Virus record (IMG/VR): IMGVR_UViG_3300046839_000055
Coordinates: 1-64,000 of that record
Direction: 5' to 3' (one strand)
Source of the DNA: a virus
Lineage: Duplodnaviria > Caudoviricetes
DNA length: 64,000 nucleotides
Below are positions 1 to 64,000 of the stretch, in pieces. The position numbers and the translations under genes are program-made. The notes below the pieces were generated by a model. The model was not told the DNA's origin. It saw only the letters and a program-made list of their open reading frames with translations, and ran no database searches. Every line of letters begins with the position of its first letter. Position 1 is the first letter of the stretch.

Positions 1-229
1 CCTGATTCTCCTTTTTGTAATCGATAGAATTTAAGTCCAGTTCCAGAATGTCATCCACGGAGCAATTGAAAACAGCGCAGATCTTTGCCACGCTTTCGAG
101 TGCGATCGGCTCTTCTTTGCCCATCTTGGCAATGATATTTGTGCTGACCTTTGCTCTGCGCATCAGGTCACGCTTGTTCATCTTCTCATCAATAAGTTTT
201 TTCCAAAGTCTGTCATAGCTGACTCTCAT
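1..229 (-). CDS. Cro/C1-type (HTH_26-like) transcriptional regulator, 3' end outside the window
   Basis: Manual translation from ATG at 229: MRVSYDRLWKKLIDEKMNKRDLMRRAKVSTNIIAKMGKEEPIALESVAKIC..., preceded by AGAGGTG; clear paralogue of 11795-12052. Confidence 0.85.
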   Translation of the reverse strand, partial: MRVSYDRLWKKLIDEKMNKRDLMRRAKVSTNIIAKMGKEEPIALESVAKICAVFNCSVDDILELDLNSIDYKKENQ

Positions 230-705
230 CTGGCACCTCTTCACATGGTTAGATTTCGAAAAATGATAAGACAAAGAATTGATGATTTCATCTTACCATT
301 ATAGTGTTATTTACTCAACCGATTTATGGTTTTCTTCAAATACAAATCATGTTTTCATGATTTATTAACATGAGTCCATCGAATCTGGAGAAAAATCCAG
401 GTATATTATGCTCAGAAGGCTGTTTTCCTGTTCATCAGTTACTGTGCAAGCAGTGTCTTTGTAATACAAAGCCAATTTTCGCTCGTTGGGGAAGCACCCC
501 AATCCCCTTGAACATCTCCTGCGGAGATGGCTGCGCGTTCCTTCGGAACACTAGAAAAAATCCGCATCGGAAAAGCGATACGGATCACTTGTGTTTATGC
601 AGAAACTTATTCGATGCTACTGTCATTGCTGCTGAGAAGACCATCAACAAGGTTCTAACAAGTTCAGTTCTTTGATACAATGTCTATGTGATTTCCCGGA
701 ACGTA

Positions 706-748
706 AAAAGCCGGAAACAGCGCAGTTCTGCGCCATTTCTGGGCTTTT
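706..748. terminator. Imperfect inverted repeat, possible bidirectional terminator
   Basis: AAAAGCC...GCGCAG-TT-CTGCGC...GGCTTTT nested stems. Confidence 0.4.
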
Positions 749-970
749 CATCGCTGGCAGAACTTGCTGCCGAAGCGCTTTTCTCTCAAGGTTCATGTTG
801 TCTCCAATCAGGTTCTTACACTCAAAACGAAACCCCTAACATGAAAAATCAAAATGTATGAATTCTTAAAATGTTTAGCAGTCGAAAAGATGTCTTCCAT
901 ATATCGTCTCATCAATGCTGCATGGTCGATATAAACAGTATGTGCTTTTATTAGGCGTACAAACGTACAA

Positions 971-1651
971 TTAAACATTTATCCATTTACATTCCTTCAC
1001 TACATCTGAGTCGCGGAATATCTCTTGTATTGCATCAGTAAACGAATAAAAGAGTATACTGGATTTCACACGTGCTTCTGGATGAAGATACCCTATTAGA
1101 AGTTTTCCATCATAGCATATGTACCAGATATCTCTTGAGGTACTTTTCCATTGGGATCTATGTTCAGGGATCACGTTGTCTACAAATTCATCACACGTAC
1201 CCCCACAAACAATAAGCTGAGGATAATAGATTTCTGTTTGTCTTTTTAAAATCTCTGCATTAGACAGTGCCGCATCAGCGATTACTTTACCATTACTGGT
1301 ATGTCCTCCCGACGTTTTCTTTAAATTTATTGAGCATATCTTCTTAAGGTATTTACGCCTTCGTTCCTCGTTATTTTCCGACCAGTACGACCACGGCTTA
1401 TCAAATCTTCTTTCAATAACCGCTTCAGTCCATCTGGCGATGTTGTCCCATGTAGCCGGTCTTCCTCCTTCTCTGATGAAATCGCATAAATTCCATCCCC
1501 TACCTCCATTAACTTCTTTTAGAACATACATGATTCTCGGAGAAGTAGAAAGGTATTCATCTTCGTCAACAACGCCATCCTCGACGACATCGGCATTTAT
1601 TCTTCTTAAGTTATCAAATAATTCTTTCTGTGCATCTGAAATCTTGACCAA
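971..1651 (-). CDS. Uracil-DNA-glycosylase-superfamily-like protein
   Basis: Motif order RIMYVLKE / INLKK / YPQLIVCGG / YLHPEAR resembles the UDG-fold motifs. Confidence 0.55.
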   Translation of the reverse strand: MVKISDAQKELFDNLRRINADVVEDGVVDEDEYLSTSPRIMYVLKEVNGGRGWNLCDFIREGGRPATWDNIARWTEAVIERRFDKPWSYWSENNEERRRKYLKKICSINLKKTSGGHTSNGKVIADAALSNAEILKRQTEIYYPQLIVCGGTCDEFVDNVIPEHRSQWKSTSRDIWYICYDGKLLIGYLHPEARVKSSILFYSFTDAIQEIFRDSDVVKECKWINV

Positions 1652-1730
1652 TTCTAATTCTCCAATTTTAGATCCAGTTATGGGCGTACCTCAGCAAGAA
1701 AATTATATGTAATTGACTCTAGTCCAAAAA

Positions 1731-2870
1731 TCAATGCTTACTTTTCGTTTTGAATCTTTCAATAATATTTTGAAGTTCAAATATCTGTGCTCGTAACGAG
1801 ATATAAAGATCCGAATTTTCACTTACCGACTGATTCATTAAATAGGCTTGTACTGTTGAGGTCTTTCCGTTTTCTTGTATAGTTGCTCGAAATATTTCCT
1901 TCTGTATATTTCCTCTACCTGTAGGTTGTAACAATGCCCCTGCTAAAGCTCCACGCTTGCCAGCAATCAAACTTCCAATCAGCGCTCCTTCTATTACATC
2001 CCCACCTTCGGCCTTTGTTTCTTGAACCTCATAATTTATCATGTTCGCAAAATAATGTGTTGGACCATTTGGCTTTTTATATGGTTTTATACAAAATGTG
2101 CCATACTCTTCGTTTACGAGAATTTGATCGACAATCCCATATCGTTTTGAGAAAACTGATTCAGGATGAGCAGATTTCCACCTGTCAGGGCTTTGCGTCT
2201 TCAAGAATGTGACGATATCATTGGCTGCTCCTCTAGGTAATTTAAAAGTATGTGGCTTGCCATCCTTATATATCGATATCCCGGAAAATGTTTTTTCCCA
2301 ATCACTAATGTCTGCAAAATCGAATGTGGTGACCGTTCCGTTCTGATAGAGAAAGTCCATATGATCAGTATAGATATTTAGCTTTCCTTTGTTACCATAG
2401 GGCGAAGTAGATTCATAGGACATAACCGGATTTTCAATTGCAGCCGCACTCAAAGACTCATCTTTCGTGTTATTTCCAACTGTTTCTACATTTGTCTTAT
2501 TTGAGACATAACCGCCCTTCCCGTCGGGCAAAGATATAGAAACACCGAAACCATCATATGAGACTACAATAGGATCACCTGTATTGATGAACATTAGGCT
2601 TTGGCTCTGTGCATTTAGTGTCGCTGTAATTTTGTGTGCTTCTTCGGAAACAACAGTTTGAAGCGACTCTCCTCGTTTAAGTTTTCCGAGATTAATTCCA
2701 TCAATTGCTACTGCTATTTTTATTATTCCTCCGGCATCTTTTTCTGTTCTCTTAATAACTAACGATGCCTTATCTTGATTATTTATTGCACCTGAATTCA
2801 GCGGTGTTCCGCAATACGGACAAAATTTCATATTTTCCGCTATTTCCTTACCGCAATTACTACAATACAT
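1731..2870 (-). CDS. Zinc-ribbon domain protein with C-terminal glycine-zipper segment
   Basis: N-terminal CSNCG...FCPYCG; GALIGSLIAGKRGALAGALL near the C-terminus. Confidence 0.75.
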   Translation of the reverse strand: MYCSNCGKEIAENMKFCPYCGTPLNSGAINNQDKASLVIKRTEKDAGGIIKIAVAIDGINLGKLKRGESLQTVVSEEAHKITATLNAQSQSLMFINTGDPIVVSYDGFGVSISLPDGKGGYVSNKTNVETVGNNTKDESLSAAAIENPVMSYESTSPYGNKGKLNIYTDHMDFLYQNGTVTTFDFADISDWEKTFSGISIYKDGKPHTFKLPRGAANDIVTFLKTQSPDRWKSAHPESVFSKRYGIVDQILVNEEYGTFCIKPYKKPNGPTHYFANMINYEVQETKAEGGDVIEGALIGSLIAGKRGALAGALLQPTGRGNIQKEIFRATIQENGKTSTVQAYLMNQSVSENSDLYISLRAQIFELQNIIERFKTKSKH

Positions 2871-2897
2871 TTAACCGCCCCCAATTCTGTTCTCTTA

Positions 2898-3134
2898 TTA
2901 TTTCCCGCTTGTAATAGTCCAATATTTGATATTTTTCAGATCTGTCCATTCACATAATCCACAAACTTCTATCTTCCTACCGTCTTTGATACGAAGCCCA
3001 TAGTGTGAAACATGCCGGGAGAGCCCAGAAGACAAGGCTTTCTCGGCATGTCCTATGGTACTCGTTCCATTGACCGGTGTGAAAAATCCGCTGTATGGGT
3101 TGCAAGCTCTCGCGTAGTTCATAAGCATTTGCAC
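2898..3134 (-). CDS. Small hypothetical protein or gene remnant
   Basis: 78-aa ORF with AGGAGG nearby, co-oriented with neighbours; no motif recognised. Confidence 0.3.
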   Translation of the reverse strand: MQMLMNYARACNPYSGFFTPVNGTSTIGHAEKALSSGLSRHVSHYGLRIKDGRKIEVCGLCEWTDLKNIKYWTITSGK

Positions 3135-3212
3135 CCTCCTGCGTAACTCCTAATAAGAATAATTAAAACGTATGTGTATCGTTAAAAAGTGTTGAGCCAT
3201 TAAAAGGCTCTC

Positions 3213-6200
3213 TTACTGGTCTGAATCCTTTACTGCCGCGATCTGTTGCAACAGATTATCTGACAGTTTCATCTTTTTCAGGAATTCATCTTGTTTGCTT
3301 AGCACATCTTTTAACGCCGCGTTGAGCTTTACATATACATCTTCCTCTGTAAGCTCTTCATCAAATTTTACTGTTTCTGATCGGAAAATGGTTCTCCAGA
3401 TCCATCCATTTGATGAGGTACGGGAATTGGAGAGCCCGATCATCCGCTCACACAAAGCCTTCTGTTCAGCGGTCAAATCTTTGGAATTCACGCACATCAG
3501 AATATACGCAGAATGCCCGGTTCTATTCCGAATTTCAAAAAAGTAATGATTATGCGTTCCCCAGCCGCTCAACTCCTCAATATCCGGAAGTACAGCGGAC
3601 ATTTGCTGTGTCTTGAAGCGTATGCAGCTACGGCTGCTGTGATCCAGATCCGCTTGAATGATACCCTCTTCTGTTTTCTTCTTGGCCCATTTCTTGGCAA
3701 AATAGAAAATGGTTTCTTTCTTGGAATCATCAGGATTATGTCCGCCATAGCGTTCTTCAAGAACAGGAAGGATCACGTCGATGTACTTCTTGCTCCATTC
3801 AGCCATGAACTTTGCCATACGTGGCCAATCCGCTTCGTTGGCAATGCTGACATCCTGAAGGTTATAAGAAATCCAGGAAGCTTTGTATTCATCTGCCCGG
3901 TTCCATAAAAGGGCGTCTCCAATAGCATCTTCGATTTCATCCTGATTCTCTCGCAAATAGTCGAAGGCTGCTTTGTTCTCATCTGTACTGCTCTTGCCAA
4001 GATAAAAGTCAACTTTTGCGCCGTCACGATTTGCAGTGCAGATTACGCAAAATCCACCAATTCCAAAATAACCGTTTATCATATTAGACGTATTAGGGTG
4101 GCAATTTTTGAAGCATCCATTGCCTTGATTTGCGTCTTGAATAATCGGAAGCGCATAAGTCCAGTACCTTCTCCTGAGATCAAAACGGTTATTATCAGCT
4201 GCTTTGTCCTGCTCAGAATCGCGAAGGTAAAATACGAGATCCATAGGATCTGCATGGAAAAGGACAAACAGTCTCCTTAATATGGAGATCTTCATCGCCG
4301 TGCTGGTATTCTTCTCAACATATACATCCTCGTCTATCTTCAGAGGCATACGGAGATTGTCCGCATTGTTGCTGACATAACCACTGAGCTCTGTATCACT
4401 GCTCGTGCTATATGCGAGTGTGGGAAGAACCGACTTGTCCTCTGAATGCAGAAACTTAACTACATGCTCGAACATATCTGCCCAGCTCGAAACCGGTGTC
4501 TCCGCATTCTGATAACTGTACTTGACAATATCCCGGCCCTTCAAGTCAAAGTCTTCATCGTCCAGCGCGCATGAATCAAATTCTTTTTCTGCCGGAACAA
4601 ATGTTGTAGATGGCATCGCCCATATTTTATTTGTGGCGGTATTGACCATCTCATCACTGCGTTCCTGCATTTCTTCCGGTCCCCAGTGATCTTTTGTGGC
4701 GATGCGTTGGTTCATCCTGAGGCCGCTCTTCTTATATCCTAGGTCAGCATCCCGTTTTTCCTGGAATGTGGCGTTACTCATATTGGAGTTATAAGCAGTG
4801 AGCGTCAGGTTTCCAAGGCGATGAAGCCATGTGCTGTGAATTTCTTCTGCTTCCGGGCCGAGTGCCTGAATCCATGCCGGAGTCAGGTGCTGCGGCATAA
4901 TATGCTCAATGGAATAGGTTCCATTATCGAGAAGGGTATAGACATCCTTTGCTTCCAGTGTGCCGTAGTTCTCGAAGCGCTCAAACAGGTACGCTTTATA
5001 TTTGCCGCGCATCTGGTATACTGCCTTGTTTGCCAGTGCCTGTGAGAATTCCTCATCGTCTGGAAAGCGGCTGCTTTCCTTCTTTGAAAGCAGTGCATAT
5101 ATGAATTTCTGAACATAGTCATTTGTGCTGTTGTCGTAGCGGATAACTTCACGATTCAGGTTCAGAAACACCTTGTTCAGGGCGTTGGTAGGTACATCGC
5201 AGATGTTCCGGCGGAAGAGATAGTTCTCCGTGATCAGGAATATCTGAGTCAGATCATCCACAGAGAGTTTTTCACCATCCTGGTTCAGCCTGAGAATTTC
5301 CATGAAGAACGGCTCTGTAACCGTAATTTCCAAACGATTCAGGCGGTACATGCAATCGTCAAGTTCCTGACTATGCAACCCGCTCTTTCCGGTCATCAGT
5401 TTCTGGTAAATACGAGCATATTTCCGCATGTCCTCCAGAAGGGAATTCAGCGGAATCTTTTCTGTTTCCACATACTTCTTAAATGCCTGATACACGTTAT
5501 TGATAGTCGGCGTTACCTGCTGTTTGATACTGAGATAATCCCGAACAAAGCTACTGACATCGTTTCTGGTGCATTCCTCAATTTTTGTCCAGTATTTATC
5601 GTAAAGTTCATCCTGCTGCTTCGGTTTAAGGCCCATCAGAATGTAGTTCCTGATTTTGTCACCCTCAGTAAGTGCAAGGCCTGTAGAGTTCAGACTTTCA
5701 AAAATCAGTTGCGCATTATCGTCGCCATCCAATGTAATGCTAATAATCTGGAGTTTCCCTATTGCCTCATAAAGCGCATCTACCGGAAGTTCTTCTTTCA
5801 AAAGCTGATCGCAGAAAAACCGATAATTGATGGTCATGTTCGATGCGGGCTCATATTCTTCCGGATCACCCGCGACGAGCTTTTCCAAAGCGGTGCGGTC
5901 TGTTTTCACAGGACGAAGTTTGATGCGGTCGTCGCTCTTTGCCCACTTGGCGATGACAAACCGCTCCATGATCTGATCATCGAGTGCTTCCTCATTAGAC
6001 TTGACACGTCCGGCCCTGACCATATTGCAGATGGCGAGAAGAAGCAGTGTGACCGTCGTCAATCGCTGCTGGCCATCGATAATATGAAATTCTATTTTGC
6101 TGCCGTCCGGTACAACCTGCGAAACAATGCTGCCAAAGAAATGGCTGCTTCTGCCGTCGCGATAAACCTTCTTCAGATCCTCATACAGCTGACGGCAGTT

Positions 6201-6299
6201 ATCAATTTTCCAGTCGTATTTTCTCTGGTAGACGGGAATAATGTAACGATTATTCGCGCCCTCCATGAATCCTAAAAGTTGTGCTTCTGATCCCTTCAT
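3213..6299 (-). CDS. gmrSD: GmrSD-family (DUF262+DUF1524) type IV restriction endonuclease with extra C-terminal domains (DUF4268-like)
   Basis: IPVYQRKYDW, IIDGQQRLTT, IFESLNSTG (DUF262); SIEHIMPQ...LGNLTL..YNS (HNH of DUF1524); about 450 aa of C-terminal extension. Confidence 0.9.
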   Translation of the reverse strand: MKGSEAQLLGFMEGANNRYIIPVYQRKYDWKIDNCRQLYEDLKKVYRDGRSSHFFGSIVSQVVPDGSKIEFHIIDGQQRLTTVTLLLLAICNMVRAGRVKSNEEALDDQIMERFVIAKWAKSDDRIKLRPVKTDRTALEKLVAGDPEEYEPASNMTINYRFFCDQLLKEELPVDALYEAIGKLQIISITLDGDDNAQLIFESLNSTGLALTEGDKIRNYILMGLKPKQQDELYDKYWTKIEECTRNDVSSFVRDYLSIKQQVTPTINNVYQAFKKYVETEKIPLNSLLEDMRKYARIYQKLMTGKSGLHSQELDDCMYRLNRLEITVTEPFFMEILRLNQDGEKLSVDDLTQIFLITENYLFRRNICDVPTNALNKVFLNLNREVIRYDNSTNDYVQKFIYALLSKKESSRFPDDEEFSQALANKAVYQMRGKYKAYLFERFENYGTLEAKDVYTLLDNGTYSIEHIMPQHLTPAWIQALGPEAEEIHSTWLHRLGNLTLTAYNSNMSNATFQEKRDADLGYKKSGLRMNQRIATKDHWGPEEMQERSDEMVNTATNKIWAMPSTTFVPAEKEFDSCALDDEDFDLKGRDIVKYSYQNAETPVSSWADMFEHVVKFLHSEDKSVLPTLAYSTSSDTELSGYVSNNADNLRMPLKIDEDVYVEKNTSTAMKISILRRLFVLFHADPMDLVFYLRDSEQDKAADNNRFDLRRRYWTYALPIIQDANQGNGCFKNCHPNTSNMINGYFGIGGFCVICTANRDGAKVDFYLGKSSTDENKAAFDYLRENQDEIEDAIGDALLWNRADEYKASWISYNLQDVSIANEADWPRMAKFMAEWSKKYIDVILPVLEERYGGHNPDDSKKETIFYFAKKWAKKKTEEGIIQADLDHSSRSCIRFKTQQMSAVLPDIEELSGWGTHNHYFFEIRNRTGHSAYILMCVNSKDLTAEQKALCERMIGLSNSRTSSNGWIWRTIFRSETVKFDEELTEEDVYVKLNAALKDVLSKQDEFLKKMKLSDNLLQQIAAVKDSDQ

Positions 6300-6324
6300 T
6301 ACTCTTGCTCTGCTTTCTTACTCA

Positions 6325-9300
6325 TTAGTTGAAGTCGAATATCTTCTCAAGTTCTGTCTCCAGCGTTCCGTTTTTTGCAAACTGGAGCGTGTCGCAGAGT
6401 TTGATATTGTTCTTCTCAATGTGAATCTCATCGTTAAATCCCAGAATATAGCGCAGGCAGATCCGGTAAATGATCTCCGTTGGCGCGCACCCATAAACCT
6501 GCTTAGCAAATATATGATTCAGCCTTTCCTTCTCGTCAGGGAAGAGCGCTTTCATTCGTTTGCTCTGATACAGTCTGGTGACGATCTCCGTTATATACAT
6601 ACCTGATTTCATATAGAGGTCTGCAAACGTCGCATCCGGATCGTCAAAGCAGCCGGGATTCTCTTTTTCCAGGCGATCAACCATATCCTTCACCACTCGT
6701 TTCGGAGTAAAGATCTGATTGGTCCGCTGCGGCGGGATATAGCTAAAGATATCGTCCTTATGTTCGCCGGTGAAGTAATCCGCCAGCTCCAGTCTCTTTT
6801 TCATAAACTCCTGCACCGAGTCATTGAATACAACCTCGTCAAACAGATGACCATCAAAATGCCTCTTGACCGGATTTCCTTTTTCATCCGTTGTATCATA
6901 ATCTCCGCCGTCACGAAGCATACGGAACTGATCGAGTGTTACACCAACATGAGTAATTGGATTTTCTGTAACCTCCAAGAAAACGTCTTCCCGAACTAGA
7001 GTGTCGAAATTGGCAAGTGTAGTGTTCTCGTCGCCATAGGCCATAAGGAATGCAGGAATCGTACGCGAGAACCCACGAAGATGGTCGCGGACACTTCCCT
7101 CGATCGAATTCTTCTCGTTACTTAGCTTTTCTGTTTCAACAGTCTCGACTATGGTTTCCGCGGCTTTCTTTACAGTTTCTTCGCTGTTCAGCTTTTCATG
7201 GATATTGTTCACCATATCCTGATAACTCTTAAGCCGCCGTTCTTTGTATTCTTCATTCAGACGAGTAATATCTTTCATGGAAGCGCCGGATTCTTGTGCC
7301 TCATGAATCTTGTCATCGCATTCCTTCACAAGCTGTCTGTCGCGGATCGTATAGTCCCCGTACTCACGATTTACCACAGTATCGGTCGTTTCCTGGATCC
7401 TGCGCTCAAGCTGATTCTGTGTAGACTTCTTCAGATCCGTGCCATACTGCTGCCGAGCGGTCTCCATCAGCGTATTAGCAATGGGCTTAGAGAACTTCTC
7501 TCGGAGTGCCGCAAGTTCATCCTTCTTTGGATTAGGATTCTTCGCATGTTCTTCTGTAATATCCGCTACCGCCTGCTCCAGCTGCTCGTCCACATCACTG
7601 TAAACTTTGTCGCCGAATAATTCGCTGGCTGTCCCGATTACCTGTTCGTGCGGAATTTCAACCTCGCCTTCATCGTTCAAATCAAGGTCGTCCGCCGTAT
7701 ATTCGTCAATACCTGTAGGAGCAAGCTTTGACGGCTCCTCGATAGCCTGCATATTATTGATGATGTCTATGATCTCCTTCGGAGCGCCAAAGATGCCGGA
7801 AATATTGGCAAAGAGGAAGTTCGACATAAAGCCGCGCTCCACAACTTCTTTTGCATGGATATGACGCGGAATTGTCAGCACAGACTCAGCATCCAGCTCA
7901 ATCATGGAGCCGTTCTCGTCCTCGCCGTAGACAGGGAAAAAGTTCAGAAGCTCACGTACATGCTTCTTTCTCTGATCAAAATCGCCTTTGTCGCCGGATG
8001 TCTCTGGGATCAAATCGTTTGCAAACTGTTCGAAGATGGTCAGCGTTCTTGCCGGATCAAAGTCAAAGACATAGGCGTTTTTCTTTCGCCAGGAATTACC
8101 CTGCGCATCGTGGAAGAGGCACGGATTCTGCGCACGGAAAGCAGCCTGCATATAAAGAGCAGGAGAAGCCATGTTTGAAAGCATGAGCACTGCCGTCCAT
8201 TCCGGAATCGTCACACCTGTCGTAAGCTGCCCGACAGAAAGTGTGATCGTCTTGTCATATGTCTTGATCGCCTTTGTCACCCGGTCAAAGGATTTTTCAT
8301 TTTCATCATCGTCATCGAGCTTTCCGTCTCCGGCAGCCAGAATAATGTCGTAATCCTTGAAGACCGGATGAAGCTCCAGCTTCTTTGCCAAAGCTTTTGC
8401 GCTTGCCACGCGGTTTAAGAGCCAGAATGTATGCTTCAGTTCATCCCTGAGTTCCGGCGTAGAGAACGGGAACTTGTCCTGCGTCGTCAGCGCATCCAGA
8501 AACTTATCGACATCTGCGTCATGGATAAACTTACCGGATTCATTTGTACTGAAGAATTCGTTCAGATCGAATGCATATTCCTCAACGTCATTATCTGCCA
8601 GCTCGATTCCCTGACGTACCTTGTCACGGATGATGTCCGACATCTGATAGGTGAAAAGGGAAAGACGCGGCAGGTTTTCATACGGATTCTCGATCTCGTT
8701 GGAATCATCCCAGTCACGCTTTGCTTTCTGCTCGTCGGCATACGTCCAGTTGTAAATGGCATTCTCCGGGAACTTTTCATTTGCCAAAGCCTTAAAAGGT
8801 GTACCGGAAAGATGAAGTGTGTATTTCCTGCGGATATGATTGAAAGCAGTATCGGTCTTGTATGTATCAACACCTTCATGGGCTTCGTCTATGATCAGAA
8901 TATCCCAATCCAGACCTATTTTTCTTCCATCTATTACTTCATCACTGCATTCTGCAAGTTTTTCATACTGACCTCCAAAGTGAATTGAGCCCTTTAGATC
9001 CTGAAGACTTACAAATTCGATCAAACCCTTGATTTTTTCGTCTGCATCTTGCATTACACGTTCATGAAATTCCGCATAAGTCATGACGTACTTTTTATTC
9101 TTGATTCCGTCAACTGAGCTCACAAAGCAGAAGCCGGACTGCGGGCCGAAAAATGTCTCGTAATCTGAATACCAGGAATTTGCTATCGCAGGGCGGTTGG
9201 TCACTATGAGGACATTGGTGACGTCAAGCTGTCTGCAGAGATCATACGCTGAGAGAGTCTTTCCAAAACGTGGCTTGCAGTTCCATAAGAATTCGCCCTT

Positions 9301-9747
9301 CTCATGAGACTTGAAATAATCATACGCAGACTGCACCGCCTCGTTCTGTTCATTGCGAAGCCTATACGGAATCACTGCGTCTGTATAATCTGCGGAGACA
9401 ACACCGTGGTTCTGTGTAAAGTCAATAAAATCACCCTTGGCAGTATTCGGTTCGATTTCGAACCATTCGGTACCTTCCTCACGGGAAATACCAAGTTTTT
9501 TCAAATAGGCATGAAAATCCTTATCGGTAAAGGTGCCATAAGGCTCAGTCATAAAGGCAGCGCGCATGTGCCACCAAGTCTTGTGGTCGACACCGACCGT
9601 ATGCGTTTGCTCATTAATACGAGTCTCTACATCCCGTTCTGTGAATCCGATCTTTGTCCAGCCGTCATGCGCCGGTACTCCGGGAGTGGTATAGGCATAG
9701 CACTGAGGAGTGACCTTTGTGGCTGTATTTATCTTTATTCCTGCCAT
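6325..9747 (-). CDS. Restriction subunit: GIY-YIG/T5orf172-like nuclease + SF2 (ResIII-type) helicase + C-terminal partial methyltransferase-like domain
   Basis: CYAY..GWTKIGFT..RINEQ..EWF; Walker A KPRFGKT; DEAH; YMQAAFR; C-terminal QIFTP...FADLYMKSG. Confidence 0.85.
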   Translation of the reverse strand: MAGIKINTATKVTPQCYAYTTPGVPAHDGWTKIGFTERDVETRINEQTHTVGVDHKTWWHMRAAFMTEPYGTFTDKDFHAYLKKLGISREEGTEWFEIEPNTAKGDFIDFTQNHGVVSADYTDAVIPYRLRNEQNEAVQSAYDYFKSHEKGEFLWNCKPRFGKTLSAYDLCRQLDVTNVLIVTNRPAIANSWYSDYETFFGPQSGFCFVSSVDGIKNKKYVMTYAEFHERVMQDADEKIKGLIEFVSLQDLKGSIHFGGQYEKLAECSDEVIDGRKIGLDWDILIIDEAHEGVDTYKTDTAFNHIRRKYTLHLSGTPFKALANEKFPENAIYNWTYADEQKAKRDWDDSNEIENPYENLPRLSLFTYQMSDIIRDKVRQGIELADNDVEEYAFDLNEFFSTNESGKFIHDADVDKFLDALTTQDKFPFSTPELRDELKHTFWLLNRVASAKALAKKLELHPVFKDYDIILAAGDGKLDDDDENEKSFDRVTKAIKTYDKTITLSVGQLTTGVTIPEWTAVLMLSNMASPALYMQAAFRAQNPCLFHDAQGNSWRKKNAYVFDFDPARTLTIFEQFANDLIPETSGDKGDFDQRKKHVRELLNFFPVYGEDENGSMIELDAESVLTIPRHIHAKEVVERGFMSNFLFANISGIFGAPKEIIDIINNMQAIEEPSKLAPTGIDEYTADDLDLNDEGEVEIPHEQVIGTASELFGDKVYSDVDEQLEQAVADITEEHAKNPNPKKDELAALREKFSKPIANTLMETARQQYGTDLKKSTQNQLERRIQETTDTVVNREYGDYTIRDRQLVKECDDKIHEAQESGASMKDITRLNEEYKERRLKSYQDMVNNIHEKLNSEETVKKAAETIVETVETEKLSNEKNSIEGSVRDHLRGFSRTIPAFLMAYGDENTTLANFDTLVREDVFLEVTENPITHVGVTLDQFRMLRDGGDYDTTDEKGNPVKRHFDGHLFDEVVFNDSVQEFMKKRLELADYFTGEHKDDIFSYIPPQRTNQIFTPKRVVKDMVDRLEKENPGCFDDPDATFADLYMKSGMYITEIVTRLYQSKRMKALFPDEKERLNHIFAKQVYGCAPTEIIYRICLRYILGFNDEIHIEKNNIKLCDTLQFAKNGTLETELEKIFDFN

Positions 9748-10784
9748 TATTCCATCTCCTCCACATTGTTTTCGATAAAATCAATATCCTCTAAACTTAA
9801 GTCATATTTTTTATACAACTGGGCATCTATTTCTTTGATTGATTTGTCCCAATTAATATCGGAAGTCACCTTAAAATTTTGCATTGGAACAAACTCCCAT
9901 ACAGATTTTGCGGTATGTTGAGTAGCTTTTTTTACTCCTAACATTGCCCGGCAAAATTTTGTTTTTATGTATTTCTTTGCGTTGGATGCTTCTACTTCAG
10001 ATCCAAAAAAGCCAATACTGATAAAAGTATCTGTAGCGCCTTCCTCTGGCTTCGCAATTTGAGGTTCAACAAGTGTCTCGCCAAATTTTCCGGTATTATT
10101 AGCTTCAGAAATTAAAACATTGTATGTGTGCACATAACCATTATCTATTACATATTCAGCCTTTATATATTTGACTGTTCGTTTGTTTCTTTCCCTGCCA
10201 ATAATCCTCACATATTTACTGTCATTAGGCTTTTGATCAAAGAAAGCCTCTGGTATTTTTTCAAAAATATTAGAGACAATCATATTTCCCGTTCCTTTTC
10301 CAACTCGTGAAGAAGCATCCGGAAAGTCAGTAAAAAATTTATCATTTAAGCGATAGCAACCTCTTGCAGAAACAATTTCCTGTATTGAGTCATCTCCGTG
10401 CTTACGTACTTTTGCAAGCACCGAGTTCAAGGAATTATACTTTGTGAATACCCCAATCGGTTGATACTGGGAATCCCAATCATGATAAGTTATAGCGACT
10501 CCACCTTTTATATCTGTATTTGGAAATACCCTCGTTGCATCTCCTTCATAATGCAAAACCTTAAAATGATTATCATCCAGCATTTGGCGATTCCATGCTT
10601 TCGGAGTTTGGCCAGCATCAAAAAGGAATCGAGCCGGAGTTATAAGCTCAACCTTGTCAGCAACATAATAAGCTCCGTCCATAAAAGTATTGTAAACTGG
10701 TCGTTTCCTTGTAGACTCTGTTGTATCCTCCTGATAAGGCGGATTCCCGATCACATAATCAAATAGTTTCTTGCCCATAATCAC
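9747..10784 (-). CDS. Eco57I-type adenine methyltransferase, catalytic half plus target-recognition region
   Basis: FDYVIGNPPY at the very N-terminus, ITPARFLF; no upstream motif I; visibly AT-richer than flanking genes. Confidence 0.85.
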   Translation of the reverse strand: MIMGKKLFDYVIGNPPYQEDTTESTRKRPVYNTFMDGAYYVADKVELITPARFLFDAGQTPKAWNRQMLDDNHFKVLHYEGDATRVFPNTDIKGGVAITYHDWDSQYQPIGVFTKYNSLNSVLAKVRKHGDDSIQEIVSARGCYRLNDKFFTDFPDASSRVGKGTGNMIVSNIFEKIPEAFFDQKPNDSKYVRIIGRERNKRTVKYIKAEYVIDNGYVHTYNVLISEANNTGKFGETLVEPQIAKPEEGATDTFISIGFFGSEVEASNAKKYIKTKFCRAMLGVKKATQHTAKSVWEFVPMQNFKVTSDINWDKSIKEIDAQLYKKYDLSLEDIDFIENNVEEME

Positions 10785-11719
10785 TTCTCCTTTAACGTCT
10801 TAAAGACAACCGATTTTTCTTTTCTCCAGTCATATATCTTACAAAGCACCGCATCCGGTTCTTCTTCCGGGGCATCCGGCAGTTCCGGATATAGATCAAA
10901 CAACGACATCTGGTGGTATTCCTCATATGGCTTTCCAAGCGGAACCGTGTCCTTGAGCCCATCCATCTGCCAGATGTTCCATGCGATTTTATTTGCCACC
11001 TGCCGCAAAAGCTTTTCTTCCGGGTCTTTCTCCCAGCGTTCCGTGTAGTAGTCAATGAATGACAGCAGGAGATTCACCCGTGCGATCAGGAGATTGTCTC
11101 CCTGATATTCATATCCATAAGATGCTTCAAATGCCCGGATCGTCCATTTGAGCCATTCATCATATGTATCGGTGTTTTCATTCACAATCCTAAGCTTTCT
11201 GTCGAGCTGCCCGATTCTGTGTTTCGGCGGAACAATCAGTTCACCGGTGGAGACGTCATATCGGGACACGAGGTACGGCGCTTCACCGCAGGTGATTTCA
11301 AGTCGCCGGGAATCCACGTAATGTTTCCACGTTTTTCGCTTCGGAAACTCAATTGGATCTTCTATCACCGTCCAGGTGTGGTCATCATTTTCTGTGTTAA
11401 ATACATTTTTCCTGCCGAACCATTCCTCATCGCAGTAGTTGTTCATCATGTTACAGAGCCATGCCGGAGTGAAGACCTCTGCTTTTTTCCGGGTTCGTTC
11501 CGCCTGCGCTTCGAGTGATTTCTGAATACGCGGCTTGATGATGTCTGCATGTTTCAGAAGCAGATTCCTGTCGATCTGCTCTTTATCTGTAAATCCATAG
11601 CCGTATTCCTCGTAGGTGTCCGTCGCCCAGATGATGTTCTTCTTTGTCGATTTATCCTGAAGAAGAATATCAAGGAGCGACGCTACAGACGCACTTCCTA
11701 TATCTATTAACTTTTCCAC
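10781..11719 (-). CDS. Methyltransferase N-terminal (SAM-binding) half
   Basis: AEVFTP (motif X), RLEITCGEAPYL (motif I), YGYEYQGDNL; no NPPY; 4-nt overlap with next gene. Confidence 0.8.
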   Translation of the reverse strand: MEKLIDIGSASVASLLDILLQDKSTKKNIIWATDTYEEYGYGFTDKEQIDRNLLLKHADIIKPRIQKSLEAQAERTRKKAEVFTPAWLCNMMNNYCDEEWFGRKNVFNTENDDHTWTVIEDPIEFPKRKTWKHYVDSRRLEITCGEAPYLVSRYDVSTGELIVPPKHRIGQLDRKLRIVNENTDTYDEWLKWTIRAFEASYGYEYQGDNLLIARVNLLLSFIDYYTERWEKDPEEKLLRQVANKIAWNIWQMDGLKDTVPLGKPYEEYHQMSLFDLYPELPDAPEEEPDAVLCKIYDWRKEKSVVFKTLKEK

Positions 11720-11794
11720 TAAGACAGCGCCCCTCCTTTCTCATTCCTCTGTTATCGTCTTGTTTTTTATATGATAGGCAATGCCTGTGTTCAT

Positions 11795-12052
11795 TTACTT
11801 TTCTCCATCCTGCTCCGGTTTCTGATTCATGTCTTCTCCCGGCGTGCCCTCCTCAAGTTCCATAATATCTTCAAGCTGGCAATGTAATCCTTCGCATATT
11901 CTTACAAGAACATCCGTCGTGATATTTCCGCATTTGCCCATTTTTGCTATTGAAGCAGAGCTTAATCCGCATAACTTTCTGAGATCCTGCTTGTTCATGT
12001 CTCTGTCAATTAACAGTTTCCATAGCTTCTTATATGTAATGTGCATTTTCAA
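11795..12052 (-). CDS. Cro/C1-type (HTH_26-like) regulator, possible controller of the RM genes
   Basis: YKKLWKLLIDRDMNKQDL...SIAKMGK...LVRICEGL. Confidence 0.85.
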   Translation of the reverse strand: MKMHITYKKLWKLLIDRDMNKQDLRKLCGLSSASIAKMGKCGNITTDVLVRICEGLHCQLEDIMELEEGTPGEDMNQKPEQDGEK

Positions 12053-12060
12053 CCCTTTAT

Positions 12061-13710
12061 TCAGGCGTTATTAGCCTGCCCTTTTTTATTGAATTTCCAG
12101 CCAAACAATGACTCTGCGTCACGGTCGAGATGCAATACCTGTGTTTGTGTAAGAATCTCCTTTGTTTTAGGAGAAGCATTCTTATCAAATGCAATAAAGA
12201 TCTGTCTGCCTTTTGCCATATCCCGGTAAATTTCCATCAATTGCTCCACCACATCATTGTTCATGTTCGGATAGAAATTGGAGTCATGTATTATGAAAGG
12301 AATCCGGCCTGTTTCAAAGACAGCAAGATCAAAAAGAAGCAATCCTTCATTTCTAGAGCTTTGTCCGTTGTCATTTCCCGTATCTAACTCGTAAGATTTT
12401 GAGCTCTTTATATTGATGTAGGGCGGCACAATCTCTGTGCCAAATAGCGACCGACACAACTCCCGCATCGATTTATTGACTGGAGCAAGAACCTTGCTCA
12501 TTGTCATAACAACCAACGCATCAAGCTCTTCCTGCTTCTGCTCACTTTCCTTCTTTACTTTTTCCTTATTGTCAAATGCATCGTTCGCTTGCTGCAGCAC
12601 CTGCATCTCTGAGTTCAATTTCGAATATCGATCAAGTATGGCCTTGGCGACATTGGGAATCCTTCGGATTTCTATCTGTTCTTTTTCCAGCTGATCGATT
12701 TTTTCGTCTGCAAGAACAATCATTGCATCCACATCATTCTCACTATCCTTCAGCTGCTTACGGAGGATTTTCATCAGACCGCGATGGAAATCATCAATTT
12801 TAGAAAGCCGCTCTACATTGACATCAGGGAAGAAAGCTAGAAGATCAGAATAATCTTTAGGGAAAGATTTCTTTGTCTCTTCATAGCTTCGGTTGATTGC
12901 ATTACGCTGTGCAACCAACCGCGTTTTTTGCCGTCTGAAGTTGGATAGTTCTTCTCTTACAACTCTCAGCTGGTCCGCTTGTTCTGACGAAAGATCCAGT
13001 AGCCCTTCGCTGCTCTTCATGGCCAATTCATCCATTTCAGCTTTCAGCACTTCTATTCTTGCTGCATTTTCTTTGTACTCCGTCTTGCCTTTTGCACTCT
13101 TGATATAGGTGAACTTAACGGCATCCTGATATGTCTCATCACGCTCCTTGGCTTCCTTTGCTGTATTTCTCGGAATCTCTAATTCTTCATATTTGCCGAA
13201 AAGCTGAGACATTTTGAAGATAGCATCCTCGTCAGTTTCTCCTTTGGCTTCCTTAAATGGTTTGCTTTCATCCATCGTATCCCGATGATCTACACGAATA
13301 AATCGACTCATTGCACTGCGAAATGAAAGTCCGTATTCTGTCAGTCCATATTGCAGAGCCAGAAATTTATGGTAATTGTCAATTGTCATATCGCCATTCG
13401 GAAGTGGCTTATAGTCCTGATCGCATTGAGTTACAACTTTTTTATTATCCGTGGATCGCGTAAAATAATATGATTTTCCATCGAATTCCATTTTGAAATC
13501 AATGGAATGCTCACCGACATTATCCCGGACTGCTTTGCACTTTTTATAGTAATCGTCCCCGCCAAATACGAAATCAATTATGAGTAAAAACGTAGACTTT
13601 CCTGCAGAGTTAGTTCCTTCCTCAGTTCCTACGACGGTATTCAGCCCTTCGTGAAAAGTGATAGTCTGTATTCCTTGTCTGAATTTACTGCATCGTATTT
13701 CTTTCAACAT
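12061..13710 (-). CDS. lmuB: ABC-three-component/Lamassu SMC-like ATPase (DUF2326-type)
   Basis: Start at 13710 after AGGAGG; FHEGLNTVVG..NSAGKST Walker A, long coiled coil, C-terminal FIIHDS Walker B. Confidence 0.85.
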   Translation of the reverse strand: MLKEIRCSKFRQGIQTITFHEGLNTVVGTEEGTNSAGKSTFLLIIDFVFGGDDYYKKCKAVRDNVGEHSIDFKMEFDGKSYYFTRSTDNKKVVTQCDQDYKPLPNGDMTIDNYHKFLALQYGLTEYGLSFRSAMSRFIRVDHRDTMDESKPFKEAKGETDEDAIFKMSQLFGKYEELEIPRNTAKEAKERDETYQDAVKFTYIKSAKGKTEYKENAARIEVLKAEMDELAMKSSEGLLDLSSEQADQLRVVREELSNFRRQKTRLVAQRNAINRSYEETKKSFPKDYSDLLAFFPDVNVERLSKIDDFHRGLMKILRKQLKDSENDVDAMIVLADEKIDQLEKEQIEIRRIPNVAKAILDRYSKLNSEMQVLQQANDAFDNKEKVKKESEQKQEELDALVVMTMSKVLAPVNKSMRELCRSLFGTEIVPPYINIKSSKSYELDTGNDNGQSSRNEGLLLFDLAVFETGRIPFIIHDSNFYPNMNNDVVEQLMEIYRDMAKGRQIFIAFDKNASPKTKEILTQTQVLHLDRDAESLFGWKFNKKGQANNA

Positions 13711-13924
13711 AATGCAGCACCTCCTTCTTTTCATCGAGTTCGACACGGCCCAAGATATACAGACAATCCAGTACCTCAACAAAATCAGCAATCGGTATCT
13801 TCTTCTCGACCTTCTTATAAAGTTCTATCGGCGACATATCAATAACTCGCAATTCTTTCAGAACAGTCGGAAATTCTGCCAGTGTGCTCTTTTTATAGGG
13901 TGTAACCCTGCTTGGCATGCGCAT
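13685..13924 (-). CDS. lmuC: ABC-three-component middle component (LmuC-like)
   Basis: 79-aa gene between effector and ATPase; MRMPSRVTPYKKS...LDCLYILGRVEL. Confidence 0.75.
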   Translation of the reverse strand: MRMPSRVTPYKKSTLAEFPTVLKELRVIDMSPIELYKKVEKKIPIADFVEVLDCLYILGRVELDEKKEVLHYVERNTMQ

Positions 13925-13940
13925 ACGTAATCCTATCCTT

Positions 13941-15128
13941 TCATGAAACAGCTTCGAAAATTGCACAGTTTTGAATAAAGAAAGCTACTACGATATGACT
14001 TGCAGTGCTGTACTCGTCCTCAAGGCCATTCTTGGAGAGCATCCATTCCGCAATTTTGTCACAGATCTCCTGCTGATTCATTCCCAGATCCTTGTACTTC
14101 AGATATATCGAATTAACTTCTGACCGGATCACGTCATATTTGGTATTTGAATTGGTCCCGTCGATTGAAAAATTCTGCTCAACATACGAATAATAGTGAT
14201 TCACCCAATCCTCAACGGTTCCCTTCAGATTAAAGTTCTCTGGTGTGAATTTCTCATCCAATGTCAAAGCCTCTCGAATAGGTAGCAATTGCACAGAGGA
14301 TTTCACTTGTGAAACCGCTTTGATGACATCTACAATCTCAGTCTCAATAGTTGACTCTGATGAAATTTCCTGTTCTTTCATCATTCTGGATAGGGATTCC
14401 TTTTTTCGAAACAGGTCCTTATAAGTATCCTCAGTCGGATCCAGTAGATAATTCTCTGCACAATCCGGGCATAACGCTATCTGGTTGTCAGCACTCATTG
14501 ATTTCGCTGGTCTCGGCGCAATTGCATTGAAACTCGTCTCAAGATCTGCAGATAAATCATCCGGATATATTTTTACAACTCTATAACGATTCAGAATTTT
14601 ACCGTGGACTTTCTTCCATAATTTTTTTCCACACTGAGGGCATGTTTGATGCACCTCATGTAAGAAATAGAAGTCATTGCTTTTCACGATATATTCAGGG
14701 AGCGTATTTCGTTTTCCCAGCGCATAAAGTATTGCATCCGTGAAGAACTGTTCAAAATCGCCTGCATCATGTTCCTTTTGCAGCCTATCAACCAAATCTC
14801 CAGGTACATTCTCGTCATTTTTCATTTGCTGAAAAATTGCGAATGATGCCTGCATCTGGTTCAACGGGCTCAAATGATGCTCCAGAATCTCCTTCACTCT
14901 TGTCTTCGCATACGCAATCACGTCCTTATTATTTATTGCCGCCTGGATCGCTTCATGAACCTCATTTCTCCTTTTCACAAGATTCGTCACCATCTTGTCA
15001 TCCACATTTACATTTACCGAGTCGTGTTCCGCCACTGTATTGAGCAACATTTTCCCTGCTTCATTCTGCGATACACCCATGCAGAACTGCATTTCCTTAA
15101 TTAAAAAAGAAATATTGTACTCGCTCAT
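13941..15128 (-). CDS. lmuA: ABC-three-component effector (LmuA-like): N-terminal helical extension, HNH-like zinc domain, conserved C-terminal domain
   Basis: Start 15128 after GGAGG; CPQCG...NQIALCPDC; C-terminal IVVAFFIQNCAIF. Confidence 0.75.
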   Translation of the reverse strand: MSEYNISFLIKEMQFCMGVSQNEAGKMLLNTVAEHDSVNVNVDDKMVTNLVKRRNEVHEAIQAAINNKDVIAYAKTRVKEILEHHLSPLNQMQASFAIFQQMKNDENVPGDLVDRLQKEHDAGDFEQFFTDAILYALGKRNTLPEYIVKSNDFYFLHEVHQTCPQCGKKLWKKVHGKILNRYRVVKIYPDDLSADLETSFNAIAPRPAKSMSADNQIALCPDCAENYLLDPTEDTYKDLFRKKESLSRMMKEQEISSESTIETEIVDVIKAVSQVKSSVQLLPIREALTLDEKFTPENFNLKGTVEDWVNHYYSYVEQNFSIDGTNSNTKYDVIRSEVNSIYLKYKDLGMNQQEICDKIAEWMLSKNGLEDEYSTASHIVVAFFIQNCAIFEAVS

Positions 15129-15158
15129 ACCAGAGAACCACCTCCTCGGCAGAAAAAT

Positions 15159-15250
15159 GATTGCAATTTGAGGGCAAAACGAGAGCAAAGACTTTCAGCA
15201 TCTGCTCCATTAAACTTTTAAGTAAAGAAAGGGATCCCTTTCTTAAAAGT
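15159..15250. promoter_or_regulatory. Divergent control region: three 11-bp-phased GAnnGCAA repeats and a 20-bp perfect palindrome
   Basis: GATTGCAA/GAGGGCAA/GAGAGCAA at 15159, 15170, 15181; AAGAAAGGGATCCCTTTCTT at 15225-15244. Confidence 0.55.
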
Positions 15251-15364
15251 ATAAGTCGAGTGTATCACTTATGAGTGCAATCGTCAATTTCATCTTTACG
15301 ATTGCAAACATTTTGATCAAATTCAAAAATTGATCGTTTAGCTCACGCTTATCCTTTTTCAGTA

Positions 15365-15555
15365 AACACAGGTCACTACTGCAGAGTTTCCGGGACCTGT
15401 GTTGAACGCAACTAAATAAGAAAGCCCAGGCCACCGGAAGGACTGGGCTGCTATCGAAACGGAATCGTTTTTGACAGGCAGCCCATGTCCTTTTTTCTGT
15501 GCTTTGCTGCGCTTAGAAGCCTCCGTTTCGAACCACACGAAACGGAGGTTTCTTT
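15365..15555 (+). promoter_or_regulatory. Structured 5' leader (attenuator-like) of the phage sigma-like gene
   Basis: Several perfect stems, a T6-tailed terminator and an RBS-sequestering hairpin (see findings). Confidence 0.65.
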
Positions 15556-15951
15556 ATGCATATCAGTTACAAGTTTGCAGACGGCACTAAGAAGGATGCC
15601 GCAATGGAAGACGAGTACGGAACGTTCATCGTCGATTCCCGGAAGGAGGAGCATGCAGGCAACGAAAGAGAACGCTACCATGCAGCTTTCTCCATCGATG
15701 ATCCGGACTCTTACGAGAGTCAGAAGTTCAGCGACAGCGGCAGCAACCCGGAAGATATCTATCTTCGCAAATGCGAGAGCGAGAGCCTGTCCCGCGGACT
15801 CATGACTCTGACAGAAACACAGCGCCGTCGCCTCTTAAAGCTGGCATCTGGCAAAACCATCGCAGCCATCGCCCGGGAAGAAGGCGCTGCCTACAACACG
15901 GTAAAGGAGTCAATCAATCAGGCTCGAAAGATCATGAAAAATTTTTGCTGA
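15556..15951 (+). CDS. Sigma-70 region-4 type regulator
   Basis: C-terminal LTETQRRRL...GKTIAAIAREEGAAYNTVKESINQARK helix-turn-helix. Confidence 0.85.
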   Translation: MHISYKFADGTKKDAAMEDEYGTFIVDSRKEEHAGNERERYHAAFSIDDPDSYESQKFSDSGSNPEDIYLRKCESESLSRGLMTLTETQRRRLLKLASGKTIAAIAREEGAAYNTVKESINQARKIMKNFC

Positions 15952-15962
15952 TTTTTCTTACA

Positions 15963-16004
15963 GACCACCCTCAATATTCCCTGTCCTTTTCTGTTTAACA
16001 GTGA
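15963..16004 (+). promoter_or_regulatory. Putative phage-sigma-dependent promoter, copy 1
   Basis: GACCACCCTCAA-N12-TTTTCTGTTTA, repeated with identical spacing at 51989. Confidence 0.7.
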
Positions 16005-16039
16005 AAGGATAGGGATTCCTTTCAGAAAGGAGCTCAAAG

Positions 16040-16240
16040 ATGAATCACAACGTATCTATTTACTATTCCAAGCACCCGAGAGATGGCGGAATCGTGAACG
16101 TCCGCAAGATCACGATCCGTGAGAGGCTGCTGCGCCTGCTTCTCGGACGTCGGCAGAAGCTCACGATCATCGTTCCTGGTGATTCGGTAGAGTCTGTTGA
16201 CATCGAAGAAACGGAGGACTGCCTCGATGAAACTGTATGA
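16040..16240 (+). CDS. Small phage hypothetical protein
   Basis: AAAGGAG RBS; overlaps next gene. Confidence 0.7.
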   Translation: MNHNVSIYYSKHPRDGGIVNVRKITIRERLLRLLLGRRQKLTIIVPGDSVESVDIEETEDCLDETV

Positions 16241-16742
16241 GATCAACGCCGAGATCCTGCGGCTGACCAATGCGATCGAGTTTGATCCGGAGACCGGCGA
16301 GATCCTCGGAAGCGCGGATGACCTCTTCGAGGAGGTGGGCAAGCTCCAGATGCAGAAGAAATCCATCCTCGTCTGGCTGGCAAAGCTCGTCCTGAATCTC
16401 CGCTCCGAGGAGGCAGCCCTCAAGGCCGAGGAGGACAGGCTTAAGGCAAGACGTACACAGCTCTCCAAGAAGGAGGACAGGCTGATGAAGGTGCTGGACC
16501 GCGAATGCGCCGGAGAGAAGACAGACCTTGAAATTGCCACCTTCTCCTATCGAAAGACATCGCATCTCGATGTGGAGGATTCTGAGAAGGCTGTGCGCTG
16601 GCTCAAGCGTAACAAGTTCAAGGACTGCTTCCGCATTCCAGCACCAGAGGTTGCCAAGACCGAGGTCAAGAAACTGATTAGCTCCGGCATCAAGGTGCCG
16701 GGATGCAGTGTAGTCGAGGATTACAGCTGCTCACTCAAATAA
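16227..16742 (+). CDS. Siphovirus Gp157-family protein
   Basis: MKLYEI start after GGAGG; coiled coil; FSYRKT...KTEVKKLISSG.KVPG. Confidence 0.85.
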   Translation: MKLYEINAEILRLTNAIEFDPETGEILGSADDLFEEVGKLQMQKKSILVWLAKLVLNLRSEEAALKAEEDRLKARRTQLSKKEDRLMKVLDRECAGEKTDLEIATFSYRKTSHLDVEDSEKAVRWLKRNKFKDCFRIPAPEVAKTEVKKLISSGIKVPGCSVVEDYSCSLK

Positions 16743-16755
16743 GGAGGACATAGAC

Positions 16756-17739
16756 GTGCTGAACATCACAAAGGGAAAAATTGACCGTGCCCAGAAAACG
16801 GTCATCTATGGTCCGGAAGGCATCGGTAAAACAACGATTGCTGCTCAGTTCCCGGATCCGATTGTCATCGATACCGAAGGCGGCACCGCCTTCATGGATG
16901 TCCGAAGAATCGAGAAACCTGGGTCATGGGATGAGCTGCTTTCCATCATTAAGGAAGTCGCTGCAACGCCTGGTATCTGCAAGACCCTCGTCATCGATAC
17001 GGCGGACTGGGCGGAGCAGCTGATCGTGACCTACCTCTGCAATAAGTACAAACAGAACTCGATCGAGAGCTTCGGCTACGGCAAAGGTTACACATATCTG
17101 GCAGAAGAATTTGCACGGCTTCTCTCCGCCTGCGATCAGGTCATTGCCGCCGGAATCAATGTCACGATCACCGCCCATGCCAAGATGAGGAAATTCGAGC
17201 AGCCGGATGAGATGGGAGCCTACGACCGCTGGGAATTAAAGCTCAGTAAACAGGTAGCTCCGCTTCTTAAGGAATGGTGCGACCACCTGTTTTTCTGCAA
17301 CTACCAGACGTTCGTTGTCACCTCTGAGAACGATACAAAGAAGCCGCAGGGTGGCAAGCGCGTGATCTACACGACGCATCATCCGGCATGGGATGCAAAG
17401 ACAAGAGTCAGGATGCCAGAGATCGTGGATCTCGATTACAAGAGCATCGCCTTTATCTACGAGAAAAAGCAGCCCGCTGCCAAGAAGGAAGCCCCTGCTA
17501 CTCCGGCAGATAACCCGCCTGCAGCATCTGAAGAGAAGCCGATCGACAAACTGAAAAAGCTCATGGCAGAGGCAAATGTTACAGAAGCAGATATTCAGAA
17601 GGTTGTTGCCGGAAAAGGTCACTACGACATCTCTGCTCCCATCGACACCTACGAAGATCGCTTTATTACCGGCTGGCTCATGAAGTACTGGCCGCAGATT
17701 GTAAAACTCATTCACCCGGATCAGAAGTCCGGCAGCTAA
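16756..17739 (+). CDS. AAA_24 / Sak4-like ATP-binding recombination protein
   Basis: YGPEGIGKTT, IDTEGG, LVIDTADW. Confidence 0.85.
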   Translation: MLNITKGKIDRAQKTVIYGPEGIGKTTIAAQFPDPIVIDTEGGTAFMDVRRIEKPGSWDELLSIIKEVAATPGICKTLVIDTADWAEQLIVTYLCNKYKQNSIESFGYGKGYTYLAEEFARLLSACDQVIAAGINVTITAHAKMRKFEQPDEMGAYDRWELKLSKQVAPLLKEWCDHLFFCNYQTFVVTSENDTKKPQGGKRVIYTTHHPAWDAKTRVRMPEIVDLDYKSIAFIYEKKQPAAKKEAPATPADNPPAASEEKPIDKLKKLMAEANVTEADIQKVVAGKGHYDISAPIDTYEDRFITGWLMKYWPQIVKLIHPDQKSGS

Positions 17740-17757
17740 TCACAGGAGGATAAACAA

Positions 17758-18258
17758 ATGGCTGATTATCAGAACCCCAATATCAATGAAGGGCTGGATT
17801 GGAACGACTCTATCGAATCCGATGGAGAATTCGTCATCCTGCCTGAAGGTGACTACAACTTCACCGTCACCAATTTCGAACGTGGGCACTTCCCCGGAAG
17901 CACCAAGATGTCGCCCTGCAACAAGGCCACGCTGACCCTGCAGGTAAAGACCGACAACGGTACCGCCATCGTTCGTACCGACCTCATCTTAAACCGCGTC
18001 GTGGAATGGCGTCTCTCTTCGTTCTTCCGCTGCATCGGCCAGAAGAAGCATGGTGAGCGTCTCGTTATGGACTGGAACAAGGTCGTAGGTAGCCGCGGAC
18101 GTGCTCATTTCAAACCGCGTAATTATACCGACCGCGACGGAAATGAACGTCAAGCAAATGATGTGGACCGCTTCTATGACTATGACCCGAAGAACTTCCC
18201 TGAGGAAGACGAGTGGATGAAGCTCGACGGAAATCAGGAATCACTTCCGTTCGATTAA
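17758..18258 (+). CDS. Phage single-stranded DNA-binding protein (DUF669-like)
   Basis: LPEGDY motif, acidic tail ending LPFD, follows Sak4-like gene. Confidence 0.75.
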   Translation: MADYQNPNINEGLDWNDSIESDGEFVILPEGDYNFTVTNFERGHFPGSTKMSPCNKATLTLQVKTDNGTAIVRTDLILNRVVEWRLSSFFRCIGQKKHGERLVMDWNKVVGSRGRAHFKPRNYTDRDGNERQANDVDRFYDYDPKNFPEEDEWMKLDGNQESLPFD

Positions 18259-18270
18259 GGGAGGTGCCTC

Positions 18271-19851
18271 ATGTTTCAGCTCAGACCTTATCAGGCTGAA
18301 GCGAAACAGGCCATCCTGAATGAGTGGGATGAGGGGCATCGAAAGACGCTCCTCGTTCTTCCTACAGGATGCGGCAAGACTGTCGTATTCGCTTCGGTCA
18401 CAGAAAATCAGGTACAGAAAGGACATCGTGTCCTTATCATGGCACATCGCGGAGAGCTCCTGGAGCAGGCCGCGGATAAGTTAAAGGAAGCCGCAGGCAT
18501 TGACTCCTGTCTTGAAAAAGCAGACTCCACGAGTCTTGGGAGCTTTCTTCCGGTGACGGTCGGCTCTGTGCAATCACTTGCACAGGAAAAGAGACTGTCC
18601 AAATTTCCAGATAACTACTTTCAGGACATAGTTGTTGACGAGGCACATCATTGCACTTCCGATTCCTATCTTCGTGTCCTCAATCATTTCCCGGAAGCCA
18701 GTATCCTCGGCGTCACCGCTACTCCGGATCGAGGGGATATGAAAAACCTCGGAGATTTCTTTGATTCCAAAGCATACGAGTATTCCATGACGGATGCGAT
18801 CCGGGAAGGATATCTCTGCCCGATCAAGGCACAGCTTATTCCTTTAAATCTCGATATCACGAAGGTCGGAATTTCAAGCGGCGACTTTGCTGCCGGTGAA
18901 GTCGGATCTGCATTGGAACCATATCTCGAACAGATCGCCAAGGAAATGAAAAACTACTGCAAAGACAGAAAGACGGTCGTCTTCCTGCCGCTTATCGCAA
19001 CGAGCCAGAAATTCTGCCGGATGCTAAACGATGTGGGCCTTAAAGCTGCAGAAGTAAACGGCAATTCCGATGACCGCGCCGAGGTCTTGAAAGACTTTGA
19101 AGACGGTAAATATGACGTTCTCTGCAACTCGATGCTTCTTACCGAGGGCTGGGACTGCCCGTCTGTGGACTGTATTGTGATCCTTCGTCCGACGAAAGTC
19201 CGTGCTCTCTACCAGCAGATGGTTGGACGCGGTATGCGGTTATTCCCCGGAAAAGAAAGCCTGCTGCTTCTTGACTTTCTCTGGATGACCCAGCGACACG
19301 ACCTCTGCAAGCCTTCGTCCCTGATCAGTAAGGATGACGTGATTGCAAAGAAAATCGACCGGCAGATGCAGGAAAACACTGACGGTATTGATCTTATCGA
19401 TTCCGAGGAACAGGCCGAGCGTGATGTTCTGGCAGAGCGTGAAGAATCACTCGCGAGGCAGCTTGCGGAGATGCGCGGCAGGAAACGGAAGCTCGTGGAT
19501 CCGATCCAGTATGCCTTATCTATCGCAGCCGAGGATCTGGCCAATTATGAGCCGACCTTTGCTTGGGAGATGGCACCGCCCTCACAGAAACAGATTGAAT
19601 TCTTGGAGCGCCGCGGAATCTTCCCGGAGGCTGTCACCAATGCCGGTATGGCATCAATGCTGATCGACAAGCTGAAGCGCCGTCAGGAAGCCGGGCTTGC
19701 TACTCCAAAACAGATCCGCTGCCTTGAGAGATTCGGCTTCCGTCAGGTAGGCACATGGCAGTTTTCTGCTGCAAACAGCATGATCTCGGAACTTGCCAAC
19801 AATCACTGGCGCGTGCCTTACGGAATGACGCCTGCTCTCTACAGGCCATAA
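18271..19851 (+). CDS. DEAD/DEAH-box helicase
   Basis: LRPYQ, LPTGCGKT, DEAHH, TATP, QMVGRG. Confidence 0.95.
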   Translation: MFQLRPYQAEAKQAILNEWDEGHRKTLLVLPTGCGKTVVFASVTENQVQKGHRVLIMAHRGELLEQAADKLKEAAGIDSCLEKADSTSLGSFLPVTVGSVQSLAQEKRLSKFPDNYFQDIVVDEAHHCTSDSYLRVLNHFPEASILGVTATPDRGDMKNLGDFFDSKAYEYSMTDAIREGYLCPIKAQLIPLNLDITKVGISSGDFAAGEVGSALEPYLEQIAKEMKNYCKDRKTVVFLPLIATSQKFCRMLNDVGLKAAEVNGNSDDRAEVLKDFEDGKYDVLCNSMLLTEGWDCPSVDCIVILRPTKVRALYQQMVGRGMRLFPGKESLLLLDFLWMTQRHDLCKPSSLISKDDVIAKKIDRQMQENTDGIDLIDSEEQAERDVLAEREESLARQLAEMRGRKRKLVDPIQYALSIAAEDLANYEPTFAWEMAPPSQKQIEFLERRGIFPEAVTNAGMASMLIDKLKRRQEAGLATPKQIRCLERFGFRQVGTWQFSAANSMISELANNHWRVPYGMTPALYRP

Positions 19852-19864
19852 GGAGACTTTGGAT

Positions 19865-21892
19865 ATGGAAAATAATACGAATTTACTTTCGGCTCTGAAA
19901 TCCATCGATGTCGCCTCCCTTTCCCGTGCCGACTGGATTGCGGTCGGCATGGCCTTAAAGGAGGAGGGACTTCCCTGCTCCATCTGGGACGACTGGAGTA
20001 GGAACGACTCCCGCTACAAACCGGGAGAGTGCGAACAGAAATGGGCCGGATTTCATGGAACCGACAAACCGGTCAAGGGCGGCACGATCGTTCAGATGGC
20101 AAAGGATCGCGGCTGGAAACCATTCGTCGGTGAGGATGGCGTGATGAGCTGGGATGACACGATCGAGTACGACGGCGTTGAAGGATTCACCGGTTTTACC
20201 GCTCCGGATGCATGGTCGCCCACCAAAGACCTCATTACTTACCTTGCGCTTTTATTCAAGCCGGACGAACGGGTCGGCTATGTGACGAACGATGTCTGGC
20301 AGGACAAGGACGGCAGGTGGCTCCCCAGTAAAGGCGTCTATGACCGCACGGCAGGCGAGCTGATCGAGTCCTTAAAAAAGCATCCGGATGACCTCGGCGC
20401 GACCGTCGGCGACTGGAAGGAAGATGCCGGTGCATGGATCCGCTTTAATCCCGTGGATGGAGAAGGCGTAAAAAACGAGAATGTCACCCGGTTCACCTAT
20501 GCGCTGGTGGAATCAGATACCCTGCCCATTGCAGAACAGGACATTCTCTATCGGAAGCTCGAACTTCCGATTGCTGCCCTTGTTCACTCCGGCGGCAAGA
20601 GCCTGCATGCTATCGTGCATGTCGATGCAGAAAACTACGAGGAGTATCGAAAGCGTGTCGAGTTTCTTTACGACTTCCTTGAGAAAAACGGCGTCTCAAT
20701 CGACAAACAGAACCGCAACCCCTCAAGGCTCTCCCGGATGCCCGGGGTCACGAGAAATGGCAACCGGCAGTATCTTGCCGCGACGAACATCGGCAGGAAG
20801 TCTTGGACGGACTGGATGGACTATGTCGAGGGCGTGACAGATGAGCTTCCCGGCATGGTCTCCCTTTCCGAGTACAAGGATAATCCGCCGCAGCTTCCGG
20901 AGGAGCTGATCAAAGGGATCTTAAGGCGCGGGCACAAGATGCTGGTCTCCGGTTCTTCGAAGGCAGGGAAGTCCTTCCTTCTCATGGAGCTTTGCATTGC
21001 CATTGCAGAAGGCAGAAAATGGCTCGGATTCGAGTGTAAAAAAGGCCGGGTGCTCTACGTCAATCTGGAAATCGACCCGGCGTCCGCGATCGTGCGATTC
21101 CTCAAGATCTACGACGCGCTGGGTCTTCCAAAGAATCATACAGAGGACATCGTGGTCTGGAACCTTCGTGGTCATGCCGTACCTCTCGATCAGCTGGTAC
21201 CGAAACTGATCCGGCGTGTCAAGGACCAACACTTCGATGCGATCATTATAGACCCGATTTACAAGGTCATCACCGGCGACGAAAACAACGCTTCAGAGAT
21301 GGGTGCCTTCTGTAACCAGTTCGACAAGATCTGCACGGAGACCGGCTGCTCGACGATCTACTGTCACCATCACAGCAAGGGTGCTCAGGGCATGAAGAAG
21401 GCGATGGACAGAGCCAGCGGTTCCGGTGTATTTGCCAGAGACCCCGACGCGCAGCTCGACATGATCCAGCTGGAGCTCTCCGATGAGCTGAAAAATAACG
21501 TCGCAGATACCGGCGCTACCGCTTGGCGGATGGAGTCCAGTCTTAGGGAGTTTGCCAATATCGCACCTGTCAATTTTTGGTTTGAATACCCGATCCACAG
21601 ACTTGATACGACAGGTGAACTTGCACGGCTCGGTGCCGAAGGAAGTCCGATTGCTAATCTCACGAAGTCCGGGAACTACTCCACTCCGGAGAGTCGCCGC
21701 ACAGCGATCGACAATGCCTATGATGCACTCTCCATCGATGAGAACGTCCAGATCACGATAAACGACATCGCCGAGTATCTCGATATCTCCGCCCGTACCG
21801 TAAAGAGGCACCTCGCCGAGCTCAAGGACTCCTATAACTGCACGAACGGCGTCGTCAAACGCCTCAAGAACTCAGATGGACAATCGAAGTAA
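19865..21892 (+). CDS. Primase-helicase (PriCT-2, primase, AAA_25, C-terminal HTH)
   Basis: WIAVGMALK..WDDWS; HSGGKSLHA; GSSKAGKS; IIIDP; HHHSKG. Confidence 0.9.
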   Translation: MENNTNLLSALKSIDVASLSRADWIAVGMALKEEGLPCSIWDDWSRNDSRYKPGECEQKWAGFHGTDKPVKGGTIVQMAKDRGWKPFVGEDGVMSWDDTIEYDGVEGFTGFTAPDAWSPTKDLITYLALLFKPDERVGYVTNDVWQDKDGRWLPSKGVYDRTAGELIESLKKHPDDLGATVGDWKEDAGAWIRFNPVDGEGVKNENVTRFTYALVESDTLPIAEQDILYRKLELPIAALVHSGGKSLHAIVHVDAENYEEYRKRVEFLYDFLEKNGVSIDKQNRNPSRLSRMPGVTRNGNRQYLAATNIGRKSWTDWMDYVEGVTDELPGMVSLSEYKDNPPQLPEELIKGILRRGHKMLVSGSSKAGKSFLLMELCIAIAEGRKWLGFECKKGRVLYVNLEIDPASAIVRFLKIYDALGLPKNHTEDIVVWNLRGHAVPLDQLVPKLIRRVKDQHFDAIIIDPIYKVITGDENNASEMGAFCNQFDKICTETGCSTIYCHHHSKGAQGMKKAMDRASGSGVFARDPDAQLDMIQLELSDELKNNVADTGATAWRMESSLREFANIAPVNFWFEYPIHRLDTTGELARLGAEGSPIANLTKSGNYSTPESRRTAIDNAYDALSIDENVQITINDIAEYLDISARTVKRHLAELKDSYNCTNGVVKRLKNSDGQSK

Positions 21893-21957
21893 ATCCCGGT
21901 TGTCCGGATATGGACGGCAACCGACTTTTTCTCGGCTGTCGGTCAGTAGTCAACCGC

Positions 21958-22060
21958 CTATATATATAGATATATTGTCAGTCCGTGGACGTTCCGTGTG
22001 TGGGAAGGACGTAAACGTCCGTCCTTCCACACAGCGAAACGGAACCCTACGGCTGACAAT
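21958..22060. other. Putative replication origin: AT run followed by a long imperfect palindrome
   Basis: TATATATATAGATATA then nested arms ATTGTCAG/CTGACAAT, GTTCCGT/ACGGAAC, GGAAGGACG/CGTCCTTCC just after the primase gene. Confidence 0.55.
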
Positions 22061-22095
22061 CTAAGAGATGAAAAATGTCCGGAAAGGTACAGTCT

Positions 22096-22500
22096 ATGAA
22101 TTTTTTTATTGAAATGAATCCCCCTACCGCAACTGCACAGGAAAAGCAGGTGCGTATCATCCACGGAAAACCGATTTTTTATGAGCCTGCCAAGTTAAAG
22201 CAGGCAAAGCACATCCTGACAGAGAAGCTCATGCCGCATAGTCCGAAGGAACCGCTCACCGGTCCGCTTGCCCTGCATGTCGTGTGGTTATTTCCGAAAG
22301 GGAAATCACACAGACATGGTGAATGGCGTATCACCCGTCCAGATACCGACAACCTCGAAAAGATGCTGAAGGACTGTATGACCCGCTGCGGCTACTGGAA
22401 CGATGACGCGCAAGTCGTAAAAGAGACCGCCGAGAAGCGCTGGTCCGATGAACCGACCGGCATTGAGATCGAGATCACAGAAGCGGAGGTGCAAGTATGA
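22096..22500 (+). CDS. rusA: RusA-family Holliday junction resolvase
   Basis: RPDTDNLEKMLKD...WNDDAQV. Confidence 0.9.
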   Translation: MNFFIEMNPPTATAQEKQVRIIHGKPIFYEPAKLKQAKHILTEKLMPHSPKEPLTGPLALHVVWLFPKGKSHRHGEWRITRPDTDNLEKMLKDCMTRCGYWNDDAQVVKETAEKRWSDEPTGIEIEITEAEVQV

Positions 22501-22925
22501 GCTCTGTATATCGTAACAACGAAGGATATGTAGACACCACGGCAGGCATGGCGATTGCTCATGCCGCTGTCGCAGAAAAAAAGAAGAAGTACCGTCCCAT
22601 CGTTTACATCTGCTCCAAGTACAGAGGCGATACCGAGAAGAATGCTGCAGATGCCCTGAAGTACTGCCGCTTTGCCGTACGAAGAGGCTGCATCCCGATC
22701 GCACCGCATATCTTTTTCGCTCATTCCGGCATCCTTAATGATGCTGACCCGGAAGAACGGAAGCTCGGCATGTTTATCGGGATCATCCTGCTCGACCGCT
22801 GTGAAGAGGTCTGGATCTTTGGAAACGAGCTCTCCGACGGCATGAAGCGCGAGTATGACCGCGCTGTCAGAAGAAATATCAAAATCCGCACCTTTACCGA
22901 CAGCTGTGTGGAGATCGGAGGATGA
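22497..22925 (+). CDS. DUF4406-like phage protein
   Basis: VYICSKYRGD...PIAPH...CEEVWIFG..SDGMKRE. Confidence 0.75.
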   Translation: MSSVYRNNEGYVDTTAGMAIAHAAVAEKKKKYRPIVYICSKYRGDTEKNAADALKYCRFAVRRGCIPIAPHIFFAHSGILNDADPEERKLGMFIGIILLDRCEEVWIFGNELSDGMKREYDRAVRRNIKIRTFTDSCVEIGG

Positions 22926-22926
22926 A

Positions 22927-23148
22927 ATGGATCCATATGAAAAGCTGGCAAACGCCATCATCCTTCAGGCCGTAAAAGACTGGCGGCACGGAGCAAAACT
23001 TCTGAAACGTCACCCAAACAGCACAGAAGGAAGACGCATCAAATATGACACCGAGAAATTTTTCAAGTCGAAGTGGTTCTCCAGTCTTACAAATATTGAC
23101 GGAAAAATGCTGCTTCGGAAACTGCAAGAGGAGGTAAATGAGTCATGA
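22927..23148 (+). CDS. Phage hypothetical protein
   Basis: MDPYEKLANAIILQAVKDWR...FFKSKWF after GGAGG. Confidence 0.75.
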   Translation: MDPYEKLANAIILQAVKDWRHGAKLLKRHPNSTEGRRIKYDTEKFFKSKWFSSLTNIDGKMLLRKLQEEVNES

Positions 23149-23573
23149 TGACTGTAAAGGAATACCTTCGTCAGGCTTACCGGCTTGACCAGAGAATCAA
23201 CAGTGATATCGAGGAAGTCGGACGGCTTCGGAGCATGGCATCTTCTGTTTCTTCTCCCTCTCTTGGAGAGCGGGTGCAGACCAGTCATAACGGCGATGCT
23301 CCATTCGTTCGCTCCATCGAGAAGATTATTGAACTGGAACACAAGATTGATCAGGAGATCGATCTCTACGTGAATCTGAAAGATCAGATCCGGACCGTCA
23401 TCGCAAAGGTCGATGATCCGAATGAACAGCTCGTCCTCCGCTACCGGTACGTGCATAACTATACCTGGGAACAGATCGGCGATCGTCTCTACGCGGATCG
23501 CACGACGGTATACCGCTGGCACAGCAATGCGCTTAGGCATGTCACGCTCCCGGACGACCCGATCATCATCTGA
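23145..23573 (+). CDS. ArpU/RinA-like late transcriptional activator
   Basis: KEYLRQAY...VLRYRY..YTWEQIG...VYRWH; last gene before packaging module. Confidence 0.8.
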   Translation: MMTVKEYLRQAYRLDQRINSDIEEVGRLRSMASSVSSPSLGERVQTSHNGDAPFVRSIEKIIELEHKIDQEIDLYVNLKDQIRTVIAKVDDPNEQLVLRYRYVHNYTWEQIGDRLYADRTTVYRWHSNALRHVTLPDDPIII

Positions 23574-23592
23574 AACCGGAACTCACCGCAGG

Positions 23593-23645
23593 TTGCAACA
23601 CTTTGCAACAAAATGAGACTCTCGCATATGTGATAGTATAGAATC
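23593..23645 (+). promoter_or_regulatory. Putative late promoter with activator boxes
   Basis: TTGCAACA at 23593 and 23603 (10-bp phase), then TGTGATAGTATAGAAT extended -10-like sequence. Confidence 0.6.
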
Positions 23646-23733
23646 AGCGAAAGCGAGCAAGATGAAACACAGCAAGCCCTGAAGGAGACCGATCCTCCGG
23701 GGCTTTTGTTATGCAGCAAAGGAGGCGGCGTGC

Positions 23734-24105
23734 ATGCCAAGGAAACCAAAGCGCCCCTGCAGATACCAAGGCTGCAAGGAATTCGCTGAGGACGGCGAAC
23801 AGTACTGCCCGAAGCACAAGAAACTGATGGAAGAACACTACGACAACTTCACCCGCGGATACAACGGGCATAAACGTTACGGCAGTCAGTGGAGAAAGAT
23901 CCGGACGCGCTACGTCAAGAAGCACCCGCTCTGTGAGGAGTGCTTAAAGCATGGGCGATTCGTTCCGGTCGAGGAAGTCCACCACATCGTTCCGATCTCC
24001 GAGGGAGGAACCAACGACGAGAGCAATCTCATGAGTCTTTGCCGGAGCTGTCACGAAAAAATCCACGAGAAACGTGGTGACAGGAAACCGGGAGGGGCGG
24101 TCTGA
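23734..24105 (+). CDS. HNH endonuclease (terminase cofactor type)
   Basis: PLCEEC..EVHHIVP..GGTN..NLMSLCRSCH. Confidence 0.92.
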   Translation: MPRKPKRPCRYQGCKEFAEDGEQYCPKHKKLMEEHYDNFTRGYNGHKRYGSQWRKIRTRYVKKHPLCEECLKHGRFVPVEEVHHIVPISEGGTNDESNLMSLCRSCHEKIHEKRGDRKPGGAV

Positions 24106-24200
24106 ATCTCTAAAACCAAAAGGACAGAAGACCGCCGCCCCCTCTCGCGTGCGTTTTTTCCGGTTCAAACAGGGGATTAACCCCGCCGCCTGCACAGAAA
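24091..24200. other. Probable cos/packaging region
   Basis: Lies between HNH and terS; GGGGCGGTCT...AGACCGCCGCCCC inverted arrangement; exact cut site not determinable. Confidence 0.35.
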
Positions 24201-24213
24201 GGAAGTGTAAACC

Positions 24214-24795
24214 GTGGCAAAAGACGGAACGTACCGCGGCGGCAGGCGAATTAAAGCCGGTGGCAAGCCCACCCCTGCTGCGGAAAAAATAGCAAATGGG
24301 AAACCGGTGCAGGTCATGAGAAATGACATTCCTGACCTGGAACCGGATGAACTTGAGGCAGTGGATCTTCCGGAGGGCGCTGTACTCGAAGGCGCGGATA
24401 TGCCAAAGCCGGACGAATACCTCTCCGCCAAACAGAAGAACGGCAAGCCGCTCGGAGCTGACGTGATTTACAAAGAGACCTGGCTCTGGCTCAAACGCCG
24501 CCACTGCGAAAATCTTGTAAATAAGCGGCTCATTGAATCCTACGCGCAGAACTTTGCCCGTTACATTCAATGCGAGGATGCGATTAGTACCTACGGACTT
24601 CTCGGGAAGCATCCGACGACAGGCGGGGTCGTGAGCTCTCCCTTCGTCCAGATGGCATCGCAGTTTCAGAAAGCCGCGAACCTCATCTGGATGGAAATCT
24701 ATGACATTGTGAAACAGAACTGTACCGAGGAGTTTGAGGACGGGAATCCGAATGACACGATGGAGCAGCTTCTTCGTTCAAGGAAAGGACGATAA
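24214..24795 (+). CDS. terS: Terminase small subunit (P27-like)
   Basis: RGGRRIKAGGKP N-terminus; KHPTTG..SPFV. Confidence 0.85.
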   Translation: MAKDGTYRGGRRIKAGGKPTPAAEKIANGKPVQVMRNDIPDLEPDELEAVDLPEGAVLEGADMPKPDEYLSAKQKNGKPLGADVIYKETWLWLKRRHCENLVNKRLIESYAQNFARYIQCEDAISTYGLLGKHPTTGGVVSSPFVQMASQFQKAANLIWMEIYDIVKQNCTEEFEDGNPNDTMEQLLRSRKGR

Positions 24796-26046
24796 ATGGA
24801 TACAAATAAACTTGAACAGGTACCGATTGACAAGCTGGTGCCTTATGCCCGGAATGCACGGACACACAGTAAAGAACAGATCGCGCAGCTTCGCGCTTCA
24901 CTCCGGGAGTTTGGTTTCGTCTCCCCTGCCGTGATCGACAGCAAATACAACATCCTCGTCGGCCACGGACGTGTGCAGGCGGCACGGGAGGAAGGTTACA
25001 AGACCGTCCCCTGCGTCTTTGCCGAGAACCTGAACGATGCGCAGAAGCGTGCCTATATCCTTGCCGACAATCAGCTGGCATTAAATGCCGGATGGGATGA
25101 AGAGATGCTCTCCGTGGAACTGTCTGATCTGCAGGCGGACGATTTTGATCTGTCTCTCCTCGGATTTGACGATAAGGACCTCGAAAAGCTGATGGCAGGC
25201 CCGGACGACAGCGGCGCGGAAGATGATGATTTCGATCTCTCCGCTGCCCTTGAGAAGGCATCCTTCGTCGAAAAAGGTGATCTCTGGACGGTCGGAAAGC
25301 ACCGACTGCTCTGCGGCGATGCTACTTCTCCTGAAGACGTCGAGCATCTGATGGGAGGCAAGACCGCAAATCTGATCCTGACGGATCCGCCTTACGGAGT
25401 TTCCTTCAAAGCATCCGACGGGCTCACAATTGAAAACGACAGCCTGAAGGGCGATGAATTCTATAAGTTCCTGCTTTCTGCATTTACCAACATGGCCGCT
25501 CACCTTGAGAAAGGTGGTGCGGCTTATGTTTTCCATGCAGATACCGAGGGGCTTAACTTCCGAAAAGCCTTCATTGATGCCGGCTTCCATCTGGCAGGAG
25601 TGTGTATCTGGGTAAAAAACTCTCTGGTTCTCGGTCGTTCCGATTACCAGTGGCAGCATGAACCGATCCTCTACGGCTTCCTTCAGAATGGAAAGCATCC
25701 ATGGTATTCCGACCGAAAGCAAACGACCATCTGGAACTTCAATAAGCCGAAGCGTAACAAGGATCACCCGACCAGCAAGCCACTCGATCTTCTCTCCTAC
25801 CCGATCAAGAATTCCAGTCAGGAGAACGCCATCGTGCTCGATACCTTCGGCGGCTCCGGTTCCACGATGATGGCCTGTGAACAGATGAATCGTATCTGCT
25901 ACATGTCTGAGCTTGATCCGAAATATGCCTCTGTGATACTCCGCCGCTATGTCGAGGATACCGGTGATGCGGATGGTGTGTATGTAGAACGTGGCGGCAA
26001 GAAGCTCCCCTATTCCGACCTCGTAAAGGAAGTCGAAACCACATAA
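24796..26046 (+). CDS. ParB-domain + N4/N6 DNA methyltransferase
   Basis: LVPYARNARTH, GHGR, LADN; TDPPY, HPTSKP, DTFGGSGST. Confidence 0.93.
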   Translation: MDTNKLEQVPIDKLVPYARNARTHSKEQIAQLRASLREFGFVSPAVIDSKYNILVGHGRVQAAREEGYKTVPCVFAENLNDAQKRAYILADNQLALNAGWDEEMLSVELSDLQADDFDLSLLGFDDKDLEKLMAGPDDSGAEDDDFDLSAALEKASFVEKGDLWTVGKHRLLCGDATSPEDVEHLMGGKTANLILTDPPYGVSFKASDGLTIENDSLKGDEFYKFLLSAFTNMAAHLEKGGAAYVFHADTEGLNFRKAFIDAGFHLAGVCIWVKNSLVLGRSDYQWQHEPILYGFLQNGKHPWYSDRKQTTIWNFNKPKRNKDHPTSKPLDLLSYPIKNSSQENAIVLDTFGGSGSTMMACEQMNRICYMSELDPKYASVILRRYVEDTGDADGVYVERGGKKLPYSDLVKEVETT

Positions 26047-26091
26047 ACTGCTGCGTTTCTTCGGCTTCTCTTTGGTAGTTATTTCATTTAG

Positions 26092-26131
26092 ATTCTCTTG
26101 CTATATTCCGGGCACAGAGTGATGTATGTAC
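26092..26131 (+). promoter_or_regulatory. Repeated promoter-like motif, copy 1
   Basis: TTGCTATA-N12-AGTGATGTATGTAC; copies at 30821 and 31441. Confidence 0.65.
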
Positions 26132-26155
26132 TACAAAACAAAGGAGGTACATACC

Positions 26156-26866
26156 ATGAAACTTGCATTTAACGTTACCAAGGAAAACAAGAAGGCTTTC
26201 GCAAAGGCCATCGGAGAGATCACCGGAGAAAAAGCAGTCTACCAGTTCACCCCGACCTACGCCTTCCAGATCGGCGACCTGACCGTAAACCGGGATGCAA
26301 CCCTGACGGCTCCGGACGGAAAGGACCTCGGGAGCCTGCTCGAAGCCCTAAAAGCTCAGGGGTATGAATTGCTTGAAGCCAAGGGCGCCCCGGAAGCCGA
26401 GCCACAGGAAGAAACACCTGCCGCAGACGAGAAGACGGAAGCAGATGAGAAAGCGCCGGAGCTTACGGTGAGCCTCCCGCTCACAGCCGCAAACGTCGGA
26501 ACCCTGACGAACATCCTCTCCTCCAAGGGAGACCTGATCCGGCACGCCCTCGGGGTCACGGACCTTCGAATCAACGTCACCGAGGACAAGATTGAATTCC
26601 CATGGTTTACCCGGGAACTTACCGCCGAGGAAGCAAAAGCTTACACCACTTTCCTTTCCCTGCTCTGCAAGTTCTCAAAAGAGCTGAAACACGCCAGCAG
26701 CAGGCCGGTAGAAACGGACAATGAGAAATACGCCTTCCGCTGCTTCCTTCTCCGCCTCGGCTTTATCGGACCGGAGTACAAGAAAGCAAGAAAGATCCTG
26801 CTTCAGAACCTGACCGGAAGCGCAGCCTTCCGAAACGGAGCTCCGGCAAAGGAGGCAAAGGCATGA
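26156..26866 (+). CDS. Phage 'virulence-related' hypothetical protein
   Basis: PTYAFQIG; C-terminal NEKYAFRCFLLRLGFIGPEYK..RKILL..L.GSAAF. Confidence 0.75.
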   Translation: MKLAFNVTKENKKAFAKAIGEITGEKAVYQFTPTYAFQIGDLTVNRDATLTAPDGKDLGSLLEALKAQGYELLEAKGAPEAEPQEETPAADEKTEADEKAPELTVSLPLTAANVGTLTNILSSKGDLIRHALGVTDLRINVTEDKIEFPWFTRELTAEEAKAYTTFLSLLCKFSKELKHASSRPVETDNEKYAFRCFLLRLGFIGPEYKKARKILLQNLTGSAAFRNGAPAKEAKA

Positions 26867-27087
26867 GAATGATAAGCGAGACAGCACTCAAGGCTCTGCG
26901 GGAGAATTACCCGCAGGGCACACGAATCGAACTGGTGCAGATGGATGATATTCAGGCGCCGCCTGCAGGAACCCTCGGAACCGTCATCGGAGTCGATGAT
27001 ACGGGGAGCCTTCTGGTGAACTGGGACAACGGCTCCGGCCTCAACGTGATCTACGGCGAAGATTATGCGGTGAAAATCATTATGTAG
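26863..27087 (+). CDS. DUF4314-family protein; last 7 codons replaced by the RIT insertion
   Basis: YPQGTRIELVQMDD...VDDTG..VNWDNGSGLNVIYGED; native tail VVRKVAR-stop found at about 30569-30592. Confidence 0.85.
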   Translation: MRMISETALKALRENYPQGTRIELVQMDDIQAPPAGTLGTVIGVDDTGSLLVNWDNGSGLNVIYGEDYAVKIIM

Positions 27088-27208
27088 AGTATGCGGATAA
27101 AATAGTGATTTTTACTTGCCTTTTCGTAAAAACATTCTACATAATATTGTGCCTTTTTGCCTGATAGCACATACTCTTTTGTATCAAATTCAAAGGAGGT
27201 GCCACCAC

Positions 27209-28441
27209 ATGGCAAAAGTTACAGATTTAGTTGCTGCGGCAACGCAAATGCTCCATGAGCAAAAGTTCTGCGATGATTTCATCAGGAAATATGTTGCTAT
27301 CTGGCGTAAACTTCAAATCTACGCCCAGAAATATCGCATTGATGAATTCTCATGGGACTTAGCACGAACATTCCTGCAAGAGGAATACAACATCGATATC
27401 GAAGGGGATGACATTTATTCGGCTGACTGCAAGAAAGTACATTATACTACGGTCCGTCCGCTTCTTTATCTCCTGCTCATACAGAATGATGCCGGGCTGA
27501 TACGAACCACGAAGATTGGGGTCATATCATTGGAATCCTATTCCGAGGTTCTCAACCGTTTCACGTCTTCCTGCATGGAACGCCACTTAAGGCAAGGGAC
27601 CATTGATGGTAAGATGTGGACTATCAGACCGTTCCTGATGTTTTTGAAGCAGAGCGGAATAATGTCAACACCTGAGTTGAAAAACCTTAACAAAGATACT
27701 GTTTCCGGTTTTCTACAATTCCTTACGGCAAGAGCATTGAACACCATTTCCGATAAGGTCAACGTACTCAGGAGCTTCCTCAAATTCCTTTATGAGGAGC
27801 AGTTTACGGAACAGGATCTTTCTTTGTATGTTCCAAAGGCCTCCCGACGCAGGCAGCGCCTTGCGCACACATGGACGCCGGATGAGACGGAGAGGTTGCT
27901 GGCGGCTATTGAGAGGGGGACTTCCGTCGGAAAACGGGATTACGCCATCTTTATGCTGGCGATACACCTCGGGATGCGATCGGGGGATATCGTTTCCCTC
28001 AAGTTCGAAAACATCGACTGGGTTAAATGCATCATCCGGTTCACCCAGGAGAAAACAGGTGTCCCACAAGAGCTACCATTGAGCGAGGAAATCGGAAAGG
28101 CTATCATTGACTATCTAAAGCATGGTCGCCCGGAAGATTCCAGCCCATATGTATTTGTAAGGCATTCAGCACCATACGGGAAAATAGACCGCTTTTGGTA
28201 TCAAATGCAGAAGTATTTACGCACTGCAGGAATTAGTGTTGAAAGCGAAAAGCCGCACGGTCCCCATACCTTACGTTTCTCGCTGGCCACCCACATGATG
28301 GATGCGGGCATTGAGTATGAAACCATATCAGCCGTCTTAGGCCATGCTGACCCGGCATCAACCAACAGGTATCTTCGTGCCGACATTGAAAAGCTTCGTC
28401 TCTGTGCATTAAATCCGGAGGAGGTGATGGCCGATGCCTGA
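27209..28441 (+). CDS. ritA: Tyrosine recombinase A
   Basis: RDYA..GMRSGD; HTLRFS; LGH...TNRY. Confidence 0.9.
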   Translation: MAKVTDLVAAATQMLHEQKFCDDFIRKYVAIWRKLQIYAQKYRIDEFSWDLARTFLQEEYNIDIEGDDIYSADCKKVHYTTVRPLLYLLLIQNDAGLIRTTKIGVISLESYSEVLNRFTSSCMERHLRQGTIDGKMWTIRPFLMFLKQSGIMSTPELKNLNKDTVSGFLQFLTARALNTISDKVNVLRSFLKFLYEEQFTEQDLSLYVPKASRRRQRLAHTWTPDETERLLAAIERGTSVGKRDYAIFMLAIHLGMRSGDIVSLKFENIDWVKCIIRFTQEKTGVPQELPLSEEIGKAIIDYLKHGRPEDSSPYVFVRHSAPYGKIDRFWYQMQKYLRTAGISVESEKPHGPHTLRFSLATHMMDAGIEYETISAVLGHADPASTNRYLRADIEKLRLCALNPEEVMADA

Positions 28442-29435
28442 ACCTAACCGTATTTTCATGCCGGATTTTACTGGGCCTATAGCCGAGCAGCTCAAGGGGT
28501 TCCTCGAAGAGAAACGGGCGCTCGGATACAAATATTCCTCCGAGTCATGGAGGCTTCTCCAAATAGACAGGTTGAGCCAGGAACTCGGCATAGCGCCGAA
28601 CACGCTTCCAAAGGAGCTGATTGACGCATGGAGCGTTCGTACTCCAACGGAAAGCACGAAGACATGGCGTTCCCGGATCACGGTTTCCACCCAGCTCACC
28701 GATTATTTCGTTGCCCATGATCTGCCATGTACTAAGACAATCATCCTGCCCGAAGATACGCACAGCGATTCGACATTTATACCGCATATCTTTACAGCAG
28801 ATGAACTGAAAAGGCTATTCCAGGCCGCGGATAATCTTAATGCGCCGTTATCAAGCCCACACAGGCGGGATGTCGCGGCACTCCTTTTCCGGGTACTATA
28901 TTCGTGCGGACTCCGTTTGAATGAAGCTCTCTCCCTTACTATTGGAGACGTTGACATTGAAAACGGCATAATCACGATAAAAGGTGGCAAAAGCAAGGTC
29001 GACCGTTATGTCCCAATGAGCCGGCAGCTATCCGACCGTTGCGCAACATACCAAGAAACAGTGCTTGATGGTGCTGATTCTTCCGGGATCTTCTTTTCTG
29101 CTCCAAGCGGTGGCAAATACGGTCATAGCACAGTTACATACATGTGGAACCAGATACTCCATTCCGCAGGCATTCCTAAAAACGACGACGGCCCCAGAAT
29201 TCATGATCTCCGGCACACATTTGCAGTGCATTGTCTCAAAAAATGGGTTGACGATGGAGAACAGGTAAATGCCCTTCTCCCTGTGCTTTCCAGCTACATG
29301 GGGCATGTAAACCTCGGCTCAGTAAACAAGTACTTACGGCTCACGGCGGATGTCTTCCCTGATATCACGCGGCGCGTAGAAAAGTACTTTGGGTATATCA
29401 TACCAAACGGAGGACACGTGTATGAGGAGGGATAA
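28434..29435 (+). CDS. ritB: Tyrosine recombinase B
   Basis: GLRLNEAL; RIHDLRHTFAVH; LSSYMGH..KY. Confidence 0.9.
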   Translation: MPEPNRIFMPDFTGPIAEQLKGFLEEKRALGYKYSSESWRLLQIDRLSQELGIAPNTLPKELIDAWSVRTPTESTKTWRSRITVSTQLTDYFVAHDLPCTKTIILPEDTHSDSTFIPHIFTADELKRLFQAADNLNAPLSSPHRRDVAALLFRVLYSCGLRLNEALSLTIGDVDIENGIITIKGGKSKVDRYVPMSRQLSDRCATYQETVLDGADSSGIFFSAPSGGKYGHSTVTYMWNQILHSAGIPKNDDGPRIHDLRHTFAVHCLKKWVDDGEQVNALLPVLSSYMGHVNLGSVNKYLRLTADVFPDITRRVEKYFGYIIPNGGHVYEEG

Positions 29436-30450
29436 TCAATTCCAACACCTGCTCGGAAAATTTCTGAGCGATTACCTGCCCAGCCAGCGGAGATTCAGTA
29501 CAAACACGATTGCTTCGTATTGCGACACATTCAGACTTTTCATATCCTATATGAAGGCAGCCAAGGACATAGATCCGAACCAGATCAAGTTTAAGGATGC
29601 CGACCGTAGGACGGTGGAATCCTTTTTGAAGTGGCTTGAAGATGAACGTAAATCCTCGGCATCCACTGTTAACCAGAGGTTGGCGGCAATACACTCCTTT
29701 TACAAATACGTTCAAGGTGAGGAACCTCAGCTGATTAGCCTATGCCAGCAGGTGCTGAACATTCCAAACCGCAAATCGCCGGCAAGGTTTGTTTCATATC
29801 TCTACAAAGAGGATCTCGAATTAATCCTTAAGCAGCCGGACACTTCGACGCGCAAAGGACGCAGGGATTTGACATTGCTTTGCGTTCTCTATGATACGGG
29901 CGGCCGTGTTCAGGAGATAGCCGACTTGACCATTGGGGCAGTAAGATTGCAGGCTCCGGCACAGGTAACACTTCTTGGCAAAGGCAATAAGAAGCGTGTT
30001 GTCCCACTGATGGATCAGACGGCAACCCTCATCTCGAATTACATGAAAGAGAATCACCTGTTGCAGGGAGGGCAGATGAACGAGCATCCGGTGTTTTTTA
30101 ACCAGCGGAACGAGGCACTGTCACGGTCTGGTATAGGTTATATCTTGCAAAAGTATGTCGCAGCCGCTCGGACGGAGCAGCCCACAATCCCGGAAAAGGT
30201 CACGCCTCATATTCTGAGACACTCAAAAGCAATGCATTTGCTCGAAGCGGGTGTGAACATCGTCTATATACGGGACATACTCGGCCATGTGAATATAGCG
30301 ACAACCGGTATCTACGCCCGATCCAACCTTGAAATGAAGAAAAAGGCATTGGAGAAAGTCGCAATAGTTCCCGATACGTCAGATGTCCCATTTTGGACAG
30401 AGGACAAAGATTTACTATCTTGGCTCGAAGGATACGGGAAATCATTGTAA
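29422..30450 (+). CDS. ritC: Tyrosine recombinase C
   Basis: YDTGGRVQE; GKGNKKR; HILRHSKAMHLL; LGH...TGIY. Confidence 0.9.
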   Translation: MRRDNQFQHLLGKFLSDYLPSQRRFSTNTIASYCDTFRLFISYMKAAKDIDPNQIKFKDADRRTVESFLKWLEDERKSSASTVNQRLAAIHSFYKYVQGEEPQLISLCQQVLNIPNRKSPARFVSYLYKEDLELILKQPDTSTRKGRRDLTLLCVLYDTGGRVQEIADLTIGAVRLQAPAQVTLLGKGNKKRVVPLMDQTATLISNYMKENHLLQGGQMNEHPVFFNQRNEALSRSGIGYILQKYVAAARTEQPTIPEKVTPHILRHSKAMHLLEAGVNIVYIRDILGHVNIATTGIYARSNLEMKKKALEKVAIVPDTSDVPFWTEDKDLLSWLEGYGKSL

Positions 30451-30589
30451 ATATTATGCTGAGTGTTTGTCGGGAAGTTCGTAGCAAACACGGTCTTCCC
30501 GACACTATACTCTACATAATGATTTTCACCGCATAATCCTTGTTATGTAGAGCTCTACATAACGAGGATGTCGTAAGAAAGGTGGCAAG

Positions 30590-30772
30590 ATGATGGATCC
30601 GAAAGTAAAGGAGCAGATCCTTTCGATCCGCGATACGGGACTTACGAACATGTTCGATCTTCCGATGGTTCAGCGCCTTGCCTACGAGAGAGGCTACTTC
30701 GAGCTGGTCCTCTACCTCGAGGATCACCGCGATGAATATGCCCATTTCATCCTGCACGGCGATGCCAGATAA
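30590..30772 (+). CDS. DUF5049-family small protein
   Basis: KEQILSIRDTGLTNMFD...EYAHFILHG. Confidence 0.8.
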   Translation: MMDPKVKEQILSIRDTGLTNMFDLPMVQRLAYERGYFELVLYLEDHRDEYAHFILHGDAR

Positions 30773-30814
30773 TCACAGTAATTCCGGCGCATCTTTGTGC
30801 ACATTATGAGTCTA

Positions 30815-30864
30815 TTCTCCTTGCTATATATCCGGCACAGAGTGATATATGTACATGCCAAAGG
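30815..30864 (+). promoter_or_regulatory. Repeated promoter-like motif, copy 2
   Basis: TTCTCCTTGCTATA...AGTGATATATGTACATGCCAAAGG. Confidence 0.7.
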
Positions 30865-30906
30865 GAAAGGCAAACAAGACAAGCACAAAGCACGGAGGAC
30901 AAAGCC

Positions 30907-31341
30907 ATGACGAACATTTTTGAAGAAACCTACAACCGCATCGCAGAAGCAAAGAAAGCCTACAAGGCAGCCACCACCGCCGAGGGCAGGGACGCCGCAA
31001 GGGAAGCTGCAAAGGCAGCCGAGGACAAAATCGATGAGATGGGCGACATCGCCTGGAAGATCTGGAGAGCCTACGAGAAATCAAGGGACAATGAAAACGA
31101 GATCCTGGACTTCGACGACATCATCTGGGACCGGGATGTGGAAGCCCTCACCGCCTGCATGAGAGAGAACGGCATCAAAGCCTTCACCTACTCCTGCCAG
31201 GCAACGGACGCAATTGAAACCTTATGGCTTTTCAAACAGGCCGGCTGCACGATCGGCGAGATGGTCGAGGTCAACCTTCGGAAAGACCTCTGGGGCAAAA
31301 CCTACGAAAAGGGTCATGCATTCAAGATGAACATCAACTGA
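30907..31341 (+). CDS. Phage hypothetical protein
   Basis: 144 aa, GGAGG RBS, own promoter motif and downstream hairpin. Confidence 0.8.
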   Translation: MTNIFEETYNRIAEAKKAYKAATTAEGRDAAREAAKAAEDKIDEMGDIAWKIWRAYEKSRDNENEILDFDDIIWDRDVEALTACMRENGIKAFTYSCQATDAIETLWLFKQAGCTIGEMVEVNLRKDLWGKTYEKGHAFKMNIN

Positions 31342-31434
31342 AAAGACTCAGGGAGTAAGCCCCGAAGCGGGGCCTCTTCCTCGTACAAATATACACAGAT
31401 CCTCCGGCTTTAATTTGTGACATATATTCTCCGA

Positions 31435-31484
31435 TTCTCCTTGCTATAAAACGGCTTCGGAGTGATATATGTACATGCCAAAGG
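31435..31484 (+). promoter_or_regulatory. Repeated promoter-like motif, copy 3
   Basis: TTCTCCTTGCTATA...AGTGATATATGTACATGCCAAAGG, both blocks identical to copy 2. Confidence 0.7.
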
Positions 31485-31520
31485 AAAAGGGCGCAAAAAG
31501 AAAAACGGAGGATAAAAACC

Positions 31521-31748
31521 ATGTGGAAAAACGGAAGCCTTAAGATTGGAAACCAGATTTTCACCTACTGCGCAAAGGTATACGGAGAGCCTAGCGAGGA
31601 CTACGGCATCGAAGGCGGCAAGATCAGCAAGCTTGAGATTTGCCTCGGAGACTTCCCGGTCGCAAGATACGACAGAGGCTGGGACATCGAGCCGGAAACA
31701 GAAAACGCACAGCTTGCGGTTCTTGCCATCATGAACAACTTCAGATAA
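31521..31748 (+). CDS. Phage hypothetical protein
   Basis: MWKNG...YGIEGGKISKL...YDRGWD; GGAGG RBS. Confidence 0.8.
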   Translation: MWKNGSLKIGNQIFTYCAKVYGEPSEDYGIEGGKISKLEICLGDFPVARYDRGWDIEPETENAQLAVLAIMNNFR

Positions 31749-31853
31749 GAAAGCACCGAGAGGGAGCCGCAAGGCTCTTTCTCTCGTACACAAACCACAT
31801 GGTCTGGATCGCTTCGGCGGTCCTTTTTTGATGCAAGGAAAGGAGGTCGCCTG

Positions 31854-33461
31854 ATGGCGATGCGAAAACTGAAGAATTACAAGCCGACACGCTTTATGGC
31901 GGAGACCTCCCACTACAGCAAGGAGGCTGCAGATTATGCCGTGCTCTTTATCGAAAGTCTCCGGCATACCAAAGGCAGCTGGTACCGGAAGCCCTTTGAT
32001 CTGATTGACTGGCAGGAGCAGATCATCCGAGATCTTTTTGGTGTTCTGAAGCCAAACGGCTATCGCCAGTTCAATACAGCCTACATCGAGATTCCCAAGA
32101 AACAAGGAAAGTCCGAGCTTGCCGCGGCGGTCGCTCTGCTTCTCACCTGCGGCGATGGGGAAGAGCGTGCAGAAGTCTACGGTTGTGCCGCAGACAGAAA
32201 TCAGGCCAAGATCGTGTACGACGTGGCCGTTGATATGGTGCGGCTCTGCCCCGCTCTGGATAAACGAGTGAAGATTCTGGAATCCCAGAAGAAACTCATC
32301 TATCTTCCGACGAACAGTACCTATCAGGTGCTCTCTGCAGATGTCGCCAATAAACACGGTTTTAATACGAGCGGCGTGATCTTCGATGAGCTTCACACCC
32401 AGCCGAATCGGAAATTATACGACGTTATGACAAAAGGATCCGGCGATGCCAGAACCCAGCCGCTTTACTTTCTGATCACGACTGCAGGAACGGATACGAA
32501 TAGCATCTGCTACGAGGTCCACCGGAAGGCACTCGATATTATCGCCGGAAGAAAGATTGATCCGACCTTCTACCCTGTGATCTACGGCGCAGCGGAATCC
32601 GACGACTGGACAGATCCGGAGGTCTGGAAGAAAGCGAATCCGTCGCTTGGCATCACGGTCGGCATCGATAAGGTGCAAGATGCCTGCAACTCCGCCAAAC
32701 AGAATCCCGGCGAAGAGAACGCCTTCCGGCAGCTGAGACTGAACCAATGGGTAAAGCAGGCTGTCCGCTGGATGCCAATGGACAAATGGGACGCCTGTGC
32801 CTATCCTGTGGATCAGGATGAGCTGGAGGGCCGTGTCTGCTATGGCGGTCTCGACCTTTCGTCCACAACGGATATCACAGCCTTTGTCCTCGTCTTCCCA
32901 CCAAGGGATGAGACGGATAAATATGTGGTTCTCCCCTACTTCTGGATTCCGGAAGACAACGTTGATCTTCGTGTGAGGCGTGATCACGTTCCTTACGACC
33001 TCTGGGAGAAGGAAGGCTATCTCGAAACGACCGAAGGCAATGTCATTCATTACGGATTTATCGAGAAGTTCATCGAGAATCTCGGGAACCGATTCAATAT
33101 CCGTGAGATCGCCTTTGACCGCTGGGGAGCTGTCCAGATGGTACAGAACCTCGAGGGCATGGGCTTTACTGTTGTTCCTTTCGGCCAGGGATTTAAAGAT
33201 ATGTCTCCGCCTACCAAGGAGCTCATGAATCTGGTCCTTGAGAAACGGATTGCCCACGGCGGGCATCCGGTGCTCCGCTGGATGATGGATAACATCTTCA
33301 TCCGTCGTGATCCGGCAGGAAACATCAAGGCAGACAAGGAAAAGTCCACAGAGAAGATCGATGGCGCGGTCGCTATGATCATGGGCCTCGACCGGGCAAT
33401 CCGGTGCGGCAACGATAGCGGCGAATCCGTCTACGACGACCGCGGCATCCTCTTTCTCTGA
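31854..33461 (+). CDS. terL: Terminase large subunit
   Basis: IPKKQGKSEL, IFDELH, ITTAG, GLDLSS, KIDGAVA. Confidence 0.96.
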   Translation: MAMRKLKNYKPTRFMAETSHYSKEAADYAVLFIESLRHTKGSWYRKPFDLIDWQEQIIRDLFGVLKPNGYRQFNTAYIEIPKKQGKSELAAAVALLLTCGDGEERAEVYGCAADRNQAKIVYDVAVDMVRLCPALDKRVKILESQKKLIYLPTNSTYQVLSADVANKHGFNTSGVIFDELHTQPNRKLYDVMTKGSGDARTQPLYFLITTAGTDTNSICYEVHRKALDIIAGRKIDPTFYPVIYGAAESDDWTDPEVWKKANPSLGITVGIDKVQDACNSAKQNPGEENAFRQLRLNQWVKQAVRWMPMDKWDACAYPVDQDELEGRVCYGGLDLSSTTDITAFVLVFPPRDETDKYVVLPYFWIPEDNVDLRVRRDHVPYDLWEKEGYLETTEGNVIHYGFIEKFIENLGNRFNIREIAFDRWGAVQMVQNLEGMGFTVVPFGQGFKDMSPPTKELMNLVLEKRIAHGGHPVLRWMMDNIFIRRDPAGNIKADKEKSTEKIDGAVAMIMGLDRAIRCGNDSGESVYDDRGILFL

Positions 33462-33478
33462 TCATGTAGGAGGTATGA

Positions 33479-34816
33479 ATGAGCATCTTTTCAAAACTAT
33501 TTAAATCCAGAGATAAGCCGCAGAACTCCACGAACGGGTCCGGCTATCGCTACTACTTCGGCGGCACGACTTCCGGCAATACCGTAACGGAACGATCTGC
33601 CATGCAGATCTCAGCAGTCTATGCCTGCGTCCGTGTTCTCTCGGAGGCCATCGCAAGCCTGCCGCTTCACCTCTATGAATACACAGAGGAAGGCAGCAAG
33701 GTGAAAGCTGTGAAACATCCGCTTTACCGGCTTTTACATGATGAGCCGAATCCGGAAATGACATCGTATATCTTCCGGGAGACTTTGATGACGCATCTGC
33801 TCCTCTGGGGCAACGCTTACGCACAGATCATAAGGAACGGACGCGGTGAAGTCGTAGGGCTATATCCTCTGATGGCAAACCGGATGCGTGTGGACCGTGA
33901 TGAGAACGGCCACATCTACTATGAGTACCAGATGAATACCTCGGATGCTCCCACGATGAAAACCGGAACGGTCCGGCTCTCCCCGGAGGAAGTGCTGCAT
34001 GTTCCCGGTCTTGGCTTTGACGGCCTTGTCGGTTACTCCCCTATCGCGATGGCGAAGAACTCCATCGGCATGGCAATGGCCACCGAAGAATACGGCGCGT
34101 CCTTCTTTAAGAACGGCGCGAATCCGTCCGGCGTGCTTTCCATGCCCGGGACGGTAAAGGATCCGGAGAAGATCCGCTCCTCTTGGGAAGCGGGCTTCGG
34201 AGGAAGCCACAAGGCCAACAAGGTCGCGATCTTAGAGGAGGGCATGACTTATACCCCGATCTCCATCTCGCCCGAACAGGCGCAGTTTCTGGAGACTCGG
34301 AAATTCCAGCTGGATGAGATCGCAAGGATCTTCCGGATTCCACCCCACCTCATCGGTGATCTGGAGCATGCAACCTTCTCAAACATTGAGGAGCAGTCAC
34401 TGGAATTTGTCACTTATACGCTGGAGCCGTGGCTCGTCCGCTGGGAACAGTCGATGCAGCGCTCTCTCCTGCTTCCGCAGGAAAAGGAAAACTACTTCAT
34501 CCGCTTCAACGTGGACGGCCTGCTTCGAGGAGATTACGGCAGCCGGATGAGCGGCTACGCCACCGGCATCCAGAACGGCATCTACTCCATCAATGATGTG
34601 AGAGAGCTTGAAAACATGGACCTGCTTTCTGACGAGGAAGGCGGCAACCTTCACGTCCTGAACGGAAATGTTGTAAAACTCGCTGACGCAGGATCCGCGT
34701 ATGAGAAGAATACAGAATCAGAAAATAAGGAGGACTCAGATGAATCCACAGAAGAAGTTCTGGAAATGGGTAAGAAACAAAACGCCCGTACCGGAAAATC
34801 CAAGCGAAACAACTGA
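33479..34816 (+). CDS. HK97-family portal protein
   Basis: AVYACVRVLSEAIASLP; LLWGNAY; QFLETRKF; SNIEEQ. Confidence 0.95.
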   Translation: MSIFSKLFKSRDKPQNSTNGSGYRYYFGGTTSGNTVTERSAMQISAVYACVRVLSEAIASLPLHLYEYTEEGSKVKAVKHPLYRLLHDEPNPEMTSYIFRETLMTHLLLWGNAYAQIIRNGRGEVVGLYPLMANRMRVDRDENGHIYYEYQMNTSDAPTMKTGTVRLSPEEVLHVPGLGFDGLVGYSPIAMAKNSIGMAMATEEYGASFFKNGANPSGVLSMPGTVKDPEKIRSSWEAGFGGSHKANKVAILEEGMTYTPISISPEQAQFLETRKFQLDEIARIFRIPPHLIGDLEHATFSNIEEQSLEFVTYTLEPWLVRWEQSMQRSLLLPQEKENYFIRFNVDGLLRGDYGSRMSGYATGIQNGIYSINDVRELENMDLLSDEEGGNLHVLNGNVVKLADAGSAYEKNTESENKEDSDESTEEVLEMGKKQNARTGKSKRNN

Positions 34817-35588
34817 ATCAAGAACCTTGTTCTTAAACGGAACAATCGCTGAAGAGTCGTGGTTTGACGATGACGTCACCCCGGCTCTTTTTCGTTCCGA
34901 TCTTGAGAACGGAACCGGCGACATCACCGTCTGGGTAAACAGCCCCGGAGGCGACTGCTTCGCGGCAGCTCAGATCTACAACATGCTCCGTGACTACAAG
35001 GGAAAGGTCACCGTCAAGGTAGACGGTCTTGCTGCATCGGCAGCGTCCGTCATTGCAATGGCAGGCGATACGGTTCTCGTCTCTCCTGTCTCGATGATCA
35101 TGATCCATAACCCGAGCACTGTTGCGATGGGTGACACGGCAGAAATGCAGAAAGCCATCCAGATGCTCTCCGAGGTGAAGGATTCCATCATCAATGCCTA
35201 TCAGGCAAAGACCGGTCTTTCGAGAAACAAGCTCTCGAAACTCATGGATGAGGAGACCTGGATGGATGCCGGCAAGGCTGTGGAGCTTCACTTTGCAGAC
35301 GGCATGATCGAGCGCGACGAACTCTACGGTACCAAAACAGTACCTGAGACTGACGAAGAGGATGAGCCATCCGAGGGCGATGAGAAACCGGACGAGTCGT
35401 CAGAGGAGATTGAAGAGCAGCCTTCCGGCATGCTTTTCTCCCGCTACCAGGTGGCAGCAGCGATCAATAAGAAACTCTGCGACTACGCAAGGAATCACCC
35501 TGCAACCCCGCAGGCCAAAGATACCACTCACTTACACAGGGTCGATGACCTCGAAAAGAGACTCGATCTCATGAAACAGTTCATCTAA
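34740..35588 (+). CDS. ClpP-like prohead protease
   Basis: VNSPGGD, GLAASAASVIAMAGD, MIHNP, ETWM. Confidence 0.93.
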   Translation: MNPQKKFWKWVRNKTPVPENPSETTESRTLFLNGTIAEESWFDDDVTPALFRSDLENGTGDITVWVNSPGGDCFAAAQIYNMLRDYKGKVTVKVDGLAASAASVIAMAGDTVLVSPVSMIMIHNPSTVAMGDTAEMQKAIQMLSEVKDSIINAYQAKTGLSRNKLSKLMDEETWMDAGKAVELHFADGMIERDELYGTKTVPETDEEDEPSEGDEKPDESSEEIEEQPSGMLFSRYQVAAAINKKLCDYARNHPATPQAKDTTHLHRVDDLEKRLDLMKQFI

Positions 35589-35601
35589 GGAGGAAAATAT
35601 T

Positions 35602-36798
35602 ATGACTTTACAGGAGCTTATGAACAAGAGAGCAAAGGCATGGGAAGCTGCAAAAGCCTTCCTTGACTCTCACAGAAACACCGACGGACTTCTCTCTCAG
35701 GAGGACGGTGAAACCTACGACCGCATGGAGAAGGAAATCACCGACTACACCAAGGAAATCGACCGTCTGAACAGACAGGCAGCTATTGAGGAGCAGATGG
35801 GAAAGCCGACCGCTTCTCCCCTCACTGGAAAGCCGGGAGCCGGCGTAAAGGACGAGCCGGAGAAAAAAGGCCGTGCTTCTCACGCATACGCCAAGGCAAT
35901 GATCGCTGCCATGCGTACCGGATTCCACCAGGTATCCGATGTTCTGGAAGAAGGCAATGACGCGAACGGCGGCTACCTTGTTCCGGAGGAATGGGATTCC
36001 CGTCTGATCGACAGACTCGAGGAGGAGAATATCTTCCGCGGACTTGCGACTATCATCACCACATCCGGCGAGCACAAGATCAACATTGCTGCGACTAAGC
36101 CCGCGGCTGCATGGATTGAGGAAGGTCAGGAGCTCACCTTCGGCGACGCTACTTTCGACCAGGTGATCCTCGATGCCCACAAACTGCACGTAGCCATCAA
36201 GGTAACGGAGGAACTGCTCTACGACAACGCCTTCAATCTTGAGAACTATATCATCGATACCTTCGGAAAGGCCATCGGCAATGCCGAGGAGGACGCTTTC
36301 TTGAACGGTGACGGCAAGGGCAAGCCGACCGGCATCTTCGCTGAGACCGGTGGCGGCCAGACTGGTGTGACCATTTCCGGCACTAAGATTACTGCCGATG
36401 ATGTGATCTCCCTCATCTACGCCCTCAAGCGTCCGTACAGAAAGAATGCCCTTTTCATTCTGAACGACTCCACTCTTGCAGTTCTCCGCAAGCTCAAGGA
36501 TTCGAACGGTGCGTACATCTGGCAGCCTTCCTACACTGCCGGTGAGCCGGATCGTCTCTGCGGATATTCCGTTCTGACCTCTGCTTATGCTCCGGCGCTG
36601 GAAGCTGGAAAGCCTGCCATCGCATTCGGCGACTTCTCCTACTACAACATCGGAGACCGTGGCACTCGTTCCGTTCAGGAACTCCGTGAGCTTTTCGCAG
36701 GCAACGGAATGATCGGCTACGTCGCCAAGGAGCGTGTTGACGGCAAGCTCGTTCTTCCGGAGGCTGTACAGATTCTGAAGGCTGGAGCATCCGCCTGA
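35602..36798 (+). CDS. HK97-family major capsid protein
   Basis: GGYLVPEE, AAWIEEG, GDGKGKPTG, FGDFSYY. Confidence 0.95.
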   Translation: MTLQELMNKRAKAWEAAKAFLDSHRNTDGLLSQEDGETYDRMEKEITDYTKEIDRLNRQAAIEEQMGKPTASPLTGKPGAGVKDEPEKKGRASHAYAKAMIAAMRTGFHQVSDVLEEGNDANGGYLVPEEWDSRLIDRLEEENIFRGLATIITTSGEHKINIAATKPAAAWIEEGQELTFGDATFDQVILDAHKLHVAIKVTEELLYDNAFNLENYIIDTFGKAIGNAEEDAFLNGDGKGKPTGIFAETGGGQTGVTISGTKITADDVISLIYALKRPYRKNALFILNDSTLAVLRKLKDSNGAYIWQPSYTAGEPDRLCGYSVLTSAYAPALEAGKPAIAFGDFSYYNIGDRGTRSVQELRELFAGNGMIGYVAKERVDGKLVLPEAVQILKAGASA

Positions 36799-36855
36799 CG
36801 GATTCCCTCTTAACTAGTAAAGGGGCCGGAGCCAATCACTCCGGTCCATATCATT

Positions 36856-37137
36856 ATGGAGGTGCTTATGGTAAAGCTTGAGGACGCCAAGAAATACCTC
36901 CGGATTGATTATTCGGATGAAGATGCACTCCTGCAAAGCGAGATCTCCGCAGCAGAACGTCTGGTAGCTGATGTGCTGAGGAAGGACTCGCTCGACGACA
37001 GTGACAGCCCTCTCGTCATGGCTGCTGTTCTCTATGCCCTCGCTTACTTAAATGAGCACCGGGAGGAAGCAGACCATCACGCACTGATTCTTACCCTCCG
37101 CGCCATTCTGTTTGGAGAAAGGAGCCCTGGATTCTGA
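36856..37137 (+). CDS. Head-tail connector (gp6-like)
   Basis: LEDAKKYLRID..EDALL...EHRE. Confidence 0.85.
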   Translation: MEVLMVKLEDAKKYLRIDYSDEDALLQSEISAAERLVADVLRKDSLDDSDSPLVMAAVLYALAYLNEHREEADHHALILTLRAILFGERSPGF

Positions 37138-37469
37138 TGAACATTGCAGGCATGAACATCCGCATCACGATTCAGAAAAATGAAATCGTGAAGGACAAGT
37201 ACGGAAACCACACCAATGCGTGGACGGACTTTTTCACCTGCTGGGCAACGCCAGTTCAAAGCGGCGGCTCAGAGAAACAGGAAGCCGGAACCACGAACAG
37301 TACGGAGGCACTTGATTTCACGGTCCGGTATGCGGAATGCCTCGAAGGGCTCGACTCCACGAAGCTCAGGATCCGACACGGCGATGATCTCTACAACGTG
37401 ACGGCGATAGACCCGATGGGATTCCATCACCGAAGTCTGAAATTCCGATGTGAGAAGGTGAAGCGATGA
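37137..37469 (+). CDS. Head closure protein
   Basis: RITIQK..DKYGN..W; FTVRY; position in head-tail block. Confidence 0.85.
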   Translation: MNIAGMNIRITIQKNEIVKDKYGNHTNAWTDFFTCWATPVQSGGSEKQEAGTTNSTEALDFTVRYAECLEGLDSTKLRIRHGDDLYNVTAIDPMGFHHRSLKFRCEKVKR

Positions 37470-37837
37470 AGATAAAAGCAGACGATCTTGCTGCAACGGT
37501 TGAGAAGACACTCTCCGACTACGTGGAGGATGTGAACGATGTTGTAAAGCAGGAAATCAAGGATGCCGGCAAGGAAGCTGTAAAGGAACTGAAGGAAAAA
37601 TCACCCAAGCGCAGAGGCAAGTACGCCAAGAGTTGGCGATCCACAGTTCAGAAGGAAACGGCTGTCGGCGCTGAAGTCGTCGTTCATAACAAGATCTATG
37701 GACTCACCCATCTTCTGGAAAAAGGTCATGCCAAGCGTGGCGGAGGTCGCGTTGATGGGATCCCGCATATCTCGACCGTGGAGGAAGACATCACCGGAAA
37801 GCTATCCGACGAGATTGAGAAGGAGTTGAAAAGCTGA
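37466..37837 (+). CDS. HK97 gp10-like neck protein
   Basis: SPKRRGKYAKSW; LTHLLEKGHAKRGGGRV. Confidence 0.85.
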   Translation: MKIKADDLAATVEKTLSDYVEDVNDVVKQEIKDAGKEAVKELKEKSPKRRGKYAKSWRSTVQKETAVGAEVVVHNKIYGLTHLLEKGHAKRGGGRVDGIPHISTVEEDITGKLSDEIEKELKS

Positions 37838-38419
37838 TGGACAAGATCATCACCATTCTGGATGAGCTGGGTCTTCCCTTTGCCTACGATCACTTTACCG
37901 AGGGTGAAGGACCGGATCCACCTTTTCTCTGCTATCGCTGTCCGAACAGTGATAACTTCGCTGCGGATGGAACCGTGTATTTCCCGATTACCGAGATCGA
38001 TATCGAGCTCTACACGGATAAGAAGGATCCAAAGATCGAAAAGAAACTGGAAGATCTGCTCGTGAAAAGCGGAATCTTCTTTGACAAAACAGAGACCTGG
38101 ATAGAGTCGGAAAAGCTCTACTGTCATGCAGCAAATTAAACTCCCCACCTACCGCACTATAGCGGCAGATTGATTTCTGAAGTTCATAAAAATGATGATC
38201 CTAGCGTGCTGTCTTATGCGGCATGCTTTTTTCGTATACTGTTGACTATTCTAACAATCCGATTATGATAGTCTCCCGAAAGAAGGATAAGAAAAAGGAG
38301 AAGATCCACGCCCAGACAGCCGGTCTTCTCCTTAAGCACTATGTACGCAATGCGAACCGCCGGGCTCTCACCTTGCCAGTGAACACACCACCGTCCCACA
38401 TATACGTAAAGCTAACATT

Positions 38420-38995
38420 ATGATAAGGAGAATTTCGTTACTTTGCAATACCCAGAGGATCTCAGAGCCAGATGATCTTCTGTTCACATACCCCGGAGAT
38501 GAACTCCCAGACCTTTCGCTTGTCAACTGCCCGGCCTGCCGCGCCAGAGGCATGTATCAGCCCCACGGCAGCTACAAGCGCTACGTTGTGGATGTGTATC
38601 GGGGAAAGATATACGAACTCCAGGTCGCTGTCCCCAGAGTCAGATGTACCTGTGGGCATACCCATGCTCTCCTGAAAGACACACTCATTCCCTACTCCCA
38701 GTACACCCTGCGGTTCATCCTCACGGTCCTGAAGGCCTATTTCCGCCACAGCCGCACCGTAGCACAGATCTGTCGGGACTTCTGCATCGCCGCGCCGACC
38801 CTGTACCGGTGGAAGCGTGTCTTTCTGGCACACCGAGAGCTCTGGCTGGGGCTCCTGCGCAGCCGGGACAGTGATCCCTCATACTTTCTGAGATCCATCG
38901 ATCATCAGCCGCATCTCTCTTCCTTCCTGCACGCATTCTTTCTCAGGGCAGCTACCTCATTCCTGCAGCTGCACAGGAATCCGGCATACTCCTGA
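38420..38995 (+). CDS. Zinc-finger/HTH transposon accessory protein (DUF6431-like)
   Basis: CPAC..HGSYKR..RVRCTCGHTHALL..PY; TLYRW. Confidence 0.8.
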   Translation: MIRRISLLCNTQRISEPDDLLFTYPGDELPDLSLVNCPACRARGMYQPHGSYKRYVVDVYRGKIYELQVAVPRVRCTCGHTHALLKDTLIPYSQYTLRFILTVLKAYFRHSRTVAQICRDFCIAAPTLYRWKRVFLAHRELWLGLLRSRDSDPSYFLRSIDHQPHLSSFLHAFFLRAATSFLQLHRNPAYS

Positions 38996-39100
38996 CAGGC
39001 CACACCCTCTATCGCCGCTGATGGCTCTTATTCCATAAGGTGTGAATAGTTCCGGCCTCCTGCCTGATTTAGGATACAGCCATCAGGAGGTAAGAGTACT

Positions 39101-40372
39101 ATGAATAATATTTATGCTAATGATGAACTCGCAAAAGCTACTGCTGTTGCCCAGTTCCGTTTCGCACTGATCGCTCCTGTAATCCAGGGGCTTTATTCTG
39201 ATGCCAGTGCCACGGAGTATTACAAACGGATCACGGAAAAACCGCTGAAGCTTCCAGACGGAACTGCTGTGACATACAGCTACAAGACCGTTGAAAAGTG
39301 GGCATCGATGTACAAACGTGGTGGTTATGATGCACTGATGCCCCAGGCCCGTTCTGACAAAGGTTCTGCCAGAGCGCTCTCTGATGCGGCCATCGAGGAG
39401 ATCTACAAGGTCAAGGAGAAGTTTCCGAGGCTGAACGCCACACAGATCTATCACCACCTTGTTGGCAACGGTCTTCTCTCCTCAAAAGTCAATGTCTGCT
39501 CTGTCCAGCGCTTCATCAGACGTAACGATCTCAAGTCGGCCAGAAATCCCAACGTACGGGACCGCAAACAGTTCGAGGAGGACGCTTTCGGGCGTATGTG
39601 GCAGGCTGATACCTGTTACCTGCCGCACATCACCGAGGACGGGCAGGTCCGCCGCGTCTATGCCATCATGATCATCGATGACCATTCGAGGCTCCTCGTC
39701 GGCGGCGAACTGTTCTACAGTGACAATGCCGCCAACTTCCAGAAAGTATTCAAAGACGCCATCGCAGCCTACGGCATCCCTTCAAAGCTCTACGTCGATA
39801 ACGGCTGTTCCTATGCCAATGAACAGCTTTCCCTCATCTGCGGCAGCCTCGGCGTTGTACTGCTCCACACAAGAGTACGCGACGGCGCCTCCAAAGCGAA
39901 GATCGAGCGCAGCTGGTTAACACTCAAGGAGACCTGGCTGTACAAGCTGGATATGGAGTCCATCCACTCCCTGGCGCAGTTCAACGGCATGCTCAGGGAA
40001 TATATGCGTTCTTATAACACTTCCTTCCATTCCGGGATCGGCTGTACGCCCATGGACCGGTACCTGAAGACAAAGGACCAGATCAAGGCTCCTACCTCAC
40101 AGGAATGGCTGGATGAATGTTTTCTCAACCGGATCAACCGACGCGTGAAGAAAGATGCCACTGTCTCCATCGATAAAGTCAGTTACGACGTGCCCATGCA
40201 GTTCATCGGGCAGAGCGTTGAGATCCGCTTCCAGCCCAGCGACATGAGCACAGCCTTCATCCTTTACGATAAAAAGCGCTTCCCGATCCGTCAGACCAAC
40301 CGTGTAGAGAACTGCCACACGAAGCGTGATAACATCACGATCGACTACGCGAAGATCGGAGATGCATCATGA
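39101..40372 (+). CDS. DDE transposase with Mu-type C-terminal domain
   Basis: WQADT, IIDDHSR, LYVDNG, KAKIER; RRVKKDATVS. Confidence 0.93.
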   Translation: MNNIYANDELAKATAVAQFRFALIAPVIQGLYSDASATEYYKRITEKPLKLPDGTAVTYSYKTVEKWASMYKRGGYDALMPQARSDKGSARALSDAAIEEIYKVKEKFPRLNATQIYHHLVGNGLLSSKVNVCSVQRFIRRNDLKSARNPNVRDRKQFEEDAFGRMWQADTCYLPHITEDGQVRRVYAIMIIDDHSRLLVGGELFYSDNAANFQKVFKDAIAAYGIPSKLYVDNGCSYANEQLSLICGSLGVVLLHTRVRDGASKAKIERSWLTLKETWLYKLDMESIHSLAQFNGMLREYMRSYNTSFHSGIGCTPMDRYLKTKDQIKAPTSQEWLDECFLNRINRRVKKDATVSIDKVSYDVPMQFIGQSVEIRFQPSDMSTAFILYDKKRFPIRQTNRVENCHTKRDNITIDYAKIGDAS

Positions 40373-41181
40373 GCAGTTTTACAGCGTACTACGGGCTTAC
40401 CTGCAATCCGTTCGACAAGCAGTCACTGAAGGAAAGGGATCATTTCGAGTCCTCGGATTTCAAAGAAATGACTAGCCGCCTGAATTATCTCAAGGACGTG
40501 CGTGGGATCGGCGTTTTTACCGCGCGTCCCGGGATGGGCAAGACCTTTGTCCTGCGCTGCTTCGCCGCCGGACTCAACCCAAACCTGTACCACATGGCTT
40601 ACATCTGCCTGTCCACCGTAGGCGTCACAGATTTCTATAAAGAGTTCTGCGGCATCCTTGGCGTCAGCCAGAAAGGCAGCAAACCGGCGTTGTTCAAGGC
40701 GATCCAAGAGCAGATCTATTACCTGTACAAAGAGAAGAGGCAGCCGCTGATCCTTGCGATAGATGAAGCGCAGGAGCTCTCCACCTCGATCCTGAACGAT
40801 CTGAAGATGATCATGAACTTCAGATACGATTCCCTGAACTGCTTCACACTCATCCTTGTGGGAGAATCCCAGCTGAACATAAAGCTCTCTCTTCCCATCC
40901 ACGAAGCGATCCGTCAGCGGATCACTGTTCACTATGACTTTAAGGGGCTCACTGCAGATGAGATCCCGGCATATGTGCGGCATAAGATCCATGTCGCCGG
41001 AGGAGCCGATTCCATTATTGACGATGCTGCTATGGCGTCAGTCCATTCCCTGTCGCAGGGTAATCCCCGGGTCATCGATACGCTGATGACGGATGCCCTG
41101 ACTATCGGCGCCCAGATGGATAAAAAGGTCATCGACGCTGAAGTTATCATGGCCGCCGCAAATAACCGGCAGCTCGGATGA
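40369..41181 (+). CDS. ExeA-type AAA ATPase (transposition helper)
   Basis: ARPGMGKT, AIDEAQ, LILVG, GNPR; ATGA overlap with the transposase. Confidence 0.88.
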   Translation: MSSFTAYYGLTCNPFDKQSLKERDHFESSDFKEMTSRLNYLKDVRGIGVFTARPGMGKTFVLRCFAAGLNPNLYHMAYICLSTVGVTDFYKEFCGILGVSQKGSKPALFKAIQEQIYYLYKEKRQPLILAIDEAQELSTSILNDLKMIMNFRYDSLNCFTLILVGESQLNIKLSLPIHEAIRQRITVHYDFKGLTADEIPAYVRHKIHVAGGADSIIDDAAMASVHSLSQGNPRVIDTLMTDALTIGAQMDKKVIDAEVIMAAANNRQLG

Positions 41182-41407
41182 AGAAGCAGAAGAACAGATC
41201 AAAAGACCGTGAGGAGGGGATCTCTCTGCGGCCTTTTTCCGTATCTCGCCTTAATAACAGGCACCGGCGCGGAACTGGTAAGAGACCTGGCAGGATCATG
41301 CCGCATTTCTGCTCAGAGTGTGCCGCAGGTTACGGTCTGGCACAATCCCAACGGAGAGAACACCGAAATTAAACTGCCGTTTGCGCCGCTGGCAACGTGC
41401 CGCATGA

Positions 41408-42085
<678 letters not shown>

Positions 42086-42100
42086 TAAGGAGGAACGATC

Positions 42101-42475
42101 ATGTATCAGGAGATTTCGCTCCGGCTCAGTGATGGGTCGGAGCAGAATTTCCCGTTTCTCGCAACGGGAACAACAGCCTACCGCTTTAAGCAGGTATTCC
42201 ATCAGGATCTGATGATCCTCTTGAACAAGATGGAAAACAGCGAGGATGATCAAACCGATATGACAGTCGGTGACAAACTCGCTTTTATCATGAATGCACA
42301 GGCAGAAAAGAAGGATATGAATCATCTGAGCGTAGATGCTTTCCTTACCTGGGCAGACCAGTTCGATGGCGCAGAACTCTTCCTTCACATGCAGGAGTTC
42401 GTTACTCTCTATCTTGGCTCCAGAAGGACAACCTCAAGGCCAAAAAAAGAAGTCGCCCAACTGAACGGGAAGTAA
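42101..42475 (+). CDS. Tail assembly chaperone (G)
   Basis: Between major tail and tape measure; slippery CCA AAA AAA G near 3' end. Confidence 0.85.
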   Translation: MYQEISLRLSDGSEQNFPFLATGTTAYRFKQVFHQDLMILLNKMENSEDDQTDMTVGDKLAFIMNAQAEKKDMNHLSVDAFLTWADQFDGAELFLHMQEFVTLYLGSRRTTSRPKKEVAQLNGK

Positions 42476-42642
42476 ACACGGCTGTGTTTATGCTGCGTGC
42501 CAAACAGCTGGGCTTTTCCTTAGAGGAACTCGACAACGTGGAGGAAGGACTCGTGATGGATATGATCATTGAATCCGGAAATGATCTCTGTGATGACGAG
42601 TACAGGCAGGTTGCAACGCAGCAGGATTTCGATTCGTTTTAA
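42442..42642 (+). CDS. Tail assembly chaperone -1 frameshift extension (GT)
   Basis: -1 frame is open from the A7 run: RSRPTEREVNTAVFMLRAKQLG...ATQQDFDSF-stop; absent from the supplied ORF track. Confidence 0.8.
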   Translation, partial: KKRSRPTEREVNTAVFMLRAKQLGFSLEELDNVEEGLVMDMIIESGNDLCDDEYRQVATQQDFDSF

Positions 42643-42699
42643 TCAGCATCGGTAAAAGCCGGTGCTTTTTTCATGCCGTTTTTCAGGAGGTGATGAGCT

Positions 42700-45351
42700 A
42701 TGGCAGATCGTATCAAGGGCATAACGATTGAGCTGGATGGCGATACTACCAAGCTCTCCAACGCCCTGAAAGGTGTAAACAAGGAAATCCGTGATACCCA
42801 GAGCAATCTGAAGGATGTAAACAAGCTCCTGAAGATGGATCCGGGTAATGCCGATCTTCTTGCACAGAAGCAGAAATATCTGACTGACACCATCGATGCC
42901 ACGAAGAGGAAGCTTGCTGAGGAGAAGGAAGCCTTAGCTCAGCTCAAGGCAGGGCCGCAGACCGAGGAGACGCAGAAACAGCAGGAAGCGCTCACCCGGG
43001 AGATCGAAGCGACAAAGCAGTCCCTCGAAGGTCTGGAGGACGAATATAAGAAGTTCGGCTCTGTCGCCAGTCAGCAGCTGCAGGTCGCCGGTGACAAGAT
43101 GAAGGAAGTCGGCGGCAAGATCAGTGATGTCGGGGAAGGACTTACCAAGGGCATCACGGTTCCGGTCGCTGCCGCTGCAGGCGCTTCGGTTGCAGCATGG
43201 AAAGAAGTCGATGAAGCTCTCGATACGGTCACCGAGAAAACCGGAGCTTCAGGTGCTGCCCTCGAGGACATGCAGAAACGCGCCAAGTCCATCGCCGAGA
43301 CGATCCCGACTGATTTTCAGACTGCTGGTGATGCCATCGGCGAAGTGAACACGAGATTCGGGCTTACCGGAGATGCACTCGAGGAGCTCTCCACAAAGTT
43401 CGTAGAGTTCGCCACGCTGAATTCGACGGATGTATCCACCTCGGTCGATAACGTCTCGTCCGTCCTCAATGCTTTCGGGCAGGATTCTTCCGATGCCGGA
43501 AACCTTCTCGATGCTTTAAACCAGGTCGGGCAGGCAACTGGTGTATCGATGGATACACTCTCGCAGGATCTCTCGAAGAATGCCGGACAGTTTCAGGCGA
43601 TGGGACTTTCGGCAGAACAGGCAGCAGGCTTCATGGGTGCCGTCGAGATGTCTGGTCTGGATACCTCGACAATGCTCACTGGCCTCACCAAAGCGCAGAA
43701 GGTTGCAACGAAGAATGGTCAATCCCTCAGTGATGCATTGAAGGACTTCTCCAAAACGATGAACAGCAACCAGAGTGACACGGAGAAGCTGCAGGCAGCA
43801 TACGACCTGTTCGGCTCTCGTGCTGGTGGTGCCATCTATAACGCTGTGCAGAGTGGCAAGCTCTCCCTCGATGACCTGTCCTCTACTCTCGGAGATTATG
43901 CAGGATCCGTAGAGAATACCTTCAACGAAACGCTGGATCCTCTGGATCAGATGACGGTTGTGATGAACAACCTGAAAGACCTCGGCGCAGAAATCGTCGA
44001 TGCTTCTGCACCGATGATCACTGAAGCCATGACGCAGATCAAAGACGTGGTGACCGGACTCAAGGATGCATGGGACGGATTATCCCCGGGCATGCAGGAA
44101 GCCATCGTAAAAGCAGCTCTCATTGCTGCGGCTGTCGGCCCAGTCGTCGTCGGAGTTGGCAAGGTTGTCACCGCTGTGGGTTCCGTCACAAGTGTGGTCG
44201 GAAAGCTGGTCGGTTTTCTTTCCACAACGGCGATCCCGGCGATCACAGCAGTTTCCGTTCCGATTCTTCCGATCATTGGAATCATCGCGGCGGTGGTAGC
44301 TGCCGTAGTTGCGGTGATTGAGATTGTGAAGCACTGGGGAGAAATCTCCGAGTGGTTTGGCGGTGTCTGGTCTACCGTTTGCTCTGGTGTACAGAGCATT
44401 GGTGAAGGCCTCGGCGACTTCTTTTCCGGACTCTGGGATGGAATCAAGACTGTGACGGAGACTGTGTGGAATGGGATCAGCAGCTTCTTCACAGGACTTT
44501 GGGACGGGATCAGTACGACAGCTACCACGGTCTTCACTGGCATTACAGATTTTCTCGGAAATACCTGGACGACCATCAGCTCCGTTGCCTCCACCACATG
44601 GGGCGGTATTACATCCACTCTATCTGGTGTGTGGGACGGGATCAAGACGACAGCAGGCACGACCTTTGACAACATCAAAACCACGATCGGTACCGCGTGG
44701 GATACTGTAAAGACGAACACTGGGAATGCATGGGATGCGATTCAGTCATCCGTTGATCAGCATGGAGGTGGGATCAAGGGCATCATCGGAACGGCTGTGG
44801 ATGCCTACAAGTCGATCTGGGAAACAGGATTCTCGAAGATCAATGATCTGACGGGTGGGAAACTTGGCGATGCGCTTTCTTCTGCACAGGGAAAACTTGG
44901 TGAGATCAAGGGAGCTTTCTCCTCCATGATCGAGAATGCGAAGGGCATCGTGAGTGGAGGTCTGGATCGGATCAAGGGATTCTTCTCCGGCTGCCATTTG
45001 GAACTTCCTCACATTAAACTTCCGCATTTCTCCATCAGCGGAAAGCTCTCCATTAATCCGCCATCGGTTCCGCATCTTTCCGTCGATTGGTATCGGAAAG
45101 CTATGGATGATGCCTACCTCTTAAACAGCCCGACGATCTTTGGCGCTTCCGGAGGCAGACTCCTTGGTGGCGGTGAAGCCGGGCAGGAAGCTGTGGTTGG
45201 TACAGATAAGCTTGCGGAAATTGTGAAGGGTGCCCTCGCAGGAGTAGGTGGCGGTGACATCATTATCCCTGTCTACATCGGGCAGGAGAGAATTGATGAG
45301 ATCGTCGTCCGGGCGACCCAGCGGAGCAACTATCGGTCAGGAGGTCGATGA
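42700..45351 (+). CDS. Tape measure protein
   Basis: RIKGITIELDGDT N-terminus, long helical body, Trp-periodic repeats. Confidence 0.93.
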   Translation: MADRIKGITIELDGDTTKLSNALKGVNKEIRDTQSNLKDVNKLLKMDPGNADLLAQKQKYLTDTIDATKRKLAEEKEALAQLKAGPQTEETQKQQEALTREIEATKQSLEGLEDEYKKFGSVASQQLQVAGDKMKEVGGKISDVGEGLTKGITVPVAAAAGASVAAWKEVDEALDTVTEKTGASGAALEDMQKRAKSIAETIPTDFQTAGDAIGEVNTRFGLTGDALEELSTKFVEFATLNSTDVSTSVDNVSSVLNAFGQDSSDAGNLLDALNQVGQATGVSMDTLSQDLSKNAGQFQAMGLSAEQAAGFMGAVEMSGLDTSTMLTGLTKAQKVATKNGQSLSDALKDFSKTMNSNQSDTEKLQAAYDLFGSRAGGAIYNAVQSGKLSLDDLSSTLGDYAGSVENTFNETLDPLDQMTVVMNNLKDLGAEIVDASAPMITEAMTQIKDVVTGLKDAWDGLSPGMQEAIVKAALIAAAVGPVVVGVGKVVTAVGSVTSVVGKLVGFLSTTAIPAITAVSVPILPIIGIIAAVVAAVVAVIEIVKHWGEISEWFGGVWSTVCSGVQSIGEGLGDFFSGLWDGIKTVTETVWNGISSFFTGLWDGISTTATTVFTGITDFLGNTWTTISSVASTTWGGITSTLSGVWDGIKTTAGTTFDNIKTTIGTAWDTVKTNTGNAWDAIQSSVDQHGGGIKGIIGTAVDAYKSIWETGFSKINDLTGGKLGDALSSAQGKLGEIKGAFSSMIENAKGIVSGGLDRIKGFFSGCHLELPHIKLPHFSISGKLSINPPSVPHLSVDWYRKAMDDAYLLNSPTIFGASGGRLLGGGEAGQEAVVGTDKLAEIVKGALAGVGGGDIIIPVYIGQERIDEIVVRATQRSNYRSGGR

Positions 45352-45354
45352 TGC

Positions 45355-45723
45355 ATGTTAAGTGATTACCCCATCTACTTTGATGACGTAAAGCTCTTCA
45401 CACCGGAAAGCTGGGAGGAGAGCTATTCTGTTGTGGAGAATACCAATCAGACCGAGGCAGGAACGGATCAGGTCATTGTCACCAGGTATGACAAGCTGTC
45501 CGTCTCTGCCTCTTTTCCGTGTTCGAGCCGATGGGCAGCGAGGTTCGCGGAGTTCCGAGATAAGGATTCGATACAGGTAAGGCTCTATGATCTGAAGACG
45601 CAGGGCTACAAGACAAGAACCATGCGGATGCGGAACTTCAAAACCGGGCCGGAGAAGCATTCAGAGAAGACGAGAGGGACGAATGGACTCTATACAGTAA
45701 ATTTTGATCTTGAAGAATTCTAA
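45355..45723 (+). CDS. Distal-tail-like protein
   Basis: Position directly after tape measure, 122 aa. Confidence 0.6.
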   Translation: MLSDYPIYFDDVKLFTPESWEESYSVVENTNQTEAGTDQVIVTRYDKLSVSASFPCSSRWAARFAEFRDKDSIQVRLYDLKTQGYKTRTMRMRNFKTGPEKHSEKTRGTNGLYTVNFDLEEF

Positions 45724-45759
45724 GAGAGTGATGAGACAGCGGGAAAGGAGGGCTGTGGA

Positions 45760-47856
45760 ATGTACAGCGTAAGTGATGCTTATAAGATTGCCATGAAGCA
45801 GCCAGTACAGCATTTTTCCATGAAGGGAAGCATTGGTGATACCTTTTTTTGTGACGATAACATCCTGTCCGGTTCCTGCCAGATCACCAATCAATGCTCT
45901 GACGATACGATGATTGGTATCGGACAGGTTTATATTGGGCAGATGGACATCACTCTGATGAATCTGGATCTAAAGCGATACTCTCTGAAAGGAGAAAAAA
46001 TCACACCCTTCTTCGGACTTAAGCTTGCGAACGGTACCTACGAGTACATTCCTCTCGGTGTGTTTAATATTTCCGAAGCCCAATGGACACAGTCCGGTGT
46101 CGTGATAAAAGCCTATGACAATCTGTCGCTTTTCGATAAAACCTGCCCGGTAGGCACTACTTTGGGAAAACCGTATGATCTTGCAAAAATGGCCTGCGAG
46201 AGCTGCAAAGTTCCGCTTGCTACTACAGAAGATGAATTTAAGACATTCGCCAATGGTTCTGAGAACTTTTCTCTTTATTCGGAAAATGATATCGAGACCT
46301 GGCGGGATTATCTGTCATGGCTTTCTGCTGCTCTCGGGTGCTTTGTAACCTGTGACAGAGCCGGAAGGATAAAGTTCTGCTCCTACAGTAAGTCTGTCGT
46401 GGATGTAATCGATGAAAGTCATCGGTTCAGCGGAGGCTCTTTCTCTGATTTTGAAACAAGATACACGGGTATTTCCTGTGTGAATCTAAGTGACAAGACT
46501 ACCAGTTACTACGGGATGGATAAGGACGACGGACTGACCTATAACCTCGGCAGCAATCCCTTCCTTCAGTACGGGGTATCGGAAAGCCTTGAAAAGCAGC
46601 GCCGCGCTATCCTTACATCTCTTCAGCAGATCGACTATGTCCCGTTCAAGGTTACGATGATTGGAAACCCTGCATACGACCTTGGAGACGTGCTTTCTTT
46701 TCCGGGAGGGATAGGTGATGCCAATAAGCTCTTCTGTATCACAAAGTACACCTTAAAATACAACGGCTCCTATGAGATTTGGGGTGTCGGACAGGATCCT
46801 TCCCTCGCCTCCGCAAAAAGCAAATCCGATAAAACGATCGCCGGACTGCTTTCGTCACAGACAGACAACGACATGCACTATGTGCTCTACCAGAACGCCG
46901 AAGCCATAAAGATTGACGATGGAAAAGAAGGTTCTGTCATGTCCGTAAAGTTCGCAGTTCAGAAAACCACGCATATCTCCTTCGATATGGAGATACTTCT
47001 GTCGGTTGATACGACGGAAGGCAATGATGCTGGAAATGTCTCGGAGGCAGACGCTTATGTAAAAGCTACTTATTACTTAAATGGTGATGAAATCAGTACA
47101 AGGCATCCTGTGGAAACCTTTCAGGACGGCGAGCACATCCTGCGTCTTCGGTATGAGCTGGAAGCTGTGGAGGCGTCTATTCATACATGGAATGTCGTTC
47201 TGTCCGTAAAAGGCGGTTCCCTCTCGATAGTAAGATACGGCGTTCTCGGAGTCGTAAGCGGCATGGGACTTGCAGGCAACGGCGAATGGGATGGCGAGAT
47301 CACGGTGGAGGATACAATCGATCGTATTCTTATTAGCCGGATAATGAGCCGCTTCTCAGATACGGTGGACATCCGTTTACTTCATGATACACTATGCCTT
47401 GCTGTAGACCGTGTGGCTAGGGTTAATATCGCGTCTATCTTTGGAGGATTTGCAGAGACTGTAGAATCCACTTCCGACATCATGGTTTTCTCGCCGTGGG
47501 CAAACGCTGACAGGGTGACTACTTCCTGTGAAGTAAAGAATAACGGCTGGATCGGCTCCGGCTCTACAACACTAAAAACAAGTCTTTCGGTTACTACCTG
47601 CGCTGTATACGGGGCAAAATATATCACGGCGGATTCAAAGAATGCCATATTTTATATTTCTTTTGACGGCGGTTCTACATGGATGGGCTACGCTGAGAAT
47701 GAATGGAAAGAAAATGTTGCAATGACAGAATCCGATATCGGCGAGATTCCGGAGGATGCCTTAAAACAATATGACCATCTGTCGGTAAAGGCCGTGCTGG
47801 AAAACGACTCGGTTCTTTACGCGATCAATCTATACGGAGGAAGGATACAAAAATGA
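45760..47856 (+). CDS. Tail tip / baseplate hub protein
   Basis: YEYIPLGVF, GNPAYDLGD; position. Confidence 0.7.
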   Translation: MYSVSDAYKIAMKQPVQHFSMKGSIGDTFFCDDNILSGSCQITNQCSDDTMIGIGQVYIGQMDITLMNLDLKRYSLKGEKITPFFGLKLANGTYEYIPLGVFNISEAQWTQSGVVIKAYDNLSLFDKTCPVGTTLGKPYDLAKMACESCKVPLATTEDEFKTFANGSENFSLYSENDIETWRDYLSWLSAALGCFVTCDRAGRIKFCSYSKSVVDVIDESHRFSGGSFSDFETRYTGISCVNLSDKTTSYYGMDKDDGLTYNLGSNPFLQYGVSESLEKQRRAILTSLQQIDYVPFKVTMIGNPAYDLGDVLSFPGGIGDANKLFCITKYTLKYNGSYEIWGVGQDPSLASAKSKSDKTIAGLLSSQTDNDMHYVLYQNAEAIKIDDGKEGSVMSVKFAVQKTTHISFDMEILLSVDTTEGNDAGNVSEADAYVKATYYLNGDEISTRHPVETFQDGEHILRLRYELEAVEASIHTWNVVLSVKGGSLSIVRYGVLGVVSGMGLAGNGEWDGEITVEDTIDRILISRIMSRFSDTVDIRLLHDTLCLAVDRVARVNIASIFGGFAETVESTSDIMVFSPWANADRVTTSCEVKNNGWIGSGSTTLKTSLSVTTCAVYGAKYITADSKNAIFYISFDGGSTWMGYAENEWKENVAMTESDIGEIPEDALKQYDHLSVKAVLENDSVLYAINLYGGRIQK

Positions 47857-49109
47857 AAGGACATGTGAGTATTGAGCTGCATAATCATCACAGCGGATTT
47901 ACCGAGCGGATCGAACAGGACAACATGGTGACAAACGCGCTTACCTACGCTATGGGCCATGCTGTCTCCTGCGGCGCCAATCTGTCAGACCTGATGCTCC
48001 CGGCGGCAAAAAGGGGACTCGGAGGACTTTTTCTTTTTGACGGGAAGCTGGAAGAAAACGCAGAGAATGTGCATTTTCCCATGGATGTCCATCTGATCGG
48101 GCATGCAGCGCAAACCGTAAATACGGATGATCCCATGCGTGGAAGCCTCAACTCTCTGGAAACAAAGAGGACGGACACCGGGTACGTATCGGTCTGGGAC
48201 TTTTCCACTTCACAGGCGAACGGAAATATTGCATCCCTTGCTCTTACCAGGAATACGGCAGGAGAAGATCCTCTTAAGCTCTATGACGGGGAATCAGCAA
48301 GTACGACGGACTATGAATATGGCCTGGCCTTCGATGAGGATCAGGGCTTTTTATACAAGGCAGATCGCTACGGCAACATCATCCGTCAGAAAGTACCGGA
48401 TTGGAAGCTTCTGGTATCCGACCCATACTGGGGACAGGACGAGAAAGTCACGAATCTTACCGGAACTGACAACTGGGACAACTGGATCATCTCAAACGGA
48501 CAGGACGGATATCTGTATCTTATCCGAATGAACCGGCAGGAACATAGTCGATGGAACGGCAGTGAATATGAAAAGTACTACACCTACGGCGTGGAAAATT
48601 CTTCCGGCAACGCACTTCTTTTTGTAAGGAAATATAAGATCAGTGATTTCAGCTTCACACAGGAAGGCGATGAACAGACGATTGAGCTGTCATCTGTGAC
48701 AGCAAAAAACGACGCCGTTGTGTCAAGAGGATTCTACTACGTGCGAGGTTATGATAACCACAGCGTCTATAAGGTCGAGATGGCAAATCCGGTAAACATC
48801 GTGCTCCTAAACCAGTTCAAGCAGTACGATGTCGGAGGGCTCTACCCCATGTATAACGGCGGTGTGATCACAAACAACGGGCTTCTTATCTACCCGGACG
48901 GATCCTACATCAAAAAGGATAAAGTGGCGATACCGGATTACGGCTACGAAAGCCCTCACTTGTTCAGTTTTCACTACAACAGTTATCCGAAAAAGTCCAT
49001 TCCGTCCTCCTATATCGGAACAATATGCAACCTTTCATCTCCGGTCACAAAAACATCCGCCACTTCAATGAAGGTGACCTATACGCTTACAGATCTGAAG
49101 GAGAACTAA
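47853..49109 (+). CDS. Tail fibre / receptor-binding candidate
   Basis: Conserved-looking termini (VWDFSTSQANGNIAS; NLSSPVTKT..MKVTY) around an aromatic-rich core. Confidence 0.6.
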   Translation: MKGHVSIELHNHHSGFTERIEQDNMVTNALTYAMGHAVSCGANLSDLMLPAAKRGLGGLFLFDGKLEENAENVHFPMDVHLIGHAAQTVNTDDPMRGSLNSLETKRTDTGYVSVWDFSTSQANGNIASLALTRNTAGEDPLKLYDGESASTTDYEYGLAFDEDQGFLYKADRYGNIIRQKVPDWKLLVSDPYWGQDEKVTNLTGTDNWDNWIISNGQDGYLYLIRMNRQEHSRWNGSEYEKYYTYGVENSSGNALLFVRKYKISDFSFTQEGDEQTIELSSVTAKNDAVVSRGFYYVRGYDNHSVYKVEMANPVNIVLLNQFKQYDVGGLYPMYNGGVITNNGLLIYPDGSYIKKDKVAIPDYGYESPHLFSFHYNSYPKKSIPSSYIGTICNLSSPVTKTSATSMKVTYTLTDLKEN

Positions 49110-49110
49110 G

Positions 49111-49401
49111 ATGATGATTAATTATACAGGGAAAAGTAAGGTGATAAAGCGGCTCTGCGAAGCGGTGAATCAGCTGGCCACAGGAGAGGATACGCTCTTT
49201 AAATTCGATGCGAATGGTGACGGTATCGTTGACAATGCTTTAAAGGTGGACGGTCATACCGTAAAATCGGATGTCCCGGAAGGAGCGGTCTTTACCGATA
49301 CCACCTACACATTTTCATTGAGTGACGGAAAACTTACGATCCGCTCCTCTTCTGGAACTGAGCAGATACTGGTATTGAAAGGGGATGATTCTATTGCTTG
49401 A
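49111..49401 (+). CDS. Small tail-associated protein
   Basis: VDNALKVDGHTVKSDVPEGAVFTDTTY fibre-like segment. Confidence 0.55.
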   Translation: MMINYTGKSKVIKRLCEAVNQLATGEDTLFKFDANGDGIVDNALKVDGHTVKSDVPEGAVFTDTTYTFSLSDGKLTIRSSSGTEQILVLKGDDSIA

Positions 49402-49723
49402 TTTTATACTGCGCTACTGGATCCAGGAGCTCTTTGCCCTGATCCTTGCCGTCCTCACGTGGCTTTGGCGGACGCTTCTCCGGCGAAAACAGGAGAACGA
49501 CGAAATCAAAGATGGAATGATGGCACTGCTGCATGACCGTATTTATCAGGCCTGCAGCTTTTTTATTGCTCGGGGATGGTGCTCTCCTGAGGATCGGAGC
49601 AACCTTGAGTACCTGTACAAGCCGTACAAGGCACTCGGTGGGAATGGCACCGGAGAGTCCCTGTACAAGAAGTGTCTGGAACTGCCGCTTTCGGCAGACA
49701 GAAATAAAGAAAAGGAGGAATGA
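49385..49723 (+). CDS. Holin-associated membrane protein
   Basis: N-terminal TM segment, LLHDRIYQ...YKALGGNG. Confidence 0.7.
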   Translation: MILLLDFILRYWIQELFALILAVLTWLWRTLLRRKQENDEIKDGMMALLHDRIYQACSFFIARGWCSPEDRSNLEYLYKPYKALGGNGTGESLYKKCLELPLSADRNKEKEE

Positions 49724-49726
49724 CTT

Positions 49727-49996
49727 ATGGACTTTGGAATTGCAAGTGTGGCGGCAATCACAGTGATCGCCTATCTCGTCGGTATCGGCTGCAAGGCGGC
49801 TGGCTCCGTGAAGGATGAGCTGATCCCGGTGATCTGCGGATGCGTGGGTGCGGTGCTCGGCCTTGCGGGGTTGTATCTGATGCCGGACTTCCCGGCAAAG
49901 GATGTGATCAATGCCCTTGCTGTCGGCATCGTGTCTGGTCTTGCAGCGACTGGTGTGAACCAGATCTACAAGCAGCTGACAAAGACCAATCAGTGA
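49727..49996 (+). CDS. Holin
   Basis: Three hydrophobic segments, GIVSGLAATGVNQIYKQ. Confidence 0.85.
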   Translation: MDFGIASVAAITVIAYLVGIGCKAAGSVKDELIPVICGCVGAVLGLAGLYLMPDFPAKDVINALAVGIVSGLAATGVNQIYKQLTKTNQ

Positions 49997-50052
49997 GAGG
50001 AGGTGATCCTCACATCCCGGCTGTCCCTTCCGTAAATGGGACAAACGCTTTG

Positions 50053-50086
50053 AAGCTCTCCGGCTCATTACCGGAGGGCTTTCTTT
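50053..50086 (+). terminator. Terminator-like hairpin between holin and endolysin
   Basis: AAGCTCTCCGG / CCGGAGGGCTT followed by TCTTT. Confidence 0.55.
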
Positions 50087-50105
50087 ATGAAGGAGGAATA
50101 ACATT

Positions 50106-51071
50106 ATGGAAGTCAGAGGAATTGACGTCAGTCACTGGCAGGGAGCCATTGACTGGGCAAAAGTAAAAGCGTCCGGTATTCAGTTTGCGATTATCAAGTC
50201 TGGTGGATCCGATGCTGGATTCTATACAGATCCCAGATGGGAAGAAAACTATAGAAACGCCAAGGCAAATGGAATCGCTGTCGGAGCATATTATTTTGTC
50301 GGGCCTGGCTGCACTTCCGCAGCAGACGGAAAGGCAGATGCAGAACGCTTCCTTGCACAGCTCAAGGGAAAGCAGCTCGAATATCCTGTCTTTATTGATC
50401 TGGAAGCCACTGCTCCTTCTGCCAAGGCAGGCGCTACGGAAGCTACGATTGCATTCTGCCGAGCACTGGAAGCGGCTGGATATTTTGCAGGGATTTACAG
50501 CTCCACCGATTCCGGTTTCCGCGAGAGACTGGATGATTCCAAGCTCATGCCATTCACACATTGGGTCGCTCAGTATGCTTCCAAATGTACCTATGGTGGG
50601 GCTTACGGAATCTGGCAGTATTCTTCCACCGGCTCAGTAAACGGTATCAGCGGAAACGTCGATATGGATATTTCTTACATCGACTATCCGTCCACTATTA
50701 AGACCGGCGGATTCAACGGATTTGCAAAGCAGCAGGCTCCTGCTCCCACTCCGGCACCAGCGCCGGCAAGAAAGAGCGTGGATGAAATCGCCCGTGAAGT
50801 TCTGAGCGGTTCCTGGGGAAACGGAGACGACAGGAAGAACCGTCTTGCTGCTGCCGGATACAGCTATGACGCAGTTCAGGCAAGAGTCAATGAGCTGATG
50901 GGAGCCCATAGCCAGCCGCAGGTAACTTATTACACTGTGCGCTCTGGTGACACCCTCTCTGCTATTGCAAGGAAGTATGGTACATCCGTCGGTGCAATTC
51001 AGGAACTCAATCCTACGCTGATCCGAAATGTGAACCTGATCCAGGTTGGATGGAAAATCCGCGTAAAGTAA
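50106..51071 (+). CDS. Endolysin: GH25 muramidase + Cpl-7 + LysM
   Basis: [22 protein letters not shown]; [17 protein letters not shown]; [13 protein letters not shown]. Confidence 0.95.
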
Positions 51072-51076
51072 GCAAT

Positions 51077-51125
51077 GGCCAGAGGACTACTCTTATGAGT
51101 GTTATCCTCTGGCCTTATTTTTTTC
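51077..51125. terminator. Terminator after endolysin
   Basis: GGCCAGAGGA...TCCTCTGGCC followed by a T run. Confidence 0.75.
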
Positions 51126-51147
51126 TCTACAAACTGGAAGTTGTTTA

Positions 51148-51875
51148 TTAAACCTTTTTAGCCTTAACCAACAACATCATAGGTCTGCGCATTTCATCAC
51201 ACATTCCCGGCATATCCATCATATCTGCCGGAGGCATTGCTTCCTCAATAGCCTCAATTTGGAAACCACATTCTATAAGTGGATTCAATATCTGCGTTAA
51301 TGTGTGGTGCTGTTTAATTACTCGTTGACCAAGAAAATTGGTTTCTCTTCGCCTGTGTAATAGTAATTGTCGACTGGCCAATATTTAGGTTTCCCATTTT
51401 CATCATAAATCCAATCCTCATTAACACCTGCGGTGAAAGTAGGATGTTCAATGTTGAACAGGAAATACCCACCTACTTTTAATGTGCAATACACCTTTTG
51501 ATAAACATTATCTAAATTTTCGATATAGTGCAGTACCAGGTTAGAAATAACTAGGTCATAAGTATTTTCAGGATAAATGTATTCTTCAACACCGCAAACT
51601 TCATACTTGATTTTGTCATCAGAGTTATCAGCTACAGCTTTTGCAATCATTTTTTTACTACTATCAATACCAAGAATTTCAGCAGCTCCCATTTGTGCGG
51701 CATATTTACAATGCCAACCGTAACCACATCCTAAATCCAAAACTTTTTTCCCCTGTAATTCGGGGAATAACGGTTGCAACTGATGCCACTCTCCAGCAGC
51801 TTTCAGACCATATTTGCTTCTTCCCATTTCCGCATATGCGGCAAAAAATTCACTATTATCGTAAATATTTCTCAT
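51148..51875 (-). pseudogene. Class I SAM-dependent methyltransferase moron with one frameshift
   Basis: VLDLGCGYG motif; reading changes frame near 51348 into RETNFLGQRVIKQHHT...RRPMMLLV; AT-rich. Confidence 0.8.
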
Positions 51876-51988
51876 TGAGAATTACCTCCACAACTCCTGA
51901 TTTTGTCATCTTCTCATTTGATCCTACCAGTCTGATTCATGTCCTTCAATCATTTTATTCCAACGCCTTGTTATCCGTTTTTCACATC

Positions 51989-52030
51989 GACCACCCTCAA
52001 TTTTCCCCTCTTTTTTCTGTTTACCAATGA
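51989..52030 (+). promoter_or_regulatory. Putative phage-sigma-dependent promoter, copy 2
   Basis: GACCACCCTCAA-N12-TTTTCTGTTTA, as at 15963. Confidence 0.7.
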
Positions 52031-52119
52031 GAAGAGATCATTGGTGAAACGGAATTTATCTGGTTTGTCGTCAATCCGAGGATCTCATCTCCAAAGAATA
52101 GTAGGAGGTGGGGATCATA

Positions 52120-52542
52120 ATGACACCCGAACAGAAAAAAGAAATATCAAAACTTCGCGAGCAGGGGCTCGGCTATCAAAAAATCGCTACTGCTCTTGGC
52201 CTTACCAAGAATCAGGTTGTTTCCTATTGCCACAGAAACGGTCTGGATGGAAAAATCGCTAATCCATCAGGAACAGTTCCTGACGCTATCTTCTGCAAGA
52301 ACTGCGGCAAGCCGATCCATCAGAAGCCCGGCATCAAAACGATAAAGTTCTGCTCCGACAAATGCTGTCAGGAATGGTGGAACAAGCACCCGGAAGCAAT
52401 TCACAGGAGGCCAGCCGCTATCTATACCTTCACCTGCGCTCACTGTGGTAAGCCGTTCACGGCGTATGGCAACAACCACCGCAAATACTGCTCGCATGCC
52501 TGTTATATCGCAGATCGATTCGGAGGTGATGGTCATGAATGA
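52120..52542 (+). CDS. HTH + zinc-finger protein of the recombinase module
   Basis: GLGYQKIATALGL; CKNCG, FCSDKC, CAHCG, YCSHAC. Confidence 0.8.
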   Translation: MTPEQKKEISKLREQGLGYQKIATALGLTKNQVVSYCHRNGLDGKIANPSGTVPDAIFCKNCGKPIHQKPGIKTIKFCSDKCCQEWWNKHPEAIHRRPAAIYTFTCAHCGKPFTAYGNNHRKYCSHACYIADRFGGDGHE

Positions 52543-52705
52543 AGCTCAGTTTGAGCGGGAAAAACACTACACCGCAAGCATGGAGATGTTCCGGTCAATG
52601 TTGAAGCAGCACCTCATCACGGAGGAACAATTCGTCATAATTGATACAAAAATGAAGGAGAAATACAAGCCGATTTTCGGCGGTTTATGTCCCGAGAAAG
52701 CTTGA
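52535..52705 (+). CDS. SHOCT-like small protein
   Basis: MLKQHLITEEQF..IDTKM..KYKP; overlaps upstream gene. Confidence 0.7.
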   Translation: MNEAQFEREKHYTASMEMFRSMLKQHLITEEQFVIIDTKMKEKYKPIFGGLCPEKA

Positions 52706-52753
52706 TAATACGGGCCCCCAGAGGGATGTATAGTGACGGAAAGGAGTGATTTT

Positions 52754-54544
52754 ATGGCAAAGATCACAAAGATTGAGCCGACGATACCGAGCTTACCTAC
52801 TCGTAAGAAAGTCGCCGCTTATGCCAGAGTTTCTATGGAGACCGAAAGGCTCCATCATTCCCTGTCCGCACAGATCAGCAGCTACAGTAAACGGATTCAG
52901 GATAATCCTGAATGGGAGTATGTTGGCGTTTACGCGGACGAAGGGATCTCCGGAACAGGCACAGAAAAAAGGCCTGAGTTTCGGCGCATGCTTGCCGACT
53001 GCGAGGATGGAAAAATCGATATCATCCTCACAAAGAGCATCAGCCGGTTTGCCCGGAACACCGTAGATCTTCTGAATACGGTCCGACACTTAAAGGAGCT
53101 CGGCATTGAAGTCCGCTTCGAAAAGGAAAACATCAATTCACTCTCCGGCGACGGCGAGGTGATGCTCACGCTCCTCGCATCTTTTGCGCAGGAAGAAAGC
53201 GTCAGCATCAGCAACAATGTAAAATGGGGGATCCGCAAACGGATGCAGTCCGGCCTTCCTTATGCCAATGGTCACATGAACGTCTACGGCTATCGCTGGG
53301 AAGGCGACGAAATGGTCATCGTACCAGAAGAAGCCGCCGTCGTAAAGAGAATCTTCCAGAACTTTCTGGATGGGAAGTCGCGGCTGGAAACAGAACGGGA
53401 ATTTGCCGCTGAAGGCATTACTACCCGCCAAGGTTGTCGCTGGGAGGATTCCAACATTCGAAAAGTGCTGGAAAACGTCACCTACACCGGAAACATGCTT
53501 TTTCAGAAGGAATTCGTCTCGGATCCCATCAACAAACATCGCAGGAAGAACCGCGGCGAGCTTCCACAATATTTCGTAGAGAATACCCACGAAGCGATCA
53601 TCGATTATGACACATGGAAATACGTGCAGGATGAAATGGAACGACGCAGAGAACTCGGGCCTCTGGCGAATAAGAGCCTGAACACCTGCTGCTTCACCGG
53701 CAAGATTAAATGCCCATACTGCGGATACAGCTATATGCATGAGCACAGAACGAAGAACGGACATTATCAGGAATTCTGGGTCTGTGGCAGCTATAAGAAA
53801 AAGAAGAAAGGCAATGGATGCCCTGTCGGCGGCACAATCAATCACAAGAATCTGAAGAAAGTCTGCGCGGAAGTGCTGGGTCTTCCCGAATTTGATGAAA
53901 ACATCTTTCTCGAAAAGGTTGATCACATCGATGTTCCCAAGCGGTACGTCCTTACGTTTTATCTGAAAGACGGAACAACAATAACAAAACCGTGTCCGAA
54001 TACCAGCCATCAGGATTGCTGGACCGCAGAGTATCGGGCAGAAACTTCACGGAAGCGCCGGAACAGCCCCAGAGCCAAAGGTGTGACCGCCCTCTCCGGG
54101 CGAATCAAATGCTCTGCCTGCGGCTGCAACTTTCGCCGCTGCACGCAGCCTGCTTCCAATCCGGCCAAACCGAAGATGCACTACTGGCGTTGTGCCGAAC
54201 ACAGCAATGGATGCATTACCGTCGGATTGCGCGAGGATGTTTTGAAACCGCTCATCGCTGAAATGATGGAGATCCCGGAATACGACGAAGAGCAGTTCAA
54301 AAATCAGATGGAAGCCATCTATGTAATGGACAAGGATCTTCTTGAATTTCATTTCAAGGATGGACGCATCAAGACTACACACTACGTTCCTCCGGAGAAA
54401 ACCTTCACTCCACGCAGTGAGGAAGCCAGAGAACACATGCGGCAGCTTATGAAAGATAGATGGACGCCAGATCTTAAAGCTGAGATGGGCGAGAAGATGA
54501 AAAAGATAAGGAGCGAGAAATATTGGAGCAGCAAAAGAAAGTAA
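52754..54544 (+). CDS. Large serine recombinase 1
   Basis: AAYARVS, YADEGISGT, KSISRFARN; recombinase domain; two zinc-ribbon modules. Confidence 0.95.
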   Translation: MAKITKIEPTIPSLPTRKKVAAYARVSMETERLHHSLSAQISSYSKRIQDNPEWEYVGVYADEGISGTGTEKRPEFRRMLADCEDGKIDIILTKSISRFARNTVDLLNTVRHLKELGIEVRFEKENINSLSGDGEVMLTLLASFAQEESVSISNNVKWGIRKRMQSGLPYANGHMNVYGYRWEGDEMVIVPEEAAVVKRIFQNFLDGKSRLETEREFAAEGITTRQGCRWEDSNIRKVLENVTYTGNMLFQKEFVSDPINKHRRKNRGELPQYFVENTHEAIIDYDTWKYVQDEMERRRELGPLANKSLNTCCFTGKIKCPYCGYSYMHEHRTKNGHYQEFWVCGSYKKKKKGNGCPVGGTINHKNLKKVCAEVLGLPEFDENIFLEKVDHIDVPKRYVLTFYLKDGTTITKPCPNTSHQDCWTAEYRAETSRKRRNSPRAKGVTALSGRIKCSACGCNFRRCTQPASNPAKPKMHYWRCAEHSNGCITVGLREDVLKPLIAEMMEIPEYDEEQFKNQMEAIYVMDKDLLEFHFKDGRIKTTHYVPPEKTFTPRSEEAREHMRQLMKDRWTPDLKAEMGEKMKKIRSEKYWSSKRK

Positions 54545-56106
54545 GAACCATTCCGGCCACGCTGACCCGGTTCACTTCTTCCCCGATCGAGGAGAAAAAG
54601 AAGCGCCGGGTCGCCGGATATGCCCGCGTCTCGACTGATCATGACGATCAGTTCACAAGCTACGAGGCGCAGATCGACTACTACACGAATTATATCAAGA
54701 TCCGTGATGACTGGGAATTCGTCAGGGTTTACACCGACGAAGGTATCACCGGCACCAGCACGAAGCACCGCGAAGGGTTCAAACAGATGGTTGCGGATGC
54801 GCTGGCCGGAAAGATCGACCTGATCGTTACGAAATCCGTCAGCCGTTTTGCACGAAACACGGTTGATTCCCTCACCACCATCCGGAAGCTGAAGGATAAA
54901 GGAGTCGAGTGCTATTTTGAGAAGGAAAATATCTGGACCTTCGACGGCAAGGGCGAGCTGCTTATCACGATCATGTCCTCGCTGGCACAGGAGGAATCCC
55001 GCAGCATTTCCGAGAACTGTACATGGGGACAGAGAAAGCGATTCGCTGATGGCAAGGTCACGGTTCCCTTTAAGCGCTTCCTCGGGTACGACCGCGGTCC
55101 GAATGGCGAGCTGATCGTAAATAAGGAACAGGCAGAAACGGTAAAACACATCTACGACATGTTCCTGCAGGGACGGACGTATCACGGAATTGCCAAGACA
55201 CTCACCGAGGAAGGTATCAAATCACCGGGCGGCAAGGATCAGTGGAGCCAGAGCTCCGTCAAGAGCATTCTCAGCAACGAGAAATACAAAGGCGACGCCC
55301 TGCTCCAGAAATCCTACACCGTCGATTACCTGACGAAGAAAACCAAGGTGAATGAAGGCGAGATCCCTCAGTACTACGTCGAAGGAAATCACGAGGCGAT
55401 CATTCCTCCTGAAAAATTCGACATGGTACAGCGGGAAATGGCGAAACGCGGTAAGGGCAAAAAATACCACAGCGGTGTGCATCCATTCTCCAGCAAGATC
55501 AAGTGCGGCCAGTGCGGAAGCTGGTACGGCTCGAAGGTCTGGCATTCGACAGACAAGTACCGCCGGACGATCTGGCAATGCAACCACAAGTACGATGGCG
55601 GCGAGCGCTGCTCCACTCCTCACCTGACTGACGAGCAGATTCAGGATGCCTTCCTGTCGGCGGCAAACAAGCTGCTGGCCACAAAAGACGCAGTCATCGC
55701 CAACGGCAAGGCAATGCTGACGCTCCTCTTTGATACCTCAGAACAGGAAGCCGAACGTGACAAGCTGCTGGAAGAAGCGCAGGTTGTTTCCGATGCTGTT
55801 CAGAAGAACATCTACGAGAACGCCCATGTTGCCCTCGACCAGAAGGCTTACCAGAAAAAGTACGACGGCCTGACCGGACGGTACGAAACGCTCAAGACCC
55901 GCATCGAGGAGCTAAACGACCAGATCAGCCAGCTGCAATCACAGAAAGGCAGCGTCGAGGATTTCCTTGCCGCCTTTGAGAAACTGCCGGAAACCCTGAC
56001 CGCGTTCTCCCTTGACGCATTTAACGCCCTGACGGATTACCTCACGGTCAATGGCGAGGGCGACATCAGCGTAACCTTCCGCAACGGCCAGACCATCAAG
56101 GCATAA
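54523..56106 (+). CDS. Large serine recombinase 2
   Basis: AGYARVST, YTDEGITGT, KSVSRFARN; zinc ribbon and coiled coil. Confidence 0.95.
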   Translation: MEQQKKVRTIPATLTRFTSSPIEEKKKRRVAGYARVSTDHDDQFTSYEAQIDYYTNYIKIRDDWEFVRVYTDEGITGTSTKHREGFKQMVADALAGKIDLIVTKSVSRFARNTVDSLTTIRKLKDKGVECYFEKENIWTFDGKGELLITIMSSLAQEESRSISENCTWGQRKRFADGKVTVPFKRFLGYDRGPNGELIVNKEQAETVKHIYDMFLQGRTYHGIAKTLTEEGIKSPGGKDQWSQSSVKSILSNEKYKGDALLQKSYTVDYLTKKTKVNEGEIPQYYVEGNHEAIIPPEKFDMVQREMAKRGKGKKYHSGVHPFSSKIKCGQCGSWYGSKVWHSTDKYRRTIWQCNHKYDGGERCSTPHLTDEQIQDAFLSAANKLLATKDAVIANGKAMLTLLFDTSEQEAERDKLLEEAQVVSDAVQKNIYENAHVALDQKAYQKKYDGLTGRYETLKTRIEELNDQISQLQSQKGSVEDFLAAFEKLPETLTAFSLDAFNALTDYLTVNGEGDISVTFRNGQTIKA

Positions 56107-56109
56107 GGA

Positions 56110-56162
56110 AAGCTCCTCACCACTGGATTTCTCCGGTGACTGGGGAGCCTTTTTTCGTTTTC
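56110..56162. terminator. Terminator after the recombinases
   Basis: GCTCCTCA...TGGGGAGC stem followed by T tract. Confidence 0.7.
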
Positions 56163-56164
56163 AA

Positions 56165-56938
56165 CTAATCCCAATTAATAAGATCAACCAACTTAAGTGG
56201 CTTTTTGCATTTAGGGCAAATCATGCCATTTTTCTTTTCATAGCTTGATTCCGGGACAACAGTCATTTTGCCGCCACATTTTTCACATCTGTGGTCATAC
56301 TCCGCATACAGATCATAATATTCCTGCATGTCGTAACTGGTTACATATGAAGCGTCCTCAAACGGAAAAGCTACTGACCACCTTCTTCCTTTTTCTTTTG
56401 GCGGTCGTTGCTTATCCTCTTTCGGTACATACGCATTCAAAATCGGTCTGGAATCATACTCACCGCAATCGCAGCATTGCAAAATAACGACCTCTGGATC
56501 AATCGCGGCATCTGGATGAGCGCTTAATAACTCCTTGAGTTCATTACCAAACTCTCCGTTTTTTGCTGCTTCGATGGTTTCCTCATAAACTTTAGGATCA
56601 AAAAACAGAGCGGTAATCAACTTCTGTTTTTCCGGGCTGAGACGCTTGAGGCAGGTTAGCATTTTTTCGATCATCACGGCCTTAATCGCGGCATCGTCCA
56701 CATCTTCGTCATCGGAGGGAAACTGCTTGTTTCCCTCCAGAAGCCGTTCGTATGAGTCTTCTCGGCTGGGGAGATATGTAACAGTTCCGCTGGTGGAATC
56801 GATTCGGCATCGCTCGGCTTTGATGTCATACTGCAGGTATTCCATCTGACGGTCGCTCTTTTCTAAAACCTCAATGATTTCTTTGCTCACACCGGGATAT
56901 TTTGCTTGATAATCCGTTATTTTCTGATATTTTGCCAT
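56165..56938 (-). CDS. Chimeric ORF: sigma-70 r4 protein 5' part (56938-56597) fused in frame to the 3' part of a zinc-ribbon protein (56596-56165)
   Basis: ...CLKRLSPEKQKLITALFFD | PKVYEETIEAAKNGEFG...CCDCG..CEKCG..CPKCK. Confidence 0.85.
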   Translation of the reverse strand: MAKYQKITDYQAKYPGVSKEIIEVLEKSDRQMEYLQYDIKAERCRIDSTSGTVTYLPSREDSYERLLEGNKQFPSDDEDVDDAAIKAVMIEKMLTCLKRLSPEKQKLITALFFDPKVYEETIEAAKNGEFGNELKELLSAHPDAAIDPEVVILQCCDCGEYDSRPILNAYVPKEDKQRPPKEKGRRWSVAFPFEDASYVTSYDMQEYYDLYAEYDHRCEKCGGKMTVVPESSYEKKNGMICPKCKKPLKLVDLINWD

Positions 56939-57017
56939 AGTGTCTGTCATCCATCTCGTGATTGTTGAAATCTGAAAATGAAAAATAAGCGACGGAACTC
57001 GGCAGCATGATATAACT

Positions 57018-57076
57018 GCAAGCAAAAAAACAGGAACGTACTTGTGAGCACGGTTGCCCACAGGTATGCTCCTGTA
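57018..57076 (-). terminator. Terminator in the leader of the second sigma gene
   Basis: Minus strand AGGAGCATAC-CTGTGGGCA...TGCTCACAA-GTACGTTCCT followed by a T run. Confidence 0.55.
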
Positions 57077-57363
57077 AATTATTTCATATTTTATCTGCTC
57101 TGATGGTTCGTGCTGCTGCCCGCGCTGTTTCCTTGAAAAGCACAGGTTTTTTTGACGAGCTATCGGTTAGAAAAGCGGTGTGTAGCGGATTGTGATCCGT
57201 TGCATCACGCTCGACCGCTACTTAATAGCGGTCGCCTGAAATTCATGGTAAATTGAGCAGACATAGAAACCCTCCAGACTGGTGAGCTTGAAGGGTTACG
57301 GTATTGCTTATTCAGGCATGAAGATAGACCCGCCAAACTCACGCTTTTTTGTAGCGCTTTTTT

Positions 57364-57475
57364 TAATTTGATCGAAACAAACGAATTGCGCCGCGTGAAA
57401 AAACACCATCTAATAGCTGTATATCTCCCTTGGCAATGATCAGCCCAAGTCCAGTTCCTTTTTCAGTATTGAAGG
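57364..57475 (-). pseudogene. Remnant of a sensor histidine kinase C-terminus
   Basis: Minus-strand translation FNTEKGTGLGLIIAKGDIQLLDG contains the G2 box. Confidence 0.6.
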
Positions 57476-57490
57476 TCGGCATGATTCATC

Positions 57491-58876
57491 TCAATTGTCG
57501 TGCGGGCCTTCATCCAACTTTTTTATCGCTTTTCTGAATTCTTTCGCAAACACAATACCAGTACAGATCACCGCAGCAGTATCTGAAATCGGTTCGGCAA
57601 GATACACGGCTACTGTCTTATCAGGTAGCAGCATGGGGAGAAGATAGATGAGTGGGACCAACATGATAAATTTTCGGAATACTGCTACGAAAATTGAAGC
57701 CTTGGCATTCCCGAGGGAGATAAAGGTCATCTGGCAGGCTATCTGAACGCCCATAATAAACATGGCACCGGCGTAGATACGTAATGCACTTTTAGTATAC
57801 GCCACCATTGCGGTATCATTTGTAAATAATGAGGCAAAAACCTGCGGAAATATCTGCACGGCAACCCACAGCAATACGGAATAGGTACAGCAACAGATCA
57901 AAAGCAGTCGAAAGGTCTGCTTGACACGAGCTGAATTGTGAGCACCAAAGTTGTAGCTGAAGATCGGCTGAGCACCTTGCGCAAAACCCTGCATCGGCAG
58001 CATGGCAAACTGCATCACAGTGCTCAGAATCGTCATGGCACCCACGGCAATATCTCCGCCATATTTCAGCAAGGAGGAATTGAAGCAGATAGAAATGATG
58101 CTTTCGCTTGCCTGCATTATAAACGGAGCTGCACCCAGTGCTACGCAGGACAGAAGGACATTGTCAAATCTGATATTTTTCATCCGGAGCTTGATGCTGC
58201 TTTTTGGGGAAGTGAGAAAATGAATTACCCACACGCAACTGATTCCTTGAGATATGATTGTCGCCAGAGCTGCTCCGCGCACCCCCATGTTCATGCCGAA
58301 GATCATGATTGGGTCAAGGATAATATTACAGATTGCCCCGATCAAAACCGTGTACATGCTTACTTTTGCATAACCCTGCGCCGTGATAAATGCATTCATG
58401 CCCAAGGTTAATTGTACAAAGACGGTACCAATCGCATAGATGTTCATGTACTGGGATGCATAGCCGATGGTGTTTTCACTGGCCCCAAACATTAAAAGCA
58501 AGGGTCGGTTCCAAATTAGCAGGGCTGCGGTAAGCACAGCGGAGATTACAAGCTGCAAGGCAACGCAGCTGCCCATAATGTGCTCGGCTCCCTCGTCGTT
58601 TTTTTTGCCCATCTCAATGGAAGCATTGGGCGCTCCTCCCATCGCAACCAGCATGGCGAAAGCCGACACGATGATAATGAGCGGTGTGCACACGCCCAGA
58701 CCGGTAAGCGCCAACCCGCCAACCTCTGGCATATGGCCGATGTAGATACGATCCACAATGTTGTATAGAACATTGATCAGTTGGGCAAGAATTGCTGGTA
58801 CAGAAAGGCGAAACATAAGCGGCCTGATTGGTTCTGTACCGAGGAAACTCTTATCTTCATTATGTGCCTTTTCCAT
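57491..58876 (-). CDS. MATE-family efflux transporter
   Basis: LYNIVDRIYIG, NIILDPIMIFG.NMGVRGAALAT, GFAQGAQP; many TM segments. Confidence 0.95.
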   Translation of the reverse strand: MEKAHNEDKSFLGTEPIRPLMFRLSVPAILAQLINVLYNIVDRIYIGHMPEVGGLALTGLGVCTPLIIIVSAFAMLVAMGGAPNASIEMGKKNDEGAEHIMGSCVALQLVISAVLTAALLIWNRPLLLMFGASENTIGYASQYMNIYAIGTVFVQLTLGMNAFITAQGYAKVSMYTVLIGAICNIILDPIMIFGMNMGVRGAALATIISQGISCVWVIHFLTSPKSSIKLRMKNIRFDNVLLSCVALGAAPFIMQASESIISICFNSSLLKYGGDIAVGAMTILSTVMQFAMLPMQGFAQGAQPIFSYNFGAHNSARVKQTFRLLLICCCTYSVLLWVAVQIFPQVFASLFTNDTAMVAYTKSALRIYAGAMFIMGVQIACQMTFISLGNAKASIFVAVFRKFIMLVPLIYLLPMLLPDKTVAVYLAEPISDTAAVICTGIVFAKEFRKAIKKLDEGPHDN

Positions 58877-58905
58877 AATTGTCCTCCGTTTCTTTTGTCT
58901 TTCCA

Positions 58906-59358
58906 TCAGTCCGTTGATTCTTTCGGTTTCACGTTGTAGAAGCGGCGGACATTGTCAATGATTCGATCAAAAGAGTCGAAGAACTGCCTTTTCTCATCTT
59001 CCGAAAACCCGTCACCGATCTTTTTCATGAATTCTTCCTGTTGTTCTTGCCCATAACGGACTATCTCATCGGCCTTTGGAGTAATAAACAAACAAATCCG
59101 CTTTCTATTCGCCGAGTCTACTTTTTTGCAAATGTACCCTTTTTTATAAAGCTCGTCTGTCGCCAGTGAGACGTGAGATTTGGATATTTTTCGTACAGAT
59201 ACAATATCGGCAGCCGTATTAAGGCCGCCGTTGTTCGCAAGGAATAACATAACATCTACTTCTATTGCCGAGAGAGAATATTTGTTCATAACTTTTCTGC
59301 GGTGAAAATTATAGGCGCTTTCAACTTCTTTGAGCATGTTCAAAAAATTGTTTTTCAT
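58906..59358 (-). CDS. MarR-family regulator
   Basis: LSAIEVDVMLFL..ISKSHVS..KGYI..DSANRKR..IT. Confidence 0.9.
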   Translation of the reverse strand: MKNNFLNMLKEVESAYNFHRRKVMNKYSLSAIEVDVMLFLANNGGLNTAADIVSVRKISKSHVSLATDELYKKGYICKKVDSANRKRICLFITPKADEIVRYGQEQQEEFMKKIGDGFSEDEKRQFFDSFDRIIDNVRRFYNVKPKESTD

Positions 59359-59383
59359 ATGTAATTACCTCACGCACCTTAGT

Positions 59384-59433
59384 GTTCGATTTTGAACACG
59401 TAAAATTATAGTTCAAAATCGAACGGTTGTCAA
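59384..59433 (-). promoter_or_regulatory. Consensus sigma-A promoter with two GTTC-N6-GAAC operators
   Basis: Minus strand TTGACA(59433-59428)-17 bp-TATAAT(59410-59405); operators at 59384-59397 and 59411-59424 are exact inverted copies. Confidence 0.85.
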
Positions 59434-59715
59434 GACGAAAATCTGATAGGGCATGTTTTAAAATGCTAATTCGATAGGGTTATCTTAGATGGTGAGCATA
59501 AAAAAATAATTACTTTTTCCTTATTGAAAAAATCATTTCCCAATCAAACCAGCAAACGTTTTGACCCCACGTCATGTTCAGGTGTTCCTCGGAGTTGTGC
59601 CGCACTCGCCATGTTCTACATTACCATACGAACAATACTAATTGTCCCTATTTTACTATCATCTCCAAAGGATAGCTCCCCCTCGCCTTTATGCAGCGAG
59701 GGGGAGCCGAGAGCT

Positions 59716-59901
59716 TCATTCATTCATGAGTCTTTTTAATTTCGCCAAGATTTTTATCTTTCGGTCGTGAATGGTCCGCTGTGGAACACCAGTTTCTCTG
59801 GACACCTGATGCTCGCTTTTATTATATAAAAAACCAACACCAACATTTGCGCCAAAACTGTATTTACAATCTGGGCACTCCCAGCCATATCCCATTCCCA
59901 T
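59716..59901 (-). CDS. Reciprocal chimeric ORF: zinc-ribbon protein 5' part (59901-59824) fused to sigma r4 HTH 3' part (59823-59716)
   Basis: MGMGYGWECPDCKYSFGANVGVGFLY | NKSEHQVSRETGVPQRTIHDRKIKILAKLKRLMNE. Confidence 0.85.
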   Translation of the reverse strand: MGMGYGWECPDCKYSFGANVGVGFLYNKSEHQVSRETGVPQRTIHDRKIKILAKLKRLMNE

Positions 59902-59913
59902 AAAATCAACTCG

Positions 59914-61278
59914 CTATTCAAAGACAACTATGTAATCCGCAGTCATATCATCAAATGTTGTATCGACCGAAGCAATTACCTCATTTAGTTCTTCATACAA
60001 AATGCCGCGCACATATGCATCTCTGGCATTTGGCTTGTCAAGCAGCACCCATTTCAACTGTTGATATGAATATTTTGCGAAGGCAATCCACTGCGGATAG
60101 TTAATTGCCATCGGATTCTGCGTAAAATAAACCTTCCCGGCATTAACAGCTGTTGCAGCCGAGTGGCCTATAAACAGCATTGTTGCGAGCTTGGGATGCT
60201 TTTCGCGGTTCAGGGAAAATGGAATTGACTCTTTTACAGAATGTCCTTCCTTAATGCGCTTGAAGGCATATCCAATCCGGGTTACTACTTCTACAATCAT
60301 TACCGGAATCGAAAGCGTGCAGAAATGTATAAAGTCATACCCCTCGTAATACATGCCCTGCACGATTTCCGCTATGGTCTGTTCGTACTCACCGATTTTC
60401 CCAAATTGCAGAAGATTAAACAGTGCCATCATAGGAGCCGGTAGTCCCATTGATGTCGTGATATCCGATTTGAAATGTATGATCTGCTTGGCTATAGCTG
60501 CAAAAACATCTGTCTCCTTGCGGTCAGCATAATTCTCCATAACCTGAACTACAATCTTTCCGGTTTTATCAATGGTGGTCATTCTCCCAGTAAGAATATC
60601 TGCCACACCAAAAATCAATCCAAGCAATGGATCGTGACCAAGAGAAAGCAGGCGATGGTAATATGCAGAAAGCCCGTCAACATACTGCGTAGTGTTCCGG
60701 TTATCCTGAGCGTCGTATGGAACCTTGCTGACCTTCGAGTTTGCCAACTTCTCCATTTCCTCTTCAGGAAATTTCTTATCGAACCAGTCTCTTACATAGT
60801 TGGCCAGTGTCCCACCTTTTAACCCATCTGGAGTTTTCTGCGGAATGCCTACCAACAAAACATCAACAGCCGCTCCAAGCAGACCAGCTGCAACACTGAT
60901 TGCAATGTCATATTTGTCCAGATGGTGCAACTGATTATACTCAGCATTTAGCATCCGGATTTCTTGGCTGTTGCGCTTCAGCTCTGCTTCTGTAAAAATT
61001 GATTCAAGCGGATGCCCCGTGCCTACAGAGTTTTCCGCTTCAAGGCATAGTTGCTCCCAAGAAGGTACCACCATTACCTTTTTTACTACATCGTGCTTTG
61101 GTACCGTCGGCATTTCTGTATACCCCAACATACGGAGCAAGTCTTCACTTTCCTGAATCCTTTTATCAAGCTCGGTCGTTGAAGGCATAGTAGCCTTAAT
61201 CTTCTTAAGCTCCTCATCTTGGTATTTTAGAACATCATTTATCTGTTGTTCAGTTTCAGAATACTTGTATTTACTCAT
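59914..61278 (-). CDS. Uncharacterised protein with coiled coil and several hydrophobic segments
   Basis: About 454 aa; IAISVAAGLLGAAVDVLLVG; YHRLLSLGHDPLLGLIFG. Confidence 0.8.
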   Translation of the reverse strand: MSKYKYSETEQQINDVLKYQDEELKKIKATMPSTTELDKRIQESEDLLRMLGYTEMPTVPKHDVVKKVMVVPSWEQLCLEAENSVGTGHPLESIFTEAELKRNSQEIRMLNAEYNQLHHLDKYDIAISVAAGLLGAAVDVLLVGIPQKTPDGLKGGTLANYVRDWFDKKFPEEEMEKLANSKVSKVPYDAQDNRNTTQYVDGLSAYYHRLLSLGHDPLLGLIFGVADILTGRMTTIDKTGKIVVQVMENYADRKETDVFAAIAKQIIHFKSDITTSMGLPAPMMALFNLLQFGKIGEYEQTIAEIVQGMYYEGYDFIHFCTLSIPVMIVEVVTRIGYAFKRIKEGHSVKESIPFSLNREKHPKLATMLFIGHSAATAVNAGKVYFTQNPMAINYPQWIAFAKYSYQQLKWVLLDKPNARDAYVRGILYEELNEVIASVDTTFDDMTADYIVVFE

Positions 61279-61669
61279 CGTCAGCCTTCTTTTTTTCAAG
61301 CTCTGCGATCTGATTCTTCAGTTCCTGAATCTCTGATTGCAAGCCGCTCATCTCTTTCTTTAATCTGGAATCATAAGCAAGAAGCCGATCTTGTCTTTCT
61401 TTGTCCATCTCAGCCTTGGCATCCAGTTCCTTTATAACAGCATTGTGTTTTGCAAGAGCCTTTTTATAAAGCTCCTCCTTTTCCTCAGCCTGCTTTTGGT
61501 ATTTTCTGATTAAAAAGAATGCACTTATTGTCGCAGGCAATCCAGTCAAAACGCCTATCTGAAAGTTCCGATCTTTCACGACATCAACGACTGCTTTCCC
61601 CGCCTTTACCAAACCGTCACCAGCCTTATCAAGCATGGGTGCCAGCTTATTTAAATTGAATTTGCTCAC
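61271..61669 (-). CDS. TM + coiled-coil protein
   Basis: IGVLTGLPATISAFFLI then EKEELYKKALAKH... Confidence 0.8.
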   Translation of the reverse strand: MSKFNLNKLAPMLDKAGDGLVKAGKAVVDVVKDRNFQIGVLTGLPATISAFFLIRKYQKQAEEKEELYKKALAKHNAVIKELDAKAEMDKERQDRLLAYDSRLKKEMSGLQSEIQELKNQIAELEKKKADDE

Positions 61670-61683
61670 CGCTTCTCCTCACT

Positions 61684-62271
61684 TTATGCAACTCCTAAAT
61701 CATGTTGCAAATCCTTGATAGCCTGCTGTAACAGAATATTGAGACTCTGCAGATAATCCATTCGTTCCTTGTCTGCATCAGCTTCTGATTTCATAGCCTT
61801 AATAATAGCCTCGTGTTTTTTCAGCGCCTCTTTGTATAAACGCTCTTTTTCCTGTCTAAGCTGTTTATTCTTCAGATGAGAGGCAACACCAACGCCTGCA
61901 GCAGCGAGACCGGCTACCGGAGCAGCGAGCACAAATACGCCAGCAACCATACCACCTCCGACAAGGGCTCCTGCCGTAGCCAAACCGGACGTAATACCTG
62001 CTGCTGAGAGTCCAACAACTCCGAGCCCATAAAGCGCTGCAAAGGAACCCACTCCACCAATACCAGCACCCAGCGCACCGGCCAGCACTTCTGGAATAGC
62101 ACTTTCTCTTATAGTGCGATTCTTATCATTTAGTGCCTCCGCAGCCTCATTCACAACATTAACGACAGACTGCATAGATTCAACACTCTGAAAGTTCATG
62201 TCCTTTTTCTTTTTGACATAGGTATCCTTTTTCTTGGATATATCCTTTTTGCTTTCACTCATGGTGTTCAC
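61684..62271 (-). CDS. Glycine-zipper membrane + coiled-coil protein
   Basis: About 70-aa Gly/Ala-rich hydrophobic tract then EKERLYKEALKKH... Confidence 0.8.
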   Translation of the reverse strand: MNTMSESKKDISKKKDTYVKKKKDMNFQSVESMQSVVNVVNEAAEALNDKNRTIRESAIPEVLAGALGAGIGGVGSFAALYGLGVVGLSAAGITSGLATAGALVGGGMVAGVFVLAAPVAGLAAAGVGVASHLKNKQLRQEKERLYKEALKKHEAIIKAMKSEADADKERMDYLQSLNILLQQAIKDLQHDLGVA

Positions 62272-62456
62272 CTTCCATTTTCCTTCTGAAGTATCCTCGG
62301 CAAAGTCTCCAGAAAATGTTTTCCTATTTTCTCGGCATCATAATCGTAAGCCTCACAGATAAACCGAAGCCCATCCGGCGTGAGAATCCGACCGTTATTT
62401 CTATCTTTACACAGCTGCTCATAATCTGCCAGCTGCTTCTTTGTTATTGTCGGCAT
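62268..62456 (-). CDS. Small hypothetical protein, first gene of the operon
   Basis: AGAGGT RBS; overlaps next gene. Confidence 0.65.
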   Translation of the reverse strand: MPTITKKQLADYEQLCKDRNNGRILTPDGLRFICEAYDYDAEKIGKHFLETLPRILQKENGR

Positions 62457-62523
62457 ACCTGTACCTCTTCTTTATACAAAACGCGCCGGTCTCATCTTCG
62501 ACCGACACATATACATTCAAAAA

Positions 62524-62602
62524 CGAAACCCCTGGCCTAAAGCGAAACCCCTAAGTCAAAACCGAAACCCTTACGGTCAGGCAACCTTAAATTGTATTAA
62601 AT
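62524..62602. repeat. Three CGAAACCC(C/T)T repeats, candidate attachment-site arm
   Basis: Copies at 62524, 62543, 62563, then AAATTGTATTAAAT; related sequence at 822-864. Confidence 0.5.
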
Positions 62603-62758
62603 ACGGCGTCTTAATTTCATATTTATGAGCTGCGCCTGAATCAATGTCGGAATCAATTTGTTCAATGCCACATGATGTCGGTCAGAAATCTTCTGCAGAT
62701 CCACAAGAAGACTTTCCTCAAGATCAATAGCAACCTGCTTTGTAGGCTCTTTTTCCAT
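62597..62758 (-). CDS. Small ribbon-helix-helix-like protein
   Basis: KQVAIDLEESLLVDLQKIS...LNKLIPTLI; GGAGG upstream. Confidence 0.5.
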   Translation of the reverse strand: MEKEPTKQVAIDLEESLLVDLQKISDRHHVALNKLIPTLIQAQLINMKLRRRI

Positions 62759-62782
62759 ATTCTCTACACTACACCTCCCCAT

Positions 62783-64000
62783 TCATTTTATTTGTTTCCT
62801 GTCTTTGCTTTCAACGTTCTCTCCCTGCTCTTTGAGGATCATCTCCGCATTTCTTCTCGCATTGGCAAGATCTCTCATCCTCTCTCGAGCCGTGCGGTAC
62901 TGGGCATACTCCGCATTCTTTTCCTTGGCAAGACGGCTGAACTCCTCATTCAGCTCCGCAACTCTTGGAATCTTCTTAAGTCCCAGCTGATCAAAGGCAT
63001 CCTTCGCTGCTTTGTGCAGTGTGATTTCTTCCCGATGGACTTCAAAGAAATTCCTGCTGTACCTTGCCTTCCGGTATGCCGTGTAGATGTCGCGTGTCTT
63101 GCTGTAGTTGATGATATGCATTCGCAGCTCCCGGATCTCCTGCATCCGTTCCTCTTTTTGTTTGATGTCGGAAAGCAGATGATCCGTCTGCGCTGCCGCT
63201 TCCTTTGCAAGCCGCTCCAGTTGCTCATAATCGTGGATACCGTTCTCCTGCAGAAACAGCAGAACTTTTGCCATCTGCTTCAAGTTAAAGACCTTTGCCC
63301 AGCGCTGATAACCAGCTCCCTTGCCCTGCTGAATCTTTTCCTGCAGATCAATCAACAGGTCGATTTTCTGGCGTTTGCCGGGTGTATGCTGCACAGAAGT
63401 TCCCTTCTGTGCGTTCTCCAAGATCTGTATCAGATCCTGTGTCCGGAAGCCCACATGCAGCGAATCAAGGCGGATAAATCGTTTCTGTGCTCTGCCCTTA
63501 ACAGCGATGTGTTTTCCGCGTTTGATCTCGTATCCTTCCTGACGGAGCAAGTCCAGAAATGTCTCCAGGTCTTTCGGTTTCTTTTTCAGGACTTCCGTGA
63601 TCACGGCTTCTAATTCACTGCGGATCGTATGCCGCTTGGGATAGACTGTTCTCTTGTTTCGCTCTGCATAGGGCTTTCTTTGAATGATGCTGTAACCATG
63701 TTCGAAGCAGAGGATATCCGAAAGTCGCTGCAGTGCGATGCCGGAGAAAAAGAAGTTCTTGAACTTATGGGTATGATCAAGATCGATGGAATTGAAGATG
63801 ATATGATTATGGATATGTGTCTTGTCGGTATGCGTTGAGACTGTGAATGCATGTCGTCCTTTGGTAAAACGCATGGCAAGTTCATAGCCTATTTTGTTGG
63901 CATCCTCCGGCGTGATCTCGCCGGGTTTGAAGGACTGCCGGATCTGATATGCGATGATATCCCCCCTGTACTCTCTGCCGGTGATCTCCTGATACTGCCG
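62783..64000 (-). CDS. Relaxase (MobA/VirD2-type), 5' end outside the window
   Basis: Frame stays open to the window edge: AYQIRQSFKPGE...HTDKTHIHNHIIFN HUH motif. Confidence 0.93.
   Translation of the reverse strand, partial: RQYQEITGREYRGDIIAYQIRQSFKPGEITPEDANKIGYELAMRFTKGRHAFTVSTHTDKTHIHNHIIFNSIDLDHTHKFKNFFFSGIALQRLSDILCFEHGYSIIQRKPYAERNKRTVYPKRHTIRSELEAVITEVLKKKPKDLETFLDLLRQEGYEIKRGKHIAVKGRAQKRFIRLDSLHVGFRTQDLIQILENAQKGTSVQHTPGKRQKIDLLIDLQEKIQQGKGAGYQRWAKVFNLKQMAKVLLFLQENGIHDYEQLERLAKEAAAQTDHLLSDIKQKEERMQEIRELRMHIINYSKTRDIYTAYRKARYSRNFFEVHREEITLHKAAKDAFDQLGLKKIPRVAELNEEFSRLAKEKNAEYAQYRTARERMRDLANARRNAEMILKEQGENVESKDRKQIK

What the first reader, a model, noticed from the sequence alone, without database searches (positions are those of the whole stretch)
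15365..15558. RNA-switch-like leader in place of a CI repressor: exclusive terminator/antiterminator plus RBS-sequestering stems
Seen: (i) AACACAGGTC(15365-74)/GACCTGTGTT(15394-403) perfect stem. (ii) GGACTGGGCTGC(15440-51) pairs with GCAGCCCATGTCC(15478-90) followed by T6, a terminator, but CTGGGCT(15443-49) can instead pair with AGCCCAG(15423-29). (iii) GAAGCCTCCGTTTCG(15516-30) pairs with CGAAACGGAGGTTTC(15538-52), burying the GGAGG RBS of the sigma gene. (iv) TCGAAACGGA(15454-63), in the terminator loop, is the exact 10-nt complement of TCCGTTTCGA(15522-31) and would free the RBS. No CI/S24-type repressor is visible beside the early genes. Inference: a two-state RNA controlling both transcription and translation of the master activator, conceptually like P4 CI RNA or P1 c4 immunity.
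Basis: partly seen in the sequence, partly recalled or inferred. Interest (0 to 1): 0.8.

Follow-up and report, generated by a model that had tools for sequence, protein, structure and literature searches.

The report
Divergent DUF2800 phage leader RNA switch
The flagged hairpins are real and form a diverged copy of a catalogued but functionally unexplained phage leader RNA (Rfam "DUF2800 RNA") plus an uncatalogued hairpin that hides the ribosome-binding site of the prophage's first early regulator gene, so it is most likely an off-by-default RNA switch and not a replacement for a repressor protein.

Summary
The leader folds far better than shuffles (z = -6.7).

It is not an orphan. Proteins 46-49% identical to the 131-aa gene downstream carry bona fide Rfam RF02960 (DUF2800 RNA, 122-128 bits) at the same position. 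A sequence profile of 55 canonical leaders hits window 15408-15558 at E = 1.3e-10. The window copy itself scores only 18.8 bits (cut-off 60.2), so it is a diverged variant.

Across 58 leaders, covariation or conserved complementarity supports:
- the P1-to-junction pseudoknot;
- P2;
- the SD-sequestering hairpin;

A hairpin plus U-run is common in the family and is especially strong here (-27.9 kcal/mol, U6).

The "in place of CI / P4-CI-like immunity" reading is not supported:
- Relatives have Cro/C1-type HTH genes next to the RNA.
- The window has a homologue at 11795-12052.
- The internal repeat pairs with the anti-SD, which would activate rather than repress.

The trigger is unknown. This scan has already reached the same family on other DNA (e1-5468733, e1-5352546, e1-2410841, e1-5468727).

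The parts
15365..15403 (+). P1 hairpin (10 bp, arms 15365-74 / 15394-403). Its loop carries a 6-nt self-complementary CUGCAG (15379-84) and the 5' strand of the pseudoknot (15388-93).
   Evidence: Sequence. It lies at the P1 position of RF02960. Window-type relatives show compensatory and G.U changes in the stem. The palindromic apex is a family trait.
15409..15419 (+). Conserved single-stranded linker between P1 and P2 (family consensus ACAAnUnAAUA).
   Evidence: cmscan alignment. Columns 76-87 of A2 are nearly invariant.
15421..15430 (+). P2 5' strand. It pairs with 15496-15505 (9 bp, one mismatch) and so encloses the terminator and the U-run. Its core 15423-29 can instead pair with 15443-49.
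   Evidence: MFE fold. Duplex -8.7 kcal/mol. Across the family, own-partner duplexes average -10.4 against -8.5 +/- 0.23 for permuted partners.
15434..15439 (+). 3' strand of the pseudoknot (CCGGAA). It pairs with 15388-15393 in the P1 loop.
   Evidence: 6 bp perfect, duplex -10.7 kcal/mol. The homologous helix in 58 leaders is 96.5% paired, with 5 of 6 pairs showing double changes and 0/500 shuffles as good. MAFFT places the window's copy one column off.
15440..15496 (+). Extended P3 stem (15440-51 / 15478-90) with T6 (15491-96): an intrinsic-terminator-like hairpin. Its 26-nt loop holds the P4 mini-hairpin and the SD-mimic repeat.
   Evidence: -27.9 kcal/mol. In 46 of 58 family leaders a hairpin ends within 1 nt of a U-run, and a U-run of 4 or more occurs in 53/58.
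15454..15463 (+). Internal repeat (anti-anti-SD, SD mimic; the 5' arm of P4). It is an exact complement of 15522-15531 and a direct repeat of 15537-15546.
   Evidence: Sequence. The family helix is 96.9% paired against 31-59% in slid controls, with two pairs compensated in 9 sequences. Haplotype table.
15516..15552 (+). SD-sequestering hairpin: anti-SD arm 15516-30, SD arm 15538-52, GGAGG at 15544-48. It lies outside the Rfam model.
   Evidence: -25.9 kcal/mol. Recovered by RNAalifold with compensatory changes in 4 pairs. It is the full-length MFE in 57/58 leaders.
15556..15951 (+). 131-aa gene with a sigma-70 region-4-like C-terminal HTH. It is the first gene of the early (replication) operon.
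   Evidence: Pfam Sigma70_r4_2 at 19.6 bits, below the cut-off. phrog_11138. Followed by Gp157, AAA_24, helicase and primase genes.
11795..12052 (-). 85-aa Cro/C1-type HTH protein: the candidate protein repressor, separated from the leader by the Lamassu operon.
   Evidence: Pfam HTH_26 3e-16. PHROG 3 'transcriptional repressor'. 44% identical to the HTH gene next to the RNA in L046.

Best explanation
Window 15363-15555 (+) is the 5' leader of a prophage early operon. It is a diverged member of the DUF2800 RNA family (Rfam RF02960), fused to an expression platform that the Rfam model does not cover.

The sensor part has these elements:
- a P1 hairpin whose loop forms a 6-bp pseudoknot with the junction before P3;
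- a conserved linker;
- P2, which closes around everything up to and including the U-run;
- an extended P3 stem whose loop holds the small P4 hairpin.

The platform is a 15-bp hairpin that buries the Shine-Dalgarno sequence of a 131-aa sigma-region-4-like regulator.

Two locks keep the gene off by default:
- The P3 stem plus U6 can terminate transcription inside the leader.
- Any read-through message has its SD sequestered.

The 5' arm of P4 repeats the SD arm. It can capture the anti-SD strand and free the SD, so the RNA can toggle between a translation-off and a translation-on fold. In this lineage the terminator stem is so stable that the off fold dominates.

Shown: homology, structure conservation and both competing pairings. 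Inferred: that termination and the toggle operate in vivo, and that a still unknown signal (ligand, protein, or RNA-RNA contact through the self-complementary P1 loop) selects the fold.
For: Family membership by context and sequence:
- Twelve loci encoding homologues of the 131-aa protein carry RF02960 at 122-128 bits, 40-200 nt upstream of the ATG.
- A pattern scan gave 80 more loci, nearly all followed about 75 nt later by a ~130-aa or ~170-aa sigma_r4-like gene.
- cmscan aligns the window end to end on the model, 1-158/158, at 18.8 bits.
- An nhmmer profile built without window-type sequences hits 15408-15558 at E = 1.3e-10.

Structure:
- Pseudoknot: 96.5% paired, 5/6 pairs compensatory, 0/500 shuffles as good. 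It is present in the window with a different sequence.
- P1, P3, P4 and the RBS hairpin are recovered by RNAalifold, with 20 of 32 pairs compensated.
- P2 complementarity is partner-specific.
- P3 keeps G.U pairs in 51 and 55 of 58 sequences. These would be A.C on the other strand, so the structure is RNA from the + strand.

Switch:
- Internal repeat with anti-SD: 96.9% paired against 31-59% when slid.
- Variant A (CGAAACGGAG-type) and variant B (CGGAAUGGAG-type) always match their own anti-SD and SD, 58/58.
- The MFE of the transcript up to the anti-SD uses the alternative helix in 43/58 leaders. The full-length MFE uses the SD hairpin in 57/58.
- Six non-RF02960 leaders of homologous genes also show a terminator-like hairpin plus an SD hairpin.
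- A natural variant (L119) has lost exactly the segment between the two repeats.
Against: - The window copy fails Rfam's gathering score (18.8 against 60.2 bits). It lacks the family's conserved P1 interior and apical CUGAUCA loop.
- In the window the alternative (on) fold is about 20 kcal/mol worse than the off fold in a nested model. It is not the MFE even before the SD arm is made. Switching here needs a factor or a loop-to-strand pseudoknot that the software cannot score.
- The compensatory changes in the anti-SD/internal-repeat helix come from one or a few lineages (9 sequences), so independent events are few.
- The U-run is weak (only 3 T) in 5 of 58 leaders.
- No promoter near consensus was found upstream on the + strand.
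- No ligand or protein partner is known.
Confidence: 0.75

Rival explanations
1. Trans-acting immunity RNA. The short RNA terminated at 15496 accumulates in lysogens and acts on nascent leaders of the same or a superinfecting phage. It might do so through kissing of the self-complementary P1 loop, holding the early operon off, with the loop sequence setting immunity specificity.
For: - A strong terminator would yield a discrete RNA of about 130-150 nt.
- The P1 apex carries a 6-nt palindrome that differs between lineages: TGATCA, TGGCCA, CTGCAG in the window, GTGCAC in the second element of the same record. A palindrome of 6 nt or more occurs in 39/58 leaders against 15% of control windows.
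- No repressor gene is directly adjacent in the window.
Against: - Relatives keep XRE/Cro-C1 HTH genes beside the RNA, and the window has a homologue.
- The only long complementarity to the message targets the anti-SD, which would activate rather than repress.
- No match to c4 or other antisense families.
- P2, which needs read-through past the U-run, is conserved, so full-length leaders are under selection.
- Palindromes in a 19-nt loop arise by chance about 20% of the time.
Confidence: 0.08
2. Static dampener. The hairpins only lower and stabilise expression of the first early gene (mRNA stability, weak constitutive translation). There is no signal-dependent switching, and the internal repeat persists by descent.
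For: - The off fold dominates thermodynamically in the window.
- No ligand or partner has been identified.
- Non-homologous leaders of the same gene family also have a terminator plus an SD hairpin.
Against: - An elaborate conserved pseudoknotted domain with invariant junction nucleotides is unnecessary for damping.
- The internal repeat tracks the anti-SD through two compensated positions.
- In most canonical leaders its match to the anti-SD is contiguous, whereas the SD arm carries a bulge or wobble.
Confidence: 0.1
3. Processive-antitermination or RNA-polymerase-modifying leader (like HK022 put or Bacillus EAR). The folded RNA acts on the transcribing polymerase so that the long early operon is read through downstream terminators.
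For: It sits at the very start of a long early operon. In several canonical leaders a -10-like TAAACT lies 6-7 nt before P1, so the RNA would begin at the transcript's 5' end. The multi-helix fold is conserved.
Against: - The conserved coupling is to the ribosome-binding site of the first gene.
- There is no similarity to put or EAR families in Rfam.
- The RNA contains its own terminator-like element.
Confidence: 0.04
4. DNA-level elements: the inverted repeats are operator sites for dimeric DNA-binding proteins, not RNA helices.
For: P1 is a perfect 10-bp inverted repeat. Operator-like palindromes occur upstream at 15227-15242 and in relatives.
Against: - Conserved G.U pairs in P3 and G.U intermediates in P1 of window-type relatives are strand-specific.
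- Long-range pseudoknot covariation and three-way SD logic make no sense for DNA sites.
Confidence: 0.02

Closest known systems
DUF2800 RNA motif, Rfam RF02960 (type Cis-reg in Rfam; attribution to the survey of Weinberg et al. 2017, PMC5737381, is from my memory, because that paper's main text does not mention the motif)
   Same: - Same genomic position, upstream of homologous sigma_r4-like genes in gut-Clostridia phages.
- Same order of elements: P1, linker, P2, P3, P4, U-run.
- Conserved linker and P4 5' arm.
- End-to-end cmscan alignment and profile E = 1.3e-10.
   Different: - It scores 18.8 bits against the 60.2 cut-off.
- The P1 interior and the CUGAUCA apex are replaced by a plain 10-bp stem with a CUGCAG-bearing loop.
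- P3 is extended to a 12-bp, -27.9 kcal/mol terminator stem.
- P4 is reduced to 5 bp.
- The Rfam model stops about 40 nt before the ATG, so it omits the SD hairpin that completes the switch.
Translational riboswitch and attenuator expression platforms (SD, anti-SD and anti-anti-SD; terminator and antiterminator)
   Same: Three-strand logic with mutually exclusive helices. There is a structured domain upstream and a hairpin plus U-run inside the leader.
   Different: No ligand or binding pocket is known. The anti-anti-SD sits inside the terminator loop, so the on state would be a pseudoknot. The off fold is strongly favoured here.
P4 CI RNA and P1/P7 c4 antisense RNA (phage immunity RNAs cut from a leader)
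   Same: A leader-encoded structured RNA in a temperate phage, with repeats complementary to sequences further down the same transcript.
   Different: - Here the repeat is complementary to the anti-SD, so pairing would activate.
- No processing signal or family match was found.
- Protein HTH repressor candidates coexist with the RNA.
- Trans action is untested.
Kissing-loop dimerisation signals such as the retroviral DIS hairpin, and homo-oligomeric phage-associated RNAs (ROOL, GOLLD; PMC12286853, which I saw only as an abstract)
   Same: The apical loop of P1 carries a 6-nt self-complementary sequence. Its identity changes between lineages while the palindromy is kept.
   Different: Dimerisation is untested. 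The loop in the window is long (19 nt), where a palindrome is not rare by chance.

Membership tests
Rfam RF02960 DUF2800 RNA | Covariance-model score at or above the curated gathering score (60.2 bits) | tested here: not met
   18.8 bits, E = 0.46 on 501 nt, full model 1-158 aligned. Canonical relatives score 122-151 bits.
Rfam RF02960 DUF2800 RNA | Sequence homology to family members | tested here: met
   An nhmmer profile of 55 canonical leaders, with no window-type rows, hits 15408-15558 at E = 1.3e-10 in the 158-kb record. P1 (15365-15403) is not covered by the sequence match.
Rfam RF02960 DUF2800 RNA | Same genomic context as members | tested here: met
   Homologues of the downstream protein (46-49% identity) carry RF02960 at the same offset. 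80 pattern-found loci are mostly followed by sigma_r4-like genes.
Rfam RF02960 DUF2800 RNA | Helices P1, P2, P3, P4 and the P1-to-junction pseudoknot | tested here: met
   All are present in the window with partly different sequences. Family covariation is shown.
Rfam RF02960 DUF2800 RNA | Conserved P1 interior (CAUC/GAUG inner stem, CUGAUCA apex, GCUCAA bulge) and GGACUGCGG 3' strand of P3 | tested here: not met
   These blocks are replaced in the window (alignment A2). Only the properties survive: a palindromic apex and the pseudoknot strand.
Riboswitch (ligand-sensing cis-regulatory RNA) | Specific binding of a small molecule that shifts the fold | not testable with these tools
   No ligand is known for RF02960. 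Only the platform logic was tested.
Intrinsic-terminator attenuator | Stable GC-rich hairpin directly followed by a U-run, with a mutually exclusive upstream pairing | tested here: met
   -27.9 kcal/mol stem with U6 directly after it. The 7-bp alternative 15423-29 / 15443-49 exists but is near the chance level. Function in vivo was not tested.
Phage immunity antisense RNAs (P4 CI, P1/P7 c4) | Complementarity to target sites whose pairing blocks downstream expression, and a family or structure match | tested here: not met
   No Rfam match of that kind. The complementarity found is to the anti-SD strand.
Phage immunity antisense RNAs (P4 CI, P1/P7 c4) | Stable processed small RNA acting in trans in lysogens | not testable with these tools

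The most novel reading that the evidence does not exclude
The leader is a self-recognising immunity RNA. Terminated copies made by the prophage dimerise with nascent leaders through the lineage-specific palindromic P1 loop (CUGCAG here, GUGCAC in the second element of the same record, UGAUCA or UGGCCA elsewhere). This locks nascent leaders in the terminating, SD-hidden fold. The loop sequence would then define immunity groups, and the RNA would share or take over the role of a CI repressor in this large group of gut phages.
Probability: 0.08. Interest if true: 0.85.

Novelty: new variant of a known kind. Interest (0 to 1): 0.45.

Why it matters
RF02960 is an orphan RNA: it is catalogued but has no assigned function. 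This window, together with its relatives, shows three things:
- The RNA is really the leader of a small sigma-region-4-like regulator that opens the early operon of a widespread group of gut-Clostridia phages.
- An SD-sequestering hairpin outside the Rfam model completes a three-strand switch.
- The architecture survives heavy sequence turnover. The pseudoknot, P2, the palindromic apex and the SD mimic are all kept with different letters.

That gives concrete, testable mutants for an RNA that may gate the lytic programme. It also suggests the Rfam model should be extended and its threshold revisited.

The specific claim that the RNA replaces a repressor does not hold.

Tried and rejected
- Literature: no paper in the library combines 'DUF2800' with 'RNA motif'. 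Papers holding 'DUF2800' concern the protein domain. The main text of Weinberg 2017 does not mention the motif, and no supplements are held.
- Cultured models: blastn of the window leader against 50,697 phage records found nothing. The canonical leader hits only uncultivated gut phages.
- Genome census: RF02960 was found in 2 of 150 sampled genomes of the class, which is too rare for a host-level analysis.
- Leader peptide: the ATG at 15485 opens a 106-aa frame overlapping the regulator gene. It has no SD, lies inside the terminator 3' arm, and the ATG is absent from canonical leaders. Rejected.
- Other copies of the 9-mer repeat at 22035, 26831 and 39156 show no leader-like context. Rejected as targets.
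- Promoter: the sigma-70 scan found no + strand site between 15200 and 15360. Hand-found candidates such as TTGCAA-17-AAAAAT are weak and not conserved in window-type relatives.
- Minus-strand ORFs in the early region (22392-25261) were tested as hidden repressors and gave no Pfam hit.
- Weak cmscan hits to microRNA and snoRNA families are chance matches to plain hairpins.

Full report
**1. Observation.**
- P1: 15365-74 pairs with 15394-403.
- Terminator-like stem: a 12-bp stem, 15440-51 with 15478-90, followed by T6.
- Alternative pairing: the 7-nt complement 15423-29 / 15443-49.
- SD hairpin: a perfect 15-bp hairpin, 15516-30 with 15538-52, burying GGAGG (15544-48) 7 nt before the ATG at 15556.
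- Repeat: the 10-nt exact complement 15454-63 / 15522-31.

The 236-nt leader folds at -89.9 kcal/mol. Shuffles average -60.3 +/- 4.5, giving z = -6.66. The 9-mer core of the repeat is six-fold over-represented in the window, and three of its copies lie in the leader.

**2. Genomic setting.**
The window is the first 64 kb of a 158-kb IMG/VR provirus record.
- Upstream, on the minus strand, lies a Lamassu/ABC-3C operon. It has a CTD11 effector (13941-15131), an MC7 middle component (13685-13966) and a DUF2326 ATPase (12061-13791).
- Beyond that come a Cro/C1-type HTH gene (11795-12052) and further defence genes.
- Downstream, on the plus strand, the order is: a 131-aa protein with a weak sigma-70 region-4 match, a 66-aa protein, Gp157, AAA_24, a helicase, a primase, RusA, a DUF1492/sigma_r4 protein, terminase, and structural genes.
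- Two large serine recombinases at 52733-56106 mark the right end.

The leader therefore opens the early (replication) operon.

**3. Identity.**
Rfam cmscan gives one relevant hit, RF02960 (DUF2800 RNA). It spans 15363-15506 and aligns to the full model (1-158/158), but it scores only 18.8 bits against a gathering score of 60.2. On its own that would be noise. Three independent results make it real:
- Loci encoding proteins 46-49% identical to the 131-aa product carry RF02960 at 122-128 bits at the same offset from the ATG.
- A pattern scan of IMG/VR for two invariant blocks of the motif returned 80 loci. About 75 nt downstream of the match there is nearly always a ~130-aa (window-type) or ~170-aa Cys-rich sigma_r4-like gene.
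- A sequence-only profile of 55 canonical leaders, built without any window-type sequence, finds 15408-15558 at E = 1.3e-10 in the whole 158-kb record.

The same record holds a second element at about 116.8-117.9 kb. It has a 166-aa Cys-rich sigma-like gene preceded by two more weak RF02960 matches of 29.9 and 27.1 bits, and by its own SD hairpin.

**4. Structure and covariation.**
The analysis used 58 aligned leaders (alignment A2).
- RNAalifold recovers P1, P3, P4 and the SD hairpin. 20 of 32 pairs show compensated changes.
- P3 keeps G.U pairs in 51 and 55 of 58 sequences. This fixes the RNA strand as +.
- A helix not nested in the Rfam structure joins the 3' bulge of P1 to the junction before P3. 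It is 96.5% paired, 5 of 6 pairs have double changes, 0 of 500 shuffles match it, and slid controls reach 21-42%.
- The window keeps this pseudoknot with different letters: 15388-93 with 15434-39, at -10.7 kcal/mol.
- P2 encloses the U-run. Its two strands fit their own partners better than permuted partners, -10.4 against -8.5 +/- 0.23 kcal/mol. In the window it is 15421-30 with 15496-505.
- Five distinct window-type leaders show compensatory and G.U changes in P1.

**5. The switch.**
The anti-SD strand can pair with the SD arm or with the 5' arm of P4.
- The second helix is 96.9% paired over 10 columns. Slid controls reach 31-59%. Two positions are compensated in nine sequences.
- In all 58 leaders the three strands carry matching variants.
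- In two sequences (L048, L066) the 3' arm of P4 is compensated as well.
- In most canonical leaders the internal repeat is a contiguous 10-11-nt complement of the anti-SD, whereas the SD arm carries a bulge or wobble.
- Folding the transcript only up to the anti-SD gives the alternative helix as the MFE in 43 of 58 leaders, together with a P2-5'/P3-5' hairpin in the two printed examples. Folding the full leader gives the SD hairpin in 57 of 58.

Point (ii) has an analogue in canonical members.

**6. The terminator.**
A U-run of 4 or more occurs in 53 of 58 leaders, and a hairpin ends within 1 nt of it in 46 of 58. The median energy for canonical leaders is -19.6 kcal/mol, and the stems are often irregular. 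The window's stem is regular and strong at -27.9 kcal/mol with U6.

Because of this strength, the window's off fold (-88.0) beats the enforced alternative (-68.2). It also remains the MFE before the SD arm exists. This lineage is therefore biased further towards off. Turning it on would need a factor, or a loop-to-strand pseudoknot that nested folding cannot score.

**7. What the RNA is not.**
- Relatives have XRE/Cro-C1 HTH genes divergently placed 0.3-1 kb upstream of the same RNA (L039, L085, L046).
- The window's HTH_26 protein is 44% identical to the one in L046. It appears displaced by the Lamassu operon.
- Lamassu operons of two different subtypes also sit next to the RNA in L043 and L063.

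The RNA therefore coexists with candidate protein repressors rather than replacing them. No c4-like or other antisense family matches. The long complementarity is to the anti-SD, which would activate. The downstream protein matches only region 4 of sigma factors, below curated cut-offs. Calling it a master activator is an inference.

**8.
The P1 apex carries a self-complementary 6-mer in 39 of 58 leaders, against 15% of control windows. The 6-mer differs between lineages: TGATCA, TGGCCA, CTGCAG in the window (15379-84), and GTGCAC in the second element. This fits a kissing-dimer contact and keeps a trans or immunity reading alive at low probability. In the window's 19-nt loop, however, a palindrome is expected by chance about one time in five.

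**9. Comparison and novelty.**
The closest known entity is RF02960 itself, which is catalogued as Cis-reg with no known function.

The window copy differs from the model in three ways:
- a replaced P1 interior;
- an extended terminator stem;
- a reduced P4.

It also includes the SD hairpin that the model omits. I class it as a new variant of a known kind.

Earlier follow-ups in this scan reached the same family and the same switch on other DNA. What this window adds is that the architecture survives below Rfam's threshold, and that the 'no repressor' premise fails.

**10. Limits.**
- No transcript data could be obtained.
- No convincing promoter was found.
- The number of independent compensatory events in the switch helix is small.
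- No trigger is known.

Confidence that this is a cis-acting DUF2800-type leader with an off-by-default double lock and a conserved release pairing is 0.75.

Noticed in passing
L119:1170-1500 (ENA contig encoding an 82%-identical regulator): A natural variant has lost exactly the segment between the internal repeat and the SD-arm repeat. That segment comprises the P4 3' arm, the terminator 3' arm, the U-run, the P2 3' strand and the anti-SD. The SD is left unsequestered. This could be a constitutive escape mutant made by recombination between the two 9-10-nt direct repeats, or an assembly artefact.
   Followed up: partly
window 12061-15131 (-); L043:245-3516; L063:4910-7890: Lamassu/ABC-3C three-gene operons of different subtypes sit divergently right next to the leader RNA in several unrelated members of this phage group. 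The window and L063 carry CTD11+MC7, and L043 carries CTD6+MC2. This looks like a preferred slot for this defence system between the HTH gene and the early promoter.
   Followed up: partly
window 16003-16032 (+): A miniature of the same three-strand logic lies before the next gene (66 aa, ATG 16040). GAAAGGA (16003-09) and the SD GAAAGGAG (16025-32) are both complementary to UCCUUUC (16017-23).
   Followed up: no
window 15225-15244: A perfect 20-bp palindrome centred on GATC lies between the Lamassu start and the leader. It is related in sequence to the hairpin at 16003-16023. It could be an operator or a bidirectional hairpin. It is partly conserved in window-type relatives.
   Followed up: no
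G000 116815-117910 (outside the window; L001:1501-2596): A second mobile element in the same record carries two DUF2800-like RNAs in tandem. The first is a truncated form (P1 + linker + P2 only, 29.9 bits) before a 62-aa ORF. The second is a full form (27.1 bits) with a -32.5 kcal/mol terminator and an SD hairpin, before a 166-aa Cys-rich sigma-like gene.
   Followed up: partly
upstream of P1 in L032, L043, L051, L063, L075, L102, L110, L111, L001; window-type L010: Operator-like motifs of the type TTGCGAACGCGAA / GTGAACGCGAAA recur 20-70 nt upstream of the RNA in many relatives. Window-type leaders have a related TTCGCGAAAGTGAATAT block. These are possibly binding sites of a shared repressor or of the sigma-like protein.
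   Followed up: no
L007, L013, L017, L021, L022, L023 (230 nt upstream of the homologous gene): Homologues of the regulator that lack RF02960 still have a strong hairpin + U-run followed by an SD-sequestering hairpin. L013 and L017 keep the linker-like and CGAAAC blocks. This suggests leaders are swapped or heavily remodelled while the double lock is kept.
   Followed up: partly
window 23145-23573 (+): A second sigma_r4-type gene (DUF1492 + Sigma70_r4) lies just before the small terminase. It is the usual position of a late-gene activator, so the leader-controlled protein is probably not the only regulator.
   Followed up: no
window 21990-22045 (+): A strong hairpin follows the primase gene and is itself followed by another copy of the 9-mer CGAAACGGA. 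No link to the leader was established.
   Followed up: no

Follow-up and report, generated by a model that had tools for sequence, protein, structure and literature searches.

A Recombinase-Less 3,227-bp marR-MATE Unit, Found in Several Circular Permutations, Splits a Zinc-Ribbon Gene of a Putative Bunzi-Like Operon

Main Finding

In the DNA stretch analyzed here (the window: 64,000 nucleotides, positions 1 to 64,000 of the IMG/VR virus record IMGVR_UViG_3300046839_000055), a 3,227-bp unit interrupts a zinc-ribbon gene; the same unit is found elsewhere in circle-like assemblies and, differently opened, inside other defence genes, which points to a recurrently mobile hitch-hiker rather than to a one-off accident or a sigma switch. 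The best explanation, to which a probability of about 0.5 is assigned as a whole, is that a non-autonomous circle entered the zinc-ribbon gene through a crossover at a shared AT, with serine recombinases acting in trans.

The Cassette and the Two Split Genes

The cassette occupies positions 56597-59823 and contains marR, MATE, and a permuted sigma-like gene (Table 1). The two ORFs at its borders are chimeric, both in frame, and separated by 3,227 bp: the ORF at 56165-56938 (minus strand) passes from sigma residues 1-114 (...LITALFFD) to zinc-ribbon residues (PKVYEETIEAAKNG...), and the ORF at 59716-59901 (minus strand) passes from 26 zinc-ribbon residues (...GVGFLY) to 35 sigma residues (NKSEHQVSRETGVPQRTIHDRK...). 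Both were re-read as an earlier sequence-only reading had described them, and its statements that the parental sites have only the central AT in common, that the cassette lacks a recombinase, and that two serine recombinase genes lie to its left (52733-54544 and 54523-56106) were borne out as well. In particular, gene calls and profile matches in the cassette returned marR, MATE, and the sigma-like gene as its sole contents, and an Rfam scan of the cassette gave nothing beyond a chance-level match. The homology of the sigma upstream module with another locus (L005) begins at ~57190.

The two proteins obtained by rejoining the halves correspond to real genes, as had been proposed, with many full-length homologues (149 aa; 169-171 aa). 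The 166 homologues of the 257-aa chimera are mostly 149-aa sigma-like proteins reading ...ALFFDNKSEHQVSRETGVPQRTIHDRK... (P0008, P0097); zinc-ribbon proteins of 169, 171, and 159 aa, which read ...GFLYPKVYE... (P0003, P0006, P0019), are also among them, and the chimera itself is absent. In the test for a sigma-70 factor, region 4 alone matches in the 149-aa protein (PF04545/PF08281, precomputed on homologues) and the score against TIGR02937 is 37.7 bits, below the cut-off of 42.9; the protein is best called sigma-like.

Table 1. Features of the cassette and its surroundings, in window positions, with functions as predicted from sequence.
Feature	Position	Strand	Evidence
Two tandem large serine recombinase genes, 603 + 527 aa, candidate catalysts	52733..56106	+	Resolvase + Recombinase + Zn_ribbon_recom, no DUF4368
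Zinc-ribbon gene 3' part, residues 27-169	56165..56596	-	Continues P0003/P0006/P0019 after ...GFLY; contiguous with 5' part in L168/L169
Sigma-like gene 5' part, residues 1-114; AT overlap copy at 56597-56598	56597..56938	-	149-aa homologues; intact in L011, L012, and others
Non-coding cassette spacer	56939..57490	-	Sigma upstream module (from ~57190/57061) and histidine-kinase remnant
Histidine-kinase C-terminus remnant, 39 codons	~57361-57480	-	GTGLGL motif; 39-aa ORF called there in L170, L174, L175
MATE family efflux transporter, 471 aa	57491..58906	-	PF01554, E 1.6e-44; TIGR00797, 195 bits (cut-off 147.4)
MarR-family regulator, 150 aa	58906..59358	-	PF12802, 34.2 bits (cut-off 27)
Predicted marR-MATE promoter TTGACA-17-TATAAT, 59433-59405	59384..59433	-	12/12 match to the sigma-70 promoter
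Perfect 14-nt inverted repeat overlapping the marR-MATE promoter	59384-59397 / 59411-59424	-	Likely MarR operator
GC-rich 12-bp hairpin directly 3' of the sigma stop codon	59675..59707	-	Likely terminator; inverted-repeat search and sequence
Sigma-like gene 3' part, residues 115-149 + stop, region-4 helix-turn-helix	59716..59823	-	
Zinc-ribbon gene 5' part, residues 1-26; second AT overlap copy at 59824-59825	59824..59901	-	
BnzB-like protein, 461 aa, directly upstream of the zinc-ribbon gene	59914..61299	-	PADLOC BnzB, E 3.4e-68

Circle-Like Assemblies and the Empty Site

The circle joint predicted from the window, CTGTTTTTTGATAATAAAAGC, has an exact match in 14 other loci. A 3,282-bp scaffold (L001) has an exact 55-bp terminal overlap and closes into a circle of 3,227 bp, more than one unit is present in L171, and contigs that are circular or exceed one unit in length were assembled from several samples (L001, L002, L171). 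In L089 the unit forms a tandem dimer, and in L011 it has a sigma copy on either side; these are the loci in which long direct repeats surround it, and in the window the repeat is of 2 bp only. Such circle-like assemblies suggest that the 3,227-bp unit exists as a circle; all the evidence derives from metagenome assemblies, in which a free circle and a tandem array look alike.

The uninterrupted zinc-ribbon site, GGTTTTTTATATCCTAAAG, was likewise found exactly as predicted in two related IMG/VR contigs (L168, L169), whose flanks are 100% identical to the window on either side of it. In both contigs, which do not carry the cassette, recombinase homologues adjoin the intact zinc-ribbon gene. The proposal that a circle with an intact sigma-like gene entered a host-element gene by one reciprocal crossover is upheld. 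The view that the prophage itself uses the zinc-ribbon site as its att site was rejected, since the 100% identity of L169 to the window runs through the 3' part of the zinc-ribbon gene, across the 58-bp gap, and on into the recombinase gene; no second copy of the zinc-ribbon 3' part is present in the record.

The interrupted gene probably belongs to a Bunzi-like defence operon. In the PADLOC test of this operon the neighboring protein matches BnzB (Table 1), the match to BnzA reaches only E 5e-05, and the zinc-ribbon protein matches nothing in PADLOC; the same gene pair occurs in L003/L004, where the products are of 459 aa and 171 aa.

Insertions at Other Sites

The whole unit is inserted in four further loci: in L010, L093, and L170 it measures exactly 3,227 bp, in L012 3,230 bp, and these units are 97-99.9% identical to the window copy. 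No opening point is common to all the insertions: it falls within sigma in the window and, in window-equivalent positions, at ~59623 in L010, ~57329 in L093, and 59579 in L170 and L012, the sigma-like gene being intact in these four, as it is in most integrated copies. The targets are a CBASS cyclase gene, a type II/IIG methylase gene, a methylase remnant, and a GmrSD-like locus. Once the unit is taken out, L010 again has a CBASS cyclase frame of 481 aa and L093 a methylase frame of at least 520 aa reading FL|DPGCKSG; in the flanks of L012 its removal restores no gene. Junctions with insertion sequences (IS256-type in L096, IS21-type in L175) and probable deletions were not counted as circle insertions.

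The overlaps at the joints are of 2-3 bp: AT in the window, ATG in L010, TC/GA in L093, and GA in L170. The two partners share an identical short crossover core, and the exchange is conservative, as the 3,227-bp units and the restored frames indicate. Several sites were used more than once; three unrelated flanks adjoin the sigma site, in each case as T[AT]|AAT (window, L095, L097), the 59579 site with its GA overlap has different flanks in L012 and in L170/L092, and three GA-core events fall on a single codon boundary within methylase motif I (L093, L170/L092, L173). The AT-class sites have at-NN-TAA(A) in common; beyond this core-proximal at-NN-TAA, no type IIS/IIG recognition motif was found at a fixed distance from the crossovers. 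The partner sites have patchy short homology in the window and in L010, and the sigma site forms a 9/13 imperfect inverted repeat around AT, counted by eye.

Judged from these junctions, the sigma site is a hot spot that was used repeatedly, but not the sole attachment site; the 59579 site appears to be another hot spot on the circle, and motif I of Eco57I-type methylase genes a hot spot among the targets. The unit is inserted elsewhere and its sigma site is reused with three flanks, but the ends differ among the whole-unit insertions, and the opening points outside sigma do not support an att site lying only there. The alternative of a one-off illegitimate integration is set aside by the recurrence of the unit in other loci, circularly permuted and with the sigma site reused.

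Possible Mechanism and Alternative Explanations

In the preferred explanation, a MarR-regulated MATE efflux operon and an ICE-type sigma-like gene would form a 3,227-bp non-autonomous unit. Its circles may arise from tandem arrays or, within certain conjugative elements, by recombination between flanking sigma copies. The circle would have entered the zinc-ribbon gene of the Bunzi-like operon by a single conservative reciprocal crossover at the shared AT, splitting both genes, and the same circle, opened at other points, would have entered other genes. The likeliest catalysts are large serine recombinases encoded by co-resident elements, which would act in trans on pseudo-att sites that the circle carries. 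What the loci show directly is the insertion and its precision, the empty site, the circle-like assemblies, the permutations, and the repeated use of sites; how the circle arises, which class of enzyme acts, and which enzyme it is are inferred.

The staggered cuts of large serine recombinases are 2 bp wide, and certain clostridial enzymes are relaxed in their target specificity. Serine recombinases, relaxed ones included, are not known to use more than one fixed donor site, whereas the circle was opened at four points at least, so that several enzymes or a very loose donor recognition would be needed. The window core is the palindromic AT, which cannot set polarity, unlike the natural att cores of phage-type serine integrases, whose central dinucleotide is non-palindromic. 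The three GA-core events at methylase motif I resemble those of TndX, for which a central GA is indispensable and a single conserved domain-coding sequence is the favored target (PMC4430133); relaxed "multi-targeting" serine recombinases use targets with T-rich 5' and A-rich 3' flanks and often carry DUF4368 (PMC10083194). At least four complete serine recombinases, together with a fifth in fragmentary form, are encoded in the record, and DUF4368 is present in one; for the element of this recombinase, at 81-93 kb of the record, no empty reference that would define its ends was found. Besides the two genes next to the cassette, serine recombinase genes lie at about 81.1-82.8 kb and about 156.2-157.8 kb of the record. 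The two recombinases adjacent to the cassette do not have DUF4368, the marker of relaxed-specificity enzymes, and score best against Ccr models, far below cut-off; nothing singles them out as the movers that they had been taken for. No recombinase is linked to any of the events. A Tn916-type tyrosine integrase, with its targets of T-run, 6 bp, and A-run and its heteroduplex coupling sequences, was rejected because both joints are hybrid and fit a crossover within AT only, not a 6-7 bp overlap from one parent.

An integration without any recombinase is somewhat unlikely; a non-replicating circle looped out between sigma repeats would join other DNA at short homology, by way of topoisomerase or gyrase, replication slippage, or type IIG cutting (2-nt overhangs) and ligation, and selection for efflux would keep the rare products. 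The many opening points on the circle and the patchy homology between partner sites agree with it, as do the simple-deletion-like junctions frequent in a shared sigmaB-HTH-TerB context (L009, L089, L091, L092), the Eco57I/MmeI-type enzymes common in the flanks, and the precedent of a yeast circle reinserted in permuted form (PMC3053389). Such a route is opposed by three events in which neither partner lost a base (3,227 bp, with the frames restored), by the same sigma phosphodiester joined to three flanks and the same methylase codon boundary used three times, by overlaps that are never below 2 bp, and by the lack of a common motif at type IIS/IIG distance. The patchy homology of the partners is, in itself, compatible with recombinase-independent illegitimate recombination.

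The model of the sequence-only reading, a dedicated element with one att site in sigma, moved by the two adjacent recombinases and working as a switch in which sigma on the excised circle drives efflux, is improbable. The geometry of the window, the three uses of the sigma site with its imperfect inverted repeat, and the presence of two recombinases ~0.5 kb away speak for it; but sigma is intact in the other whole-unit insertions, marR-MATE has its own predicted promoter and operator and sigma its own likely terminator, and L168/L169 carry both recombinase homologues and an intact zinc-ribbon gene with no cassette. Given that sigma is intact in the majority of integrated copies and that marR-MATE is preceded by a promoter of its own, the switch and the control of the efflux operon by sigma are left unsupported. 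That the circle is a small autonomous plasmid with occasional Campbell-style integration is very improbable: the circular or longer-than-unit contigs of several samples would suit it, but the unit has no replication initiator, its three genes being all otherwise assigned, and no iterons or origin-like repeats were seen in it; a search with the unit gave 0 matches among 72,556 plasmid records and no match among phage records. An assembly artefact, conceivable in a metagenome-derived contig, is hardly credible, since a de Bruijn error cannot make two reciprocal joints sharing only 2 bp with the parents, here enclosing exactly one unit, and the same type of insertion recurs in independent assemblies (L010, L093, L170).

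A broader form of the preferred explanation is possible though doubtful: a new kind of hitch-hiking unit with several pseudo-att sites would be inserted by whatever serine recombinases are resident. In conjugative elements of different Clostridia it would repeatedly disrupt anti-phage genes (Bunzi-like, CBASS cyclase, type IIG methylase, GmrSD-like), and it would be released via sigma-like repeats.

Implications

The loci described provide exact before-and-after pairs, in several permutations, for the natural and repeated re-integration of a recombinase-less circular bacterial gene unit. Circularizable cargo segments would thereby extend from excision only to full mobility, and efflux or resistance operons could pass from one conjugative element to another with no transposase involved. 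Should resident serine recombinases be responsible, a natural off-target activity is exposed that matters for their use in genome engineering. All the targets that were resolved are defence genes, and it may be asked whether insertions of this kind modulate the defence functions of mobile elements.

Comparison with Known Systems

The unconventional circularizable structures (UCS) of Gram-positive bacteria reportedly consist of recombinase-less cargo between direct repeats, which loops out as a circle keeping one repeat. The unit is similar in that it has no recombinase, is bracketed by sigma-like genes in L011, and forms a tandem dimer in L089. However, UCS, which are named in PMC7843796, are known for excision, whereas the circle of this unit re-enters unrelated genes with 2-3 bp overlaps and in several permutations, and the only repeat flanking the window copy is AT. 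In SCC and pseudo-SCC elements (CcrAB), recombinase-less cargo is likewise thought to be integrated by large serine recombinases in trans; these elements have fixed terminal repeats and one chromosomal site, in contrast to the several circle points and many targets of the unit.

TndX/TnpX-type recombinases (Tn5397, Tn4451) and the multi-targeting enzymes share with the events described the 2-bp core (GA for TndX) and the relaxed choice of target, and a DUF4368-bearing recombinase is encoded in the record of the window; the Fic domain-coding sequence preferred by Tn5397 has its counterpart here in methylase motif I. Tn4451 and Tn5397 differ in that they have their own enzyme and fixed ends with GA, whereas the unit has no recombinase and variable ends, with GA in some events only and AT in that of the window. 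Integron cassettes, too, are small, circular, and non-autonomous, and depend for their insertion on an enzyme whose gene lies elsewhere; in contrast to them, the unit has no attC-like site at a fixed end, its opening points vary, and it has its own promoter and regulator, its inverted repeats being a likely operator and a likely terminator.

A 17-kb circle in wine yeast is reported as the same segment at several loci in different circular permutations, from which a circular intermediate is deduced (PMC3053389). This is the pattern found for the unit, although the yeast case is eukaryotic and recombinase-independent and concerns a segment of another kind.

The Split Genes and Their Surroundings

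The two joints of the marR-MATE-sigma segment lie in two ORFs that, as the sequence-only reading had described, are reciprocal in-frame chimeras spaced by 3,227 bp, with AT as the sole bases common to the reconstructed parental sites. The chimera used as query returned 166 homologous proteins; the majority are of 149 aa and continuous across the joint (P0008, P0097: ...ALFFDNKSEHQVSRETGVPQRTIHDRK...), and a smaller group consists of zinc-ribbon proteins of 159-171 aa with ...GFLYPKVYE... (P0003, P0006, P0019). No protein of chimeric form was found among these 166, and homologues of each reconstructed protein run straight through the joint, so that both reconstructions correspond to real genes. 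The predicted empty site, i.e., the sequence without the unit, is matched exactly by two contigs of IMG/VR (L168 and L169), which share 99.9% identity with the window on the right of the site and 100% identity from the zinc-ribbon 3' part on into the adjoining recombinase gene, and whose zinc-ribbon protein is identical to the reconstruction at every residue; the predicted circle joint, across the rejoined sigma gene, is present exactly in 14 other loci. The initial observation is thus confirmed, and is stronger than the sequence alone could tell.

The interrupted zinc-ribbon gene is a member of a Bunzi-like defence operon, an assignment due to its partner gene, which matches BnzB; in contigs L003 and L004 the start codon of the zinc-ribbon gene overlaps the stop codon of the 459-aa gene that precedes it. 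In the window operon (59824-62456), a 195-aa protein is a weak BnzA match, and the zinc-ribbon, 132-aa, and 62-aa proteins gave no match to defence models. The order in the window is defence island, prophage (terminase, portal, capsid, tape measure, and endolysin genes), two recombinase genes, interrupted operon, and relaxase gene; genes for an AAA_22 ATPase and for a DDE transposase with rve and Mu-transposase C-terminal domains are also located in the prophage tail region, at 39101-41181.

Within the unit, directly downstream of MATE, 39 codons (about 57361-57480, minus strand; GTGLGL motif) remain of a histidine-kinase C-terminus, a scar from an earlier rearrangement. The sigma module is also found ahead of other cargo: TetR plus TauE in contig L005 (L005:6880-9069), and in L099 a second unit of marR type that has diverged. 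A sigma gene coupled to cargo thus seems to recur as a module of these conjugative elements.

Features of the window, of the whole record (G000) and of related contigs (L handles); a slash marks a joint
Feature	Location	Description
Defence island	window 1-15188	left of prophage; GmrSD, helicase, Eco57I-type methylase, LmuB-like, ABC-3C
GmrSD with DUF4268	3213-6299	
ResIII helicase	6325-9747	
Eco57I-type methylase	9747-11719	apparently two ORFs by splitting
LmuB-like protein	12061-13791	
ABC-3C CTD11 protein	13941-15188	
Chimera 1	56165-56938 (-)	114 sigma-like residues (...LITALFFD), then C-terminal 143 zinc-ribbon residues, no stop between
MATE transporter gene	57491-58906	between both chimeric ORFs
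MarR gene	58906-59358	between both chimeric ORFs
Chimera 2	59716-59901 (-)	61 codons; 26 zinc-ribbon residues (...GVGFLY), then 35-residue sigma region-4 helix-turn-helix
Partner of zinc-ribbon gene	59914-61299	461 aa; PADLOC BnzB match, E 3.4e-68
Insertion L010	opened ~59623 (window equivalent)	3,227 bp; overlap ATG; removal restores 481-aa frame
Insertion L093	opened ~57329 (window equivalent)	3,227 bp; overlap TC (GA in gene's sense); removal restores frame
Insertion L170	opened 59579 (window equivalent)	3,227 bp; overlap GA; target a remnant of the methylase motif found in L093
Insertion L012	opened 59579 (window equivalent)	3,230 bp; overlap TGA; adjoins GmrSD-like fragment
Sigma-site left flank, window	59824 junction	zinc-ribbon gene
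Sigma-site left flank, L095	L095:318	MerR-like gene; ...YTETDY/NKSEHQ
Sigma-site left flank, L097	L097:90	ORF of no assigned kind; ...YKRYY/NKSEHQ
Methylase motif I loci	L093:1582 region; L170:4298; L092:1221; L173:217; L009:1566-1652	
Tn4451-like mobilizable element	G000 about 81.1-93 kb (L178:5146-16731)	within conjugation module, flanked by TrbL/VirB6-like and coupling-protein genes

Circular Forms and Insertions Elsewhere

L001, a 3,282-bp metaSPAdes scaffold with marR, MATE, and intact sigma, closes through an exact 55-bp end overlap into a circle of 3,227 bp; L171 (3,379 bp) and L002 (3,309 bp) are longer than one unit and have near-identical ends, and L089 contains two units arranged head to tail. 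The unit behaves as a circle, free circle and tandem array being indistinguishable in assemblies. In L011 a sigma copy stands on either side of the unit, with HTH, TerB, and BrxD genes next in line; since the window sigma gene is itself recombinant between both sigma types present there, recombination between flanking sigma copies is a plausible source of the circles.

Copies 97-99.9% identical to that of the window occur in contigs whose bins point to various Clostridia (Lachnospiraceae, Oscillibacter, Eubacterium, and unclassified), labels that are unsure for mobile DNA. Four insertions opened at other points are tabulated, and the sigma gene is whole in all of them; insertion-sequence insertions (L096, L175) and deletion-like junctions in the shared right-hand context were left out of this count of circle insertions. 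Both halves of the frame restored in L010 match one CBASS cyclase model, and the frame restored in L093, of at least 520 aa, is an Eco57I-type methylase cut at FL/DPGCKSG; the flanks of L012 without the unit do not give one rejoined gene. Every resolved target is a defence gene, which may merely reflect the contents of these cargo regions.

The sequence-only reading is partly right. The unit is a circular cassette that lacks a recombinase and has moved repeatedly; the proposal of a sigma switch for the efflux operon fails, because marR-MATE has its own perfect promoter (TTGACA-17-TATAAT, overlapped by an inverted repeat of 14 nt), a separate hairpin closes the sigma gene, and sigma is whole in most integrated copies. 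The splitting of sigma in the window is most readily explained as a side effect of the use of a sigma hot spot.

Reused Sites and Mobilization

At the sigma site, three left flanks unrelated to one another (window, L095, L097) meet the unit at the same nucleotide, with T[AT]/AAT and in frame in all three; the matching right joint is found in the window only. In each, the upstream ORF is fused via a TAT (Tyr) codon to the 35-residue sigma region-4 helix-turn-helix, which could be due to chance with three cases. The flank of the 59579 site in L012 differs from the one that L170 and L092 have in common. The boundary just ahead of the Asp codon of the Eco57I-type methylase motif I (FxDPxCGSG) is the junction in L093, L170/L092, and L173, always at GA and with a differing unit point at each, and L009 carries this methylase sequence in uninterrupted form. 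The AT-core sites have at-NN-TAA(A) in common on at least one side.

Serine recombinases catalyze exchanges in which neither partner loses a base and the overlap amounts to 2 bp, occasionally 3 bp. In the 158-kb record, two large serine recombinases, both without DUF4368, adjoin the cassette; a DUF4368 serine recombinase is encoded at about 81.1-82.8 kb within the Tn4451-like element, together with VapE-like, DnaG zinc finger, MobA/L relaxase, kinase, ABC-F, and lnu-like nucleotidyltransferase genes, and additional recombinase genes are located at about 156-158 kb. The 'multi-targeting' large serine recombinases have relaxed targets with T-rich 5' and A-rich 3' flanks and frequently DUF4368 (PMC10083194), and for TndX of Tn5397 a GA in the centre is always required, with a preference for one conserved domain-coding sequence (PMC4430133). 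On the basis of the base-conserving exchanges with 2-3-bp overlap, of these relaxed and GA-core precedents and of the recombinases in the record, the favoured mechanism is one in which candidate resident serine recombinases would act in trans on pseudo-sites of the unit. Recombinase-independent illegitimate recombination is a serious rival; the favoured mechanism is weakened by the number of donor points used (four or more), by an AT core that is a palindrome, and by the short, patchy homology between partner sites. The cassette is related to known circularizable or trans-mobilised cargo units, and the GA at its methylase motif I junctions is comparable with the GA core and conserved domain-coding target of TndX.
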